A stretch of DNA of 64,000 nt from an uncultured bacterium (GTDB lineage Bacteria > Patescibacteriota > Minisyncoccia > Phycocordibacterales > PALSA-1337): positions 4,419 through 68,418 of the forward strand of contig CAWKEA010000006.1 in assembly GCA_963848635.1 (NCBI GenBank). The letters run 5' to 3'. The position numbers and the translations under genes were made by a program. The notes beneath the pieces are model-generated. The model saw only the letters and a program-made list of their open reading frames with translations, did no database searches and was not told where the DNA came from. Each line of letters opens with the position of its first letter. Position 1 is the stretch's first letter. This document shows positions 1 through 64,000 of this stretch, piece after piece.

Positions 1-117
1 CATGCCCGGACGCTTTCTGACCGGTTCGAGCCCCTCGAGGACCTGGATCGCATCAGCGCCATAGGTGTCTTTCTTTGCTGCTTTTTTTTCTTGCTTTTCT
101 TCTGTATCTTTGGCCAT
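1..117 (-). CDS. gyrB: DNA gyrase subunit B, N-terminal fragment (runs off the window start)
   Basis: The minus-strand translation from the ATG at 117 reads [39 protein letters not shown], matching the canonical GyrB N-terminus ([23 protein letters not shown]). Confidence 0.6.
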   Translation of the reverse strand, partial: [39 protein letters not shown]

Positions 118-129
118 ATTGTTGGGTAA

Positions 130-1350
130 AAATGAAAAAGCCAAATATAAAATAGGGCTTTTGACCCTTCTAGTATACCAGAAACCCGTTCAAAATGCAC
201 ACTTATGAATAACCCCACCCATCTTTGCACTTTTCTGATAATTGATTCACATAATACTCGGAAGAGGTCAGCACTTCAAGCGGCACCAATTTGTTCTTGA
301 AAGCACAGTGCACTCTTTTGGTGTTGTAGAAGGTCAAATATTCCTTCAACTTTTCATTAAATTTGGTAGTGTCATCAAAGAGTATGTTGACATTGTAATC
401 AACGAACTCTTCTTGGATGGTACCATTGAAGCTCTCACAGTGAGCATTCATCTTGGGAGTCTTCGGATATGTGTGGTAGTGAGTGATGTTGTTCTTTGTA
501 AGTAAGGCGTCAAGATGTAGCTTGAATTCTGATCCGTTGTCAGTCAGTACATTCTTGATTTCATACGGAAACATCTGCATGATCAGGTAGAAGAAATGAG
601 CAAACGTCTTTGAAGAATGTGACTTGGTAGCGATTGCGTAGGTAGTGCGTGAATATATGTCGATTGCAGTTAAAATGTACATCCTACGACCATTTCTCTG
701 TTTCTCAATGGTATCGAGTGCCAAAACGTGTCCGGGGTACGTTGGCACCAAGTCCTTGGGCTTTCTAAGCACTTTCTTGCGATTGGTTTTCTTGATCTTG
801 CCAAAGTGTGACACTTTCTGCGGGAATGTCCGGAGGCCACCCATGTCAGTGATTAGTCTTTCAATAGTTGATGGTTTTGGACACTTCTCAATTCCAAAAG
901 CATCACAGAAGTCCAGAAGCAACGGGTATAGCTTTTCTGCGCCGAGGTTTGGATGATCGACCCGTAACTTCCGAAGCTCCTCAAGTATGCGGAAATCCCA
1001 AGTTCTTTTTCTCTTCTTTTGAGGTGTTCTTTTGCCAGGATTCAAGGCTTCGACTTTGCCATTGCCTTCATCCAATTTCTTCTTCCAATTGAACAAAGTC
1101 CGTCTGGAAACCTTGAATGCGTCCATGGCTGAATCGAGCCCATACTTACCCCAATGTATTAATATTTTGTACCTTTCCTGCGCTTGTTTGGTGATCATAT
1201 GATGATACCTTACCGCGTAGTTCAAGACTGTGACAAATCCTTTAATTCCCCTGCGTTTTGATTGTATTCTCATGTTGCGCCCATGTAATTAATGAGTGCA
1301 ATATGTATCTGAGGTTAGTCAACTTAAAAAGTAGCGAATATGGCTTTATT
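130..1350 (-). mobile_element. IS481-family-like insertion sequence (boundaries approximate)
   Basis: Contains the rve-type transposase gene. Imperfect inverted repeats (AAAGCCAaATA...TTTTGAC near 136 versus the reverse complement of ~1318-1350) flank the ORF. Its position directly upstream of the gyrB start suggests an insertion. Confidence 0.4.
203..1273 (-). CDS. IS481-family transposase (DDE integrase core, rve domain)
   Basis: 356 aa with an N-terminal HTH-like region. The integrase catalytic core carries the LTDNGSEF motif and a downstream K/R-rich tail, typical of IS481/IS3-type DDE transposases. Confidence 0.8.
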   Translation of the reverse strand: MRIQSKRRGIKGFVTVLNYAVRYHHMITKQAQERYKILIHWGKYGLDSAMDAFKVSRRTLFNWKKKLDEGNGKVEALNPGKRTPQKKRKRTWDFRILEELRKLRVDHPNLGAEKLYPLLLDFCDAFGIEKCPKPSTIERLITDMGGLRTFPQKVSHFGKIKKTNRKKVLRKPKDLVPTYPGHVLALDTIEKQRNGRRMYILTAIDIYSRTTYAIATKSHSSKTFAHFFYLIMQMFPYEIKNVLTDNGSEFKLHLDALLTKNNITHYHTYPKTPKMNAHCESFNGTIQEEFVDYNVNILFDDTTKFNEKLKEYLTFYNTKRVHCAFKNKLVPLEVLTSSEYYVNQLSEKCKDGWGYS

Positions 1351-1478
1351 AAAAGGTCGAATTATCCCCATAAAAGGGATTGCTCCATGATAAGTTATCA
1401 ACAGCTGTCATAAGATCTTGTGAGATCAACTGCGGTTTTTCATTTGCAATTTGACAGGTATCTCTTTATAGTATTCAC

Positions 1479-2021
1479 ATGAAATCATCCGATAGATCAA
1501 AGGACGTATCCATTGTTCAAAATGGAGACCCAATCCTGTTTAAAAAAGCTGAGGAAGTGAGCCTGGGAGATATTGGCACGCAAAAGATAGGAAAGATCAT
1601 AGCCGATATGAAAGCCGCCGTGGATAGCCAAAAAGACGGAATTGCCATAGCCGCGCCCCAAATCGGCCAATCTTTACGCATCTTCGTCGTGTCGTGCAAC
1701 GTCATGAGAGAAGCAGATCCAAAGTTCAAAGCCACAGGAGATCATCTTGTTTTCATCAACCCCAAAATACTCAGACTGTCGAAAAAAATGCAAGACATCG
1801 AGGAGGGATGCCTTTCAGTCAGATGGAAATATGGAATGGTCAAAAGAGCTGAAAAAGCGACCATAAGCGCACTCGACGAGCATGGCAAGCCTTTCGAACG
1901 CGGAGCTTCCGGCATACTGGCGCAAGTCTTTCAGCATGAGACTGACCACCTCGAAGGCGCGCTTTTTATCGACAAAGCCCGCAACATCCGCGATCTGCCG
2001 CCGCAGGAGATCGGAAAATAA
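1479..2021 (+). CDS. def: peptide deformylase
   Basis: Three peptide-deformylase signature motifs are present: GIAIAAPQIG, EGCLS and HETDHLEG. Confidence 0.92.
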   Translation: MKSSDRSKDVSIVQNGDPILFKKAEEVSLGDIGTQKIGKIIADMKAAVDSQKDGIAIAAPQIGQSLRIFVVSCNVMREADPKFKATGDHLVFINPKILRLSKKMQDIEEGCLSVRWKYGMVKRAEKATISALDEHGKPFERGASGILAQVFQHETDHLEGALFIDKARNIRDLPPQEIGK

Positions 2022-2025
2022 AAAC

Positions 2026-2889
2026 ATGGTCCCTTTTACATTCTTCGGCAGTTCAGAGCTCTCGATATACGTTCTCGAGGCTCTCAAGGCAAAAGGATTT
2101 TTGCCGACAATCATAGTCACGACGCCGGACAGACCGCAGGGCCGCGGCTTGATTTTGACTCCGACACCCGTAAAAATATGGGGGCAGAAAAACGGCATAA
2201 GCGTTATCAGCCCGGCAAAGCTCGATGATTCCTTCGTCTCAGATTTACAGAAAACTAGCTGTGAATTAGGCATCGTCGCATCGTACGGAAAGATCATCCC
2301 GGAAAAAGTCTTGGAGATATGGTCAAAAAAGACTTTGAACGTGCACCCTTCCCTTCTCCCGAAATACCGTGGCGCTTCACCGATCCAATCAGCCATGCTC
2401 GCCGACGATAAAAGCACCGGTGTCACGATCATGAGGATGGACAAGGATATGGATCACGGGCCGATTGTCGCCGTAAAAAACGTCTATTTCAATGAATGGC
2501 CAACATATGAGAAAGTCGAGGAAAGCCTTGGCACGAGCGGCGGCGATCTTCTTGCCAACATCCTGCCGGATTGGATAGAAGGAAAGATACAAGAGATCGA
2601 ACAAGACCACTCCAAGGCTACTTTTACGAAGAAAATAACAAAAGAGGACGGTTTGATCGGCATAGATGACATCTTGACTGGAGCTCCCATCGAGCGATCG
2701 TATTCGGCTTTCCTCAAGATACAGGCCTATCATTCTTGGCCCGTGGCATACTTCTTTGCGGAAAGGAACAGCAAGGAGATCAGGGTCAAGATAACTTTGG
2801 CATCATGGACGGATAATAAGCTTGTCATCGAAAAAGTCACGCCTGAAGGCAGAAAAGAGATGTCGTACAATGACTTTTCAAGAAAATGA
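2026..2889 (+). CDS. fmt: methionyl-tRNA formyltransferase
   Basis: Starts at the ATG 4 nt after the def stop (MVPFTFFGSSEL...). The formyltransferase N-domain carries the HPSLLPKYRG motif; the def-fmt gene order is conserved. The track ORF 1882..2889 is an upstream in-frame extension overlapping def. Confidence 0.88.
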   Translation: MVPFTFFGSSELSIYVLEALKAKGFLPTIIVTTPDRPQGRGLILTPTPVKIWGQKNGISVISPAKLDDSFVSDLQKTSCELGIVASYGKIIPEKVLEIWSKKTLNVHPSLLPKYRGASPIQSAMLADDKSTGVTIMRMDKDMDHGPIVAVKNVYFNEWPTYEKVEESLGTSGGDLLANILPDWIEGKIQEIEQDHSKATFTKKITKEDGLIGIDDILTGAPIERSYSAFLKIQAYHSWPVAYFFAERNSKEIRVKITLASWTDNKLVIEKVTPEGRKEMSYNDFSRK

Positions 2890-3129
2890 TGCACGAGGTG
2901 CGAGAGAGGGCGTAAGCATCCCATAGACCTGCGCTCTATTTTTATCGCATCCAAGAATTCGAAACCAGATTGTCCCCGATGATCTGCGATTGCTGGACAA
3001 AATAATACAGACAAGTCCAGAAAGCCATGAGCGATATGAGCGCTATGCAAAGCATGCTATTGACTTTTTGTTTTAGAAAATGCCCTATCATGATGGAGTT
3101 GTCATCGATGATCAGCTGTTTCATTCGGC

Positions 3130-3513
3130 TTATTCAACCGAGCCGCTCTTCTTCCAAAGGCCTCGTATCATGTTTTTCACAGTTATTCCTCCCTCTCGGA
3201 TCCTGGAAATCCTCTTGCCCTTGTCAGAGGAAAGCCGACGGATGACTTCGTCGCGGACAGCATCGATAGCCGCATAGAGATCGGCTTGTTCGCTTCCTGC
3301 ATAGATATCTCGTTTGGCGGCCACGATATGCGCTTCAGCCCTAAAAACATCGCCTTTTTTATGGTGCATTGTCGATTTGCCGACTTCAAAGTCGCAGATA
3401 GCCGAGGGATCGTTTTCCAAAAAAGCCTCAACGGACTCAAGCCTCTTGTTTATGTATCCGCTGATCGAAGGGGTCAAGCTGATGTTGGTCGTCTTTATGC
3501 GTATATTCATAGG
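3130..3513 (-). CDS. hpf: ribosome hibernation-promoting factor (RaiA/HPF family)
   Basis: MNIRIKTTNISLTPSI...LESVEAFL...AEAHIVAAKRDIYA is a typical sigma-54 modulation / HPF fold sequence. The start is taken at the internal Met (MNIRIK). Confidence 0.8.
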   Translation of the reverse strand, partial: PMNIRIKTTNISLTPSISGYINKRLESVEAFLENDPSAICDFEVGKSTMHHKKGDVFRAEAHIVAAKRDIYAGSEQADLYAAIDAVRDEVIRRLSSDKGKRISRIREGGITVKNMIRGLWKKSGSVE

Positions 3514-3917
3514 ATGATATGTAGTTTGATGATGGATAATTGCCGAGCCCATTATACACTATCGCGAAGTCTATTCCTATACTACGTACGTATAGTAAAA
3601 AAGTTTTCAACAGACCAAGCTTGCGCAAGCATATAGAATGCGGGATATTTGAACAAGGCTTGGCTGAACATAAAAGTTGAGAACTGAAAGGAGGTGATCT
3701 CGGACATCTATCCAGACCAACTCCCCGTTGGTCTGGATTCGGTTGCTAGTATAAGACGTGCATCAACTTCAGCCAGGCCGACTCTTTCAAGCGACTGATA
3801 TCATCATATCGTCGCTTTTTTATTTCTTGCCTGGTCTGTTCGGCTTCCGCTCGGCTTCCGCTTCACATTTTATCCTATATTTGTTAGTATCTAATGGCTC
3901 TTCAGAAGAAGAGATAT

Positions 3918-3990
3918 TCCGCGATAGCTCAGTTGGTAGAGCGCCTCGCTGTTAACGAGGATGTCCCAGGTTCGAGCCCTGGTCGCGGAG
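3918..3990 (+). tRNA. tRNA-Asn (anticodon GTT)
   Basis: Cloverleaf read by hand: acceptor TCCGCGA/TCGCGGA, D-arm GCTC-AGTTGGTA-GAGC, anticodon stem CCTCG/CGAGG with loop CTGTTAA, T-arm CCAGG-TTCGAGC-CCTGG. CCA is not encoded. Confidence 0.85.
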
Positions 3991-4121
3991 CCGACGAAAA
4001 TAGCCCTAGGAAATATGGGGTTATTTTTATGTGTAGATAGGACGTTAGAACCTGTATACGAATAAAAGTTTATCCACCGATAAATAAATCTATAAAACAT
4101 TTATTTTGATATGATAAATCT

Positions 4122-5516
4122 GTGGTGAAAAACTTATCCTCAAGGTTCATTATAAGCGGGATAACTATAACTTTTCCGGGCATCGTGTTTGCGCAAACAA
4201 ATACCACCCTATCTAGCTTATCTCAATCGATGGTCGGCTATTTCAATATGGCCGTAGAAGTCATCATAGGTCTTGCTGTCATTGTTTTCATCTATAATAT
4301 CTATCGCTATTTCTTTTGGGATAGAGAAAGCAAAGAACGCGGCATGTATCTATTCTGGAGCATCATTGGCTTTGCTGTGATCGTATGCTTCTGGGGCTTG
4401 GTTAATCTCATTACGAACACCTTTAATTTTGACAATTCTGCCCCGACCAGCTTTGGTAATCTATTTGGCGGATCGTCTGGTACGCTTAGCGGCAATTCTT
4501 CTGGTTCATCGTTTTCTGGCACTAATTCCTCTGGTAGTGCAAATAGTATAAGTAATACGTTTGGTTCACCTGTTTCTAGCAATAATTCATCGGGTAGCAC
4601 GATGAGCAATCCATTCGGTTCATCAGTCTCTGGCAGTCAATCACAAAATGGTAGCGGGGGTTCTGGCAGTACTGGGAATACGACTAGTCAGACAAACGCC
4701 GCCAACCTCAGCCAACTTCAACAAAATTACCAGAATAATTGTATCAATAGTGCCGGACAGCCCATACAACTCCCTTCATGCACGTCTCTTCAAAACCAGA
4801 TTCAAACTGCACAAAATACAACAAATCAGACAAACGCCGCCAACCTCAGCCAACTTCAACAAAATTACCAGAATAATTGTATCAATAGTGCCGGACAGCC
4901 CATACAACTCCCTTCATGCACGTCTCTTCAAAACCAGATTCAAACTGCACAAAATACAACAAATCAGACAAACGCCGCCAACCTCAGCCAACTTCAACAA
5001 AATTACCAGAATAATTGTATCAATAGTGCCGGACAGCCCATACAACTCCCTTCATGCACGTCTCTTCAAAACCAGATTCAAACTGCACAAAATACAACAA
5101 ATCAGACAAACGCCGCTAACCTCAGCCAACTTCAGCAAAATTACCAGAATAATTGTATCGATAGTGCTGGACAGCCCATACAACTGCCTTCATGCACATC
5201 ACTTCAAAGCCAAATCCAAGCAGCTCAACAAAGCGTTGGTACTAACAGTACGGCGAATACCGCACAACAAAATGAGGACGTACAGGATTGTTTAGACGAA
5301 GGAGTAGATGCGGCTACTTGTCAGAGTGAGTATGGCACTGGCGACTCATCGACTGGAAACGCGGGAAATACGACGGATCAGCAGTCCACACAAAATTCAT
5401 CTGATAATTCAGGCTCCAGTTGCGATGCATATGGAAACTGCAATATTGATTCCCAGAGTCAGGGACAGGATAATACAGATTCTTATACCCAAGATAATAC
5501 AGACACAAGCCAATAG
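4122..5516 (+). CDS. membrane/secreted protein: signal peptide plus two-helix pilin-like N-domain, then a S/G/N/T/Q-rich tail with 4 tandem Cys-containing repeats
   Basis: The N-terminus has a signal peptide followed by two hydrophobic helices separated by DRESKERG. This resembles small T4SS-pilin-like (TrbC/VirB2-type) proteins (weak inference). The rest is low complexity with four 46-aa repeats (TNQTNAANLSQLQQNYQNNCINSAGQPIQLPSCTSLQNQIQTAQNT). Confidence 0.6.
   Translation: MVKNLSSRFIISGITITFPGIVFAQTNTTLSSLSQSMVGYFNMAVEVIIGLAVIVFIYNIYRYFFWDRESKERGMYLFWSIIGFAVIVCFWGLVNLITNTFNFDNSAPTSFGNLFGGSSGTLSGNSSGSSFSGTNSSGSANSISNTFGSPVSSNNSSGSTMSNPFGSSVSGSQSQNGSGGSGSTGNTTSQTNAANLSQLQQNYQNNCINSAGQPIQLPSCTSLQNQIQTAQNTTNQTNAANLSQLQQNYQNNCINSAGQPIQLPSCTSLQNQIQTAQNTTNQTNAANLSQLQQNYQNNCINSAGQPIQLPSCTSLQNQIQTAQNTTNQTNAANLSQLQQNYQNNCIDSAGQPIQLPSCTSLQSQIQAAQQSVGTNSTANTAQQNEDVQDCLDEGVDAATCQSEYGTGDSSTGNAGNTTDQQSTQNSSDNSGSSCDAYGNCNIDSQSQGQDNTDSYTQDNTDTSQ
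4689..5240 (+). repeat. tandem repeat, 138-bp unit x4 inside the CDS 4122..5516
   Basis: The unit start CAGACAAACGCCGCCAACCTCAGCC recurs at 4689, 4827, 4965 and 5103. The first three copies are near-identical at the nucleotide level; the fourth diverges. Confidence 0.9.
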
Positions 5517-5697
5517 CCTATTAAGACTAGCTTATTTTTCATGGTACTTTTTATCAAGTAGCTTTAGATGGTTGTACTATAAGCTGATATTTGTTAACAT
5601 ATTCTGCATGACGTACCACAGTGTACAGATCAATAAGGCAAAGAAAAACATCTCCTAACAGAGGGCGTCTTTTCTTTTACTTACATCTTGTATCAGC

Positions 5698-5735
5698 AAA
5701 ACACCCTCTGTCTGGGGGTGTTTTGTTTTGTGTGT
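5698..5735 (+). terminator. rho-independent terminator-like hairpin plus T-run
   Basis: AACACCCTCTGTCTGGGGGTGTT followed by TTGTTTTG. Confidence 0.5.
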
Positions 5736-5782
5736 ACAGAGATAGTTCGTTGAAAACTAAATAAAAAAAGCAAACTAAAAAC

Positions 5783-6676
5783 ATGAAAAACATATCACTA
5801 GCTGGTTCCATTGTTGCACTCGTTACCCCGTTTATTGGCGGAGGAATAGACTACGAGGCACTTGCAAAACTTATTGAGTTCCATATTGCTCGCGGGACAA
5901 AAGGCATCGTCGTATGTGGTACTACAGGCGAGTCTGCAACACTGTCACATGGCGAGCATGTGAAAATCATTTATCACGCAGTGCGAGTGTCCGCAGGAAG
6001 GATTCCGATTATTGCTGGCACAGGAAGCAATAGCACGGCGGAGGCTATTAGTTTAACAAAAGCCGCCAAAAAATATGGCGCAAATGGGGCCCTTCTTATT
6101 TCGCCGTATTACAATCGGCCAAGTCAGGAAGGTCTATATCAACACTATCGTGCAGTTTCTGAGTCAGTTGATCTACCACTCGTTTTGTATTCGATCAGGA
6201 GTCGGACGGGTGTCAATATTGAAGCTGAGACCGTGGCAAGACTCGCGCGACTCAAGAATATCATCGGTATTAAGGAGGCCTCGGGCGACCTTGCACAGAT
6301 GACGGAAATTATGGCGCTCACTGGTGGTATGTTTCAGCTCACTTCGGGTGACGATGCACTGACTTTGCCCGTGCTATCAATCGGTGGGGTCGGCGTCATT
6401 TCTGTCCTGGCTAATATCGTGCCGGAGGAGACACAGGCAGTCGTGGATGCATTTCAACAGAAAAAGAATCCCGTGGCAGCGGTACTTAACCGCAAACTCA
6501 TTCGACTAACAAAGGCTATGTTTATGGAGACAAATCCCGTGCCTGTAAAGACTGCTTTAGGCATGATGGGGATGATAGATCCTGAAGTTCGGCTTCCCCT
6601 CTGCCCGATGTCCGATGCAAACGCCACTAGACTTAGGCAAGAACTGCAGTCAGCTGGATTGATTAAAGTTCCTTGA
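5783..6676 (+). CDS. dapA: 4-hydroxy-tetrahydrodipicolinate synthase (DapA/NAL family)
   Basis: VVCGTTGES is present; the Schiff-base lysine lies in IGIKEASGD; YYNRPSQEGL is present. Length 297 aa. Confidence 0.85.
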   Translation: MKNISLAGSIVALVTPFIGGGIDYEALAKLIEFHIARGTKGIVVCGTTGESATLSHGEHVKIIYHAVRVSAGRIPIIAGTGSNSTAEAISLTKAAKKYGANGALLISPYYNRPSQEGLYQHYRAVSESVDLPLVLYSIRSRTGVNIEAETVARLARLKNIIGIKEASGDLAQMTEIMALTGGMFQLTSGDDALTLPVLSIGGVGVISVLANIVPEETQAVVDAFQQKKNPVAAVLNRKLIRLTKAMFMETNPVPVKTALGMMGMIDPEVRLPLCPMSDANATRLRQELQSAGLIKVP

Positions 6677-6696
6677 TCAGTGACAACTACCCAACC

Positions 6697-6730
6697 CAAC
6701 AACATAATCTGCTGTTGGGTTTTTATTTAC
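6697..6730 (+). terminator. rho-independent terminator-like hairpin
   Basis: CCCAACAACATAATCTGCTGTTGGG followed by TTTTTATTT. Confidence 0.5.
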
Positions 6731-6875
6731 CCAAACAAGTTCTTACCCCGTCCTAAGATTAGGATTGATAGAATACATTTTATAATGTATCTTTATATTG
6801 AACAACACCATCGGCTGTTCCGATAAATCGTTGTTTGAAAACATAAAACAAAAGCAAAGAAAGGATACCGGGCAT

Positions 6876-7553
6876 ATGCCTAAATCATCCGATACCCAGA
6901 CAGGTCCGTCGAGCGGCAGTGTGTTGTCGTTCATGGCGGAGTTAACCAAAAGTTTGTCACCCGTTCTCGGCAGAGCACCTACCGAAGACGTGCACGAGCT
7001 CAAAAAAAGCATCCATTTGATTCGCGATTACGTTGGGCGCCTTCTTGATAACGGTGTGCCGGGCCTGTCTACAGAAAAAATAGACGAGCTTTGTGCAGAG
7101 CCACTCGAAAGTCTCGGACTTTCCCGTCGCCCTTGTAACTCTGTTCTCAACCGTGGTGCTAAAACCATAGGTCAACTTGCTCGCATGACGTGGAGCGATC
7201 TTCTGAGCGTTCGCAACCTTGACGATATTTCTGCTCATGAGATTAGGACAAAGCTTAAAAAGCGCGGCCTTTCCCTTGGGCTTTCGCGGGGCGTTTGCGG
7301 CGCTGAGAAAAAGACTCTGAAAAAATTATTCCTGAATCAGAACCTGTGGCCAATATTCGCTTATTACGAAGTAGCAGAAGATTTCCTTAGGCAAGGAATA
7401 TCGACGGCTCAGGATTTTATTGACCAACCAAAAGTAACAGTCCTACAGCGTCTTGCCCAGGACTCCAGTCTTACGACTTCCTCAGCTGCTGATAGCTATG
7501 AAGCCATCGAGGCAAAGATCCAAAAGGGATTACTGGCAATCGACGCGATGTGA
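6876..7553 (+). CDS. stand-alone protein with RNA polymerase alpha-subunit C-terminal-domain (alphaCTD, HhH)-like region
   Basis: The segment LGLSRRPCNSVLNRGAKTIGQLARMTWSDLLSVRNLDDISAHEIRTKLKKRGLSLG closely matches the RpoA alphaCTD consensus (...LSVRSANCL...IGDL...L...NLGKKSLTEI...RGLSLG). A second, weaker HhH-like segment follows. The start is taken at the internal Met preceded by AGGA; the track ORF begins at 6798. Confidence 0.55.
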   Translation: MPKSSDTQTGPSSGSVLSFMAELTKSLSPVLGRAPTEDVHELKKSIHLIRDYVGRLLDNGVPGLSTEKIDELCAEPLESLGLSRRPCNSVLNRGAKTIGQLARMTWSDLLSVRNLDDISAHEIRTKLKKRGLSLGLSRGVCGAEKKTLKKLFLNQNLWPIFAYYEVAEDFLRQGISTAQDFIDQPKVTVLQRLAQDSSLTTSSAADSYEAIEAKIQKGLLAIDAM

Positions 7554-7568
7554 TGTGAAAGCAATCTC

Positions 7569-7603
7569 AAGCCACCCAAAGAAATGCGGGTGGTTTTTTT
7601 ATT
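7569..7603 (+). terminator. rho-independent terminator
   Basis: CCACCCAAAGAAATGCGGGTGG followed by TTTTTTTATTT. Confidence 0.6.
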
Positions 7604-7615
7604 TACTTAAATACT

Positions 7616-7644
7616 GGTTCTCACATCATTCAACATGCGGAAGC
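7616..7644 (+). repeat. intergenic repeat family A copy (GGTTCTAACGTCATTCAACATGCGGAGC-like)
   Basis: ggttctcacatcattcaacatgcggaagc. Confidence 0.6.
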
Positions 7645-8122
7645 ATCAATTCGCTAAAAAGTGTTTAAAATGTTACAGTCTTCAATGGAACGGATCTTCG
7701 CCAATTTCGCACAAACCTTGTGATGAAAGTAAACAAAGGGAGAATAAATACTGATAATACGGCTAATTATGGATATAACACCACAATGGTATAAACAACG
7801 ATGTGCCAAGATTCAGGCCAAATGTTTTGGATATCCAGATGAACGCTCACGAGGCAACATTTGTCATATCGGAGAATACATGGCTGTGAACCATTCGAGA
7901 CTCGATTCTGAAGTAAAAACTAAAGATTCTGGGTCAGTTTGTACAGATCCTCTGTCAAACAACTAACACGCTCATCTTAGGTGAGAAAATGAAAATCGGC
8001 TTGTGCATTATACATGCTCAAGGTTTGAGAAGAAATAAACTGCAAAATTAAAAATAATAGTTTATGAGCTCAAATTCATAACAGAAACCGCTGAGAAAAT
8101 TACATCGGCGGTTTTTCTATTA

Positions 8123-8165
8123 TTTGATACTTATATTTGATACTTATATTTGATACTTACGATAC
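8123..8165. repeat. short tandem repeat (13-bp unit TTTGATACTTATA, about 3 copies)
   Basis: tttgatacttatatttgatacttatatttgatacttac, seen directly in a 1.5-kb AT-rich non-coding stretch. Confidence 0.7.
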
Positions 8166-8229
8166 TAATGATATTATATTCTATCTTATTCCAATAGCTG
8201 TTTTTGATCCTAACTAACGTACAATTTTT

Positions 8230-8421
8230 TTATAATACTTTTTTACTTTGTAATAATCGGACGATAATCAAGACGACTCCTACTACGAGAAGAATATAAA
8301 TAAAACCACCAAGGGTGTATGAAGTGATTACTCCCAAGAGGCACAGAACGATGAGTATGATTGCTATTGTGATTAACATAAATGTGATTGATAGACGTTT
8401 ATTAGTTGTTGAGACAACCAT
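8230..8421 (-). CDS. small hydrophobic ORF (possible membrane peptide)
   Basis: 63 aa with two predicted TM segments; no other support. Confidence 0.2.
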   Translation of the reverse strand: MVVSTTNKRLSITFMLITIAIILIVLCLLGVITSYTLGGFIYILLVVGVVLIIVRLLQSKKVL

Positions 8422-8833
8422 GTCTTATTATAGATGTCGTAGCAAAGATAATTACATTACGTAAGCCGAATGACAATCCACATATCAAAAGATTCAACGG
8501 AACGCTTCAAGAAGAATGTATCGATCGTGATTCGAATAATGCGAAGCTATTGGCTAGAAAACGGAAAACCGGCTAGATAAGACTTGCAGGCCCTCTTTCA
8601 TTTAAAAGCCAGATTCATTCGCGTGGCTGCTCAATTTCAACCCCCTTATTTTCATCTCCTTTTATATCCTCAGAATCAATCTGCTCATCCTTATCCTTTG
8701 CAACGTAAAGCTGTGATTCGTTGAATATGCTGATTATATGCTTCATATATATTGTTGAATCAGTATTATGCATTTAATTCGACCTTTTTCTTAACCACAA
8801 TGCCGTTATACATCGAAAATCATTACCCGCTAC

Positions 8834-8862
8834 AGGTTCGAACTTTGTTCAACATGCGGAGC
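8834..8862 (+). repeat. intergenic repeat family A copy
   Basis: aggttcgaactttgttcaacatgcggagc. Confidence 0.6.
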
Positions 8863-9068
8863 TTGACTTGACAGATTATCTATATCGTTATGTAGTAAAA
8901 CAAAACCTGCTCACAATTTTTGTGTGCTGTTCTACACGCGGTAATTTTTTTGTGTTAAGTGTAGCATCACATATAATAAAAACTGTACGACACTAGAATC
9001 AATACGACTTATCTTTTTATTCTGTCATTGAGGGTCACATCAAATCATTAATTTGGTATACTTATGAT

Positions 9069-10745
9069 ATGGAGAAACCGCCAGTATTCTTGAAGGATTT
9101 TTCAAAAGAAACCGCTCAAAATGAGCGTGACGCATTGGCGCAGTCAATCAGAGAAAAACGCAGTCAACATTTTGAAGAGAAAAGTATCGAAGAGGAAGAA
9201 AAAATTAAGAAAGTTGAAAAAATAAAGGAGCTTTCAGCAGACATTGAGCGTTTATCTGGAACAGCGGTTGGTAAGGTTCTTAACTATTTTCAACTTCGTA
9301 AAGTGAAAGCGGAACTTGCAAATATCTACGAAGAAACTGATCCACATGCTTCAAGCAATGAAAAAATTGAGATGCGAGTTCCATCAGAATTTGAGGATGC
9401 TAAAAATATGGTCGAGCGATTTTATTCAGAACAGGTTAAACAATGGCAGGAAGCTGACTATACAAAGGAAGACATCGAAAAATACTTCACTGAAGAAAAT
9501 TTAGCTTCCTTATCAATCGAAGAATACGCCATTCTTCTTAAGCGTTTTCCTAATCAGACAGTTAGTCATGTTACTCGACAAGGAGTAAGAGATCATTTCA
9601 GTATGTGGGAACATTCGGCTGGCTTGGGAAGATATTGGAATGGATTTAAGAATATTACTGATCATGGAAAATTACAAAATGCTTTATCAATTGAAGTCAT
9701 AGATCAAGAGAAAGAGAAGAAAATTGCAGAGTTTCTCCAACTTGATCTTATTGATACCAAGGAGGAAGCGCTGAAAAATCTGGATGAATTTGCTGGCGAT
9801 CGCCTTGCTACTGCTGGAAAATTTGCTGACAGAAAATCAATTCATTTTGCAGCTGAAGAGGTCGCAGATGCATTTTACGGAGCAGAATCTGGAAATGAAA
9901 TATTTTTCATGTTTCCTGCAGCTTTTATTGCCTCACAATATCATTTTAAAGGTTCTTTGGATGGTAGAAGGGGCGATAAATATAATGATGTTTGGGTGTA
10001 TCAGAAAGAACAACAAGGAGTTAATATAAATGCCGGTATCGCCTTTATTCCTAATTCGGTTCAAGTTGACAGAAAAACAGGATCACGATATGAGATTAAC
10101 GATAAAGGAGAAGCCTCGGCCAATGAGGATTATACGAAAAAGATTACTGAATTAGTCCAGAATCCAGATTTTTTAAAATTATCCGATGAAGTTACTCCTA
10201 TTTTAGGAAAAATGAATGGCGACAGCTTAAGTCAGGCCGAAAAAGAAGCTCAAAAGAAAGTTGATGGATATAAGCAAAGACTGGCAAGTGAATTTGGTCT
10301 TATCGATCATAAACTTCAAAAAGCGGTCATGGATTATCATTTCCTAGTTTCCTTGCCTCGCACTATACAAGAAAATCGGCTTGGTGAAGAAGTAAAACAA
10401 TTATTGATCGATAATAGAATCTATTTTAAATTTACAGAGTCAGACCTCATATCCGCAAAAGAATATTGGGAGAATTACTTCAAAGAACATCCCGATAAGA
10501 TGCCGTCAAAAATTGTTTATTATGAGGGAAATGATCCAACAGAAGCACTCAACGAATGGAAACAGAAAAATGGTTTAAGAAAAGAAGTTAAGAATCCTAC
10601 GGATAAAACAGATATGCAATTCCCAGAGAATAGTACTGATTTTGGTCTCAGTTCAGGTAAAGTGCCAGAAGAAGTGGCGATTGAAAGTGACAGGTTTAAG
10701 ACCTTAGCCACTAAGGTTATTGATGATTATTATGCGAAAAAATAA
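9069..10745 (+). CDS. hypothetical protein (558 aa, K/E-rich, no recognised domain)
   Basis: Long intact ORF in an AT-rich accessory segment. No motif recognised. Confidence 0.6.
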   Translation: MEKPPVFLKDFSKETAQNERDALAQSIREKRSQHFEEKSIEEEEKIKKVEKIKELSADIERLSGTAVGKVLNYFQLRKVKAELANIYEETDPHASSNEKIEMRVPSEFEDAKNMVERFYSEQVKQWQEADYTKEDIEKYFTEENLASLSIEEYAILLKRFPNQTVSHVTRQGVRDHFSMWEHSAGLGRYWNGFKNITDHGKLQNALSIEVIDQEKEKKIAEFLQLDLIDTKEEALKNLDEFAGDRLATAGKFADRKSIHFAAEEVADAFYGAESGNEIFFMFPAAFIASQYHFKGSLDGRRGDKYNDVWVYQKEQQGVNINAGIAFIPNSVQVDRKTGSRYEINDKGEASANEDYTKKITELVQNPDFLKLSDEVTPILGKMNGDSLSQAEKEAQKKVDGYKQRLASEFGLIDHKLQKAVMDYHFLVSLPRTIQENRLGEEVKQLLIDNRIYFKFTESDLISAKEYWENYFKEHPDKMPSKIVYYEGNDPTEALNEWKQKNGLRKEVKNPTDKTDMQFPENSTDFGLSSGKVPEEVAIESDRFKTLATKVIDDYYAKK

Positions 10746-10911
10746 GCTTAACTATTAATTTTTAAGGTTTAAATACGTTCCCACTTTGTCCCAAGTGCGA
10801 TCCCTTTCTTGCTTGCTATGGTCGCTTGTGGCGTGAGTTTGGCCTGATAATCGTGATCTACTCCGAAGCCTATGAAAATCCTTGAAACGCTTGCTTTTAC
10901 CCCCTATGCGT

Positions 10912-10940
10912 AGGTTCTAACGTCATTCAACATACGGAGC
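10912..10940 (+). repeat. intergenic repeat family A copy, paired with an inverted partial copy at 10989..11002
   Basis: aggttctaacgtcattcaacatacggagc; about 48 nt later ggacgttagaacct gives a 13/14 inverted match to the first 14 nt. Confidence 0.6.
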
Positions 10941-11232
10941 ACTCGATTTTAACCTTGATTTATCTACGTATTTTTTTATACGTAAGCAGGACGTTAGAAC
11001 CTAAATAACGAGATCTAGTGCAACTATACTTGTTCATAGATGATAAAAATTGTTCGTGATATAATTCAGTCATAATATCTATGGATCCAGGAGCAATTTT
11101 TACACTAATATTTAATGGGATTGTAGTTTGTATATCAGCGTTCATTGTTTGTTTTATATGCGGCACAGTTCTTCTTGTTAAGTCAGGAAAAATTCAAGAA
11201 ATCACTCAAAAAGAAGATACCGATGGTTTGCT

Positions 11233-11841
11233 GTGTTTAGCTTCTTTTTGCCTTTCGTTCTACCTTTTATCCTAATATTTTCATATTACCAGTTTAAAAA
11301 CATCACTCGATCAAATTACACAAGTAATGTGAGTGTCCAAGAAGTAAGTAGTATACCAGCTGACATAAAGGTACCAAAATTACCTGAAGCTCAAATTAGC
11401 GATGAGCTTTGGAATAAGATTATTAAGCAGTCGAATGACATAGAAGCTGCTTTTACTCCTTATGAAGATGCACAAGGTAATATATATCTTATGGAAGAAG
11501 CAATGGGATCTCCGGGTTGGTTATGCAAAGTTTGGTATGTAGATAATGATAATCCTGAGTTAGTGAATGCAGAAACGAATAATGTCGGTTGTACTGGACT
11601 GTATACAGATAATAATGGTAACTGGTTTCTAGTTGATACTTTTGCTGGCGGTTATAAACTTGAAGGAGCTAAAGCTTTGTATATACCAAGCCTAAACCTA
11701 AATCTTAACGATCCCAACCTATATTTTGGAAATTTATCATATGATTCAAATACAGGCGTGTGGTATGCCACAACCGTAGACACGACAAATGCTCCTAGTG
11801 ACATATCACATTACTATAAAATTAATTTCGGGAATAATTAA
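11233..11841 (+). CDS. hypothetical protein with hydrophobic N-terminus
   Basis: 202-aa ORF with a GTG start. It overlaps the upstream 64-aa hydrophobic ORF 11081..11275 in another frame, so a frameshifted single gene is possible. Confidence 0.35.
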   Translation: MFSFFLPFVLPFILIFSYYQFKNITRSNYTSNVSVQEVSSIPADIKVPKLPEAQISDELWNKIIKQSNDIEAAFTPYEDAQGNIYLMEEAMGSPGWLCKVWYVDNDNPELVNAETNNVGCTGLYTDNNGNWFLVDTFAGGYKLEGAKALYIPSLNLNLNDPNLYFGNLSYDSNTGVWYATTVDTTNAPSDISHYYKINFGNN

Positions 11842-11866
11842 ATACCTGTGTTTACTTGTTAAACAC

Positions 11867-11895
11867 AGGTTCTAACGTCGTTCAACATGCGGAGC
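11867..11895 (+). repeat. intergenic repeat family A copy, immediately after a 9-bp-stem hairpin
   Basis: aggttctaacgtcgttcaacatgcggagc preceded by CCTGTGTTTacttgttAAACACAGG. Confidence 0.6.
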
Positions 11896-11973
11896 CATTA
11901 CAAAAGTCGCACAATGTCTTTTGTTGGCTATGGGTGTACAGGCTGTTGAGCTAGCTGATGAGATATGAAAATA

Positions 11974-13070
11974 GGCAACTAGAACTTAAGTTTTAATAAT
12001 TCTCGAGGAATATTTTGATATAATTTGCACATGAAAAAAAGAAACAAAAAAGACTCACAAATTGTGACCGTCATGAGATTCATATATTAATCAGAAAGGG
12101 ATATACTCAAAGTGAGATTGCTGACAGAATTGGAGTAACACAAGGTGCGATCTCATATGAAATCAATCAGAAGACAAGAGATGATCGTTTGTACGATTCA
12201 GAATACTCAAGACACGTCACATACGTTCGTAAGCATCACAAACGTACTCGTGGCAATACGATTGCAGAACACCCAGATCTTCGAAAGACAGTAACCGAAT
12301 ATCTAATGGACGACCAATCACCAGAACTGCTCTCTGGAAGGCTTAGAAAGCTTCATGCAGATATTCCATACGTATCAGGCAGAACGATCCGTAAATTCAT
12401 CAAAAGTCCATATGGAAGAAGAATCGAAGCAAAGAGAAACAAAATCCACAGAAGAAGAGGTAAAAGAAGGTTGAAATTTGAAATCACTAACAAACGTATG
12501 ATCGACAAAAGACCAAAGTATATCAAGGACAGAAAGAGAATCGGTGATACCGAGGGTGACTTCATTGCTTCAGGTAAAACTGGTCTGGGTATGCTTCTAG
12601 TTGTAACTGACAGAAAGAGTCGTGCACCATTCCTTGAGAAGATATGTCCTGTATCAATCAGGACGATGGAAAATGGTTTCAGAAGAATCAAAAGACGTTT
12701 TCCTGAGTTAAAAACAGTAACTCTCGACAATGATATCTTGTTCATCCACCACAAAGAGCTCGAGAGGAAATTCCATATCAAAATCTACTTCTGTCACAAG
12801 CACTCACCTTGGGAAAAACCACTAGTGGAGAACAGAAACAAACTGATTAGAAGATACATTCCTAAAGGATCTGACATTTCAAGATATACACGCTATTACA
12901 TTCAAAAATTGGAAGCAAAATTGCAGAGACGCATCATGAAATGTTTAGACTACAAATTACCCAAGGAAATACTCGAAGAACATCGTAAACGAAAAAAGAA
13001 GCCCTAATCGCTTCCTTTCTGTTAGATTTTCCTTCTTAGAAAAATATTAAAACGTGGGGTGTGGGTGCCA
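11974..13070 (+). mobile_element. IS30-family insertion sequence, copy 1 (1097 bp); identical to 48344..49440
   Basis: The 1097-bp segment is 100% identical to the second copy. Imperfect terminal inverted repeats GGCAACTAGAACTTAAGTTTTAATA and ...TATTAAAACGTGGGGTGTGGGTGCCA. The flanking sequence differs between the two copies. Confidence 0.85.
12031..13007 (+). CDS. IS30-family transposase (HTH_38 plus DDE); ATG followed by an A7 run, main frame is -1 relative to the ATG
   Basis: The in-frame region upstream of the tracked ORF encodes an IS30-type HTH (LTNCDRHEIHILIRKGYTQSEIADRIGVTQGAISYEINQ). DDE-region signatures: VVTDRKSR, TLDNDILF, HSPWEKPLVENRNKLIRRYIPKG. The only start is ATG at 12031, in the +1 frame followed by AAAAAAA. 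One extra A, or a -1 slip, gives a continuous 325-aa protein. Confidence 0.8.
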
Positions 13071-13175
13071 TAGCCCTTATTTTAAGGCCAAATCATATAA
13101 CTTGCTAAAAAGCAATAGATGATGTATTATTTGTCGCGGTAGTACAACGAAAACAACAAACAGAAAGGATAATAA

Positions 13176-14141
13176 ATGAAACTTGCACTCTCCGTTTTAA
13201 CAGGGACCATGATAATCATCCTCTGCGGATGTGATCAAGACAATGACCCAAATCAGGGTTCCAACGTGAACCCCTCTCCGACGTTACGGAATGACAGTAT
13301 CAATAAAGTAAGCGCCTCAGCGTCGGCCCCAAGGACAGAAAGCATCACTGGTCGTCTCGGACTTCCGGATGATTATTTTCCTACGGCAGTCGGTACACGC
13401 TGGGTCTATAACGTTTCGATTCCTGATATTACGAATAATTCGCCGCTCACGCATCGTATCACCGTATGGCCTCTCGGCAACCGTGGAATAGAACAAGAGA
13501 CGCGGGGACGCCTCTTTCTTTTCAAGAATCCCAAAGATGGCCGTACTCTGCTGACGATTTCAGTCGCCTACGCTACCAATCGTCAAGGGCCTCTTCAGTA
13601 TCCGGAAAGTTACGCGCTCAAGATTGAACGAGACGACTTCGAAATATTCGAACGGGGTACCAGTCTTCTTTTGGCTATCAGTAGAGCCGAAGGCTACGAA
13701 GCTGATCTGATCGGGTTATACGATCCGGAAGAAACATCGGGATCACCGAGAGCAGGCGGAGGGTGGTGCTTATACGGCGAAGAACCGGGATACTCCATAC
13801 GGATCCATTTTTTCACCACCAAGCCCGGAATATCCAAGGGTCTCGAAGGTGAGAATGATTCGACGCTCTTCATCGGTCCGGAGAAATATTCCGGTGTCCA
13901 ATGCCTACATTTCCGGCGTGTCGTAGATGCCGCAAAACATGATTCTAACAAAGATTCAAAGGATTATGGAAGTGGGATCTTAGACTCCGGCTTCAGCGAA
14001 GACATGTGGTTCGCCAAAGGGTACGGCTTGGCAAAATTAGTTCAGGTTGTGGACAATCAGGTCACCATGACATGGACACTTGCCGGCGCGCCGGACGTCG
14101 GCGATGCACATCCCGATCTCAAAAAACTCTGGGATAAATGA
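13176..14141 (+). CDS. putative lipoprotein (signal peptide plus Cys)
   Basis: MKLALSVLTGTMIIILCGCDQ has a lipobox-like sequence; no other domain recognised. Confidence 0.55.
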   Translation: MKLALSVLTGTMIIILCGCDQDNDPNQGSNVNPSPTLRNDSINKVSASASAPRTESITGRLGLPDDYFPTAVGTRWVYNVSIPDITNNSPLTHRITVWPLGNRGIEQETRGRLFLFKNPKDGRTLLTISVAYATNRQGPLQYPESYALKIERDDFEIFERGTSLLLAISRAEGYEADLIGLYDPEETSGSPRAGGGWCLYGEEPGYSIRIHFFTTKPGISKGLEGENDSTLFIGPEKYSGVQCLHFRRVVDAAKHDSNKDSKDYGSGILDSGFSEDMWFAKGYGLAKLVQVVDNQVTMTWTLAGAPDVGDAHPDLKKLWDK

Positions 14142-14352
14142 GTAAGATGATTATTCGATAGTAATATTGAAACTCAGCCCTGCATTCGTGCGAGGGCTTT
14201 TCATTTTATATCTCTGTCCTCCCCGTCGCCTTCATAAACAGCAACTGATTATAGAGTCCTGACATGTAAGCAGGTCATTCGGACCTAGAGATGATCCGGA
14301 AATAAAAACAGCGGAATCCGTAGACTCCGCTGTGATATTGTCCAAGAACCGC

Positions 14353-14700
14353 TCAAACTCCCAATTTCTGACGAAGGTCTGAAAATTCGAAAGGCTTGGC
14401 GAGAACGACTGCTCCCAGAGACTCAGCCTCACGAATTACCTCATTAGTTAGAGTGCCGCTCATGAGACAAAGACGAACAGTCCAGGAGGCGGAACTGATA
14501 TGCCTCAACACCTTGAGACCGCTGTCTGTTTCTTCCATCTGCAAGTCGGTGATAATCGCGCCGACATCAGGGTTAGTGTTAAAGACCTGAATAGCATGTT
14601 CGCCACTCTCCGCTTCAATTACTTGGTGATTCAGTCTCACCAGGTAAATGGCTAATGGTTTACGGAGGCTGGAATTGTCGTCGATAAGTATTATTTTCAT
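14353..14700 (-). CDS. single-domain response regulator (CheY-like receiver)
   Basis: MKIILIDDNSSLRKPL...ITDLQMEETDSGLKVLRHI carries the conserved Asp pocket pattern. Only 115 aa. Confidence 0.8.
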   Translation of the reverse strand: MKIILIDDNSSLRKPLAIYLVRLNHQVIEAESGEHAIQVFNTNPDVGAIITDLQMEETDSGLKVLRHISSASWTVRLCLMSGTLTNEVIREAESLGAVVLAKPFEFSDLRQKLGV

Positions 14701-14743
14701 TAATTTTCAGGGTTTATTGTAAAAAACAAGGTTTACTGGTTCC

Positions 14744-14772
14744 ATAATAGCATTTATATATATGTGTGTCAA
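14744..14772 (-). promoter_or_regulatory. sigma-70-type promoter for the response-regulator gene
   Basis: The minus strand reads TTGACA, a 17-bp spacer, then TATTAT. Confidence 0.4.
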
Positions 14773-14825
14773 TACCTCCGTAGGGGGGGGTACATTTACG
14801 GTCGGGCTCCGACAAATAGTTCATT

Positions 14826-14862
14826 ATAGGAAAAGACCGTCGGGCATGCGCGCGACGGTCTG
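14826..14862 (-). terminator. rho-independent terminator after the sigma factor gene
   Basis: Minus strand: GACCGTCGcgcgcatgccCGACGGTC followed by TTTTCCT. Confidence 0.5.
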
Positions 14863-14881
14863 TGTTGGAAAACTTTCAACT

Positions 14882-16153
14882 TCAACAAGCATTCTTCCTT
14901 GCTCCCTTTTTTCTTTTTGATGGCACTCGAAGGTACTTGCCAGTCATGAGCGTCTTGAGCTTGTGGAGAACTGCGGCCTCCAATTGGCGTATCCGCTCGC
15001 GAGTGATGCCGAATGATTTGCTGATTTGTTCGAGGGTCATGCCATCGCCGCCATCGTCAAGACCAAACCTTAGACGCACTATCTCGCGATCGCGCGACGG
15101 CAACTTCGAGACAAAATCGAGCATTCGGTCATGATCAGACCGAGCACTAGAATTTTCCGAAGGATCAGCCGCCCCTTCATCGAAGATAAAATCAGCAAGC
15201 GTGCCGTCGCTTTCATCTCCGACTGGGGAATCTAACTGAGCAGGTTTCATGATCGCCAACTTCATCAGCCCCACTTTTTCAGTCTCGATTCCAAGCTCTT
15301 CTGCGACCTCTTCGTCAGTCGGCCAACGTTCGAGCTCCTGTTGGAGCTTGGCAATCGCACGATTCATGCGAGTGATCTTATCGATCGCGTGCACTGGCAG
15401 ACGGATGTCTCGCGATTGATTCGCAATGGCAAGCTTTATGGTCTGCTGGATCCAGAATGTCGCATACGTGGAGAGCTTTGCTCCTCTTCCAGGTGCAAAT
15501 TTATCGATCGCCCTCATAAGACCGATGTTCCCTTCATTGATGAGGTCAAGGAGAGGCAGACCAAAGCTCTGATATCGTCGTGCGATTGTGACGACCAGAC
15601 GCAGATTCGCGCCGATCATCTGTTGACGTGCGGCTTCATCGCCGTTTTTGATCCGTCCGGCTAACTCGATCTCCTGTTCCGGTGTAATACGTGGAATCTG
15701 GCCAATATCCCGCAAATATTGACTTAGGGGATTTATATCGACTGACCGAACATAACTGGCGACCTCATCGATGCGCAAACTCGCGCATCCCAATGGTATG
15801 GCACCATTGGGTTTTGATTTTTTCACGGCGCCGTTCAGGCGAGCGCCATTGTCATGACTATGTGCGCCATTATGCTTGTTCAGAACGACAGGCCGAGGTT
15901 TTTCCGGCAGTATGCTTCCCTCACTTGTCAACCTAACCAATATGCCACGAGAGCCAAGAAAGCTGACAGCTCTGTCGATTGCATCGACGAGGCCGATGAA
16001 ATCGGACAAGACTTCCGTTCGCAAAAGCTGGCGGACCTGCCCTATGGTCATGGATCGCGCATTCTGTAAAACGGGCAGAGCTTCAGGCCTAAAGCCTAGC
16101 TCAACAACCCGTTGCTCGGTAATCGGCAGAGCGGCCGCATGATTTTCGTTCAT
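14882..16153 (-). CDS. RNA polymerase sigma factor, sigma-70 (RpoD/SigA-like) family
   Basis: Sigma-70 regions 2, 3 and 4 are all recognisable. Region 2 motifs: LRLVVTIARRY, DLINEGNIGLMRAIDKF, STYATFWIQQ. Region 4 helix-turn-helix: LEQISKSFGITRERIRQLE. Confidence 0.9.
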   Translation of the reverse strand: MNENHAAALPITEQRVVELGFRPEALPVLQNARSMTIGQVRQLLRTEVLSDFIGLVDAIDRAVSFLGSRGILVRLTSEGSILPEKPRPVVLNKHNGAHSHDNGARLNGAVKKSKPNGAIPLGCASLRIDEVASYVRSVDINPLSQYLRDIGQIPRITPEQEIELAGRIKNGDEAARQQMIGANLRLVVTIARRYQSFGLPLLDLINEGNIGLMRAIDKFAPGRGAKLSTYATFWIQQTIKLAIANQSRDIRLPVHAIDKITRMNRAIAKLQQELERWPTDEEVAEELGIETEKVGLMKLAIMKPAQLDSPVGDESDGTLADFIFDEGAADPSENSSARSDHDRMLDFVSKLPSRDREIVRLRFGLDDGGDGMTLEQISKSFGITRERIRQLEAAVLHKLKTLMTGKYLRVPSKRKKGARKNAC

Positions 16154-16337
16154 TCATTCCTCCAATATTTTGGGTTGTATTGTTCATGTGTCTGCCAGAA
16201 TACTCCATTATTTTGACATAAAAGTCAATGTCAACGAGATGACGTGCGCACATATGAGGGTTTTCTTCTCGAGTGAAAAAATGATCATACTCATGGCCAA
16301 AAAACAAATGAATCACTTCACCGCAAGCGGTAAGGAA

Positions 16338-16372
16338 TTCTATTGATTAAAAAAGCGCGGATGACGAGGCGT
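16338..16372 (-). terminator. rho-independent terminator after the ParB-like gene
   Basis: Minus strand: AGCGCGGAcgcctcgtcaTCCGCGCT followed by TTTTTT. Confidence 0.5.
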
Positions 16373-16395
16373 CCGCGCTGGTGTATGTAATCCAC

Positions 16396-17685
16396 TCATA
16401 ATGGCTTTTGGGCAGATTGTCCATTTTCATGGCTGACTCTGAGCAGTTTCCTCTTGAAGCCTTCAAGGGAAGCGAGGATGCCGTTCACCGATTGCACGGT
16501 CGAAGAACAAGCCGTCGCAGGATCCTTGCCGAGAAAGACTCGGATCTCATCCGCATTCAATGCTTCGAGAAAGACCATATCAGTCTCAGCAGTCCTCACT
16601 ATCCTCATGATGCGTGCCGCCTTGTCGCTCGGCTGTGCCTTTCTGCCCCGATGGGGAGACTTGGCGACATGGGGAGCGGCAAGCTCGATCACTTTGAACT
16701 GAACCAACCCAAGCGTGGGCTGTTTTCGAGCCTCTTCCCAGATATCCTTTTGAATATCCGGATCCGGTATCTTCGACAAAACACGAGCGACGCCGATACG
16801 CATCTGTTGCTTCTCGGGGATATTCCTGCGCAAAAGCAACCGAAGCGCCGGCGCCAGCTTCTGAAGCTGGAACGCCAAGCGTACCTGCGCTTCGCTCCTG
16901 CCGGTCGCTCGACAGATCTCCTGTATGGTCTTGCCAATAGCGAATGCCTTTGTGACGGCATTCGAGAATTCAAGCGGCGTATGATCGGCCCGTTGCAGAT
17001 TGGCGACGAATGACGCCCAGTATTGTTCGCCTTTGTTCTTGAAATACCGGACTTTCACGAACACCTGCTTTATCCCTGACAATTGTGCCGCACGGAACCG
17101 CCGTTCGCCGTCGACGAGCCTCCATTTCTTGCCGGGAACCCCTTCGAGCGGCGTGACGATCATATCCTGAAGCTGGCCTTCCTGATAAAGGCTTTCAGCC
17201 ATACTGGCACCGCTATCGAACTCTTCCCTCGGCTGACCATCGAATGGTTGGATCTCCGAAACGTCCACCCTGATGGTCTGGTTAGTCGATTGATCATCTG
17301 TGGTATCCTGCGGCAAAGCGCCGTTGCCATTCTTGTGAAATCCGCACAACTGCTCGGCGATGAACAATCGGATATGGAGATCGGCGATCTCGTCATGGAC
17401 AAACTGCGAGCTCGCTGATTCCCTGACTCGCCCAGTCGAGACTCTCGCCGCATTCGCACGCGCTATCATCCAACGATCTTGCCCTCCCTTTCTGCCGATG
17501 TTTCGTGCGATCCACTTGAAGGTCTTCAATATCTCGCCGTTCATTCCCTTGATCGTTCCTTGGATCGTCTGCCAATCATCGGTCGAAACAGAGAGATACG
17601 TTGCAGTAAATCCAGTCTTCGCGATTGCTTGCTCGCCATTCCACTCGTATGATTTGTTATTATCGCTCATGCTATGCCTTTCCAC
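16396..17685 (-). CDS. ParB-like nuclease/partition (ParB N-terminal domain) protein
   Basis: MIVTPLEGVPGKKWRLVDGERRFRAAQLSGIKQVFVKV matches the ParB/Srx N-domain GERRxRA signature. No parA is adjacent. Confidence 0.7.
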   Translation of the reverse strand: MERHSMSDNNKSYEWNGEQAIAKTGFTATYLSVSTDDWQTIQGTIKGMNGEILKTFKWIARNIGRKGGQDRWMIARANAARVSTGRVRESASSQFVHDEIADLHIRLFIAEQLCGFHKNGNGALPQDTTDDQSTNQTIRVDVSEIQPFDGQPREEFDSGASMAESLYQEGQLQDMIVTPLEGVPGKKWRLVDGERRFRAAQLSGIKQVFVKVRYFKNKGEQYWASFVANLQRADHTPLEFSNAVTKAFAIGKTIQEICRATGRSEAQVRLAFQLQKLAPALRLLLRRNIPEKQQMRIGVARVLSKIPDPDIQKDIWEEARKQPTLGLVQFKVIELAAPHVAKSPHRGRKAQPSDKAARIMRIVRTAETDMVFLEALNADEIRVFLGKDPATACSSTVQSVNGILASLEGFKRKLLRVSHENGQSAQKPL

Positions 17686-18130
17686 TATGTATTTTATTTA
17701 AAGAACCACTTTGTTTCAGAACACTCTAGCTACGATACTACTTTGAAAAATCATGTCAAGCAATTGGCATAAAAAGCGAACCAAGCCAGCTTGGCTGGCT
17801 GCTTGGCTGGCTTTACAATATACCAATGGAATATGTTACAATATCGCTTGGAGCACTTTCGGCTATGCAATACGTAACGTGCGTGACGTACATCAAGCTC
17901 CTTTAACATGCACTATCCAGACTTCTAGATCTGGCACAAAGCGTGGGTAGTTTGCCCATGCGGGATGCCGGGTTGTGGCATTTTGATTGAGCCCATTGCA
18001 GCTCACCGCGCCTCTGGAGAATCGGAAGTTGCCTACATGGAATGGAAGATCGTGGCTTCCGCTCGTGCTACCGCGAAGACGTCTCGTGGTGCACGCACCT
18101 CACCTGGTTGTCCGAAAGCAACCAGGCTTT

Positions 18131-18210
18131 TTTATTCCGTCTAGCGAGGAGCGGCGTGGCCGCTTGCGGACATGACGTCCGAGCGAAGACGGATCAAACG
18201 AGTAAATACT
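18131..18210 (+). repeat. GC-rich intergenic repeat family B, copy 1
   Basis: tttattccgtctagcgaggagcggcgtggccgcttgcggacatgacgtccgagcgaagacggatcaaacgagtaaat is about 80% identical to 29641..29714. Confidence 0.6.
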
Positions 18211-18291
18211 CCGCAACTTGTTGCGCGAAGTAGCGAAGCTTCCACTTCAATACCTCGTCAGCTCGCTACGAGGTAGTTTATTTAAACATAA

Positions 18292-18314
18292 ACGTCCTAA
18301 CGTCATTCAACAAT
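18292..18314 (+). repeat. intergenic repeat family A copy (variant), after a hairpin
   Basis: cgtcctaacgtcattcaacaatc preceded by TACCTCGTcagctcgctACGAGGTA. Confidence 0.5.
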
Positions 18315-18324
18315 CTTATTTCGT

Positions 18325-19452
18325 TCAAAAGATGCCCTTGATGAAGCTCCAGAAACTTTGCAAAGCCGAAGCGTTTGAAATAGCGGCAGTGTTAGCTGTA
18401 TTCGTGGTCGTGCTCTGTCCGACCTCTGGAGCGAGCTGTGTTGTGGTCGCGCTTGTAGTGCTTGCATTTATAGCGCTCGGGAAAAGCTGAATATTCGGAT
18501 TATTCTGATTCTGCCCTGCCTTATAGGCATTGATTATAGCGATATCAGACGGGCTTAAAGCAAAAGGCGTATCGCAAGCCAATTCGTTGATCTGTTTTGA
18601 TGTAGTGATATAGACATATCCTGACGGTAGGGTTGCACCCCATGGGCCCATAATGCCGGCAAGATATCTCTGTTGAAAAGCCCTAACAGCAGTATCGGTC
18701 ATTTGATCGAAAACTCCGGTAACATTGACGTCAATGCCTTGGCTATTTTTCAGGAACGCCTGTAACAAAGCGACTTGTTGGTTATCATTGTCCACGCCTA
18801 ATCGCATATATGAAGAGATGAGTGGACAGGCCAAGACATGAACCTCGGGAGCACTAGAGGTAGACGTCAAAGCGACAAGCGGAACTGAGCCGCCGCTCGA
18901 GTAAGAATTTCCACCATAGAATGAGCCACTACTCGACACTGAAGAGCTCACGCCGCCGTTGTCATTCGCAACGATCGGAGATGTTGTCGTACTCGTAGGT
19001 GTAGACGTGGCGGTCGTGACCGTTGTACTGCTCGTCTCATCGCCATTCGAACCTTGTGTCACAGGGACAATGATTCCTTCATCACCATTTGAGCCTTGCG
19101 TAGTCGGAATTATAGGAATCGCAGGATCTCCATTGTTTCCGTTGGAACCAGATAAAGAAGGAATGATCGAGCTTTCATCAGCATTAGTGCTTGTTGCAGG
19201 CGGTGTCGCAGAGACTATTGTGGACGAAGTTGTTGATCCTTCATCATCGTTTGAACCTACTGTGATTATGGTAGGAGAAACCGTCGCGGGAATCATACTC
19301 ACGTTATCATCGTCATTTGATCCCGAAAGAGAAGGGGTTGAGGAAGTCACGGCGACCTGTGCCATTGCCGGCACAAAGAAAAAGCTCGATAACCCAAAGA
19401 TGGCCGCAGTAAATACGAGCGACAGTATAGTTTTTTTGATCATCATAGTCAT
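18325..19452 (-). CDS. secreted Ser/Thr-rich protein with C-terminal peptidoglycan-binding-like domain
   Basis: Signal peptide MTMMIKKTILSLVFTAAIFGLSSFFFVPAMA, then a long S/T/G/N/D-rich linker. The C-terminal VALLQAFLKNSQGIDVNVTGVFDQMTDTAVRAFQQRY fits the PG_binding_1 pattern. Confidence 0.6.
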   Translation of the reverse strand: MTMMIKKTILSLVFTAAIFGLSSFFFVPAMAQVAVTSSTPSLSGSNDDDNVSMIPATVSPTIITVGSNDDEGSTTSSTIVSATPPATSTNADESSIIPSLSGSNGNNGDPAIPIIPTTQGSNGDEGIIVPVTQGSNGDETSSTTVTTATSTPTSTTTSPIVANDNGGVSSSVSSSGSFYGGNSYSSGGSVPLVALTSTSSAPEVHVLACPLISSYMRLGVDNDNQQVALLQAFLKNSQGIDVNVTGVFDQMTDTAVRAFQQRYLAGIMGPWGATLPSGYVYITTSKQINELACDTPFALSPSDIAIINAYKAGQNQNNPNIQLFPSAINASTTSATTTQLAPEVGQSTTTNTANTAAISNASALQSFWSFIKGIF

Positions 19453-19585
19453 TGTTAGTGTATCTAAGCCGTCTTCGGGGTGGAAGCATTACACGCTGAT
19501 GTAATGATACAGGCCTATATACGGCTTTACTTTTAGAAAAATGACTGAATGACTTGGTCATTGAAAAAAATAAATAGAACGAAAC

Positions 19586-20644
19586 ATGAAGACGAAAACA
19601 ATAAAAAGCAATGCGATCATCGCCTTTGTGGCAAGCTCGCTTTGTATCGCCGCCGACCGATCGACTGCGACTCCCCTGTCGCCATCACCGCTGATAAAAA
19701 CGCAATTCTTCATCCTGACGGCGGATGGATCGCCAAGCAATAGCGCATGCTTGCAGAACGCCATGTCTTTTATGGATAAAGGCGAAACGGTAGGTTACAT
19801 ATCAACGAACCTTGCAAACGACCCGACGGCATTGGATATGCCGCATGTCCTCCGAGGATGCCAGATAATATCTGGCCCTGCCGGTTTTGAGCTATGGGAT
19901 AGCACAAACAGCCCGACGGGAAACTTCACCAACAATAACGGCTCGCGCATCGGTTGGGGCGTGGACTGGCAGGATACGAATCAGTTCCTCGCTTCGAGCA
20001 TCTCCTTCCGTCTGTGGTCAACCGAACCCGCAAATACTCTCTACTATACAGGCAACCTGGCGACGAATACATTTGATGGGACGCCCCTCGTATTCTCATC
20101 GACGCTCCGGGGCGAGTTATGGAACACAGACGGAACGGTGACTTCATATCACAATGGCGAAACAACCGCCGATCATCCGATCAATAGGATCATCGGTCTC
20201 ATCCGCGAGAGCTATTATGCCACAAGCATGTCGACGGTCGCTTCGGACCTGAGCTATTTCAAGGACGAGATGAACTTCATGAACTATGCCTCGTTCACCA
20301 TGTACGATAGTGCCGGGAACGTCGTCGCAGGGGCAACGAATCAAATATCAAGCCTCGTGTATATCGATACCCCTGTACGGGACGCTTTCGGGGAATGGTA
20401 TGTGCAGATAGAAGGTCAAAGGCAGATGGGCTTTACCTACTACCTATTACAAACGCCTTCATTGAACGATCCCATCGTCTGGAATACCATAGCCGGCGGT
20501 TCGGAAGGCCTCTTCAGAGCTGGGGCCGACATGCCAGATTCGTTCTTCCGAGGCTTTGAGTCGAATGGGGTATCGCAGGCATTCTCGGCCAACATCGCCT
20601 CGTTCCCGCATCCAACCATTCGAGTCTCGAACAGGAATGAATAG
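19586..20644 (+). CDS. secreted hypothetical protein
   Basis: Has a signal peptide; no recognised domain. Confidence 0.6.
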   Translation: MKTKTIKSNAIIAFVASSLCIAADRSTATPLSPSPLIKTQFFILTADGSPSNSACLQNAMSFMDKGETVGYISTNLANDPTALDMPHVLRGCQIISGPAGFELWDSTNSPTGNFTNNNGSRIGWGVDWQDTNQFLASSISFRLWSTEPANTLYYTGNLATNTFDGTPLVFSSTLRGELWNTDGTVTSYHNGETTADHPINRIIGLIRESYYATSMSTVASDLSYFKDEMNFMNYASFTMYDSAGNVVAGATNQISSLVYIDTPVRDAFGEWYVQIEGQRQMGFTYYLLQTPSLNDPIVWNTIAGGSEGLFRAGADMPDSFFRGFESNGVSQAFSANIASFPHPTIRVSNRNE

Positions 20645-20671
20645 ACGAGCCCTGGATGAGCCCTCTTGGTC

Positions 20672-20708
20672 TACACAGCCCCTTCCGTTTGGTCGGGGCT
20701 TTTTTTTG
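20672..20708. terminator. bidirectional terminator between convergent genes
   Basis: AGCCCCTTCCGTTTGGTCGGGGCT followed by TTTTTTTT. Confidence 0.55.
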
Positions 20709-20715
20709 ATAAAAA

Positions 20716-22236
20716 TCAAAATTGCTTGTTCAAAATGGAAAGTAGTTTCGAATAGAGCAGAGAAAAGAATCCGTACTCCTTTTGCCAATCGCTGAGCGTG
20801 ATCTCTTTTGAGCGGGAAATATATCCCATAAACGTGCCGTCAAGCGACTGTGCGAGATCCGTATCGCTTGTACCAATGAGATTCTCGGCGTTCAAGGCTT
20901 CTGACCGATTGTCGATATTGGCAGAGCCGACGAGAGACCATATACCGTCTGCAACCATGAATTTCGTATGGATCATTGACGGCTGATATTCATATATTTT
21001 GACGCCAGAAGCGAGCAACTGCTCATAATCCAAATGCCACACAGCGCGCAGGATAGGCGCCACAGTATCAGCTCCAGGAGAAACGATGCGTACGTCCACT
21101 CCATCACGAGCTTTTTCTTCGAGAATCTGCAGGAGGTCTTTATCCGGAATTATATATGAGGCCGATATATACAGGCTCTTTTGAGCGGACAGACATGTGA
21201 GCAAAAACGCGTCCCGCACAGGCTCATAGTCTCCGGATGGTATGCTCGTTATGCTGACGAAAGGATGCCCTGACTGCGCCACGGAAAGCGGCGGGTAGAA
21301 AGCTGGTCCAGAAAGGACTTCTCCTGTCGTGTCATTCCAGATCTGGGCGAACGAATCTTGGAGGCTTTGGGCCATGGAGCCCTTGAATTCGAACATCATG
21401 TCTTCAAAAGTCGAGCCGGGAGCATTGCCGAACCATTCATCGGTTATGCCCATCCCGCCGCTAAAGCCTGTCGAGCCGTCTATGACCATCGAACGCATAT
21501 GATCGCGGCTGTCATACTGCAGAGGATTCATCAAGTCAAATGGATGATACTCAGCCACTTTTCCGCCGGCTGCTTCCAGATCTTTTATATATACTTTTGA
21601 TAGGCTGTGAGAGCCGAAAGCATCGAGCAAAAGACGCACCTGCACTCCCCTATGTGCCGCTCCAATGAGCGCCGCAAAGACTTGGTCGTTGAAGGTGCCG
21701 TCAGCCCACGGGAACGTAGTGAAATCTATCGACGATGAAGCGGCATTGAGGGTGTCGAGAAGGATCGGCAGAAAATCAGCGCCGCTTCCGATCGGTATCA
21801 CGGCGTCCCCTTGCCCGATTGAAGCATTGGCAAGCTCAGATAATGTACGCATGAATTGTCCGGATCCGGCAGGCGCGATATCATCCACAGTAAAGTCGTT
21901 ATGATCGTAGATGGGCAATATGACCACCGATACAAGAATGCCGATCAAAGCCGCGATGAAAACTCCCGCCATCAATCGTATCTTTGAAGAAAACCGCCTG
22001 GATTCTTCGCTGTTCAAGAGATAGCGAAAGACCTGTCGTGGGGTGCCGGAAATGATCCACGCAAGGATCAGCAGGAGGGGAACAGAAGCGATCTTCAATA
22101 ATATATTTATCCCATCCGTGCCATCGGTAAAGATGACTGCATATGCCATAAGGACGATGAGGTAGCACAAGGCAACAAACATGACGTTCAAGATTTTCAG
22201 AGCTCTACGCCATTTTTTTTCATTACAATTTATCAT
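20716..22236 (-). CDS. cls: cardiolipin synthase / phospholipase D-family protein
   Basis: N-terminal TM helices. Two HKD-type motifs: HMRSMVIDG...GGMGITDEW and HTKFMVADG...GSANIDNRS. Confidence 0.8.
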   Translation of the reverse strand: MINCNEKKWRRALKILNVMFVALCYLIVLMAYAVIFTDGTDGINILLKIASVPLLLILAWIISGTPRQVFRYLLNSEESRRFSSKIRLMAGVFIAALIGILVSVVILPIYDHNDFTVDDIAPAGSGQFMRTLSELANASIGQGDAVIPIGSGADFLPILLDTLNAASSSIDFTTFPWADGTFNDQVFAALIGAAHRGVQVRLLLDAFGSHSLSKVYIKDLEAAGGKVAEYHPFDLMNPLQYDSRDHMRSMVIDGSTGFSGGMGITDEWFGNAPGSTFEDMMFEFKGSMAQSLQDSFAQIWNDTTGEVLSGPAFYPPLSVAQSGHPFVSITSIPSGDYEPVRDAFLLTCLSAQKSLYISASYIIPDKDLLQILEEKARDGVDVRIVSPGADTVAPILRAVWHLDYEQLLASGVKIYEYQPSMIHTKFMVADGIWSLVGSANIDNRSEALNAENLIGTSDTDLAQSLDGTFMGYISRSKEITLSDWQKEYGFFSLLYSKLLSILNKQF

Positions 22237-22256
22237 CGTTGCATGTCTGGTAAGAT

Positions 22257-22844
22257 TTAAAGCGATGCATACACATAGACCGCCAATGCTATGAGCACCG
22301 CCTGGAAAGGCACGCCCACAAGCGGCTTGTCATTGAAATCTCTTTCAGAATGACACCAAACATGGAATCTCTGCAGAGACACCATTGGCTGGTGACGCCA
22401 TTTGAAATATACGAATTGAAGCGCATCGGGAAGAACCGCCCCAAAAGCACCGATGAGAGGCGCCCACAGGAGATGCGGGCCGTTCAGAGTAAAGAATAAT
22501 AGAACCAATAAGATTCCGCAGGACATATCACAGCCGATCTTGAGCAAATCTACGAAAAAATCCTTGTTTATAGCCATGGCATCATTCAAACGGTTGCTAT
22601 CATCCTTTTTATACGAAGAGAGAGAATAATCCCAATGGGGTATGGCATCAAGGACAAAGTGGCTTGCAAAAGCGAGCACAAATCCAACCAAAAGATGATC
22701 CGGCATACTGCTAGCCAATGCGGCACCGACGACTGCATGAGTAGTGAGGGTCATGTGAGCAAAATATCGATACAGCATATAGTAGCATATCATGCGCGCG
22801 TCTGCTCCTTGCCCGACATTTGCCCGATATTCTTGCTCGATCAA
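22257..22844 (-). CDS. membrane-bound metal-dependent hydrolase-like protein (YdjM/DUF457-like)
   Basis: His-rich hydrophobic protein (HAVVGAALA...DHLLVG...ASHFVLDAIPHW). The family assignment is from memory, so confidence is low. Confidence 0.4.
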   Translation of the reverse strand: MIEQEYRANVGQGADARMICYYMLYRYFAHMTLTTHAVVGAALASSMPDHLLVGFVLAFASHFVLDAIPHWDYSLSSYKKDDSNRLNDAMAINKDFFVDLLKIGCDMSCGILLVLLFFTLNGPHLLWAPLIGAFGAVLPDALQFVYFKWRHQPMVSLQRFHVWCHSERDFNDKPLVGVPFQAVLIALAVYVYASL

Positions 22845-22956
22845 TGTATGGCCAGACGATCAATATGTGACCAGACATCTCATAGTTATTTTCAAGGAGA
22901 TTTTTACTGCCGTAAGCAGGCTTTTATTTTCCCGTGAAAAGCGGTAGACTACAGCC

Positions 22957-23400
22957 ATGCATGAAAAAATAAAAAATGAGATCAAGGACGCCATGAGAGC
23001 CAGGGATTCCATACGGCTCGAGACCCTGCGCGGACTATCTGCCGCCTTTAATAGCGAGCTTCTCAAAAAGCCCGGTTCAAATTCCCTGTTGGACGAAGAA
23101 GTGATCGCCGTCATCCGTCGAGCCGTCAAACAAAGAAAAGATTCTATCGAACAATTCGAGAAAGGCGGACGCGCGGATCTGGCTGACAAGGAAAAGGCAG
23201 AGCTAGTCATTCTTGAGTCATATCTACCAAAATTGATGGGCAGAGAGGAAATCAAAAAATTCGTCCAATCAAAGATCTCCGGCGGCGCAGTGTTGGACAA
23301 GGCCAAGATCGGTCAGTTCACCGGCGTCATAATGAAAGATCTCAAGGGCAAAGCAGACGGAGCGGATGTGAAAGCTGTGATCGAATCGCTTCTCGGTTAG
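22957..23400 (+). CDS. yqeY: GatB/YqeY domain protein
   Basis: The full-length pattern IKDAMRARD...LRGLSAAF...AELVILESYLP...FTGVIMKDLKGKADGADVKAVIESLL is typical of YqeY. Confidence 0.9.
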   Translation: MHEKIKNEIKDAMRARDSIRLETLRGLSAAFNSELLKKPGSNSLLDEEVIAVIRRAVKQRKDSIEQFEKGGRADLADKEKAELVILESYLPKLMGREEIKKFVQSKISGGAVLDKAKIGQFTGVIMKDLKGKADGADVKAVIESLLG

Positions 23401-23734
23401 GTCCTTTTTCTTGGATCCTCCTTTGTGCTTATATAAAAAAGCACGGGATTGACTTTTTATTTAAAAGGTAGTATGATTGACTTAGCAGTACAACAAAAGG
23501 AAAGGAATACTATGGGAAATCAATGTGTAAGCCCTGACCTTGGAGCCTTGTTTTTCAAAGCACTCAAAGAGGCCCTTGAACGAGGTCCCGATAGTCACGT
23601 TTCTTTTCGGAGGGTAAGGCGGCAGTTCGTACAGTCCCAACAAAATAAACGCCGTGCGGATCATAACACGATCCAGATCGGCAGGCAGGTCTTACCGCCG
23701 CCTGATCGAGAATGATCCACAGTGTTAAAAACAG

Positions 23735-23765
23735 CGCCGACCAGTTGTCGGCGTTTTTTGTTTCA
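23735..23765 (+). terminator. rho-independent terminator
   Basis: CGCCGACcagttGTCGGCG followed by TTTTTTGTTT. It closes a ~280-nt plus-strand unit that starts at a TTGACT-N17-TATGAT promoter (23449..23478). Confidence 0.5.
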
Positions 23766-23799
23766 GCAGTCGAATCCCCTTTTTTATATTTTTGCCCTT

Positions 23800-24210
23800 C
23801 TATCTCTTCTTTTTTTGCCTATAGATATTCTTCGACTCACGGGTGATGGCCAGGATGCTGATGACGGCGATATACGAGGCGCTCACCTCGGCCGGCAGAC
23901 GATAGCTCTTGTTGATAAAAATCCCGCCGACAAAAAGAAAGACTATGAGCAGAGTCCATACGAGAGTGTAGAGCTCGCCCGGGTGCATCGAATCATGCAT
24001 GTTATTCCAGCGCCTGAACTCTTTTTCGGCGCTGAATACCCCAAGCGACGCGGCATAGATGGCCGCAAGCGCCAAAAGAACGTCGTTGGCGACAAGGGCA
24101 TTCGTAGTGTAGAAATCGTAGATGATGGCGACAAAAAAGACGAATGTCCAGACATTGGTCACCCATCTCCAGAATTTAAACGGCTTTAGCGATGTTTTGT
24201 TGCTATTCAT
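23800..24210 (-). CDS. hypothetical membrane protein (3-4 TM)
   Basis: Hydrophobic ORF between valS and yqeY. Confidence 0.5.
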   Translation of the reverse strand: MNSNKTSLKPFKFWRWVTNVWTFVFFVAIIYDFYTTNALVANDVLLALAAIYAASLGVFSAEKEFRRWNNMHDSMHPGELYTLVWTLLIVFLFVGGIFINKSYRLPAEVSASYIAVISILAITRESKNIYRQKKKR

Positions 24211-24221
24211 GATCTTTTTTG

Positions 24222-24242
24222 TGTCAAGATGTCATCTTGACA
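24222..24242. repeat. 21-bp perfect palindrome TGTCAAGATGTCATCTTGACA overlapping the valS stop codon
   Basis: Seen directly in the sequence. A second copy (19-bp core) lies at 26763..26781. Confidence 0.85.
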
Positions 24243-26595
24243 TGGGCCACTCCGACACCATAAGGAGCTGTCGCTTCCCTTTTGACGGCATATCCTTCCA
24301 AATCTCTTCGGTGATATACGGCATGAACGGGTGCAATGCTTTGAGCATAGTCTCAAGGATCAATAAGAGAAGCTGGACCCTCGATTCGCTGTGATCTTCC
24401 GCGCTTGTCGCGCCCAGCGCTTTTTTGCTGTCCTCCAATATCTTGTCGGCAAAAGAATGCCATACATAATGATAGAGCTTTTCCGAAACGAGATAGAATT
24501 TATATTCATCCATCTCTTTTGTGATTTCGGCAATGAGGTCGTCGAGTTCTTTTTTGAGCACGAGGTCAGCCGGCGACCATCTTTCAAAGTGCGGGTCAAA
24601 TTTGATCGGCTTGGCTTTTTGCTGATCCTTCCCTCTTTCACCATCAGCTGATGACAGAACGAAGCGCGCCACGTTCCACAGCTTGTTCGAAAACAGCTTG
24701 TACGCCTTTATCTTTTGCTCGTCGATTTTGCTGTCATTGCCTGGCCCGACACCGACGATGAGAGACATACGCACTGCGTCTGCGCCGTATTTCGCGATCA
24801 TGTCGAGAGGGTCAATGTTGTTGCCGAGCGACTTGCTTATCTTGCGATTTTTAGTGTCGCGAACGAGACCGTGCAGGTAGACAGTCTTGAACGGCACTTC
24901 ATTCAAAAGGTACGTGCTCATCAGGATCATACGCGCAACCCAAAAGAACAGGATATCGGAGCCTGTTTCGAGAATGGTCGTCGGATGAAATTCTCGATGC
25001 GCTTTGAACTCCTTTTCATCTGGCCAACCGAGCGTGGAGAACGTCCAGAGGCCCGAAGAGAACCATGTATCGAGAGTGTCGGGATCTTGGGTCCAGCCCT
25101 CGCCTTTTGGCGCTTCAAGTCCGACATAGATATCTTGTCCCAAACTTCGCGACCCGAGTGTCTCGCTCACACGAGATTTTCCTGCTGAAAAATCTCTCTG
25201 CTCCGCACCGTCGTGCTTCGCAAGGTTCGCTCGATCACTCGGGATCGCTACGCTTTCATTATTGATATTTTTGTACCAAACAGGAATCCTATGCCCATAC
25301 CAGATCTGGCGCGAGATGCACCATGGTCTGAGATTGTCTATCCAATTAAAGTAGACGCGGCTAAATCTGTCAGGAATTATTTCTATCGGTTTGCCGCCGT
25401 TGATTCCCTTTTCTACTGCTTCTTTCATAAGATTTTTCAAAGTGACATTGCGGCCATCGCGCTTGAATTCCTTGTCGACAGCGACGAACCACTGCAATTT
25501 TGGCAGAGGCTCGATGACGCCGCCAGTGCGCTGGGCGAGGCTGATGTTATGTTCGATGTCTTCTTCTTTTTCCAAGAGGCCTTCGCTCTTGAGCCACGCG
25601 ACGACTGCTTCGCGGGCCTCGGTGACTTTCTTGTCCTTTATTCCCTCTGCACCGACAGTCATACGAGCGAATTCATTTATGACCTGCTTCAACGGCAAGC
25701 CGTGCTTCTGCCCCATTTCCCAGTCGATCTGGCTATGAGCCGGTGTGACGCCGAGAGCGCCTGTGCCGAAATCCTTTTCGACCGCCGGATCTGCGATGAC
25801 TTTCAAATGGATCTTTTCGCCAGCAAAAACAGCGTCAAATTCCTTGCCGACGAATTTTTTGTAGCGCTCGTCGTCTGGATGCACAGCAATCGCCGTGTCG
25901 CCAAGCTTTGTCTCCGGACGCGTCGTCGAGATGGTTATCGGGATGTCTTTTGAATATGAAAAGGTATACAGCTTTGCCTTGCGTGTTTCGTACTCGATCT
26001 CATCGTCTGAAATGGTCGTCTGGCCTTTTGGGTCCCAATTGACGACGCGATAGCCGCGGTAGATGAGGCCATCGTCGTACATCTTCTTGAAAGCAGTGCG
26101 GACGGCGAGATTGCGCTTTTCGTCGAGGGTAAAGGCCTCGCGCGACCAGTCGATAGAAGCGCCCATCTTGCGCATCTGGGTGACGATGGTGTCGTGCGTC
26201 GTTTTGACATGCACATCGATGCGGCGGAGCATCTCCTCGCGACCAAGGTCGTGGCGCGACTTGCCCTCCTTTTTCTGGATGTCTTTTTCTACAACGGATT
26301 GCGTAGCGATGGCCGCATGATCAGTGCCTGGGATCCAGAGCGTTTTCTTGCCCTTCATGCGGGCATAACGGACCATGATGTCCTCGATGGCGAGCATGAG
26401 CGCCGAGCCCATGTGAAGGACGCCCGTCACATTCGGCGGTGGCAGGACGATGGAAAACGGCTCGCCGTTTTTGCCGCGGCCGGGCAGATCCGCCGGCAAT
26501 TTGTCAGGATCGAAATAGCCGCTCTTTTCCCAGATATCGTATATGCGTGACTCCGTCTCTACTGAGTTATACGGTTTGAGGAATTTTTCGTTCAT
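24232..26595 (-). CDS. valS: valyl-tRNA synthetase
   Basis: PPPNVTGVLHMGSAL is the HIGH-region variant typical of ValRS. KISKSLGN is the KMSKS motif. A class Ia editing domain is present. 787 aa, with no C-terminal coiled coil. Confidence 0.88.
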   Translation of the reverse strand: MNEKFLKPYNSVETESRIYDIWEKSGYFDPDKLPADLPGRGKNGEPFSIVLPPPNVTGVLHMGSALMLAIEDIMVRYARMKGKKTLWIPGTDHAAIATQSVVEKDIQKKEGKSRHDLGREEMLRRIDVHVKTTHDTIVTQMRKMGASIDWSREAFTLDEKRNLAVRTAFKKMYDDGLIYRGYRVVNWDPKGQTTISDDEIEYETRKAKLYTFSYSKDIPITISTTRPETKLGDTAIAVHPDDERYKKFVGKEFDAVFAGEKIHLKVIADPAVEKDFGTGALGVTPAHSQIDWEMGQKHGLPLKQVINEFARMTVGAEGIKDKKVTEAREAVVAWLKSEGLLEKEEDIEHNISLAQRTGGVIEPLPKLQWFVAVDKEFKRDGRNVTLKNLMKEAVEKGINGGKPIEIIPDRFSRVYFNWIDNLRPWCISRQIWYGHRIPVWYKNINNESVAIPSDRANLAKHDGAEQRDFSAGKSRVSETLGSRSLGQDIYVGLEAPKGEGWTQDPDTLDTWFSSGLWTFSTLGWPDEKEFKAHREFHPTTILETGSDILFFWVARMILMSTYLLNEVPFKTVYLHGLVRDTKNRKISKSLGNNIDPLDMIAKYGADAVRMSLIVGVGPGNDSKIDEQKIKAYKLFSNKLWNVARFVLSSADGERGKDQQKAKPIKFDPHFERWSPADLVLKKELDDLIAEITKEMDEYKFYLVSEKLYHYVWHSFADKILEDSKKALGATSAEDHSESRVQLLLLILETMLKALHPFMPYITEEIWKDMPSKGKRQLLMVSEWPMSR

Positions 26596-26762
26596 GCAGA
26601 AGATAGTAGCAGAAAATTGGCTTGATTTCCAATTTAAGGAAAAACAACCCGCACACTGACCATGTACGAGTTGTTGTAATGATTTTCCTTGGTGATCAAG
26701 GACGAGCGGAAGCTGGTGCCAGGACGCGATAAGCGGTTTTTACAAGAACACATCTTCCTTTG

Positions 26763-26781
26763 GTCAAGATGTCATCTTGAC
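26763..26781. repeat. 19-bp perfect palindrome GTCAAGATGTCATCTTGAC, 2 bp downstream of the ppdK stop
   Basis: Same core as the palindrome at 24222..24242. Confidence 0.85.
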
Positions 26782-26782
26782 A

Positions 26783-29555
26783 TTATTTCACGTCTTCCAA
26801 TGCCGCTTGTGCTGCTGCGAGGCGAGCGACTGGCACGCGGAACGGCGAACAAGAAACGTACGTGAGGCCGATCTTGTGGCAGAATTTCACGCTGGCTGGG
26901 TCGCCGCCGTGCTCGCCGCAGATGCCCATCTTGATTCCCGGCCGGGTTTTGTTTCCCTTTTCTGCTGCGATCTTCATGAGCTGGCCGACGCCGGTCTGGT
27001 CGATCGAGGCGAACGGATTGGCTTTGACTATCTCGTTCTCCTGATATGCGCCGATGAACGAACCCGAGTCGTCGCGGCTCATGCCAAGGCATGTCTGAGT
27101 GAGGTCGTTCGTGCCAAAGCTGAAGAATTGCGCCGTCTCTGCAATCTCGTCGGCCGTGAGGGCGCCGCGAGGGATCTCGATCATAGTGCCGACCATATAG
27201 TCGAGCTTGACCTTTTTCTCGGCCATGACCTCTTTTGCGACGCGATGAACGACTGCGACCTGCAAATCGAGCTCTTTCTTGAATCCGACAAGCGGAATCA
27301 TGACTTCTGGCTTGACCTTGATGCCCATTTTCTGGACCTCTGCTGCAGCTTCAAAGACTGCGCGAGCCTGCATCTCGGAGATCTCCGGATAGACGATGCC
27401 GAGGCGGCAGCCGCGGAAGCCGAGCATCGGATTGAATTCATGGAGCTCTTCGACGCGGGCTTGTATTTTCTCTACTGGCACTGACAATTTGTCGGCAAGG
27501 TCTTTCTGTGCGGCCTCTTCATGAGGAAGGAATTCGTGGAGCGGCGGATCGAGGAAGCGGATGGTGGCCGGAAAGCCGTTCGAGCTCCTTGAACATGCCG
27601 ACGAAGTCTGATTTCTGATATGGCAAGATCTTTGCGAGGGCTTTCTTGCGATCGTCGACATTGTCAGCGAGGATCATCTCGCGCATCGCATCGATGCGGT
27701 CTCCTTCAAAAAACATATGCTCGGTGCGAGTCAATCCGATGCCTGTCGCGCCGAACGCGAGGGCATTCGCAGTCTGTTCCGGCGTGTCGGCGTTCGTGCG
27801 GACCTGCAGTTTCGTTGCTTTTGCGCACCAGTCCATCAATGTCTTATACATTCTGTAAGTCTCGCTGTCTTTTGGATCGAGCGTCTTGTTGATAAGGACT
27901 TGGATGATCTCTGATGGAGCGGTCTTTATCTGGCCTGCGTACACATTGCCGACTGTGCCATTGATAGAGAGGAAATCGCCTTCCTTGAGCGTAATGCCGT
28001 CGACAGTCAATGTCTTCTTTTCATAGTCGATCTGGAGCGCGCTGACGCCGCAGACGCAGATCTTGCCCATCTGGCGAGCGACGAGCGCCGCGTGCGAGCT
28101 GACGCCGCCTTTTGCGGTGAGAATGCCTTCGGCTGCGATCATGCCGCGGAGGTCTTCTGGTGTCGTTTCAGCGCGGACGAGGATGACTTTTTCGCCTTTC
28201 TGTTCAGCTGCTACCGCCTTGTCTGCGTTGAAGTAAATTTTGCCGCATGCTGCGCCCGGTCCGGCTGGCAGGCCTTTGGCGATTATTTTTGCCGCCTTTT
28301 CGGCCTTGACATCGAATATAGGCGCGAGGAGCTGGTCGAGCTGATCGGCGGGATTGCGGCGGATCGCTGTCTTCCAATCGATGACTTTTTCCTTGACCAT
28401 ATCCATTGAAATTTTGAGAGCGGCCAGAGCAGTTCTCTTGCCATTTCTTGTCTGGAGCATGAATACCTTGCCCTCCTGGATGGTGAATTCAAAATCCTGC
28501 ACGTCCTTAAAATGTTTCTCGAGTTTTGCACGGATCTCATTCAATTCCTTGAATGCCTTTGGCATCTTGTTGACTAATTGCGCGACAGGCTCCGGAGTGC
28601 GAACGCCTGCGACGACATCTTCGCCTTGCGCATTGATCAAAAATTCTCCATAAAATTCTTTGACGCCATTTGCTGGGTTACGGGTGAATGCGACGCCTGA
28701 TCCTGAATTCTCGCCCGTGTTTCCGTAGACCATGGCCTGAACGTTGACCGCCGTTCCCCATTCTGTCGGGATGCCGTATTTGCGGCGATAGACGATGGCG
28801 CGATCGTTCATCCATGAGCCAAAGACTGCGCCGACCGAGCCCCAGAGCTGTTTCCATGGGTCCTGTGGGAATTCCTTGTTCGTGCGCTCCTTGATGAGAG
28901 CTTTGAATCGCTTGACCAACTCGCGCAGATCGTCGACGGTCATTTTCGTGTCCTCGATCTCAGCTTGATAGAGATCATGCTTGAGCTTGTGGATGATCAC
29001 TTCGAACGGCTCGTGGTCCTCATTGGCGCGCTTTTGCACTCCCATGACGACGTCGCCGTACATCTGGATGAAGCGACGGTAGCAGTCCCAGGCGAAGCGC
29101 TCGTTTTTGGTCGCATTAGCGAGAGCGATGACCGTCTTGTCGTTCAAACCGAGGTTCAAAATCGTGTCCATCATGCCCGGCATAGAATCGCGTGCGCCGG
29201 AACGGACTGAGACAAGGAGCGGCATGGCTTTTTCGTCGCCGAATTTGACGCCCATCACTTTCTCGATCGCAGAGATGCCTGTCTTTGCTTCGGCTTCGAG
29301 GCTCTTTGGATATGTTTTTTTATTCGCGTAAAAATAATTGCAGACTTCTGTCGTGACAGTAAAGCCAGGAGGAACCGGCAATCCGATGCGGCCCATTTCT
29401 GCGAGGTTCGCGCCCTTGCCCCCGAGGAGCGGCTTCATGCTTCCGTCGCCGTCTGCCTTCTTGTTGCCGAATTGATAAACGTACTTGACCTTCTTTGCCG
29501 ATTTTACCTTCTTCACTGACTTTGCCTTCTTTGCTGACTTTATTGATTTTGCCAT
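26783..29555 (-). pseudogene. ppdK: pyruvate, phosphate dikinase; interrupted by a single-nucleotide frameshift near 27575-27585 (pseudogene or sequence error)
   Basis: The N-terminal ORF (27519..29555) has the ATP-grasp and PEP-utilizer mobile domain with [16 protein letters not shown]. The C-terminal ORF (26783..27661) has the TIM-barrel [17 protein letters not shown]...NDLTQ. Removing one G in GAGCTCGAACGGC restores ...[17 protein letters not shown], colinear with PPDK consensus. Confidence 0.8.
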
Positions 29556-29640
29556 GTGGATAAAATTATATTAATAAAAAAAATAACGCGATGCCCGTTG
29601 TTCGGCACCAGGTGTTTATGAGCCGATTATACTACATATT

Positions 29641-29714
29641 TTTATTCCGACAAGCGAAAAGCGGCATGGGCGCTTGCGGACATGACGAACGAGCGCAGTC
29701 GGAAGAAAGTAAAC
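29641..29714 (+). repeat. GC-rich intergenic repeat family B, copy 2 (upstream of ppdK)
   Basis: tttattccgacaagcgaaaagcggcatgggcgcttgcggacatgacgaacgagcgcagtcggaagaaagtaaac. Confidence 0.6.
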
Positions 29715-29905
29715 TTTATTTTTAGCCTATTTTTACAATGTATATACATTGTAAAAAGCTCGCCTAGAGGACTACCTCGTGTCAGCGAACGGGGATGACT
29801 TATAAAAACAGATCATGGGAATCAGAAAATTTATGGAAATCAAAAAGGGCGCGCCGTCGAACAATACCAGTGCTGGCACGATCAAGACTGATTGCACCCA
29901 ATCGA

Positions 29906-30478
29906 TTATTTTTTCTTGCCCTTAGAGAATTTTTTGCCGGAGTATTTTTTGCTTTTGACCTGCGGCAGAATAGTATCGACGGAAGAGTCAACCTGTTTCA
30001 AGCTGGGGGCCGAGGCGCCTATGGTCTGCATGATGCTCTCGAGCTTGGCATTCATTGCCTCAAGCCTTTGTTTGATATCTATCAGAGTGCGATCCCCTTC
30101 TTGACTGAATTGAGGTTTGAATTCAGTCTTGAATTCAGTTTTGAATTCGGGCCTGCGCGAAGATGGGCGGTCAAAATCTCTCTTCGGAGCAAAATGGTCG
30201 TTCGATCCTTGCGGACCTTGCGAACCTTGCGGTGGCATATTCGAAGGGCCGCCGTTCTTTGCAAAACATTCCCTGCAGTAGACAGGTTTTTTCCCATTCG
30301 GACGAAAAGGCACCTCGCACGATTTGCCGCATGAAGCGCAGGTAGCTTGGAACATCTCGAGAGGGCGGCCAAAGCCTCTGCCACTCGGACGGCCAAAGCC
30401 CCTCCTATCGGAGGAACCGCCGAATCGATTGTTTTTGTTGAAGTCGTTCATGAGAAGATTGAGACGTGATGGTATCAT
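29906..30478 (-). CDS. zinc-ribbon protein with Gly/Arg-rich N-terminal region
   Basis: CASCGKSC...CRECF is a CxxC...CxxC ribbon. It is preceded by RGFGRPSGRGFGRP repeats. Confidence 0.55.
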   Translation of the reverse strand: MIPSRLNLLMNDFNKNNRFGGSSDRRGFGRPSGRGFGRPLEMFQATCASCGKSCEVPFRPNGKKPVYCRECFAKNGGPSNMPPQGSQGPQGSNDHFAPKRDFDRPSSRRPEFKTEFKTEFKPQFSQEGDRTLIDIKQRLEAMNAKLESIMQTIGASAPSLKQVDSSVDTILPQVKSKKYSGKKFSKGKKK

Positions 30479-30544
30479 CTATTGTCTGAAATAACAAGAA
30501 AAAAGACTGACCCCGTGGTCAGCCTTGTGATGTTCGACCGAATA

Positions 30545-32065
30545 TCAAGCCGCAACTACAGCCCGAGCTGTCGATGATTTCGGATTCGGTGCAGGATAGA
30601 ACTTGGCAAGCTTGAGGATAATCGCCGCCCGCGCTTCCCAGGTGGGATTCTTGACCGACCTAGCCAGACGAAGGATGTCTTTCAGCTCGCCGCAAACTTC
30701 GAGCATGCGCAGGACGACGTGCGTCTGAGCGTCACGCTTACTGCCATAACCATCGCTGAAGTGCGTAGCGAGTAGTTCGAACCCATCATTCGGTTCATGG
30801 ATGCACTCCAGAACCTTCTTGAAGCCGAGTACGCGCTGTTCATCCCGTTGCCTTCCGGCCGCACAATTCCAAACCTTGAGCGCATCCGAGAATGCAATGA
30901 CGAACGTGAGCATCTTCGCATAAGCGGCTGTCGAATGAGTGCGATCGAACAACCTGGTGACGGCAGTCCAGTCATCGCCACAGAGTGATAGCCAAATGTC
31001 ATGGGCTTCTCGTTCCTCTTCCGATTCATCCCGCACAAGGCCATAGAGTTGTTCGGCCATGTCGGGATTCGACGCTGTCTCCATCATTTTCCTCCAGCAC
31101 TTCCCTCGGGTTTCAAAGTCACTGGTGGATTGATACATCGCCATCGCTTCGGCAAATGTTTTCGGATCACCCGGCGTAAGCGCTTGATCGATTTTCTTTT
31201 GAAGCCTGTCACTGCTCTGTGGCAGACCCGCGACATCCCCGCGCATGGACTCGAGCTTATCGAGCCCGTTGGTTTTTTCAACCCTGCGGAGGACGATCAC
31301 GTCCAACACCGCATAGACGATATTCTTGTATTCGCCCCCGCACTGACTGCCCTGGTCACGGATGAATGCTCTCAGTTCTTTTTCATTGCGGTTTTTTGAT
31401 TTAAGAAACTTCCTGAAGGCCTCGTACCGGAGATCCTGCGGAATCTGGTCAAGAGCCTTGAAAGCCGCAGAAATGGCCATACGCTTGACCGACTTCAAGA
31501 AGCTGTCCATCAGCCGGGGCAACGCCCTCGACCGGATACTCTTCGTATCTTCATGACCGCCATGATGGGATGTTTTGCTTCCGTGCTGATACAGGTAGAC
31601 AAAGTCCTTGAGAACCTTGGCCAACGGAAACAATTGTTCGAGAATCGCCTCCGGACAACCACCGTAATACAAGTAACCGCGAGCCCTGCATCTTTCAACG
31701 ACGGCGGTGATGTCAGTGAACGTATTCCGGAATGACGCACACTTGATAATGGCCGCCAGGAGGAGATCGGGGTCTTCCAGTCCCTCGCCGGTAGGAATGC
31801 GATCGAAGGCCTTGTCTGCCGATGAGGCATCCTTGGCCGCCGCCACCTCCTCAGTTGAAAGCTCGATCCATTTTGCATGGGCGGCCTTCCAGAGCTTTGA
31901 GTGACGGCCTGCTTTCAAAGAGACTCTCTTCACGTTCTCGATCGAATCGAGAGGCAGAGTGCACACCTCGTACGCCTCTCTCGTGTACCAGAAACCTCCG
32001 CCGAGAGCGCTTTCCAATGCGCTGAAATCAACGGCTGGTACCGCTGGAGTTTTCTTATCATTCAT
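30545..32065 (-). CDS. hypothetical protein (506 aa)
   Basis: Intact GC-rich ORF; no motif recognised. Confidence 0.6.
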   Translation of the reverse strand: MNDKKTPAVPAVDFSALESALGGGFWYTREAYEVCTLPLDSIENVKRVSLKAGRHSKLWKAAHAKWIELSTEEVAAAKDASSADKAFDRIPTGEGLEDPDLLLAAIIKCASFRNTFTDITAVVERCRARGYLYYGGCPEAILEQLFPLAKVLKDFVYLYQHGSKTSHHGGHEDTKSIRSRALPRLMDSFLKSVKRMAISAAFKALDQIPQDLRYEAFRKFLKSKNRNEKELRAFIRDQGSQCGGEYKNIVYAVLDVIVLRRVEKTNGLDKLESMRGDVAGLPQSSDRLQKKIDQALTPGDPKTFAEAMAMYQSTSDFETRGKCWRKMMETASNPDMAEQLYGLVRDESEEEREAHDIWLSLCGDDWTAVTRLFDRTHSTAAYAKMLTFVIAFSDALKVWNCAAGRQRDEQRVLGFKKVLECIHEPNDGFELLATHFSDGYGSKRDAQTHVVLRMLEVCGELKDILRLARSVKNPTWEARAAIILKLAKFYPAPNPKSSTARAVVAA

Positions 32066-32162
32066 AGTCTTTCCTTATTCTTTTGTAGCCTGTCCTTCTG
32101 GGACAGACGGCTTTCTATCCTGAATCTACAATGCCTGTTATACAATGTCAAGCACTACTTCG

Positions 32163-33362
32163 GTAACTCCTCACAACTCTGAGCGGCGCTTGTGGATAAA
32201 TACCTAGATTTCACAAGGGTTTTTTGGTAAAATGAGGGTATAAATGAGAGGTCAATTAAGCAGAGAAAGTAGGCTAGAAATCAACGTCACGAGGCTCAAA
32301 AACAATGCCTTACGGTTTCGCTCCACCATCAAGGAACTGAAACAGGTAATCAAGGAAAAAGACAGAAAAATACTTGAATTGGAAGCAAAACTAGTAGACA
32401 AAGAGTCTCAAAGGAAGGAATTGCTCTCATATCTCTACAAGCCAGGCAAGAAAGATCATACATCAATACCCCGAGGCAAGAAACTTGGCGCTCCCGCATT
32501 CCATAGGCCGATTCCTCCGGAGAGCACTGTTACCAAGGAATATTCATATACCTTGAAACAATGCCCGATATGCAAAGAATCGGTTGGCAAGGTCGTTGAT
32601 ACGGTAATCAAGTATACGGAGGACATCGACCTAAAGCCGAGACCAATGGTTACCAAGCATACCATTACCAGACATTGGTGCTCTCATTGCGAGACGTATG
32701 TAAAAGATCCTAATGTTCCTACGATTACAAGGATCGGAAAAAATGCTCTTGGATACGTTCTCTACGCCAGATATCGATTACGCCTACCAATGGAAAGGAT
32801 CAAGGAAAGCTTGCTTGATCTCTACAACTTCAAAATCTCCGAGGGTGAAATCGTGGCCACGTTAAAGGATGCTGAAGCTCTTTTTGGCAAAGATTATGAG
32901 GCCATCAAGGTTATGATCCAAGAAGCAAAAGCCGTATACGCCGATGAAACAGGCTGGAGAATGGACGGCAAGAATTGGTGGTTGTGGGTCTTTGCAACAA
33001 CCAAGGGTACGCAGTATGTGATTGAAGATACAAGAGGTATTCGACTTCCTTTTAAAGAAAGAATACCCTGATCCACTCGTTGATCTTGTAAAAAACCGCA
33101 TGCAAAAACATCGACCTTTTCTCTTCACTTGCATTGACCATGACGATGTCCTGCCAGAGAACAACACAGCTGAACGTGCCATCAGACCGCAAGTTGTTAT
33201 GCGTAAAATCTTTGGAGGTTCTCGATCATTGGCTGGAGCTAAAGCCCATGAAGTCAATTCCTCCGTCCTCGAAACCCTGCGCAAACAGAATCCGGATACC
33301 AATTTCTTCGATGTCGTAATACCCTTGCTAGAGAAGCGCCGCTCAGAGTTGTGAGGAGTTAC
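32163..33362 (+). mobile_element. IS66-derived non-autonomous element with perfect 29-bp terminal inverted repeats
   Basis: IRL GTAACTCCTCACAACTCTGAGCGGCGCTT (32163..32191) is the exact reverse complement of 33334..33362. The element encloses a degraded IS66 tnpC. Confidence 0.75.
32244..33354 (+). pseudogene. IS66-family transposase (TnpC) remnant: frameshifted and internally deleted
   Basis: N-terminal coiled coil plus zinc finger CPICKE...CSHCE. Start of the DDE domain YADETGWRMDGKNWWLWVF. C-terminal NNTAERAIRPQVVMRKIFGGSRSLAGAKAHE. About 150 aa of the catalytic domain are missing between them. The remnant is split over two frames (32244..33071 and 33022..33354). No tnpA or tnpB. Confidence 0.7.
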
Positions 33363-33559
33363 ATTCGTCCAGGATGTAATTCTTCTAGGATGTATTACCT
33401 GATTTGTCGTTCATTTAGAATATTGGGGAACCGAAAGATGCGACCGATCCGATGGATGGTCGGGATGATAGTAGTGCAGTGGTAAAATGAAGGTGGGGAT
33501 CAAACTTGCCAGAATTAGTAAATTATTCCGCCGACTTTAACTAAATACATTATTGATGT

Positions 33560-34030
33560 ATGATGATTTTGATCGTTCTTCACAAATACACACCTATGAA
33601 TAGTAAAGACGAGTTCGCGAGACTCATAACACTCGCTTCAACCCCTGCGGGTTGGTCAGAGATCGAGGCTCCATTTTTCGATAGTGCCAACGAGGTTGGA
33701 TTCGCATTCGATCTTAACTCACGGAAATACGAGATTGGTAATCCTGGTGACAGCCATATCCAAGCAAAAACGGACCTGCTTCATCGTTTGCTTCACGAGA
33801 TGAGCGCCGCAGAATACGAGAAATCTGAAAAAATGCTTATACAAGGAAGGATGGTGAAATTACCAGGTTTCTCGTTTCCAATCCTTCTGTTGCTTTGCCT
33901 TAATGAAAAAAGTCTTGGGATCATTGAGCCACGAATCTTGGAAATGGGGATTGCCTTGCCAGTCGGGCTACTTTTCTTGAAGAATAACCCGAATCTAGTC
34001 CAGCACATCACATCGAGCACCGCGCTTTAA
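33560..34030 (+). CDS. hypothetical protein
   Basis: 156-aa ORF; no motif recognised. Confidence 0.4.
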   Translation: MMILIVLHKYTPMNSKDEFARLITLASTPAGWSEIEAPFFDSANEVGFAFDLNSRKYEIGNPGDSHIQAKTDLLHRLLHEMSAAEYEKSEKMLIQGRMVKLPGFSFPILLLLCLNEKSLGIIEPRILEMGIALPVGLLFLKNNPNLVQHITSSTAL

Positions 34031-34370
34031 CCAAATCCATTCACTACACAACACCTGCGATTACTTCAATGGTGTTTTTTATTCCTCTTATTTAACAACT
34101 CTGTCCGAGAACTCATATTTTACATAACCCTCCCCGGTAAGAATCAACAAAGCCTCGAACTCTTCGACAAAAGAAAAACCGCCCTAGTGAGCGGTTTTCT
34201 TAAATTTGTTACTTAACACAAGTTTGGTGACCCTAGTTGTCGACGGTTGGAAACAAATGATTAAGGAAATAACGACTTGGAGTAAGTTCAGAAACACAAG
34301 AGATGATAATGTACAATAAAAATTGACATATCTGCTAAATAATAATATATTAATAAAAATCAGTTCCTGG

Positions 34371-35443
34371 CACCTCAACCCCTCAATTTGAACGCTCAAT
34401 ATTTCGATTAAGACGCGCCGCTAGGCGCTGTTTTTGTCTCTTTTCTTTCTCGTATGCTTCATCCGGAGTGAGCGAATTCAATACTCCCATAAATCTCCTG
34501 TTCATCTTCTCCTCTAGCTTTTTGATGAATTCCCTGGAATATTTGGAGATGTCGGATCCTTTTGGAATATATCGCCGCAAACTTTTGTTCAGTTGCTCGA
34601 TTGAAGGCTTCTCCCAAGGGGAATGCTCGTGGCAGAAGTAGATCTTGATTGAGAGTACTTTCTCCAGTCTCTTGTGTTCCAGAAGAAGAAGGTCGTTGTC
34701 GAAAGTGATCGTTTGCATCTCCGGATATCGATTCTTCATGCGTACAAGTGCTCGCTCTACGTTTCTGACGGACACCGGCAAAATCTTTTCCAGGAGATTC
34801 TTTCTTACCTTCCTGTCTCGAAGCCCCAAGACCATTCCTTTTCCGGATTTCCCCGAGACTATGAAGTCTCCCTCGAAGTGACCTAATCCCCAACGCATGT
34901 TGATTTTCATGGGTCTTTTGTCGATCATGCGCTTGTCCTTCAAGCGTTTGCGGCTTCCTTTGCGTCTCTTTCTCTTTCCGAATATCTTCTTCCTGTGAGA
35001 TTCAATCTTTCTTCCGTACGGACTCCGGATATATCTTCTCACGGCCGAGCCGGAGACATACGGCAGGCCCTTCTCGACGTTCTTCAATCTTCTAGCGATT
35101 TCCTCCGGCTCCTGGTCGTCCATGAGATGATACTCGACGAACGCGCGGAGGTCCGGATTGGAGGCGATCTTCTTACCTTCCTTTCTCTTGGCTCTCATGC
35201 GTACGCGCGAGATGTGTCGAGCATATTCCGCGTCGTACTTCCTGCCTTTCCTGCGCTTCTGGAGTTCGTACCAGATACCGCTCTTGGGACGTTTGAAGGT
35301 CTTGGCTATGTCCGATATCGAATGACCTTTCTCTATGAGTATCTCGATGTCTCTGCGGTCCGCGCACGAAAATCGCGACCATTTTCTGTTTTTTTCATGT
35401 GCTAATCATACACGAATCGTTCAAATCTCAAAGACAAATCACC
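34371..35443 (-). mobile_element. IS30-family-like insertion sequence (diverged copy), inserted between the R promoter and the R-ORF start codon
   Basis: Present in R copy A and absent from the otherwise identical R copy B, which is the empty site. CCTGG is duplicated at the junctions. Imperfect terminal repeats contain ATTTGAACG. Confidence 0.8.
34383..35398 (-). CDS. IS30-family transposase (diverged), with the same ATG-A7/-1-frame architecture
   Basis: Same signatures as the other IS30 transposase (GDFIVSGKSG, TFDNDLLL, HSPWEKPSIEQLNKSLRRYIPKGSDIS), at roughly 45% identity by eye. The upstream in-frame HTH (DRRDIEILIEKGHSISDIAKTF) lies in the -1 frame relative to the ATG at 35398, which is followed by A7. 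Confidence 0.75.
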
Positions 35444-35451
35444 CCTGGGGA

Positions 35452-35784
35452 ATGAAAGGACCCCAATATATGGACCGTAAACAAAGAGAAAAGGAAATGC
35501 GTGAGATGTATCCGAAACAGTTCAACCATCCAGAAATAAGGCCGGGTGAAATCTGGCTGGGGGATCAGATCTTTGATTTGGCCATTGCACATCAAATGAT
35601 ATATTCGACAAATGGTTTGCCAAACACCAGGCTCGGGAATCCTTCGCTGAGGGAACGCGAGGGGTGCGGCGATTTCAAGTTTGACTATCGTCCCCTGTTT
35701 GCAGACCTGCAAGAAGTCCTGGCACTCGAAGAAAAGAGTGCTCAGGAAAAAAAGCAAGGACAAGAAATGCCTGGTTCAAGCTAG
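35452..35784 (+). CDS. hypothetical 110-aa protein encoded in repeat R (copy A)
   Basis: MKGPQYMDRKQREKEMREMYPKQFNHPEIRPGEIWLGDQIFDLAIAHQMIY...; identical to 40431..40763. Confidence 0.45.
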   Translation: MKGPQYMDRKQREKEMREMYPKQFNHPEIRPGEIWLGDQIFDLAIAHQMIYSTNGLPNTRLGNPSLREREGCGDFKFDYRPLFADLQEVLALEEKSAQEKKQGQEMPGSS

Positions 35785-36008
35785 AAGATCCACTCAGACA
35801 AAATTCAATATTTTCGACAGACATTGCTGTCTGTCGTTTTTTACCCATTTGTGACCCTATTTAAGGAAAATCTTGAATTTTTGAAGCTCTATCTGAACCA
35901 GGCTTTTTGACGGCGTAATCGCCTTGTGGACGTCGCTCTACAAATAATCTTTTTGGTTTACTCATATACTAGAAGCGTATCACCTAAAACAGATATTAAC
36001 AATGAAAA

Positions 36009-38285
36009 CTATTTTTCTTCTTTGGTTATCTCCTTCCAACTATCTTCAGCTATATCTAAATTTTTCTTAACTTGCTCATCTTTAGATTTTTTAAGGTTGG
36101 CAAGTCTCTTTCCTAATGGGTATTTTTCCAGATTTATCCACAACCATTTTCCCTTAACAGCATAATCAAGCCACTGAGCCTGTTGGATTGATTCGAGCTT
36201 TTCAATCTTGGCTATTAGGGCATCCATTAACTCATTCGCATAAGCCTGTGGTGGTGCAATTATTTGGAACGAGGCATCATTAATAATCTGCGGAAAATTA
36301 TCTACGAGTATTACCGTATGTTTTGGTAAAATTTTAGGCCAAACAATTTCAGGTGAGCCAAGCTTATTGGTTACAAGGAATTTGAGTGCTTGATTGAGAA
36401 TACTGAAATCCTGAGCCGCATCAATCTTTACAAGAATCCTCTCCTCAATATCGACTCTCTTCCATGGGGCATCTTTTTCATCTGACTTCAAAATGGCCCA
36501 TGAGGTAATCTCTTGATTCAGGGCACTGATTTCATCGAAGATTTTCGTTTTCAATAAATTATCTCCGTCTTTAACATAATTTTTGATGATTATATATCGA
36601 TTTTTTCTTGCCTCAACATTTGGATCTTGCACTAAGTTATCAATAAGTGATGTCTTAATAAGACCGATCTCTTCTTGGATTTTTTCTATCTTCAACTTGG
36701 AAAAACGATCGATCATTAAATTAAGGGCTTCAATTGAATTTCGCCCATAGTAATCCTTAAGCCAATTAGCAATAAAGTAACTCTTGAAGGACCCTGCATT
36801 TTCCATTTTGATTGAGTTGAATTGATCAAGATCAATCGATGAAAATTTTAGTTTAAAGAGACCAGAGACGGTATCATCATTAAAAGAATCTAACCACTGC
36901 CAAAAAATATTCAGGATCTCCATCTTGGGATTCGGTGCTATATTATTGAGAAAACTATAGTCAGTTGGGGCTAATTTTTCTGCAAAAATCTTATGAGTAG
37001 GAACTTCCGATGGAAGGTCAACCAAGGCCATTAACAATGTCTTTAGAAAGTTAACTTTTGTTGGTTCGGCTACAGAAGGTGCCAGTTGTGTTATAAAGCC
37101 TGTAACACCATCAGTTGCCCTTGTAGGTCCCATGGATGATAGATGAGCACGTACCTGGACGGGGTCTCCAGTTCTAATGGCTTCCATAAAGTCCTCGCTC
37201 GATGGTCCACGCTGATCACCAAAACTCGTATCTGCGGCGAGAGAAAGATAGGGTTGAAGATCGAGTACTTTAAGATTCGAACCATTATAGAAATGCGGCT
37301 CTTCATATATAAACCTTTTCAGAAAATTCTGTTGGCTAAAAGACAAATCAGCTTTATTTTTTTCAACTACTTCATTGATTTGCGACGTATCTTTTTTCTC
37401 TACAGCATACTCAAGAGTACGAAGAATCTCCGGATCAACTACTATCTTGTCAAAAAGGGGTGCGCATAATTCCTGGATCACAAGAATACGAACAACGAAT
37501 AGTGGATTCTTTAGCATTTCTTTGAAATATGCTGCTCTTTTTTGATCGGTGTCCTCGGACTTCTGTTTTACAATTTGAAATGTGAACAGTGTCGTATCTA
37601 TGAACCTAATTATTTGCCTAAAATTACTTTCAAAATATTTGCTCAGATAGTTTGAAAATTTTGTTTTCTGGGCATCGTCTGAAAAAAACTCTTGGAGAGC
37701 TTCCGTATGTTTACCGAATTCGCCAGTGATAAAAGCATCGATGTCTTTTTTGATTGGGAGAGGTAAACGCCAATAAACATTGAATATCTTTTTCAGAAAT
37801 CTCCTGCCCTCTTCTAATTGCTCTGGTAGAAGACTGTCAGGAAGTAAATCTCTTCCAAGATAACCTTCTAGAACTGTCTGATCGCCAGTTACCACAAAGG
37901 TGATTTCTTTTTTATCAAAAAAAGTCCTGAGATTATCTAGAACATCCCTTGCCATTCCCGGTGTTACTCGATCAAGATCATCAACAAAGATAATCACTTT
38001 TTTCTGTTTAGTGCGAAAATGATCCAGTCTCTTATTTAGAAGATCATCAAACCTGTCCATTGTAACAATCGCATGATCAGTCTTCTGCGTCACAGTAATA
38101 CTTTGAATCACAGCTAAAAAGATCGGGATAATCAAGGTCACAAAGAAAAATTTCCACTGTACTGAAAGATTGGTAACAAAATTAAATAGTGGGCCATAAG
38201 TAAAAATTAAACAAATAACCACTAAGAAAAAATACCAGCCAGGAGAATAACTCCCAGTTAAGGATATTTTTTGAGACATCGACAT
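36009..38285 (-). CDS. KAP-family P-loop NTPase, main body (TM helices plus Walker B DDLDR plus C-terminal region)
   Basis: N-terminal hydrophobic helices precede KKVIIFVDDLDRVTPGMARDVLDNLRTFF. This is the Walker B / DDLDR signature with the membrane insertion typical of KAP NTPases. The Walker A segment lies upstream in another frame (next feature). Confidence 0.6.
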   Translation of the reverse strand: MSMSQKISLTGSYSPGWYFFLVVICLIFTYGPLFNFVTNLSVQWKFFFVTLIIPIFLAVIQSITVTQKTDHAIVTMDRFDDLLNKRLDHFRTKQKKVIIFVDDLDRVTPGMARDVLDNLRTFFDKKEITFVVTGDQTVLEGYLGRDLLPDSLLPEQLEEGRRFLKKIFNVYWRLPLPIKKDIDAFITGEFGKHTEALQEFFSDDAQKTKFSNYLSKYFESNFRQIIRFIDTTLFTFQIVKQKSEDTDQKRAAYFKEMLKNPLFVVRILVIQELCAPLFDKIVVDPEILRTLEYAVEKKDTSQINEVVEKNKADLSFSQQNFLKRFIYEEPHFYNGSNLKVLDLQPYLSLAADTSFGDQRGPSSEDFMEAIRTGDPVQVRAHLSSMGPTRATDGVTGFITQLAPSVAEPTKVNFLKTLLMALVDLPSEVPTHKIFAEKLAPTDYSFLNNIAPNPKMEILNIFWQWLDSFNDDTVSGLFKLKFSSIDLDQFNSIKMENAGSFKSYFIANWLKDYYGRNSIEALNLMIDRFSKLKIEKIQEEIGLIKTSLIDNLVQDPNVEARKNRYIIIKNYVKDGDNLLKTKIFDEISALNQEITSWAILKSDEKDAPWKRVDIEERILVKIDAAQDFSILNQALKFLVTNKLGSPEIVWPKILPKHTVILVDNFPQIINDASFQIIAPPQAYANELMDALIAKIEKLESIQQAQWLDYAVKGKWLWINLEKYPLGKRLANLKKSKDEQVKKNLDIAEDSWKEITKEEK

Positions 38286-38529
38286 CTAATTTTTTTAGCT
38301 CATGCTGATTACTCAGACTATCTTCAATATTATCGCTATCAGTCTTACGATAGAGAATTCTTATGAAATTTCTTAAAAATGATATTCTATCTACAGAAAA
38401 TTTCCACGGGTTAATATCAAAAAATTCGAATGAAGGGTCAAGCTCCTTTAGATACTTCTTTAGATCATTTAGAAAATGGGTCTTGCCTTCACCCCATTTA
38501 CCAGATATGCCAAAAATAAATGAGCCATC
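38286..38529 (-). pseudogene. KAP NTPase N-terminal Walker A segment, out of frame with the main body
   Basis: The minus strand encodes ...FGISGKWGEGKTHFLNDLKKYLKEL..., a GxxGxGKT P-loop. ATG at 38529 is in the +1 frame relative to it; a T5 to T6 change would fuse them as MAHLFFGISGKWGEGKT. A second 1-nt shift separates it from the ORF starting at 38285. Confidence 0.5.
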
Positions 38530-38691
38530 TTCCTTTTGATGTCTTCAAGCTAAGGTCTTTCCGATCTCTTTTATAAATGGGGTTCGATTATCCACAGAAC
38601 ATAATTTAACCAAAAAAATTATGTTCTGTCTATCTTATCAACTAAAATATTTCTTACTTCCTAACCGAAGAAAGTACAGTCCCATATACGG

Positions 38692-39438
38692 TCATGATAC
38701 ACCAGAAATTTCTAAAGAGCTTATAATCCTCCCCTCCTTTTCATGATCTAGTTTATAAGGAATCGAATCCTCTTCAAAACCAAACATCCTATAAATCGGC
38801 TGTATTATTTCATAAGTGATCTTTCCAAGAGCGGCGCGGTCATCTTTGAATTGAGTTGTGTCAAAAGAGAGAGTAAACTCATTTTCGCCCCCTTTCCAAT
38901 ATGCTTTACGAGTATTAATTTTCATAGGTCTTATATCTCCATTGACTAAATAATGCTTATCTTTTTGTAACCCAGCAAAACCTACCAGACATTCGACTGT
39001 GGGCCCTGGATTCTTGATATCTTTTAGAACCCTATTGAAAGCTATGACTGTATTAAAAGTAAACTCGATAAGGGCAAGCGGGTGTATCCGTGATTGATTT
39101 GTCTCAGCCAAAGCCTCTCCGGCACCCCAACAGAGAAAGTTTGAGATGAGTGCTCCTTGGACGATCAGAGTGCCATTATCTTTCACCTGGATCCTCTTGA
39201 AGTTATTTTCCGACTCGATACCGTGCAGATTGATTTGATAGCCGCCAGGCATTTCAAGATCCCATCCATGATGACGCAAGCGAAACGCTTTCTCGAAATC
39301 AGACTTCAAGCTGCCTGGTTCGTTTGAGAATAGCGTCTTCACAATATTAGAGTTAGAGCCTTGAGCGGCTTTTACAGAAAAGACCATGTAATAGAATGGT
39401 TCTGGAAAGACTGTTCCTTTTAGAGGTAGCGTACTCAT
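38692..39438 (-). CDS. hypothetical protein (248 aa), middle gene of the putative defence-like operon
   Basis: Intact ORF; no motif recognised. Confidence 0.55.
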   Translation of the reverse strand: MSTLPLKGTVFPEPFYYMVFSVKAAQGSNSNIVKTLFSNEPGSLKSDFEKAFRLRHHGWDLEMPGGYQINLHGIESENNFKRIQVKDNGTLIVQGALISNFLCWGAGEALAETNQSRIHPLALIEFTFNTVIAFNRVLKDIKNPGPTVECLVGFAGLQKDKHYLVNGDIRPMKINTRKAYWKGGENEFTLSFDTTQFKDDRAALGKITYEIIQPIYRMFGFEEDSIPYKLDHEKEGRIISSLEISGVS

Positions 39439-39483
39439 AAATATTTTTTGTAGTCCTTTATGTTACCGAATCTATCATACTCT

Positions 39484-40095
39484 TCAAATATCTTTTTCGT
39501 AGACTGGCCTGTCTGCTCTGATCAGCACGTCCAACTTGCCGTCCATTGAAACAAGGTGACTTTCGTAGTGCTGGCCTCGCCGGAGAGTTTCGTGGATCTG
39601 CTCGATGTGTGTGGCAGTGCCATGCTCCCCCGTCCTTGAATAATAGGCGAGATAGTCCAAGTTGTCTCTGCTGAGTTTCACCAGATATGGTCTGTCTCCG
39701 AGATCTTGGGGTATTTCGATATACAGCACATCTTTGCCATCTAAAATGCCGTATCGAATGTCGAATCTGACCTTGGGGTATACGTGATTTTCCAGATGCT
39801 GAGTGATTGTTTGTAAGTTTATTTTTGCCTTGTCAACACCCACCACATGATCAATTATTTTGTGAGGGCTGTTAGGCGCAGGTGTCTCAGCAATGCCAAC
39901 TATGATAAAGCCACCTCGTCCGTTCGCAAAGGCGCTGACATCCTTGCATAGTTCCCTCTGCTCTTTTTCAGAGCCGAGATCGTATAGCCGCTCTTTTACA
40001 TCAAGAATGGCGTTCTCGAGCTTTCCTTTGACGACCGAAAAATCTCCGGACTTGAGCATTTTCTGAAGATCATTGTATGTGTAGGAGTGTTCCAT
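39484..40095 (-). CDS. AlbA_2 / Schlafen-like ATP-dependent DNA-binding domain protein
   Basis: The segment VVKGKLENAILDVKERLYDLGSEKEQRELCKDVSAFANGRGGFIIVGIAE matches the AlbA_2 pattern (E..K......AFaN..GG.i.iGv.d). Confidence 0.55.
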   Translation of the reverse strand: MEHSYTYNDLQKMLKSGDFSVVKGKLENAILDVKERLYDLGSEKEQRELCKDVSAFANGRGGFIIVGIAETPAPNSPHKIIDHVVGVDKAKINLQTITQHLENHVYPKVRFDIRYGILDGKDVLYIEIPQDLGDRPYLVKLSRDNLDYLAYYSRTGEHGTATHIEQIHETLRRGQHYESHLVSMDGKLDVLIRADRPVYEKDI

Positions 40096-40283
40096 AATTT
40101 CATTTTGGACACTATTTTACCACACTTTTTTGTCTTTTTAACCTAAAATTGGGCCGACACAGCCGATCTAGAAAACGGCTCTAAACCGTTGTTCCAGAAT
40201 CCTCAGTTCGAGACCCGGAAGGGTGCTCGATTACCGGGCAAAAAATTTGGCTTAAAATAAGGGCAACTGAGTCGGCCTTGAGT

Positions 40284-40864
40284 GTGACCCTAGTTGTCGA
40301 CGGTTGGAAACAAATGATTAAGGAAATAACGACTTGGAGTAAGTTCAGAAACACAAGAGATGATAATGTACAATAAAAATTGACATATCTGCTAAATAAT
40401 AATATATTAATAAAAATCAGTTCCTGGGGAATGAAAGGACCCCAATATATGGACCGTAAACAAAGAGAAAAGGAAATGCGTGAGATGTATCCGAAACAGT
40501 TCAACCATCCAGAAATAAGGCCGGGTGAAATCTGGCTGGGGGATCAGATCTTTGATTTGGCCATTGCACATCAAATGATATATTCGACAAATGGTTTGCC
40601 AAACACCAGGCTCGGGAATCCTTCGCTGAGGGAACGCGAGGGGTGCGGCGATTTCAAGTTTGACTATCGTCCCCTGTTTGCAGACCTGCAAGAAGTCCTG
40701 GCACTCGAAGAAAAGAGTGCTCAGGAAAAAAAGCAAGGACAAGAAATGCCTGGTTCAAGCTAGAAGATCCACTCAGACAAAATTCAATATTTTCGACAGA
40801 CATTGCTGTCTGTCGTTTTTTACCCATTTGTGACCCTATTTAAGGAAAATCTTGAATTTTTGAA
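40284..40864 (+). repeat. 581-bp direct repeat R, copy B (uninterrupted; empty site for the IS30-like insertion)
   Basis: Identical to copy A minus the IS. It begins TGTGACCCTAGTTGTCGACGGTTGGAAAC and contains the promoter at 40380..40408 (TTGACA-N17-TATATT). Confidence 0.85.
40431..40763 (+). CDS. hypothetical 110-aa protein encoded in repeat R (copy B)
   Basis: Identical to 35452..35784. ATG lies 23 nt after the -10 element. Confidence 0.45.
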   Translation: MKGPQYMDRKQREKEMREMYPKQFNHPEIRPGEIWLGDQIFDLAIAHQMIYSTNGLPNTRLGNPSLREREGCGDFKFDYRPLFADLQEVLALEEKSAQEKKQGQEMPGSS

Positions 40865-40926
40865 TGAAACATTTGGAAACGCAAAGCTAGAGTCTCAACA
40901 TCCTAGAAAGGATTAACAAGTTGGCA

Positions 40927-41475
40927 CTAATTCAAAACGACACGTAATTTCGGCCACTTTTTTAGCCAATTCTTACTTTTAACTCTAGTATAAAAAATCC
41001 CAAGGTTTTCTCTATGACTAGGACTAGGTCTGACTATCAAATTAACAAGGTCGCTAATTCCGTGTGGTGCAATTATTTTAGGCTCTCCGTCTACCAGGGT
41101 TACTGCCACACAAGTAGGTGTTTCTACCCACTCTGATAGTGCATCAGATGTATTTTTATATGGCATTTTTCTGCTATGCCACTTGTGGGTATATGATTGA
41201 TTCACGATTTCCCAACTTAATCCCAGTACACCTTTCATTTTGCCTGAAAGCTTCTTGTCAGATTCTTCTGTGTTTTTTTCATCAAAATAAACCAGATCAA
41301 TATCATTGGTGTCGGCTATTTCTCTTTTTATATTGTGAAGCTTGTCCCAGACTTTATTCCTTAAAAAACCTGCTCCGATCATCCAGTCTGGCAAGTTAAG
41401 CTTGTCTGCTTCATAAAGGACATTCATCATCCACCTGTCTTCTTTAATCATTAGAATCAAATCAATTTCATTCAT
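40927..41475 (-). CDS. nucleotidyltransferase-fold protein (NTP_transf_6/DUF925-like)
   Basis: MIGAGFLRNKVWDKLH...TNDIDLVYFD has a GxGxxRN...DIDLVYFD pattern characteristic of that minimal nucleotidyltransferase family. Confidence 0.5.
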   Translation of the reverse strand: MNEIDLILMIKEDRWMMNVLYEADKLNLPDWMIGAGFLRNKVWDKLHNIKREIADTNDIDLVYFDEKNTEESDKKLSGKMKGVLGLSWEIVNQSYTHKWHSRKMPYKNTSDALSEWVETPTCVAVTLVDGEPKIIAPHGISDLVNLIVRPSPSHRENLGIFYTRVKSKNWLKKWPKLRVVLN

Positions 41476-41548
41476 ATTTAAAGTATAACAGAATTCTGAA
41501 CACCAGTGAGGTATACTGAAAAAACAATATTGTTAGCCTGGAAAAACC

Positions 41549-41620
41549 TGTGACCCTAATTAGAGCTGATTGGAACTAGTTGATCAAGGAGATGATACTT
41601 TGGCAAGAGTTTAGGGCTCG
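41549..41620 (+). repeat. third copy (diverged, ~65%) of the R 5'-end motif TGTGACCCTA...GGAACTAGTTGAT...
   Basis: ctgtgaccctaattagagctgattggaactagttgatcaaggagatgatactttggcaag aligns with the first ~70 nt of R. Confidence 0.5.
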
Positions 41621-41624
41621 GTTG

Positions 41625-42140
41625 TTAAATAACTCTTATAATCCCATTATCCGCATCTACTTCAATTTGATCTCCTGTCGTAAGGATTTTAGAGGCAAAT
41701 TTAGTGCTTATTATGCAGGGCTTGTTCATCTCTCGAGCAACAATAGCCGCATGACATGTGATACCGCCTTCATCTGTGATAAACGCTATCGCATCAGAAA
41801 AATAGGCGGCTAATTCAGGACGTGTCATGGGGGTTACAAGAATATAATTTTTCTCATCGCCCAAGACTTTTTTCGCGCTCGGATAATCCTCCTCTGACAA
41901 AACAACAACTCGACCGGATGCTTTGCCTTTATGAGCGGTCTTACCCTTGATAAAGCCCAGTTTTCTAGCCTCCTCAATATTTTCTATTTCCCTATCCTGC
42001 TGGTGTAAAAAATCAGCAATCGGTCTAACTAAATCATCGGTCAAAATAGAAAGTTTGTTATCGATCAGGACAAAGGCTACGGGACGGTTTTTAATTGCAA
42101 ATTTAATAACCGATTGATTGCCTTTGAGCAACTCGACCAA
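41625..42140 (-). pseudogene. 3' fragment of a PEP-utilizing enzyme (mobile phosphohistidine domain only)
   Basis: GGITCHAAIVAREMNKPCI is the PEP-utilizers signature. The N-terminal ATP-grasp / PPDK_N part is absent. The fragment abuts the R-end-like motif. Confidence 0.6.
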
Positions 42141-42580
42141 TTCCCCAAAAGCGTATCAATCAGCTGGAACTCAATGAACGCCGAAAGAAGAAGATACGCG
42201 AAGACTTGGCCTATCTGAACGCCAATAGGCTCTCGCTCCTCAAAACGGGCGCGTATACGCCGGAAAAGCTCGTATCTGAGGAAACTAACCTCAACATCGA
42301 ACTCACTGTTCTGTGCGAAACGGAGATGACCTCCGATGCCTCTATGAGAGAGACAATCAAAGAAGTAGTAAAACTTTCCGAACTCATCAAAAACCTATTG
42401 CCTCATTACTCGTTTGCCAAACCTGAACAGAAAGACAGAATGATACGAATTATTTTTTCCGAACTTACCTTGTCCGAAAATACGTTGCAATATAAGTGTA
42501 AAAAAGGATTTGAAGCCCTTTCTAGTCGTTTCATTGCCTCTTGTGACCCAAGTGGTCAACGGTTGGAAACACATAGGTGA
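42128..42580 (+). CDS. hypothetical ORF (probable gene fragment; no ATG, TTG at 42206)
   Basis: The open frame begins right after a stop at 42125-42127. It runs through the fourth copy of the TGTGACCC motif (42542..42600), which supplies its C-terminus. Coiled-coil-like (LELNERRKKKIREDLAYLNANRL). Confidence 0.3.
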   Translation, partial: ATRPIPQKRINQLELNERRKKKIREDLAYLNANRLSLLKTGAYTPEKLVSEETNLNIELTVLCETEMTSDASMRETIKEVVKLSELIKNLLPHYSFAKPEQKDRMIRIIFSELTLSENTLQYKCKKGFEALSSRFIASCDPSGQRLETHR

Positions 42581-42600
42581 GGAGATAAGACATTTTCAGC
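42542..42600 (+). repeat. fourth copy (~75%) of the R 5'-end motif
   Basis: tgtgacccaagtggtcaacggttggaaacacataggtgaggagataagac. Confidence 0.5.
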
Positions 42601-42611
42601 TATTCATCACA

Positions 42612-42650
42612 TAGAAAAAGCTCTGCAAAACTTTCGAAATGCAGAGCCTT
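42612..42650 (+). terminator. hairpin terminator
   Basis: GCTCTGCAaaactttcgaaaTGCAGAGC followed by CTTCTTTG. Confidence 0.45.
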
Positions 42651-42871
42651 CTTTGAAGATACGATAGCGACTATAGGAGCGCGAAGCAATGCGAACGGGA
42701 GCGTAAGGCGCGCGGCAATACCCTGTAGAAGCGGACATGCTCGCGCTTCCATTGGTTATTAAGCACCACGGACATTATCCGCGACCGTGTACGGCTTGGC
42801 TCGCCACAAAATTATCATCACCATTTCTTGCTCAAACTCTGCTCAACAAATTTCTAATATTCATCAAAAAA

Positions 42872-42905
42872 AAGGGTACGATTTTACTCGTACCCTTGAG
42901 GGGAG
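42872..42905 (-). terminator. rho-independent terminator for the small minus-strand gene
   Basis: Minus strand: GGGTACGagtaaaatCGTACCC followed by TTTTTTTT. Confidence 0.55.
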
Positions 42906-42925
42906 CTTGGAGACTTTTGCCGCCC

Positions 42926-43108
42926 TTACTGATTTCGGCGAAAAAATCTCTTAATCCTGCCGATAAGGCGATCCAAGGCATCAGGATTTTCGGCTGCTTT
43001 CCGGCGTTGCTCTTGTTCTTGCTCAATCAAGGCGTTATATGCCTCGGGATGCCTCCGAGCCAAAGCACCTCTCTCATACTCTTGTTGATCTAAGGGGTGA
43101 GTAAACAT
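42926..43108 (-). CDS. small charged helical protein (60 aa)
   Basis: The ORF is followed by a strong terminator. It sits at the head of the aaRS-paralog cluster but is divergently oriented. Confidence 0.35.
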   Translation of the reverse strand: MFTHPLDQQEYERGALARRHPEAYNALIEQEQEQRRKAAENPDALDRLIGRIKRFFRRNQ

Positions 43109-43201
43109 ATCAATCCCTCCTTTCTGAAAAGAATCTTAACACACATTTGCCGAGTATCACAATAGATTTTATTTGATGTCATTTAGCAGTATAATGGTAT
43201 T

Positions 43202-44320
43202 ATGATCGACAAATTTTTTGAAGACGAATTAAAGCTTGCAACAGATGATGCGAATGTGTTTACTTCGCTCAATAGTCAACATATTCTTCGACCACCTTCA
43301 TACGATCCGAATAGATATATTGATGATTTGGTCAACAATAAATATTTTGCTGCCCTTACAATTTTAAGACACCACATTAAGCGCGCGAGTGACGAATATT
43401 GGTCAGGTGTCGGGGCAAAAAATATTGATTTGTTCATGATGACACCCAGCGCATCTTCCCCTATGGGGCCTGGATCTGATTCTGAAGTCATAACTATTCA
43501 ATTTGGAGATAACAAGACCAATCTTACCGACTCATCTCAATTCGGATTTGAGCCACTTATGTTTCATTTTGATAAAGTTTACTGCTACCTTCCATCAATG
43601 CGTGGAGAAAATCCGGATGCAAGACACCTCAATCAATTTTTTCATTGCGAAGCAGAAATTGTTGGTACTCTAGAAGTTTTACTACCAATCGTTGAGGGCT
43701 ATGTGCGCGCCCTTTCTCAAATACTGATTGCCCTCACACCAATAGTTAAGCTTATGAGTATTGACTTTGATAAGACAAATTCTACATTACAATCTATTAT
43801 TTCTTCAAATTCTTTTCAGAGAAAAACTTTTGATGAGGTGTATCCCTGGCTGCAACAAAATCCATCTTTTTACACGAAGAATGATTTTGGCAGAAATATC
43901 ACAAATTCCGGAGAGATAGCACTTGCGGAACATAATGGTGAAGGATTACCTATGTGGCTATGCTCTTATGACAGAGATATTGTGCCATTTTATCAAAAAC
44001 CAAATCCTGCTGATCCAAACATAGTTATTAACGCGGACTTATTATTTAATCCGATCGTTAAAGGAGGTTTTGGCGGCGAAATCGTTGGTTCTGGACAGCG
44101 TCAAAACATACCCGAGGAAATAGTTGAATCCATGGGTAGACAACAGGTTGGGATTGAGCCATACGAGTGGTACATAAACTTGCGCAAGTATCCACATTAC
44201 AAAATTACGTCAGGATTCGGACTTGGTATCGAGCGTTTTATAGCCTGGGCACTTGGATATCCAGATATTAAAGATGTAATTCATTATCCACGACTTAAAA
44301 ATATTAAAACATTACCTTAA
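43202..44320 (+). CDS. class II aminoacyl-tRNA synthetase catalytic-core paralog, AsnA/AsnRS-AspRS-like (no anticodon-binding domain)
   Basis: PSMRGENPDARHLNQFFHCEAEI is a class IIb motif 2 (compare AspRS [20 protein letters not shown]). ESMGRQQ...EPYEWYINLRKYPHYKITSGFGLGIERFIAWALG contains motif 3 GLGIER and parallels E. coli AsnA SSMGIRVD...GGGIGQSRL. 372 aa is catalytic-domain size. Confidence 0.7.
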   Translation: MIDKFFEDELKLATDDANVFTSLNSQHILRPPSYDPNRYIDDLVNNKYFAALTILRHHIKRASDEYWSGVGAKNIDLFMMTPSASSPMGPGSDSEVITIQFGDNKTNLTDSSQFGFEPLMFHFDKVYCYLPSMRGENPDARHLNQFFHCEAEIVGTLEVLLPIVEGYVRALSQILIALTPIVKLMSIDFDKTNSTLQSIISSNSFQRKTFDEVYPWLQQNPSFYTKNDFGRNITNSGEIALAEHNGEGLPMWLCSYDRDIVPFYQKPNPADPNIVINADLLFNPIVKGGFGGEIVGSGQRQNIPEEIVESMGRQQVGIEPYEWYINLRKYPHYKITSGFGLGIERFIAWALGYPDIKDVIHYPRLKNIKTLP

Positions 44321-44337
44321 TATGAAAAAAGAAATAT

Positions 44338-45167
44338 TTGACTCATTTTTTAATCCCTACTCAAAAAACGGTTGACGATGTCGCTACTGTGAGTGCGTTT
44401 TGGAGATTATCAGACGAGATTATTACAAAAATAATTCAACAGGAAATTGCACCGTACTGCACGAATGAATCGTTGATAATGGATGCTGGCGGAGGGACTG
44501 GTCGTTGGGCAGTAAAGTTAAGTAAATTCTTGAAAGGTAAAATTGTGGTCTTTGATCGTTCAAAGGATATGCTCGCCAAGGCGCGGGAAAATATCGAACA
44601 TGGAGGTGCTTCTGACCGAATCAATATTGTTGAGGGAGATTTAACAAACATTGAGCATTTCAAGAATGAAAGCGTTGATCATATTGTAAGTATCTACAGT
44701 CCCCTGAGTTTTATCTACGAACAAACAAAGGCAGCCCAAGAAATGCTTCGTATTTTGAAGCCGGGTGGTCGAATACTTATTATGAGTCATGGGCATTTCA
44801 ACGCAATAGCATCAAAAATAAACAACTACAAAGCTAGTTTGAAAGAGCTGAAAAATCTTTTGGATACACGAATGGTCAAATGGGCACCGCCATGTCCCCA
44901 GAACTAGTAACTCATTCTAAAGAATCCATTGAGAAACTATTTTCGGGTGTCGGCTTTCAAATTATCAAAACATACGGTGTTCCTGTGTTTGTTCAACCCG
45001 GAAACGAAGACTTTGATCCAAACAATAGAAAGAAGAGTGGGATAAGTGAATACATAGAGGATACTGATAATTTTGCATCAATACTCGAGCTCGAAATGAA
45101 GTATAACTCTTTAGACGCGGTTGCTAATCGCGGCATGAATATTTTTATGTTAGCCGAGAAGAAATAA
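44338..45167 (+). CDS. class I SAM-dependent methyltransferase, frameshifted in an A5 run (~44851-44855)
   Basis: Motif I MDAGGGTGRWAVKL; post-II ILKPGGRILIMSHG. The C-terminal part continues in the -1 frame (44880..45167); one extra A in GCTGAAAAATC joins the two. Confidence 0.7.
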
Positions 45168-45171
45168 TCCT

Positions 45172-46068
45172 ATGAAAATATCAACACTTACACAAAAATA
45201 TCCATGGCTTAAACATGAGAATTCCATAGAAGAATATTTACCACCGGAATACTATAAACAACTACTTCGCCAATATACATTTAATGGAGCTTCTGATCTT
45301 CAATTACTTGAAAATTTCCTAAAAAATAAAACAGCTTCAAATATCTTAGAACTTGGTTGTGGAAGTGGTAGAGCCTCAAACATTGCCGTCTCTCTTATCC
45401 CGCGAGCTGCATACACTTTTTCTGATTTAAGTGAACGCATGCTTGATACCGCGAAGAAACACTTACCTCCCAAATCATCTTTTGTTATAGCTGACGCTAT
45501 TGAATTTATGGAGAGGACAAATGAGCAATATGATTTAATATATACACTTTGGAGCTTCTCACATTCTACTCATCAACATATACATCGTCTGGGGATAGAA
45601 AATGCGAGACATTACATCTCTTCAGTAATTAAAAAATTCGTTAAGGAAAATATAAGACCCGGTGGCTCATTCTTCTTGATTCATTTTGATTCACTTTCTG
45701 ATGAGCAACGTATTCTTATGTCCCAGTGGAAACGTATATTTCCGGCATTTACAAACACCGAACAGCAGAGTCCTTCAAAACAAATTATCGATCATGTCCT
45801 GTTAGATCTCGATAACAATGATACGATAACTCTGTCTATTGATCATATGCATGGTGATCCTATTGTCTATGCAACAGAAAATGATATGCTGGAAACATTC
45901 ATGAATTTTCATTTAGAGACTTACTTTAATACCTCGCCTGCTGTTGCTGATATCGTAGAGGATATTAGGTCTCAGGCTGAAAGATATCGGAACATAGACG
46001 CTTCGTATGCAATCACTCCCGGATGCTATATGTATTCATTTATTAAAAATCAACAGACAAAGTTATGA
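45172..46068 (+). CDS. class I SAM-dependent methyltransferase
   Basis: ILELGCGSGRAS (motif I) and DLIYTLWSFSH. Confidence 0.75.
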   Translation: MKISTLTQKYPWLKHENSIEEYLPPEYYKQLLRQYTFNGASDLQLLENFLKNKTASNILELGCGSGRASNIAVSLIPRAAYTFSDLSERMLDTAKKHLPPKSSFVIADAIEFMERTNEQYDLIYTLWSFSHSTHQHIHRLGIENARHYISSVIKKFVKENIRPGGSFFLIHFDSLSDEQRILMSQWKRIFPAFTNTEQQSPSKQIIDHVLLDLDNNDTITLSIDHMHGDPIVYATENDMLETFMNFHLETYFNTSPAVADIVEDIRSQAERYRNIDASYAITPGCYMYSFIKNQQTKL

Positions 46069-47105
46069 AAAATATGGAGAAACTGAAAAAATTACAAAAA
46101 AGAGATAAAGTCGCGGTACTCTCACCGTCATTTGCAGCACCTGGACGATTTCCTCACGTATTTGAGCTTGGTTTGAATCGTATACGCAGAGTGTTTGAAT
46201 TGGAGCCAGTGGAATATCCCACGACGAGGAAATTAGGCGCCAGTGCTGAGGAGCGAACACGCGACCTTATAGCCGCCTTCGAGGATCCGGAAATAAAAGC
46301 GGTCATTGCTAGTATTGGTGGAGATGACCAAGTTACATACATATACAAAATGTCTCCAGATCCATTTGTAAATAATCCGAAACCATTCCTTGGATACAGC
46401 GATAATTCACATTTCTGTAATTTTCTATTTCAACATAACATTCCATCATATTATGGAGCATGCGTAATGACGCAGTTTGCAATGCAAAAAGAAATGGATA
46501 AATATACAACGGATCATATCCGCAACGCGCTATTTGATACGGGTGAACATGAAATCTTACCTTCATCAGAATACAATGAGGTAGGTCTCGATTGGAGCGA
46601 TTCTTCACTTCTTACTACCCGACGCATCTATGAACCAAATACCGGATGGGTATGGGATACACCATCTGATGGAGAAGGTATTTTATGGGGTGGTTGTCTC
46701 GAATCAATTGATGACATGCTCCGAAACAACGTCCCAATTCCTAATCTTGATGAATTCGGGAACATCATCCTTTTATTCGAGACATCAGAAGAAGTGCCAT
46801 CGCATGGGTATGTGCAACGAGTTATCCGATCTCTAGGTGAACGAGGAATTTTGCAGAAAATTCGAGGTGTGCTTGTTGGTCGACCAAAAGCCTGGGAATT
46901 TGATAAACCATTCACCAAAGAAGAACGAACAGCGTATGTGAAGAGTCAACAAGAAGTCATCCTTGAAGCAGTGAGATTGTATAACAAAAACATACCAATC
47001 GTACAAAACATGAATTTTGGTCATACCGACCCACAGATACCGATGCCATATGGAGGGAGAGCAAGAATCGACTCAAATAATAAGAAAGTATTTGTCTGTT
47101 TTTAG
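46065..47105 (+). CDS. peptidase S66 family LD-carboxypeptidase (LdcA/MccF-like)
   Basis: VAVLSPSFA...AVIASIGGDD...GYSDNSHF (nucleophile Ser in GYSD) and the overall 346-aa size fit S66. Overlaps the upstream methyltransferase gene by 4 nt. Confidence 0.8.
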   Translation: MKNMEKLKKLQKRDKVAVLSPSFAAPGRFPHVFELGLNRIRRVFELEPVEYPTTRKLGASAEERTRDLIAAFEDPEIKAVIASIGGDDQVTYIYKMSPDPFVNNPKPFLGYSDNSHFCNFLFQHNIPSYYGACVMTQFAMQKEMDKYTTDHIRNALFDTGEHEILPSSEYNEVGLDWSDSSLLTTRRIYEPNTGWVWDTPSDGEGILWGGCLESIDDMLRNNVPIPNLDEFGNIILLFETSEEVPSHGYVQRVIRSLGERGILQKIRGVLVGRPKAWEFDKPFTKEERTAYVKSQQEVILEAVRLYNKNIPIVQNMNFGHTDPQIPMPYGGRARIDSNNKKVFVCF

Positions 47106-47107
47106 AA

Positions 47108-47140
47108 AAAAAGGCCGGAGGATTTTCAAATCCTCCGGCC
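47108..47140. terminator. bidirectional hairpin terminator between convergent genes
   Basis: AAAAAGGCCGGAGGATTTtcaAATCCTCCGGCCTC. Confidence 0.6.
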
Positions 47141-48298
47141 TCAGCAATCACTGTCGTGGAATAGTTTTTGCATTAGTTCCGAACCTATTCCAGAGGTAAC
47201 CATCGCTTCACGCCTATTGCCAAGCAGTTTTGCGGTCCAATCGACAGCACCACCATCCGCAACCTGAACCACATCACCTTTTTTATTTGTGGCAAAGATA
47301 TGGAAGCATAGGTGCGGATAATAACCCAGGCCCGCTTTTCTATTGAAGTCAAAGCAAAATCGGACTCCCGAGTTAGCAGTGCGAAGCGGCTCTATGATTC
47401 CTTTCTCGATGTGTGAAAAGTACTTGACTCGATTAATGAGACCGTTATTCTCGAACATTGCTTGATTCAGCTCACTCGCGCCTTCAACCTCTTTTGGAAA
47501 TTGCACCTGGTACTTCGTAAACAGATCGAAGTCGTCGTTGAGAGAATTTCGCAAGATATCTTCGCGAGGAAGTTTAATCCCGTCTATCAACTGATCAAGG
47601 AACTGCATATCGGAAATCTTGACAGTTATATTAGACGATCCGTATCCCTCTCTTTGCAGAACGAAGATCGCGTTTAACAACATTGCAATGTGTTTCTGTA
47701 ACGTAGGAATTGCAAACCCACCATCGGTAGACGTGTTTGGTCCACCAGAGCAAAGTGCGAAGAGGTTAAAATGTTGCATATACCCCTTACTCTTGTCGAA
47801 CGGCTGCAATCGCAGAACACGACCTGATGTGCTGATGTGTACAGCACTGTCATCTTTTAGAGCAATGCTTCGTTTTCTCCTCAACGCGCATTCGAGCGCG
47901 AGCTGGCTTGTTAAATCACTCACAACCTCCAATCCTCGTATCGAGGAAAGAGTGTTGTTTTGACTAATCATGCTCAGTATTGCGTTGAGTCCAAAAGGCG
48001 CGACAGGAGAAGTTTGGACGGCTTCAAATGTCGAACTTACAGCCTCGTGGCATTTGAGAGCAAACCTGTAGAGATTAGCTTGGGCAATCTGGCTAATCCC
48101 GAGGAACTCTTGCTTTCTTTCATACTCCTGCAGTAGCTCTGTGGGCTTTCTGGCTTTCGCCCGATTTTTGAACACATGCACCAAAACAGGTTGAAGACGA
48201 CGCATTGGTGCTATTGACAGAATCTCAAGGAGGTTGGGAATGCCAAGCTCCTCGGAGATGCTTCGTAGCATTTTTTCTTCCGAACTCTCGGGTTTCAT
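47141..48298 (-). CDS. HisRS/HisZ-like class II aaRS catalytic-core paralog
   Basis: SGRVLRLQPFDKSKGYMQHFNLF parallels HisRS motif 2 (FRYERPQKGRYRQFHQFG). DGGAVDWTAKLLGNRREAMVTSGIGSELM parallels the GGRYDGL...PAVGFAMGLERL region. 385 aa, about the size of HisZ; no anticodon-binding domain. Confidence 0.5.
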   Translation of the reverse strand: MKPESSEEKMLRSISEELGIPNLLEILSIAPMRRLQPVLVHVFKNRAKARKPTELLQEYERKQEFLGISQIAQANLYRFALKCHEAVSSTFEAVQTSPVAPFGLNAILSMISQNNTLSSIRGLEVVSDLTSQLALECALRRKRSIALKDDSAVHISTSGRVLRLQPFDKSKGYMQHFNLFALCSGGPNTSTDGGFAIPTLQKHIAMLLNAIFVLQREGYGSSNITVKISDMQFLDQLIDGIKLPREDILRNSLNDDFDLFTKYQVQFPKEVEGASELNQAMFENNGLINRVKYFSHIEKGIIEPLRTANSGVRFCFDFNRKAGLGYYPHLCFHIFATNKKGDVVQVADGGAVDWTAKLLGNRREAMVTSGIGSELMQKLFHDSDC

Positions 48299-48343
48299 TT
48301 TGACCTCCTATTTGTTTTGTTAAGGAACGGCTTCAAGACCACC

Positions 48344-49440
48344 GGCAACTAGAACTTAAGTTTTAATAATTCTCGAGGAATATTTTGATATAATTTGCAC
48401 ATGAAAAAAAGAAACAAAAAAGACTCACAAATTGTGACCGTCATGAGATTCATATATTAATCAGAAAGGGATATACTCAAAGTGAGATTGCTGACAGAAT
48501 TGGAGTAACACAAGGTGCGATCTCATATGAAATCAATCAGAAGACAAGAGATGATCGTTTGTACGATTCAGAATACTCAAGACACGTCACATACGTTCGT
48601 AAGCATCACAAACGTACTCGTGGCAATACGATTGCAGAACACCCAGATCTTCGAAAGACAGTAACCGAATATCTAATGGACGACCAATCACCAGAACTGC
48701 TCTCTGGAAGGCTTAGAAAGCTTCATGCAGATATTCCATACGTATCAGGCAGAACGATCCGTAAATTCATCAAAAGTCCATATGGAAGAAGAATCGAAGC
48801 AAAGAGAAACAAAATCCACAGAAGAAGAGGTAAAAGAAGGTTGAAATTTGAAATCACTAACAAACGTATGATCGACAAAAGACCAAAGTATATCAAGGAC
48901 AGAAAGAGAATCGGTGATACCGAGGGTGACTTCATTGCTTCAGGTAAAACTGGTCTGGGTATGCTTCTAGTTGTAACTGACAGAAAGAGTCGTGCACCAT
49001 TCCTTGAGAAGATATGTCCTGTATCAATCAGGACGATGGAAAATGGTTTCAGAAGAATCAAAAGACGTTTTCCTGAGTTAAAAACAGTAACTCTCGACAA
49101 TGATATCTTGTTCATCCACCACAAAGAGCTCGAGAGGAAATTCCATATCAAAATCTACTTCTGTCACAAGCACTCACCTTGGGAAAAACCACTAGTGGAG
49201 AACAGAAACAAACTGATTAGAAGATACATTCCTAAAGGATCTGACATTTCAAGATATACACGCTATTACATTCAAAAATTGGAAGCAAAATTGCAGAGAC
49301 GCATCATGAAATGTTTAGACTACAAATTACCCAAGGAAATACTCGAAGAACATCGTAAACGAAAAAAGAAGCCCTAATCGCTTCCTTTCTGTTAGATTTT
49401 CCTTCTTAGAAAAATATTAAAACGTGGGGTGTGGGTGCCA
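48344..49440 (+). mobile_element. IS30-family insertion sequence, copy 2 (identical to 11974..13070)
   Basis: 100% identical over 1097 bp with different flanks. Same orientation as copy 1. Confidence 0.85.
48401..49377 (+). CDS. IS30-family transposase (copy 2; same ATG-A7 architecture)
   Basis: Identical to 12031..13007. Confidence 0.8.
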
Positions 49441-49498
49441 CCTTGAAACTGAGTATATCTATAGCACAAATACATCTTTTTGTACAGAGTCAGATGGG

Positions 49499-50343
49499 GG
49501 GTAATATATACCAGTTGTCCCATATAAATTACAATATGGACACCATGTACACATACAACCAAATACCAAGCGAAGCACAGATCCGTAAATACATCCGTCG
49601 CATCTTGTTCGGAAAGAACGTCTTCTGCCCGAAATGCAGGTCGAGACGGATAAATGTCCAAGGAGGCAGGTACCGGTGCAAGGATTGCAGGACTCGGTTC
49701 ACCCTCTTGTCACACACATGGCTCTCGAACTTGAAGCTACCGCTCCAGACGTGGTGGATGGTGCTCTGGAGCTGGTCATGTGCAGTACCGGTAAAACAAA
49801 CGTGCGCACTTACAGGACTCTCAACGGTCTCGGTGTACAAGTGGTTTGATACCTTCCGGGGACATCTGCCGGAAGAATCCCATATTTTGGAGCGTATAGT
49901 GCAGCTAGACGAGGCATACTTCAAGAACATGACTCTGATCATGGCCAAGCAAAAAGGCACCAGGAATCTGGCCTACGACGTCATCATGGGCACAGCCGTG
50001 CAAAAGCATCATGCCGGATATTTCTTGTTCAGGAAGGTGAAACCCGGTTCCAAGCTCTGGACTGATGGCGCTGCGATTTACAAGAAAATCGACAAGTGGT
50101 GGCCCGTCAAGCATTCAAGGGACATCCACAAGAAATTCGAGTTCGCGCATACCTCGGAGATCGAGGGAGTGTTCGGAAACTACCGTACTTTCGCAAGAAG
50201 AATGTATCACCACCATCAATCGAAAAATCTGGAGAAATATGTGAGGGAATTTTGCTTCAGATTTTCCTCACCAGAATTATTCAAAAACCCTTTGTTTTAC
50301 TTAACAAAATCATTAAAGCTTGGGACAACTTGTTAATATTACC
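49499..50343 (+). mobile_element. IS1595-family-like insertion sequence with 23-bp inverted repeats and 9-bp target-site duplication
   Basis: IRL GGTAATATATACCAGTTGTCCCA (49500..49522) pairs with IRR TGGGACAACTTGTTAATATTACC (50321..50343). The flanking direct repeat TCAGATGGG occurs at 49490..49498 and 50344..50352. Confidence 0.8.
49536..50336 (+). CDS. IS1595-family transposase (N-terminal zinc ribbon plus DDE)
   Basis: CPKCRSRRINVQGGRYRCKDCRTRFT is a zinc ribbon, followed by a DDE_Tnp_IS1595-like core (QLDEAYF...). The start is taken at Met after the IRL; the track ORF starts at 49431. Confidence 0.7.
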   Translation: MDTMYTYNQIPSEAQIRKYIRRILFGKNVFCPKCRSRRINVQGGRYRCKDCRTRFTLLSHTWLSNLKLPLQTWWMVLWSWSCAVPVKQTCALTGLSTVSVYKWFDTFRGHLPEESHILERIVQLDEAYFKNMTLIMAKQKGTRNLAYDVIMGTAVQKHHAGYFLFRKVKPGSKLWTDGAAIYKKIDKWWPVKHSRDIHKKFEFAHTSEIEGVFGNYRTFARRMYHHHQSKNLEKYVREFCFRFSSPELFKNPLFYLTKSLKLGTTC

Positions 50344-50527
50344 TCAGATGGGTACTCTACTAAACATGGAAAATGGAAAAGTTTTGAAACCAAGCCTGAA
50401 ACTCGTCTCCGTTTCCAAAATTTGATCTTTAAAGAAAATCTAGAATTTTTAAATGAAACATTTGGAAACGCAAAACTAACGCCTATTTACAAGCTATATC
50501 AATCATACTTGACCGATAAATCCCAAT

Positions 50528-50602
50528 TGGTGACCTTACCGGGAGTCGAACCCGGATTACAGCCTTGAGAAGGCCGTGTCCTAACCATTAGACGATAAGG
50601 CC
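50528..50602 (-). tRNA. tRNA-Glu (anticodon CTC), CCA encoded
   Basis: Minus strand: GGCCTTA acceptor, D-arm GTCT-AATGGTTA-GGAC, anticodon stem CGGCC/GGCTG with loop TTCTCAA, T-arm CCGGG-TTCGACT-CCCGG, then TAAGGTC-A-CCA. Its 3' end faces the AT-rich island. Confidence 0.8.
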
Positions 50603-50706
50603 GAAAATACAGTCAAAATGCAAAATTCAAAACGCAAAACTCGAAGCCGTTAAAATGTACCACATTTTTATAAAATCACAAAAACTTTGAGTTTTGCATT
50701 TTAAGT

Positions 50707-52047
50707 TTAAGGTTTTTCCAGCCACTCCTTCTCCTGACGGACGAGAAGCTCGCCAGCATGGGAAGGATCGGCCATGAGTGCCTTGGTCACGCGCTCGAGG
50801 CGCGGAGACTGGGAGCCTTTGATCAGAATCGCGTCGCCAGTTTTGACCATCGTCTTCAATTTTAGAGCGGCAGCATTCGAATCGTCAAACGAGAGGATGG
50901 AGGCTTCGCTCATGCCCGCCTCGATCGCCCCGTCACGTATCCCCTTTGCCCTTTGGCCTACTGTGACGAGAAGATCGCCACGCGCAGGATCGAGCGATTT
51001 TGCGACGAGCGCGCCGGCCTTGTGATGCTGTTCTGTCGAATATTTGCCGAGCTCCATCATATCGCCGAGCACGGCGACCTTCCTCTGCGCGCCTTCGACG
51101 TCCGCGAGAGCGGCGAGCGCGACGGCGAGGGCTGTCGGCGATGAGTTATACGTGTCGTCGATGATAGTCGAATCGTCCATGCCGTCGATCAAATTCATGC
51201 GGCCGCGCGGAGGCTTGAAGGCATTGATGAACTCCGCTATTTTACGGAGCGCGTCGCCTTGATTGAGTCCGACGGCTGCCGCCGCGAGGATCGGATAGAC
51301 ATGCTGGATGCCGAGGACGCCGTAAAGGGAGATCGGCACGCTGTCGCCGGCGTATTCAAGATTGAACGAGATGCCGATCGGTTTCTTGCGGGCGCTTTCC
51401 GCTGAATAGAGCAACGCGGGCGAAGAGCCTCTCACAAGCGCGTCCGACGAGGTCCCGTATGTCATCGCTTTTCGACCCTCAAATCTTTGATTCTTGAGCT
51501 TGTCGTCATCGGCATACAAGATGACGGTTCCGCCGTTCCTTACCCCTTTTGCCAAAAAAATCTTCTCGCGGAGCACGGCTTCGGGCAAACCGAAGAATTC
51601 GACATGCACCGGCACATCGCCCACTTTGGTGATGACGGCGACGTCAGGATGGAGCCATTTGACCAGATTCTCGATGTCGCCCGGATGATCAGCGCCGACT
51701 TCAAGGACAAGGATGTCAGGATAGTCGTTCCGGGTGAAGACAAGCTCGAGCCCGCGCATCATATTCGACAGCCAGCCGAGCGGGTCTTTCCAGGCATTCC
51801 CGACGCCGAGGATCGTGAGCGGCACGCCGATCTCGCTGTTAAAGCTCTTTTCGCTCTTGCGCACATGCTTGATCATCTCTCGGCCGGGCAGGTCGGCCGA
51901 GGCGAGGACGGCGTAAATAGCGTCCTTAGTGGAAGTTTTGCCAACCGAGCCAGTCACGGCGATGATTCGCGGCTTGTATTTCCTGATGACGAGGCGCGAC
52001 TCGATCATGAGAATATAAATAAGGGTTTTTTTGAAGAGTGAAAGCAT
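50707..52047 (-). CDS. murF: UDP-N-acetylmuramoyl-tripeptide--D-alanyl-D-alanine ligase
   Basis: Mur-ligase P-loop IIAVTGSVGKTSTK and Mur ligase middle and C-terminal domains. Sits in the dcw cluster after ftsI. Confidence 0.85.
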   Translation of the reverse strand: MLSLFKKTLIYILMIESRLVIRKYKPRIIAVTGSVGKTSTKDAIYAVLASADLPGREMIKHVRKSEKSFNSEIGVPLTILGVGNAWKDPLGWLSNMMRGLELVFTRNDYPDILVLEVGADHPGDIENLVKWLHPDVAVITKVGDVPVHVEFFGLPEAVLREKIFLAKGVRNGGTVILYADDDKLKNQRFEGRKAMTYGTSSDALVRGSSPALLYSAESARKKPIGISFNLEYAGDSVPISLYGVLGIQHVYPILAAAAVGLNQGDALRKIAEFINAFKPPRGRMNLIDGMDDSTIIDDTYNSSPTALAVALAALADVEGAQRKVAVLGDMMELGKYSTEQHHKAGALVAKSLDPARGDLLVTVGQRAKGIRDGAIEAGMSEASILSFDDSNAAALKLKTMVKTGDAILIKGSQSPRLERVTKALMADPSHAGELLVRQEKEWLEKP

Positions 52048-52131
52048 GGGATTAAATGCATAAGCATCGGTCTATGACTATTGATCCTGAATTTAAGTTT
52101 TGCATTTTGACTTTTGAATTTTGAATTATTT

Positions 52132-53850
52132 TTACCTATCCGGCGGTATGTCGTAATAACTGATAAGATAGCTAGCAATCTGAGCGAAAGGATCAGTCAG
52201 GGTCTCCGAGGCATATTGGACGTTCTTTGGATACACTTGATAAAGGAAGACGAGGAAGCGCGGATTATGCGCCGGGAAATAGCCAAAGAACGAATGCAGA
52301 TACCTGTCAGGATAATACCCCCCTCCGGCTGGATCCGCAATCTGGGCGGTTCCGGTCTTTGCCGCTATCGAATAGCCAGGTTTCGACATGTCAGAACGAG
52401 CCGGTGCCATGACCTTATCGACGACATTGATGAGCATGTTCGTTACGATGGATGCGGTAGTCGAGGAGAAGACACGCTGGCCTGGAGGAGGATCGATCGT
52501 TTTATAGCCGCCGACGTCATAGTCGATCTCGCTCGCTATATGAGGAGTAACCAGATACCCGCCGTTAGCGATCGACGAGAGGGCGCGAACGATCTCCATC
52601 GGAGTGACAGCGATGCCCTGTCCAAAGGCCGCTGTAGCATAATTGACATCGCGGCCGCCTTCTATGTTCCTTACGAGGCCTGACTGCTCGCTCGGCTGGT
52701 CTATTCCTGTCGTAGATCCGAGACCATAGCTCAAAAAATATCTTTGCATGGTGCTTGACCCCATTGTGAGGGCGAGGAACGTCGCGCCGACGTTGAGAGA
52801 TTGGCTAAGGATCTGTTGCATTGGGATGACTCCGCGAGCGACGAGGTCATAATTGCAGATGCGCTTGGTGTCGACCACGACGCAACCAGTGTCTTTGTAG
52901 GTGGTTGAAGCCGTTACCGCACCGGAATCGATAGCCGCGGACATGGTCATAGGCTTCATGATAGAGCCCATCTCGTAGACGCTTTGGGTCAAGGGGTTCG
53001 CGAACAAGGAGACATCGCTGACGCTGGCGCGATCATTCGGATCATAGCTTGGCAGAGAATCCATCGCATATATGGCGCCGGTCTTTGGGTTTATAATAAC
53101 GCCGCCGATCTGGTCCGACTGCCATTGTTTTTTCGTGTCAGCGAGGACTTGGTCGAGATACGCCTCGACAGAAGGCTCGATCGAGGTGACCACGTCGCCT
53201 TCGAGGCTCTGACCGGAAAGAACCGTGCTCTTTATGTCTGAAAAAAGCTCAGCAAAGAAATTGACGTTCGCATCGTCGTCATTTCTGGTCAGCGTCTCGT
53301 CATAATATTTTTCCAGGCCGTATTGGCCCGTCAATTGCGAGCTCGTAGCGTAACCGACAATGCCGACCGTTTCTGCGCCAAGGGAACCTGTCGAGTAATA
53401 TCTCCAGGCATCCTTTGCTACGATCACGCCGGGAATATCGAGAGCAGATATCTTTTCGCCAGCATCGACAGACAGCTCATCGGCGACGTTTACATAGGGG
53501 ACGCTTTTCTTTGCTGAAGAATCTATGAACTTGGTTTCATCGATAGGCGCGATCGCATCTATTTTTTTGAAAGCAGACGCGGCATCGGTCAGTTTTTCCG
53601 GATCGATGGCCAAGGAAAATCCTTGCTGTATCGTCGCGGCCGCGACGCGCACCCCATCCTTGGTGGTGAAATAGATCGTACCACGGTCAAAGAGGCCGCC
53701 TTGCGGGCTTATATACTGCTGGTTCGCACGCTCCTTGTAGTAGTCGTTTTGGACTATCTGCAACCAATACAGCCGACCGATGATGAGGAGGCCTGCCGCG
53801 ATGACGAATGCCAGGACGATCCTAATGCGCAGTTGTGCCTTGTCCCGCAT
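52132..53850 (-). CDS. ftsI: peptidoglycan D,D-transpeptidase (PBP2/FtsI-type class B penicillin-binding protein)
   Basis: N-terminal TM anchor and dimerisation domain. Transpeptidase motifs are present: SIMK (the SxxK motif), SLN (the SxN motif) and KTGTA (the KTG motif). Confidence 0.88.
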   Translation of the reverse strand: MRDKAQLRIRIVLAFVIAAGLLIIGRLYWLQIVQNDYYKERANQQYISPQGGLFDRGTIYFTTKDGVRVAAATIQQGFSLAIDPEKLTDAASAFKKIDAIAPIDETKFIDSSAKKSVPYVNVADELSVDAGEKISALDIPGVIVAKDAWRYYSTGSLGAETVGIVGYATSSQLTGQYGLEKYYDETLTRNDDDANVNFFAELFSDIKSTVLSGQSLEGDVVTSIEPSVEAYLDQVLADTKKQWQSDQIGGVIINPKTGAIYAMDSLPSYDPNDRASVSDVSLFANPLTQSVYEMGSIMKPMTMSAAIDSGAVTASTTYKDTGCVVVDTKRICNYDLVARGVIPMQQILSQSLNVGATFLALTMGSSTMQRYFLSYGLGSTTGIDQPSEQSGLVRNIEGGRDVNYATAAFGQGIAVTPMEIVRALSSIANGGYLVTPHIASEIDYDVGGYKTIDPPPGQRVFSSTTASIVTNMLINVVDKVMAPARSDMSKPGYSIAAKTGTAQIADPAGGGYYPDRYLHSFFGYFPAHNPRFLVFLYQVYPKNVQYASETLTDPFAQIASYLISYYDIPPDR

Positions 53851-53855
53851 CGATT

Positions 53856-54215
53856 TTAAAAGGCGCTCGAAGGGATATCCGGAACGTTCATGGATAGTGC
53901 GGAATCAGCGCTTGCGGGCGCAGGCACTGTGATGAAAACAGAGACGGGGGCCTCGACAAAGCCATCGGCCAAAGCAGAATCGAGAGTGACGCCTCGGCTC
54001 AAGGCGACATATTGGACGGACAAGTCGCTGACCGTCTGGCTTTCGTGCGCCAAAACCGACTGTAGCCCTGAGAGGCTTGCAGTATTGGAAATCGTCTTCT
54101 CTATGAAAAAACCATAACAGATGGCAAAAAAGACAGCGACGGCGCACATGCCGAAGACCACGCGCTCGCGCACTTTCATTATGTATTCAAAATTGTTCAC
54201 AAGTATTTCGGTCAT
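53856..54215 (-). CDS. ftsL: cell-division protein FtsL-like (small bitopic membrane protein)
   Basis: 119 aa with a single TM helix, located between rsmH and ftsI as in dcw clusters. Confidence 0.5.
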   Translation of the reverse strand: MTEILVNNFEYIMKVRERVVFGMCAVAVFFAICYGFFIEKTISNTASLSGLQSVLAHESQTVSDLSVQYVALSRGVTLDSALADGFVEAPVSVFITVPAPASADSALSMNVPDIPSSAF

Positions 54216-54271
54216 GGTTATTGTAGAAATTAGACAATAGGATCAAAAAATGAAGTCGATGAGCTTGTCTT

Positions 54272-55264
54272 TCATATTTTTTCTATTATTCTCAGTTTCG
54301 CGCTTCTCGACCTTGGATTTTCGCTGATCTCCTGGGGCGAAGCGGTTATTGGTTTTTTAGTAATGATGATCCCCTCTCTTTCAATTTTTCCTTCTTTTCC
54401 CCTTTCCTTCTTTCCTTTTTCCTTGAAAAATTCCTTCACGATCCTGTCCTCGAGGCTGTGAAAAGAGATGACCGCCAGCCTTCCGTTTGTATCGAGCGCA
54501 TCCCATGCTTTGGCCAGACCTTCTCTCAAAGCCGCGAGCTCGTCGTTCACTGCGATGCGCAGAGCCTGGAACGTTCTCGTCGCTGGATGTATCTTCCCGT
54601 GACGATACGGAGCGGGTACATTCGCCTTTATCGCCTCGGCAAGCTCGCCAGAGGTCTCGATCGTCTTTTTGTGGCGATAATCGACGATAGCCTTGGCGAT
54701 CCTCCGAGCGTATCGCTCCTCGCCGTAGGCATAGATGACATTGGCTATGTCTTCTTCCTTCCAGCTATTGACGATAGTCGAAGCGGTAAAGGGGTGCTGT
54801 GCCGGATCGCCGAACGTCATAAGCAAGGGCTCGTCTTTTTGAAAGGAGAAGCCGCGGCCGGAAGACTCGAGCTCGTCGGATGACAGGCCAAGGTCGAGAA
54901 GGATGCGATCTGCTTTGGCGATGCCATGCTGTGCCATTGCTTTGTCAAGATTTCTGAAATCCTCGTTTTCAAGAAATACTTTTTCAGCTTTTCCTTTCAA
55001 AGCCTCTTCTGCTCGAATGATCGCTTGCGGATCTCGATCGAGGCCGATGATGGTCAGATTGCCATCCATCGCTGTGGCGATTGCCAAGGCATGTCCCGCT
55101 CCGCCGAGCGTGCCGTCGAGATAAACGAACGATCTATCAATGGCTTCTCGAACTGTCGAAAGTTCTACATCTCTCGAAGCCCCCAACAAGATGTCGACAA
55201 CCTCATGTAAAAGAACTGCTTTATGGATGCTTTTTCCGCTGGCGTTTCCGTCGTTCATCGGCAT
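54272..55264 (-). CDS. rsmH: 16S rRNA (cytosine1402-N4)-methyltransferase
   Basis: DGTLGGAGHA SAM-binding signature. Position directly after mraZ. Confidence 0.9.
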   Translation of the reverse strand: MPMNDGNASGKSIHKAVLLHEVVDILLGASRDVELSTVREAIDRSFVYLDGTLGGAGHALAIATAMDGNLTIIGLDRDPQAIIRAEEALKGKAEKVFLENEDFRNLDKAMAQHGIAKADRILLDLGLSSDELESSGRGFSFQKDEPLLMTFGDPAQHPFTASTIVNSWKEEDIANVIYAYGEERYARRIAKAIVDYRHKKTIETSGELAEAIKANVPAPYRHGKIHPATRTFQALRIAVNDELAALREGLAKAWDALDTNGRLAVISFHSLEDRIVKEFFKEKGKKERGKEGKIEREGIIITKKPITASPQEISENPRSRSAKLRIIEKI

Positions 55265-55267
55265 GGC

Positions 55268-55702
55268 TTATATCATGCCGACGGACGAGAGCTTTTCGGC
55301 GACAGCCTCGGCGTTCTTGGCGGCATTGTCGCGATAGCTCTGCCACAAGGCCTCATCCCAGATCTCGACTCTGTCGCGCACACCGATCACGACGACTTTC
55401 GACGCGAGCTTGCCCCATTCGCGCAGATGCTCCGATAAGAGCATGCGACCAGCTCCATCGACTGGAACTTCCGTCGCGCCGCCCAAAAGGTAGCGGTTCA
55501 AACTGCGCCTGTCGGCCGAGAGCACCGATGAATCGGACAGACTCGCCGAGAGCTTATCCCAGGCTTTCGCCGTAAAGACGAAAAGACAGGAGTCGAGTCC
55601 CGGCGTGACGACGACGTTCTTCCCCATCTCCTTTCGGAATTTTGCCGGAAGCGAGAGGCGATTCTTGTCGTCTATAGTATGCCGATATTCGCCGATGAGC
55701 AT
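55268..55702 (-). CDS. mraZ: transcriptional regulator MraZ
   Basis: MLIGEYRHTIDDKNRLSLPAKFR...; duplicated DxxxR motif; 144 aa. Confidence 0.9.
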   Translation of the reverse strand: MLIGEYRHTIDDKNRLSLPAKFRKEMGKNVVVTPGLDSCLFVFTAKAWDKLSASLSDSSVLSADRRSLNRYLLGGATEVPVDGAGRMLLSEHLREWGKLASKVVVIGVRDRVEIWDEALWQSYRDNAAKNAEAVAEKLSSVGMI

Positions 55703-55927
55703 TGGTGGAAGCGGGATAAAATCGTCAGAAAAAATATAAGAACTTACTCGATTCTTTCAACTTTTTTCTATACCACTTTATCCCACCTAATGGGTATAAT
55801 ACACCACTTCGGTTTAACATAAAAATATCAAGTGGTGGATAACTTGTGGACAACCCTTGATGGTAAGCCATCAAGGAGCAGTGGTCGCATGACCGCAACC
55901 CGCGAAGCGGAGCGGTCCCTCGCATGG

Positions 55928-55966
55928 AGATAATAAAAAACCGATAGTTAGGATCGGTATTTTTTG
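55928..55966 (-). terminator. rho-independent terminator after the LysRS gene
   Basis: Minus strand: ACCGATCctaactATCGGT followed by TTTTTTTATT. Confidence 0.55.
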
Positions 55967-56010
55967 GGAAAGACTTTCGAAAAAGCCATTCTGACGGTAT
56001 GCAGAAAAAA

Positions 56011-57591
56011 TCAACCTGCGACTTCGGCAAGGCGTTGTTCGATGAATTTTTTATCGAGGACGCTGAAAAACCATCCGGCCTTTGGTCCGCTTCCCTTGCC
56101 AAGAAACGAGATATACAGCCCTTCGAAGAAATCTTTCGGCTCGATAGGCATTGCTTTGCGTATCTCGTGGAGCTTGGTGTGCAGTTCCTGGCCATCAAGC
56201 GTTTTTTGAGATCTCACATATTCAAGGATCTTGCCAAGAGCCTCTTTTTGTAGCGCTGAAAGATTCCTTGCGGCTGACGGCAGGTCTTCTTTGAGATCGA
56301 ATTTGTAATCTTCCGGCGCGTATTTCTCGAGCCAATAGCTGGCATATCTTTTCCTCAGATCTATCTCAGTCTTGTCATCAGACGTCAATTCCGATCCTTT
56401 TTCTTTTGCAACCTCCTTTTGGATATCGATATGCGGCATCTGCACGAGATATGCTATCTGTGAAAACCGAGGCAAGAAGCGCTCATTCATCAGATTTTGT
56501 ATCGCTGGAAAATGTATGCTCTCGAAAAGAGCGGCCGTATCGCCGCCAGCATTCGCGAAATAATCTCTTGCCAACGTATCGTATGCATCATACAAAATAG
56601 GAACGGTGTCGCCGTCAGGGACAAAATCTATGACGCGCTGGGGGACTTTTTGAAGCATGAGAAGCCGAAGGATATGAGGAGGCAGTAGATCAGCCATATC
56701 TCTGGAATATGATCCGGCGCCTTTTGACGACGACATCTTCTTTCCGGCTATGTTGAAGAACTCATACGGGATATTGAAAGGCGGCTCGACGCCGAAGATC
56801 TCGCGGGCGATCGCGTTCGAAACGTCGCGCGATCCGCCCTTGGTCGAATGGTCTTTGCCGGCGCCTTCGACATCGATGCCGAATATCTTGAATTTGGCGG
56901 CCCATTCTAATTTCCACGGCAATTTCGCATTGCCGCCAAAAGGCGAAACCGACCCCGCGTGCCCGCAACCGCTTGTCCATTCGATGTCGTTGCATGTATA
57001 GCTCGCCTTGTTTCCATCAAAAGCTATTATCTTGGTCGTGCTCACCTTGCCGCATTTCTCGCAGATGACTTGGACGGGGATCCAATCTTCCGCGCGATCC
57101 GAACCGGAAACCCTTTTATATATCTTTCTGATAGCAGGAGCGTTCAAAAGCGCGAGGCGGATGCATTCGTCATAGGCTCCCGATCTGTACACATCGCTTG
57201 ACCGATAGAATTCAGGATCGAAACCCATCTCTCGTATGACGCCGATGAACTCTTCGGCATAGTACTCGGCAAAGTTTTTCGCTTTCCCGTCGGGAGAGGG
57301 AACGGTGCAGAGCGGCTTGCCGAGATGATTCAAATATGTCTCTTTGTCGAGATACACCGCGATCCCATCCATAGGATCAAAATCGTTGATCTCAAAGAGA
57401 TATTTCGCCGCTATCCCCTGTTTTTTCAGCAATTCATACACCGCACCATGGATTGCCACGCCGCGAAGCGAACCGACATGGACACGGCCCGAAAGAGTCT
57501 TCTCATCTCGGATAATGAGAGGCTTTTGTGCTTTTATCTTATCGGGATACGTTTCTCGTATCCGCTCTGTGAGATCAAGTGCCCAGAACAT
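56011..57591 (-). CDS. lysyl-tRNA synthetase, class I (LysK type)
   Basis: HVGSLRG is the HIGH-region variant. KMSSSKG is the class I LysRS form of KMSKS. 526 aa, about the size of archaeal-type LysRS. Confidence 0.72.
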   Translation of the reverse strand: MFWALDLTERIRETYPDKIKAQKPLIIRDEKTLSGRVHVGSLRGVAIHGAVYELLKKQGIAAKYLFEINDFDPMDGIAVYLDKETYLNHLGKPLCTVPSPDGKAKNFAEYYAEEFIGVIREMGFDPEFYRSSDVYRSGAYDECIRLALLNAPAIRKIYKRVSGSDRAEDWIPVQVICEKCGKVSTTKIIAFDGNKASYTCNDIEWTSGCGHAGSVSPFGGNAKLPWKLEWAAKFKIFGIDVEGAGKDHSTKGGSRDVSNAIAREIFGVEPPFNIPYEFFNIAGKKMSSSKGAGSYSRDMADLLPPHILRLLMLQKVPQRVIDFVPDGDTVPILYDAYDTLARDYFANAGGDTAALFESIHFPAIQNLMNERFLPRFSQIAYLVQMPHIDIQKEVAKEKGSELTSDDKTEIDLRKRYASYWLEKYAPEDYKFDLKEDLPSAARNLSALQKEALGKILEYVRSQKTLDGQELHTKLHEIRKAMPIEPKDFFEGLYISFLGKGSGPKAGWFFSVLDKKFIEQRLAEVAG

Positions 57592-57594
57592 GGA

Positions 57595-58062
57595 TTATTT
57601 GATCTCCGTGATCTTGTACTCTGTCATGCCTTTTGGCGTCTTTACCTTGACTGAATCGCCGACGTTCTTGCCGACAAGAGCAGAGCCGAGCGGAGACAGG
57701 TTCGAGAGCTTGCCGCTCGCCGAATCCGCTTCTTCGGAGCTTACGATCGAATAAGTGCGATTCTCAGTCTCGCCTGTGCGCACGATAGTGACCTCGGAAC
57801 CGATCGATACGGTGCCGCTGTGATTGCCTTCGATGATCGAGGCGTCCTTCATGATGTTCTCGAGATGGCGGATGCGGTCCTCGACTTCGGCCTGCCGTTC
57901 GCGAGCCTCGTGGTATTCGGCGTTCTCCGAAAGGTCGCCGAGCTTTTTTGCATATTCGAGATTTTCGGCCACTTCTTTGCGGCGTTCGATGCGCAGATAA
58001 TCAAGCTCTTTTGCAAGCGTATCGTACTTTTCCCGCGTGAGATATTGTTTTTCCATGGGCAT
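57595..58062 (-). CDS. greA: transcription elongation factor GreA
   Basis: N-terminal coiled coil (LTREKYDTLAKELDYL...) with acidic tip residues; C-terminal FKBP-like domain. Confidence 0.9.
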   Translation of the reverse strand: MPMEKQYLTREKYDTLAKELDYLRIERRKEVAENLEYAKKLGDLSENAEYHEARERQAEVEDRIRHLENIMKDASIIEGNHSGTVSIGSEVTIVRTGETENRTYSIVSSEEADSASGKLSNLSPLGSALVGKNVGDSVKVKTPKGMTEYKITEIK

Positions 58063-58156
58063 TAGTCGCGTTTGCTCGCCTTGTTGGATACTAGTATATG
58101 CCTTCTATAAAATAATGTAAAGGGGAAAACATATGGGATTTGCTCCGCTCATCCTG

Positions 58157-58239
58157 TGCGCCGGGCTGGACTCGAACCAGCGATGCCTAAAAGGCCGGGG
58201 ATTTACAGTCCCCTGGAATAGCCGCTATCCGACCGGCGC
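58157..58239 (-). tRNA. tRNA-Tyr (anticodon GTA), type II with long variable arm
   Basis: Minus strand: GCGCCGG acceptor, anticodon stem GGGGA/TCCCC with loop CTGTAAA, variable hairpin GCC-TTTTA-GGC, T-arm GCTGG-TTCGAGT-CCAGC, then CCGGCGC-A. CCA not encoded. Confidence 0.72.
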
Positions 58240-58470
58240 GTTTTCAAAGACTTCAACAGTCTAATATTTTTTCTATTATTAAGCAATCGCGTAGTGCGGA
58301 TACAATCGCTTTGCTCAATACTATTCACAGAACCCGCTTTCGAGCGGGTTTCTTTTTCAGCGTATAAAAAAGTCGGCAAGATTCTTGCCGACTTTTTTAC
58401 AGAGGCAGAAAGGAGTGCGGGTCGGTGCGTGATCCAAAGCGCGAGCCTTGAGGATAAATCGGCGGCGATA

Positions 58471-61167
58471 CTATTGCACCAGCTCCGCCTGATTGATGAT
58501 GATAGGGCTCTCCCCTTTTTTCTTTTTTGAAGCAGTGATGGCGATCTCGCTGTCCTTTATCGAGACAGTGACTGTGCCGCCCTTGGTGATGCCTTGTGAG
58601 ATCATGAGAGACGCGACTGGAGTCAGGATCTTGTTCTGAATGAGCCGCTTCAACGGGCGCGCGCCGTACTGCGGATTATAGCCCTCCTTTGCGAGATATG
58701 CCGAGACATCCGGATTCACGACAAGATTGATGTCTTTTGTGCGCAAACGGTCGACGACTGCCTGGACCTGTATATTGACGATCTTTTCTATGGCTTCTTT
58801 TGAAAGGATGTCAAAGAGGATGATGTCGTCGACGCGATTGAGGAATTCCGGACGGAAATAATCGCGGAGGCTCTCCATGACCTTGCCTTTGACCTCTGTA
58901 TAGCTGGCTTTGTCAATTTCATCGGCTGATTTTTCTCCTGACGCGGCATTGAAGCCCATATGCTCCATGCGTTGGATGTATTGTGCGCCGATGTTCGATG
59001 TCATGATGATGACGGCGTTGCGGAAATTGACCGTGCGGCCTTTGGAATCCGTCAGACGGCCATTGTCGAGGACTTGGAGAAGGATATTGAAGACCTCCGG
59101 ATGGGCTTTCTCGATCTCGTCGAACAAGATGACCGAGTAAGGTCGATGGCGTACGAGTTCCGTCAATCCCCCGCCTTCGTCATGGCCGACATAGCCAGGA
59201 GGCGCGCCGATGAGCCGCGAAACTGAATGCTTTTCCATGAATTCGGACATATCGACGCGAATGAGGGCCTTGTCGTCGTTGAAAAGGAATTCAGCGAGTG
59301 CTTTGGTCAATTCGGTCTTGCCGACGCCCGTCGGACCGAGGAATATGAAGGAACCGATCGGCCGGGCAGGATCAGCGATGCCTGCGCGCGAGCGCTTCAC
59401 CGTATCGGAGATCTTCTGCACCGCCTCGTCCTGGCCGACGATGCGCTTCTTGAGCTCTTCTTCTATGCGATTCAATTTAGCCGCCTCTTCTTCGAGCATG
59501 CGATTGACGGGTATGCCAGTCCAGCGCGAGACGACGCCGGCGATGTCCGATTCAGTGATCTCTTCTTTTAGAATGCGTCGCGACGTCTGCAGTTTTTTGA
59601 GGCGCTTCATTTTCGCGTCGAGCTCTTTTTCGAGCGCCGGGATGGTGCCATAGCGGATCTCGGCGGCCTTTGAAAGATCGGCTCGAGCTTCGGCGGATTC
59701 AGCTTCGATTCGGCGAGCTTCCAAGTCTTTCTTGATCCTCTTTATATCGACGATGGTCTCCTTTTCGTTCTTCCATTTGAGCTCGAGCTCGGATGTGCCT
59801 TCGGTCAGATCAGCGATCTCTTTTTCGATCTTTTCGGTCCGGACCTTGGCCTCCTTGTTCGTCTCTTTTTTCAAGGCCTCCTTTTCGATCTGCAAGCGCA
59901 TTATCTTCCGACGAGTCTCCTCCAACTGCGGCGGCATATTTTCGAGAGAGATCTTCAAGGAAGAAGCCGCTTCGTCGATAAGGTCGACGACTTTGTCAGG
60001 CAAGAAGCGGTCCGCGATGTAGCGGCTGGCGAGGTCGACTGCCGCGACGATGGCATCATCGGTGATCCGCACGCCGTGGTAGAGCTCGTATTTTTCCTTG
60101 AGCCCGCGCAAGATAGCGATGGCATCATCGCGCGACGGCTCGGAAACGGAAACCGGCTGGAAACGGCGGGTGAGGGCCGGGTCGCGCTCGATGTATTTCT
60201 GATATTCCTTTATCGTTGTCGCTCCAATAGCGCGTAATTCTCCGCGAGCGAGGGCAGGTTTGAGCATATTCGAAGCATCCATGGAGCCTTCGGCGGCGCC
60301 TGCGCCGACCAACGTGTGTATCTCGTCTATGAAAAGTATGATCTTGCCTTCGGCGCGTTCGACTTCCTTCAAAATATTCTTGAGCCGCTCCTCGAATTCG
60401 CCGCGGTATTTCGTGCCAGCGATGAGCGACCCGAGGTCGAGAGAGACGAGCTCCTTGTCTTTGAGCGATTCGGGCACGTCGCCCTGTGCCATGCGCAGAG
60501 CGAGGCCTTCGACGATGGCAGTCTTGCCGACGCCCGCCTCGCCGATCAAAATCGGATTGTTTTTAGTGCGGCGTGACAAAATTTGCACGACGCGCATGAT
60601 CTCGTTGTCGCGGCCGATGACAGGGTCGAGCTTGTTGTCTTTTGCGAGCTTTGTGAGAGAGCGCGTATAGCGTGCGAGAGTGCGGAAGCGCTTGGGCTTG
60701 TCGTCGCCGCCGGCGATCGGATTCGCCCGTATGTCCGACAATGCGCCAAGCACGAGCTCGCGGTCTATTTTGAAGCGGGCCAAGACGTCCTTTGCCGGGC
60801 TCTGAACGTCAAAGACGCCGAGAAAGAGATGCTCGGTCGAAATGAATTCATCCTTGAGAGCGGCGGCTTCCTTGCCGGCATGCTCGAGTATCGACGCCAG
60901 CTCCGGCGTCAGATATATCTGATATGAAGGGGCAAGGACGGCACTGCCGTCGGGCGCCTCGATATGCTCGAGGATGATGTCAGTCAGCATCATCGTGTCG
61001 ACCTCCAATTTATCGAGTATGGATGCGACCATGCTCTCCTCCTGAAGGATCAAGGCGCACAAAAGGTGCACGGGATTGACGTGATTCTGGCCGCGCTCAA
61101 TGGCAAGCTCGTGCGCCCTGCGGAGGGCCTCTTTTGCTTTTGTGGTGAAATTTTTGAGCGGAGGCAT
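58471..61167 (-). CDS. clpB: ATP-dependent chaperone ClpB
   Basis: Clp N-domain, then two AAA+ modules. AAA+ module 1 P-loop: [18 protein letters not shown]+ module 2 P-loop: [15 protein letters not shown]. The long coiled-coil M-domain lies between them. Confidence 0.95.
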
Positions 61168-61289
61168 ATGTTGTTTACGATTTTACCGCAAAAAAGTTGC
61201 GTGGTCAATGTGATGGAAAATGTGATGGAAAATCAAGGCAAAAATACCTCTTTAAAATTGTGACCTCAAGTTTAGATCCCGCCAATTCT

Positions 61290-62117
61290 TTATTTTGGAA
61301 TAGCCGCTTTTACCGGCGCGATCAGATAGAATTCGCTGTCTGAAGCCGAAGACAAGGACGACGTGCGCAAACCGATGAGACTGCCGGAGATATCAAAAAG
61401 AGGACTGCCGAATGAGATTTTTGAGGGATCGATGGTCGTCGAAACGGTCGAGGGAGTAGAAGAAGCGCCAGGCCCGATGATCTCGCTGACTACGCCGACG
61501 CCGAGAGCGGCCGCGTTCGATCCTCCCAGAGAAGAGACCGTCTCCCCGAGCTTGGGGAAGATCCCGATGGAAGCGGCGATAAAGGATGTCGAGGAAGCTT
61601 GACCTGCTGGCATCAATGGATCGAGAAAGACGAGATCGCCGTTCACTTGCGACTCGACCGGAGCGGCCCGATACGATCCACCGTCAGGATATGTCACGGC
61701 TATGTCGCTCAATCCGGTGGTGACCGATTTGTCAGTCATCACTGTGCCGCGATCATTGACTACGACGCCGAGACCGGAAATGGAGCCCGGGTCAGTCGAA
61801 CCATATTCACCGATCTTTACCGTGCTTTTGCTGATGGTGCTTATGGCTGAGGCTAAAGAATCAACGGGAGAGACGCTCTGTCCCACGTCAGCTACGCCGC
61901 TCGAAGGCAAAGCGCCCGCGACAGTATCCTCGATGATGCGTTCGACGGTATTCGTCGTGCCAGCCGGAGCCTGATTGATGAGAGACACGGTGACGATGCC
62001 AGTCGCGATCGAAGTGACGAATGAGACGAGTAGAGTCAAAAGGACGATCTGTTGTTTCGTGAGATGCTCCATACAGACATAATAAACGTTTACCGCAGGA
62101 AAATCAATTTTATACAC
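61290..62117 (-). CDS. secreted/membrane-anchored protein with degenerate trypsin-like (S1C/HtrA-like) fold
   Basis: Signal anchor, then SISGLGVVVNDRGTVMTDKSV...DLVFLD...FGSPLFDISGSLIGL. This resembles the HtrA GSGF...LTNNHV...DLALL...GNSGGPL layout, but the His and Ser positions are not conserved. Weak inference. Confidence 0.4.
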   Translation of the reverse strand: MYKIDFPAVNVYYVCMEHLTKQQIVLLTLLVSFVTSIATGIVTVSLINQAPAGTTNTVERIIEDTVAGALPSSGVADVGQSVSPVDSLASAISTISKSTVKIGEYGSTDPGSISGLGVVVNDRGTVMTDKSVTTGLSDIAVTYPDGGSYRAAPVESQVNGDLVFLDPLMPAGQASSTSFIAASIGIFPKLGETVSSLGGSNAAALGVGVVSEIIGPGASSTPSTVSTTIDPSKISFGSPLFDISGSLIGLRTSSLSSASDSEFYLIAPVKAAIPK

Positions 62118-62142
62118 ATGTACGAGATGTCATCTCGTACAT

Positions 62143-62901
62143 TCATTTCTTGCTATTCTTCCATTCGTCTATCTTTGCGCGATCGCCAGAAAGCAAGATC
62201 TTCGGTACGCGATATTTTTTGCCTTTATATTCAAAGATTTCTGGACGCGTATAGACATCCGAGCTGGCGACGCGTCTTTCTTCTAGAGAATTGATGTCGC
62301 CAAGAACGCCGGGGATCCTGCGCGAAACTGAATCGATGACGAGCATGGCTGGCAATTCCCCGCCGGTCAGAACGAAAGGGCCGACGGATACCTCTTCCAT
62401 CTTGAAAGCCTTTTTGACCCGCGCGTCGATGCCTTCATAGCGGCCGCAGACGAGGATGATGTCGGAATATCCGTTGCCTATTTTTTCGGCGTAGACGTTT
62501 GTGAATTGCTTTCCCGAAGGAGAGAAAAAAATGATCTTTGCCGGCGTCTTTGTCCCTGGGGCAGACCTTTTCGGCTCCTTCCTCCGAAACTCGCAAACAA
62601 AGGTTTCCTGCGGGCCACGACGCCGTTTTGATTCTTGCATCGCCTTCTCTATCGCTTTTATAACCGGCAATGCCTCTATCACCATTCCTGGGCCGCCGCC
62701 GTACGGACGATCATCAACACGCCGTTCCGCATACGTCATCGAGCTCGGCTTCTTCTTGCCCTCTTTTGAGACGGCGAAATCGCGCGGATTATAGAATCGC
62801 ACACGGATCTTCTTGTCCTCTATGGCGCGCTTCAAGATCGACTCTCCGAGATAGGAGTCGAAAGCGTTCGGGAAAAGCGTGATGATGTGAAAAGTTGTCA
62901 T
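62143..62901 (-). CDS. trmD: tRNA (guanine37-N1)-methyltransferase
   Basis: The start is taken at MTTFHIITLFPNAF. Carries GGGPGMV and YSDIILVCGRYEGIDARV. About 30-aa basic insertion after the GGGPGM motif. The track ORF extends upstream without support. Confidence 0.88.
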   Translation of the reverse strand: MTTFHIITLFPNAFDSYLGESILKRAIEDKKIRVRFYNPRDFAVSKEGKKKPSSMTYAERRVDDRPYGGGPGMVIEALPVIKAIEKAMQESKRRRGPQETFVCEFRRKEPKRSAPGTKTPAKIIFFSPSGKQFTNVYAEKIGNGYSDIILVCGRYEGIDARVKKAFKMEEVSVGPFVLTGGELPAMLVIDSVSRRIPGVLGDINSLEERRVASSDVYTRPEIFEYKGKKYRVPKILLSGDRAKIDEWKNSKK

Positions 62902-63138
62902 TGACTTTTTTGTATATCTGTTATAGCATTTTTTCAGATAAACATCAACAATCGATTGGAACAATTGCCGATGCCTGAGTTCGGATATGTTCTGCCCATG
63001 TAAAACCTTCCATTGTTTCAGAAATTTTATAATAAGCAAGCAGAAAATTGATACCAGCAAAAGAGACCCCAACGAGGGTTGATGTACAAAATTCAGCTTG
63101 CGCGACCTTTCAAAAAGGCCGCGCGGTTTTTTGTATAA

Positions 63139-63230
63139 GGTAGCACCTTGTCTGCAAGGTAGCGCCTTGTGCATATCGACGAGGTAGCACCTTGTTTGTA
63201 TATGTTTGCATATCGGCAAGATAGCACCTT
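63139..63230. repeat. four direct copies of GGTAGCACCTTG (63139, 63158, 63183, 63219) in the khpA-trmD gap
   Basis: ggtagcaccttg / ggtagcgccttg / ggtagcaccttg / gatagcaccttg with 7-, 13- and 24-bp spacers (about 19/25/36 bp start-to-start). TGCATATCG also recurs twice. Confidence 0.8.
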
Positions 63231-63267
63231 GCACCCGGCTGGCGGTCAGTGTTCTCATGTCTCAAGA

Positions 63268-63294
63268 CTTGATATCGCAAATTGCGATATCAAG
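63268..63294. promoter_or_regulatory. 27-bp perfect palindrome CTTGATATCGCAA-A-TTGCGATATCAAG (operator-like)
   Basis: Seen directly, 26 bp downstream of the direct-repeat array. Confidence 0.6.
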
Positions 63295-63419
63295 TTCAAA
63301 AGAGTTAGTCTTGCCGATAGAACGGCACGCAACAAAAAACCGACGTATCGCCGGCTTTTGTTTTTTCCTTGGCCTTTTCTCATGTATCGAGATGCAATCT
63401 CGAGATCCGATCACGAACT

Positions 63420-63752
63420 CTAAATCCGGAGATCTGCCATCGCTTCATCGACGGTCTTCGATGCTCTCTCGACGCGGGGCGTTTCGGCGCCTTGATCGCG
63501 CAGGCCGCCTTCAGGCTCGTTGATTTTTAAATTGACGCGGGAGTTATTTTTCATGCCGACGGTCCGCAAAAGCGTTCTGATGGCCTTGGCGGTATTACCG
63601 TCGCGGCCGATGACTTTGCCCATATCTGCCGCACCGACAGAAAGGGTCATAAGGACGCCCATCTCATCGACGGTACGGACTGCCTTCACTTGGTCAGGAT
63701 TGTCGACGAGAGCTTTGACTACGTATTCCAAAAATTCTTGGTCTTTTTGCAT
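63420..63752 (-). CDS. khpA: KH-domain RNA-binding protein KhpA (YlqC family)
   Basis: MQKDQEFLEYVVKALVDNPDQVKAVRTVDEMGVLMTLSVGAADMGKVIGRDGNTAKAIRTLLR closely matches the KhpA consensus. The start is taken at the internal Met. Confidence 0.85.
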   Translation of the reverse strand: MQKDQEFLEYVVKALVDNPDQVKAVRTVDEMGVLMTLSVGAADMGKVIGRDGNTAKAIRTLLRTVGMKNNSRVNLKINEPEGGLRDQGAETPRVERASKTVDEAMADLRI

Positions 63753-63941
63753 GTGCTTTCTTTCATTAATTCTGGTAAAGAGTACTTTCTTCCGTCTTTG
63801 CTCGTACGCCATGTCCGCAAGCGGCAACGCCGCTACTCGCAAGCCGGAATAAATCGAACGGGGATCGTCTTGGATTATATCGTAAAGAAAAAAAGCGGTC
63901 AATCCGCTCTCTGTGGAGATATGCGGAAACAAAAGCCAGAT

Positions 63942-64000
63942 TATGAGGCGACGGCGACAGGCTCGGCTTTTGCTTCAGCCTTTGGCTCTTCTTTCGGCTC
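63942..64000 (-). CDS. C-terminal end of an upstream gene (possibly ribosomal protein S16 with A/E/K-rich tail), partial
   Basis: The minus strand reads ...EPKEEPKAEAKAEPVAVAS*. rpsP normally precedes khpA; only about 19 codons are visible. Confidence 0.3.

What the first reader, a model, noticed from the sequence alone, without database searches (positions are those of the whole stretch)
43202..48298. Compact cluster of two aaRS catalytic-core paralogs, two methyltransferases and an MccF-like peptidase in an IS-bounded AT-rich island
Five adjacent genes, in order: an AsnA/AsnRS-AspRS-like class IIb catalytic domain (motif 2 RGENPDARHLNQFFHCEAEI, motif 3 GFGLGIER); two class I SAM methyltransferases; an S66 LD-carboxypeptidase of the LdcA/MccF type; and, convergently, a HisRS/HisZ-like class II core (~385 aa). 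All are about 35-45% GC versus about 50-58% for neighbouring housekeeping genes. The segment sits beside an IS30 copy, an IS1595 element and a tRNA gene, so horizontal acquisition is likely. Stand-alone aaRS catalytic paralogs act as amino-acid ligases via aminoacyl-adenylates (AsnA; HisZ pairs with a short HisG in ATP phosphoribosyltransferase). MccF-type S66 enzymes hydrolyse aminoacyl-adenylate mimics (processed microcin C, aminoacyl-sulfamoyl adenosines) as self-immunity. The co-occurrence therefore suggests a pathway that builds or detoxifies a methylated aminoacyl-nucleotide or aminoacyl-conjugate antimetabolite. I do not recall a described cluster with this exact composition. No hisG and no obvious exporter is visible in the window. 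The S66 peptidase could simply be housekeeping LdcA, and the AsnA-like gene could simply supply asparagine.
Basis: partly seen in the sequence, partly recalled or inferred. Interest (0 to 1): 0.8.

Follow-up and report, generated by a model that had tools for sequence, protein, structure and literature searches.

The report
Conserved mobile aaRS-paralog metabolite cassette
Five adjacent genes (two stripped-down relatives of tRNA-charging enzymes, two methyltransferases and a hydrolase of the microcin-C-immunity type) recur as one mobile unit in dozens of ultra-small bacteria, some archaea and Bacillus plasmids, and most likely make, and protect their owner from, an undescribed amino-acid-derived antimetabolite.

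Summary
Window 43202-48298 holds an AsnRS-derived catalytic core (A), two class I SAM methyltransferases (MT1, MT2), an S66 hydrolase closer to MccF-type enzymes than to LdcA, and a convergent 385-aa protein (H) with a HisRS/HisZ fold. H is recognisable only by structure. None of them is an ordinary AsnA, HisZ or LdcA orthologue.

The same five families co-occur in 29 of 35 dereplicated loci with enough flank, in at least six gene orders. Hosts include CPR bacteria, a Micrarchaeota archaeon and Bacillus. No other neighbour is conserved. H, MT2 and S66 form the invariant core.

Firmicute versions, one on a B. pseudomycoides plasmid, add a second full-length GluRS, an MFS pump, an ATP-grasp ligase, an aminotransferase, a QueC-like enzyme and a tandem array of tRNA-like genes with 6-nt anticodon loops containing UUC. 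This resembles ascamycin's AcmF/AcmD/AcmE logic.

Best reading (confidence about 0.45): a small-molecule cassette that transfers an activated amino acid, with S66 for immunity or maturation. The product is unknown.

In this window the cassette is foreign: 40% GC against 50-52%, with an IS30 insertion 45 bp upstream of H. The MT1 "frameshift" is at least partly an assembly error. No description was found in the searchable literature.

The parts
43176..43203 (+). Promoter-like site (ATGTCA-16 nt-TATTAT with TG) ending at the A start codon; possible leaderless start. Weak evidence.
   Evidence: Consensus scan. The number of such sites in the region equals the shuffle expectation, so this is only a candidate.
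43202..44320 (+). A: 372-aa AsnRS-derived class IIb catalytic core without the anticodon-binding domain. Predicted amino-acid (Asp/Asn-type) adenylating ligase.
   Evidence: Pfam tRNA-synt_2 6.6e-24. Below the AsnRS and AsnA curated cutoffs. Aligns to AsnRS 125-432. Motif 2 R134/E136/H142/F146/E150/E152, E293/R300 and motif 3 G338/G340/G342/E344/R345 are >=95% conserved in 38 cassette copies.
44322..45167 (+). MT1: UbiE-like class I SAM methyltransferase (280 aa in intact orthologues). In the window it reads as three frame pieces (44322-44366, 44338-44907, 44880-45167).
   Evidence: Methyltransf_25 3.7e-19. Frameshifts mapped against L010. The two extra C's at ~44891 and ~44899 are absent from the otherwise identical independent assembly L157.
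45172..46068 (+). MT2: 298-aa cassette-specific SAM methyltransferase. Its fold is closest to carboxyl O-methyltransferases. Part of the invariant core.
   Evidence: Methyltransf_25/12. Weak BioC/Tam hits. Only 207 homologues in 5.8 billion clusters. About 60 residues >=95% conserved. Model pLDDT 94.8; top folds are Tam, HvrF, JHAMT, BioC and LahSb.
46065..47105 (+). S66: 346-aa MccF-type serine hydrolase. Predicted to cleave an aminoacyl/peptidyl amide of the product (immunity or maturation). Part of the invariant core.
   Evidence: Peptidase_S66 + S66C. Best PDB relatives are BA3275 (2e-50) and MccF proteins. Ser112, acidic 239, His320 and Trp177 are present in 53/53 cassette copies.
47111..47142 (-). 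14-bp GC-rich hairpin followed by a T-run on the minus strand, between the convergent stops of S66 and H. Intrinsic terminator of H; the hairpin would also form in the operon transcript.
47141..48298 (-). H: 385-aa member of a discrete, undescribed family with a HisRS/HisZ class II core fold, no anticodon-binding domain and no motif 3 arginine. Predicted aminoacyl-transferase or scaffold. Part of the invariant core.
   Evidence: AGGAGG RBS 5 nt upstream of the ATG.
48344..49439 (+). IS30-family insertion sequence (transposase 48559-49377) with 3-bp target duplication ACC (48341-48343 / 49440-49442), inserted 45 bp upstream of the H start codon. An identical copy lies at 11974-13069 (duplication ATA).
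   Evidence: The empty site is seen in L010.
49443..49498 (.). Remnant of the native region upstream of H, displaced by the IS. Homology to L010 resumes here and ends at 49498.
49431..50336 (+). IS1595-type transposase ORF at the right edge of the island.
   Evidence: Pfam DDE_Tnp_IS1595 4.9e-14 plus Zn_ribbon_IS1595. NCBIfam 69 bits, just under the cutoff of 75.
50528..50602 (-). tRNA-Glu(CTC) at the island/backbone junction. A likely integration landmark; a functional link is not shown.
   Evidence: GC rises to 0.50-0.59 immediately beyond it.
34383..35198 (-). Second, different IS30-family transposase gene (51% identical, inverted) at the left edge of the low-GC island.

Best explanation
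The five genes form a self-contained, horizontally mobile cassette for a small, methylated, amino-acid-derived metabolite, most likely an antimetabolite of translation of the aminoacyl-nucleoside/nucleotide kind. Proposed steps, all inferred unless marked. (1) An amino acid is activated. In the CPR-type cassette, as in this window, A does this; it is an AsnRS-derived core that keeps every adenylation motif (shown by sequence) but has no tRNA-anticodon domain. In Firmicute versions a cluster-encoded full-length GluRS charges a cluster-encoded array of tRNA-like RNAs with 6-nt anticodon loops. (2) H, a HisRS/HisZ-fold protein lacking the motif 3 arginine, does not adenylate. Instead it binds the activated aminoacyl donor and transfers it to an acceptor, like AcmF in ascamycin synthesis. 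Alternatively it acts as a HisZ-like obligate partner of MT2, to which it is often translationally coupled. (3) MT2 methylates a carboxylate to give a methyl ester, and MT1 adds a second, less constrained methyl group. (4) The MccF-type S66 hydrolase cleaves the aminoacyl amide. This either destroys product inside the producer (immunity, as MccF does) or removes a protective group (maturation). In this genome the cassette arrived by horizontal transfer, and an IS30 element now separates H from its native upstream region.
For: A functional unit. All five families are present in 29 of 35 dereplicated loci with >=4.5 kb of room. S66 lies within 300 bp of H in 48 of 58 loci. At least six gene orders occur, with no other conserved neighbour. 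Hosts include CPR lineages, Micrarchaeota and Bacillus.

Not housekeeping. All proteins score far below the AsnRS, AsnA, HisZ/HisS and LdcA cutoffs. The H and MT2 families are small and cassette-specific.

Active enzymes. Catalytic motifs of A, the S66 triad and an invariant Trp177 are conserved. Trp177 lies 65 residues after the nucleophile; MccF Trp186, 68 residues after Ser118, stacks on adenine.

H. HisRS/HisZ fold with Leu375 at the motif 3 Arg311 position and GGRYD changed to DGGAVD.

MT2. Nearest folds are carboxyl O-methyltransferases.

Antimetabolite logic in expanded versions. These carry a second full-length GluRS (313 bits, cutoff 290), an MFS efflux pump, an L-amino-acid-ligase-type ATP-grasp, a PLP aminotransferase and a QueC-like PP-loop enzyme. 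They also carry 2-4 tandem tRNA-like genes (Rfam tRNA 50-52 bits) with 6-nt loops containing UUC, two compensatory stem changes, their own promoter and terminator, and an encoded CCA in some copies. Elsewhere the cassette sits near GNAT, NUDIX, NT5C and HIT genes.

Precedent. In ascamycin synthesis AcmF is a truncated class II aaRS-like aa-tRNA-dependent transferase, AcmD is an extra aaRS for supply and self-resistance, and AcmE is a hydrolase (PMC12945691).

Operon structure and terminator. Mobility.
Against: No product, substrate or activity is known for any member. The CPR-type cassette, including the window, has no exporter, no extra aaRS and no tRNA-like array, so extrapolating from the Firmicute versions is an inference. 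The NUDIX, NT5C, HIT and GNAT associations each rest on one to three loci. No gene for making a nucleoside or sulfamate acceptor is evident. H could be a regulatory subunit rather than a transferase: the hhalign match that places Leu375 on Arg311 is weak (E 0.017) and covers only 63 columns, and motif 2 was mapped by eye. The Trp177/Trp186 equivalence rests on spacing, not on a superposition. The closest solved S66 relative (BA3275) has no known substrate. MT fold neighbours have TM of only ~0.6.
Confidence: 0.45

Rival explanations
1. Resistance or detoxification cassette only. The genes neutralise an exogenous aminoacyl-nucleotide or peptide antibiotic made by neighbours or hosts. S66 hydrolyses it, the methyltransferases cap fragments, and the aaRS-like cores bind or re-route them.
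For: Stand-alone MccF homologues are widespread and protective (PMC8323819). The CPR-type cassette has no exporter. Co-located GNAT, HIT and NUDIX genes are classic detoxifiers. A reduced H+S66 form exists (L109-type).
Against: A keeps a complete adenylation site. The expanded versions add anabolic enzymes (ATP-grasp ligase, aminotransferase, QueC-like), an efflux pump, a second GluRS and a tRNA-like array. These make sense for synthesis, not for degradation.
Confidence: 0.15
2. Macromolecule modification. The truncated aaRS paralogs aminoacylate a tRNA nucleoside or a translation factor, as GluQ-RS does on tRNA-Asp queuosine and EpmA/PoxA on EF-P. The methyltransferases finish the modification and S66 reverses it.
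For: Established precedent for anticodon-domain-less aaRS paralogs (general knowledge of GluQ-RS and EpmA). MT1 has weak similarity to CmoM and other tRNA/protein methyltransferases. tRNA genes often adjoin the A end of the cassette.
Against: The distribution is patchy and mobile: IS-flanked, on a plasmid, and with foreign GC. It is linked with MFS efflux, an L-amino-acid ligase and an extra GluRS. There is no conserved linkage to translation genes. The adjacent tRNAs are of many isotypes, as expected for island integration sites.
Confidence: 0.12
3. Synthesis and turnover of a benign methylated amino-acid amide or dipeptide, such as a compatible solute or storage/signalling compound. A and/or H act as ligases and S66 is the catabolic peptidase.
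For: AsnA-type chemistry gives amides. Two methyltransferases recall osmolyte pathways (general knowledge). The absence of an exporter or resistance gene in CPR versions is compatible.
Against: The second GluRS, dedicated tRNA-like array, efflux pump and GNAT in other versions point to toxicity and self-protection. The S66 clade is MccF-like with the invariant Trp.
Confidence: 0.12
4. Coincidental adjacency of ordinary housekeeping genes: AsnA for asparagine, HisZ for histidine regulation and LdcA for murein recycling.
For: Domain families superficially match.
Against: All score far below the orthologue cutoffs. No hisG or his genes are present. The set is conserved in 29 of 35 loci across phyla and in several gene orders. 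GC is foreign.
Confidence: 0.02

Closest known systems
Ascamycin acmD/acmE/acmF module (Streptomyces sp. 80H647; PMC12945691)
   Same: A truncated class II aaRS-like protein lacking canonical activation residues (AcmF, compare H). An additional full-length aaRS in the cluster supplies aa-tRNA and confers self-resistance (AcmD, compare the cluster GluRS in L003/L077/L158). A hydrolase removes the aminoacyl group (AcmE, compare S66). The product is an aminoacyl-adenylate mimic.
   Different: H has a HisRS/HisZ fold, not an AlaRS fold. The hydrolase is an S66 enzyme, not an alpha/beta-hydrolase. No sulfamoyl-nucleoside genes are seen. The CPR-type cassette has no extra aaRS but has the AsnRS-derived core A. 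Two methyltransferases are integral. The Firmicute versions also encode their own non-standard tRNA-like array.
Microcin C immunity peptidase MccF and its stand-alone homologues (S66)
   Same: S66 fold, Ser-His-acid triad, an extended loop with an invariant Trp at the spacing of adenine-stacking Trp186, and greater sequence similarity to MccF-type structures than to LdcA.
   Different: No MccA precursor peptide and no MccB (ThiF-like) adenylyltransferase. The nearest solved relative is the uncharacterised BA3275, not MccF itself. The substrate is untested.
HisZ, regulatory subunit of hetero-octameric ATP phosphoribosyltransferase
   Same: HisRS-like catalytic-core fold without the anticodon-binding domain and of similar length. 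HisZ is the top structural match (3od1). It is non-canonical as an aminoacylation enzyme.
   Different: No hit to HisZ or HisS models, only 12-16% identity, and never next to hisG or his genes. It forms its own family of ~1,800 cluster representatives. Its constant partners are MT2 and S66.
AsnRS and archaeal-type asparagine synthetase A (AsnRS-derived, tRNA-independent)
   Same: A is a class IIb core with AsnRS-like pocket residues (Glu117 where AsnRS has Glu225; no AspRS-type Lys; Arg300) and lacks the anticodon-binding domain, as archaeal AsnA does.
   Different: It scores 123 bits against the AsnA cutoff of 322 and 155 against the AsnRS cutoff of 342.6. It has a distinct ~45-residue N-terminus and always sits in the cassette. 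The Bacillus sp. Leaf75 copy is nearer AsnA (288 bits).
Self-protected aminoacyl/peptidyl-nucleoside pathways (puromycin pur cluster; PMC11641026)
   Same: A similar mix of accessory functions appears in some cassette versions: methyltransferases, GNAT acetyltransferase, NUDIX and phosphatases, aminotransferase, MFS exporter, a deprotecting hydrolase, and in cst-like clusters a tRNA gene.
   Different: The coupling enzyme Pur6 is unrelated to aaRSs. No homologous genes are shared. The accessory associations here are sporadic.

Membership tests
HisZ (ATP-PRT regulatory subunit) | HisRS-like catalytic-core fold lacking the anticodon-binding domain | tested here: met
   Model pLDDT 91.9. Foldseek top hit is HisZ 3od1 at 3.8e-16. 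The 385 aa are covered by the core alone.
HisZ (ATP-PRT regulatory subunit) | Recognised by curated HisZ/HisS sequence models | tested here: not met
   No NCBIfam family at E<=0.01. Pfam tRNA-synt_His gives 18.4 bits, below the cutoff of 25, over residues 282-366 only.
HisZ (ATP-PRT regulatory subunit) | Genomic and functional partnership with short HisG / the his operon | tested here: not met
   In 58 dereplicated loci the only recurrent neighbours are A, MT1, MT2 and S66. No dedicated HisG profile was run.
Canonical HisRS | C-terminal anticodon-binding domain and motif 3 arginine (E. coli Arg311) | tested here: not met
   The protein ends with the core. hhalign places the invariant Leu375 at Arg311 and DGGAVD at GGRYD. 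The alignment is weak (E 0.017) (reference sequence verified against 1KMM).
AsnRS | N-terminal OB-fold anticodon-binding domain; score above the curated cutoff | tested here: not met
   Aligns only to AsnRS residues ~125-432. TIGR00457 gives 154.9 bits against a cutoff of 342.6.
AsnRS / class IIb aaRS catalytic core | Motifs 2 and 3 and the Mg/ATP-binding acidic residues | tested here: met
   R134, E136, H142, F146, E150, E152, E293, R300, G338, G340, G342, E344 and R345 are >=95% conserved in 38 copies.
Archaeal-type asparagine synthetase A | Score above the curated equivalog cutoff | tested here: not met
   NF005053 gives 123.1 bits against a cutoff of 322 for the window protein. The Bacillus sp. 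Leaf75 copy gives 288.5.
MccF-type S66 hydrolase | S66 two-domain fold with Ser-His-Glu triad | tested here: met
   Pfam S66 + S66C. Ser112 53/53, Glu/Asp239 53/53 and His320 53/53.
MccF-type S66 hydrolase | Loop insertion carrying the nucleobase-stacking Trp (E. coli Trp186) | tested here: inconclusive
   Trp177 is invariant (53/53) and lies 65 residues after the nucleophile, against 68 in MccF. No structural superposition was done.
MccF-type S66 hydrolase | Hydrolysis of aminoacyl-/peptidyl-nucleotide amides | not testable with these tools
   Needs an enzyme assay.
Microcin C (mcc) cluster | MccA precursor peptide and MccB ThiF-like adenylyltransferase | tested here: not met
   No such neighbour in 58 loci. 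A small-ORF search upstream of A found only an XRE regulator.
LdcA (murein tetrapeptide LD-carboxypeptidase) | Score above the curated equivalog cutoff | tested here: not met
   NF008424 gives 46.5 bits against a cutoff of 378. PDB murein carboxypeptidases score 2e-18 to 1e-4 against 2e-50 for BA3275.
Ascamycin-type aaRS-paralog module | Truncated class II aaRS-like protein with a degenerate activation site | tested here: inconclusive
   H lacks the motif 3 Arg and the HisB Arg/Tyr, but keeps a motif 2-like Arg160/Arg163, Phe177 and the GLGYY motif. Transferase activity is untested.
Ascamycin-type aaRS-paralog module | Additional full-length aaRS inside the cluster | tested here: not met
   Absent from the window and all CPR-type loci. 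Present (GluRS) in L003/L074, L077 and L158 only.
Known anti-phage defence systems (PADLOC) | Match of signature proteins to defence-system models | tested here: not met
   A, S66 and H give no hit. The methyltransferases match only generic methyltransferase models.

The most novel reading that the evidence does not exclude
The cassette is the first recognised antibiotic-type biosynthetic module typical of ultra-small CPR bacteria and DPANN archaea. It would make a methylated aminoacyl-nucleotide-like inhibitor of an aminoacyl-tRNA synthetase by a peptide-independent route built from aaRS paralogs: A as activator, and the new HisRS-fold family H as an AcmF-like transferase. An MccF-type hydrolase would give immunity. 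In Firmicutes the same core is fed by a natural orthogonal pair, a divergent GluRS plus tRNA-like RNAs whose 6-nt anticodon loops keep them out of translation.
Probability: 0.25. Interest if true: 0.9.

Novelty: new variant of a known kind. Interest (0 to 1): 0.75.

Why it matters
CPR bacteria and DPANN archaea are thought to have almost no secondary metabolism. A conserved, mobile five-gene cassette that plausibly makes a translation-targeting antimetabolite would bear on how these episymbionts compete with, or manipulate, their hosts.

The work defines a new family of HisRS-fold proteins (about 1,800 cluster representatives) with no known function, and a cassette-specific methyltransferase.

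The Firmicute versions point to a natural dedicated GluRS / non-decoding tRNA pair. That is of interest for aa-tRNA-dependent natural-product chemistry and for engineering orthogonal translation parts. No natural GluRS-directed inhibitor is known to me (my own recollection, not checked), so the product could be a new antibiotic scaffold.

Versions exist in cultured strains: Bacillus pseudomycoides 219298 (on a plasmid) and Bacillus sp. Leaf75. The hypothesis can therefore be tested directly.

Tried and rejected
1. Ordinary AsnA/HisZ/LdcA orthology was rejected by curated cutoffs.
2. A known anti-phage defence system was considered because the island also carries KAP NTPase and Schlafen/AlbA_2 genes. 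PADLOC gave no match for A, S66 or H.
3. A microcin-C-like RiPP was ruled out. There is no precursor peptide or MccB. The small-ORF search found only a facultative XRE regulator, in 11 loci and not in the window or L010.
4. Phage carriage: no hit among 50,697 phage records.
5. I looked for functional clues in the distant H-like clade (28-36% identity; Acidobacteriota, Devosia, Kaistia, Trueperaceae). It has no A, MT or S66 partners and no consistent neighbour; I saw a fatty-acid desaturase, a radical SAM enzyme and regulators.
6. PDB sequence matches of the methyltransferases are generic.
7. Pur6 of puromycin as a homologue: it is unrelated to aaRSs.
8. MT1 as a pseudogene: the downstream frameshift is contradicted by the independent assembly L157. 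The upstream +1 in an A-run could not be checked.
9. Isotyping the tRNA-like genes by BLAST against E. coli genomes gave no match.
10. No HisRS gene was present in the fetched DNA, so the E. coli HisRS sequence was written from memory and verified against 1KMM.
11. Eight literature searches found no description of this gene combination.

Full report

- **A (43202-44320, 372 aa).** It matches Pfam tRNA-synt_2 (E 6.6e-24). It aligns to residues ~125-432 of Thermus and Pyrococcus AsnRS. It is therefore a class IIb catalytic core without the N-terminal anticodon-binding domain.
- **MT1 and MT2.** Both are class I SAM methyltransferases.
- **S66 (46065-47105, 346 aa).** It has both S66 domains.
- **H (47141-48298, minus strand, 385 aa).** By sequence it is barely HisRS-like: PF13393 at 18.4 bits (below the cutoff of 25), no NCBIfam hit and no PDB sequence hit. 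An AlphaFold model built from 53 family members is confident (pLDDT 91.9, pTM 0.91). It matches HisZ and HisRS cores at Foldseek E ~1e-16, TM 0.55-0.58 and 12-16% identity.

None of the proteins is an ordinary orthologue (all):

| Protein | Curated model | Score (bits) | Cutoff (bits) |
|---|---|---|---|
| A | AsnRS | 155 | 342.6 |
| A | archaeal AsnA | 123 | 322 |
| S66 | LdcA | 46.5 | 378 |
| H | any family | no hit | - |

By PDB sequence comparison, S66 is nearest B. anthracis BA3275 (2e-50) and MccF proteins (2.5e-24 to 6e-16). Murein carboxypeptidases score 2e-18 to 1e-4.

**Local anatomy.** A, MT1, MT2 and S66 are separated by 1 nt, 4 nt and a 4-nt overlap, so they form an operon. A 14-bp GC-rich hairpin with a T-run (47142 to 47111, minus strand) lies between the convergent stops of S66 and H. 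H has an AGGAGG ribosome-binding site.

MT1 appears broken into three frame pieces relative to the intact 280-aa orthologue of L010. L157 is an independent short-read assembly. It is identical to window 44678-47068 apart from exactly the two extra C's that cause the downstream shift (0 mismatches, 2 gaps). That shift is therefore very probably an assembly error. The +1 in an A-run near 44366 could not be checked. At worst it would move the start to the TTG at 44338.

**Foreign origin in this genome.** The cassette is 40% GC, against 50-52% for the murF/ftsI-type flank. In the genomes of its closest relatives the cassette's GC matches the flanks, for example 0.40 against 0.42 in L010.

The window is collinear with L010 at 87% nucleotide identity over 43164-48341. 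Homology resumes at 49438-49498. The intervening 1,096 bp is an IS30-family element (156 bits, cutoff 80) with a 3-bp target duplication (ACC). It is identical to a second copy at 11974-13069 (duplication ATA). It sits 45 bp upstream of the H start codon.

The wider low-GC island (~34.2-50.4 kb) is bracketed on the left by a different IS30-family gene (51% identical, inverted). On the right lie an IS1595-type gene and tRNA-Glu(CTC).

**Conservation.** H homologues (148) and A homologues share contigs. Direct inspection was combined with a genome scan (62 loci) and a metagenome scan (80 loci). The loci were then mapped with profiles built from confirmed members. This gave 86 loci in which H is at least ~39% identical to the window's H, or 58 loci after dereplication.

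Of the 35 loci with at least 4.5 kb of room:

| Families present | Loci |
|---|---|
| All five (A, MT1, MT2, S66, H) | 29 |
| H + MT2 + S66 | 3 |
| H + S66 | 2 |
| All except MT2 | 1 |

S66 is within 300 bp of H in 48 of 58 loci. In 10 loci MT2 sits directly upstream of H, usually overlapping it.

At least six gene orders occur, and no other neighbour is conserved. Hosts named in record titles include Parcubacteria, Uhrbacteria, Paceibacteria, Saccharibacteria-labelled MAGs and a Micrarchaeota archaeon. That archaeal locus has GatD next door.

Cultured hosts are Bacillus sp. Leaf75 and B. pseudomycoides 219298, where the cluster is on a 140-kb plasmid.

The H profile reaches only 1,818 cluster representatives among 1.84 billion, so H is a discrete family. 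A distant H-like clade (28-36% identity) lacks all four partners and has no consistent neighbour.

**Are the proteins active?**

- **A:** across 38 copies, motif 2 (R134, E136, H142, F146, E150, E152), E293/R300 and motif 3 (G338, G340, G342, E344, R345) are >=95% conserved. The pocket is AsnRS-like: Glu117 is present and there is no AspRS-type lysine.
- **S66:** all 53 copies have Ser112, an acidic residue at 239, His320 and Trp177. In E. coli MccF, Trp186 stacks on the adenine of processed microcin C and lies 68 residues after the catalytic Ser118 (PMC8323819). Here the spacing is 65.
- **MT2:** about 60 residues are >=95% conserved and the family has only 207 members. Its model (pLDDT 94.8) is closest to carboxyl O-methyltransferases: Tam, HvrF, JHAMT, BioC and LahSb.
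- **MT1:** only the SAM motif is conserved.
- **H:** hhalign against E. coli HisRS (sequence verified against 1KMM) aligns H 311-374 with HisRS 248-310. The GLxYY motif is kept. GGRYD becomes DGGAVD. The invariant Leu375 falls on motif 3 Arg311 (weak, E 0.017, but consistent). H is therefore unlikely to be a canonical adenylating enzyme.

**Clues from expanded versions.** Bacillus sp. Leaf75 has, in order: a PP-loop QueC-like gene, a PLP aminotransferase, S66, MT1, A, an L-amino-acid-ligase-type ATP-grasp, a full-length GluRS (313 bits, cutoff 290), MT2, H and an MFS pump.

L077 and the B. pseudomycoides plasmid keep all of these except A and MT1.

All three also carry tandem tRNA-like genes inside the cluster: 2, 3 and 4 copies respectively. 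Their features are:

- They score 50-52 bits on the Rfam tRNA model (gathering threshold 29).
- They have a 6-nt anticodon loop containing UUC: CUUCUA in one version and CAUUCA in the other.
- They have G1-C72 and a 4-nt variable region.
- Two stem pairs show compensatory changes between lineages. 95% of cells are paired, against 31-57% when partners are slid.
- On the plasmid the array has a TTGACA-17 nt-TATATT promoter and a terminator hairpin, and two copies encode CCA.

Other versions add further genes:

- a PurD-like ATP-grasp, NUDIX, NT5C, a His-phosphatase and HIT (L075)
- a GNAT (L009, L005)
- an Amidohydro_2 protein (L009, L125, L132)
- an XRE regulator upstream of A in 11 loci

**Mechanism.** The closest described logic is ascamycin synthesis (PMC12945691). 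AcmF is a truncated class II AlaRS-like protein that lacks activation residues. It transfers alanine from Ala-tRNA onto a sulfamoyl-nucleoside. AcmD is an extra AlaRS that supplies the Ala-tRNA and confers self-resistance. AcmE hydrolyses the alanyl group.

By analogy, H would be the transferase, or a HisZ-like partner of MT2. The aminoacyl donor would come from A as aa-AMP in the CPR-type cassette, or from the GluRS/tRNA-like pair in Firmicutes. MT2 would form a methyl ester and MT1 would add a second methyl group. S66 would cleave the aminoacyl amide for immunity or maturation.

What is shown: the conserved cassette, the intact catalytic sites, the folds, the accessory repertoire and the tRNA-like arrays. 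What is inferred: every chemical step and the nature of the product. I put this reading at about 0.45. The specific claim of an aaRS-inhibiting aminoacyl-nucleotide mimic is at about 0.25-0.3.

**Rivals.** These are a pure detoxification cassette (0.15), a macromolecule-modification system of the GluQ-RS/EpmA kind (0.12), a benign methylated amide or dipeptide pathway (0.12), and chance adjacency of housekeeping genes (0.02, refuted). PADLOC shows no known defence system, and no phage carries H.

**Novelty.** Eight full-text searches found no description of this cassette, of the H family, or of a GluRS plus 6-nt-loop tRNA array in a gene cluster. The enzyme superfamilies and the overall logic (aaRS paralogs in small-molecule synthesis, MccF-type immunity, an extra aaRS as resistance) are known. 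I therefore rate it a new variant of a known kind rather than categorically new. Interest is high because of its spread in CPR and DPANN genomes, the new protein family, the dedicated tRNA-like/GluRS pair, and the availability of cultured Bacillus hosts.

Noticed in passing
L158 16781-17245 (-); L077 12820-13153 (-); L074 11320-11475 (+): Tandem arrays of 4, 3 and 2 tRNA-like genes lie inside the Firmicute versions of the cluster. They have 6-nt anticodon loops containing UUC (CUUCUA or CAUUCA), compensatory stem changes, and their own promoter and terminator. They sit next to a cluster-encoded divergent GluRS. This may be a natural dedicated (non-decoding) tRNA/aaRS pair.
   Followed up: partly
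L001 13267-13356; L018 15645-15730; L085 7044-7131; L099 6337-6425; L141 4993-5082; L095 5771-5858; L088 15157-15230; L101 15576-15651; L100 9029-9113: In nine CPR loci an ordinary tRNA gene lies 100-700 bp upstream of A on the same strand. It is tRNA-Ser in six (three different anticodons), otherwise Gln, Arg or Leu. These are probably island integration sites, but Ser is over-represented.
   Followed up: no
window 44360-44370 and 44885-44900: Single-base insertions in homopolymer runs (A-run; two C's) break MT1. The two C's are absent from the independent assembly L157, which suggests homopolymer errors in the window's source assembly. Other apparently split genes in this window may have the same cause.
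   Followed up: partly
window 36009-42140: The same low-GC island carries defence-island-type and nucleotide-related genes: KAP-family P-loop NTPase (36009-38285, weak QatA/PifA similarity), an unknown 248-aa gene, Schlafen/AlbA_2 (39484-40095), NTP_transf_6 nucleotidyltransferase (40927-41475) and a stand-alone PEP-utilizers mobile domain (41625-42140). A PEP-utilizers/PPDK_N gene pair also lies upstream of the cassette in the Micrarchaeota locus L007/L024.
   Followed up: partly
window 35444-35885 = 40423-40864; 34227-34370 = 40284-40427: Two further 100%-identical direct repeats (442 and 144 bp) lie inside the island, indicating another recently duplicated mobile or rearranged segment.
   Followed up: no
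window 4539-5366: Five to six tandem copies of a 138-bp unit (88-99% identical) lie inside the 464-aa ORF 4122-5516, which therefore encodes a protein with 46-residue repeats.
   Followed up: no
window 42926-43108 (-) with terminator 42897-42872: A small 60-aa ORF with a strong RBS (AAAGGAGGG) and its own intrinsic terminator lies divergent from A. It is not homologous to the XRE regulator found upstream of A in other loci.
   Followed up: partly
L026, L082-L085, L098-L102, L141 (immediately upstream of A): A 65-71-aa XRE/Cro-type helix-turn-helix protein lies co-oriented directly upstream of A in 11 loci. It is a facultative sixth component, absent from the window and from L010.
   Followed up: yes
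L109-L111, L114, L129; L122; L077/L158: Reduced or altered cassette forms exist: H plus S66 only; a locus with two S66 copies flanking H; and Firmicute clusters lacking A and MT1. H-S66(-MT2) is therefore the minimal unit.
   Followed up: partly
L028-L073, L134-L156 (e.g. Devosia sp. Root413D1 L056, Kaistia granuli L071, Chroococcidiopsis plasmid NC_019699.1): A large distant clade of H-like proteins (~320 aa, lacking roughly residues 233-300) occurs in Acidobacteriota, Devosia, Kaistia, Trueperaceae, Actinomycetes and a cyanobacterial plasmid, without any of the four partners. Its function is unknown.
   Followed up: partly
L158 25336-26643: The B. pseudomycoides plasmid also carries an adenosylhomocysteinase (ahcY) about 4 kb beyond the cluster, across an IS6 element. 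It might support SAH recycling for the cluster's methyltransferase.
   Followed up: no
window 32244-33071: An IS66-family transposase fragment lies just left of the island, adding to the density of mobile elements (IS30 x3, IS1595, IS66) in this window.
   Followed up: no
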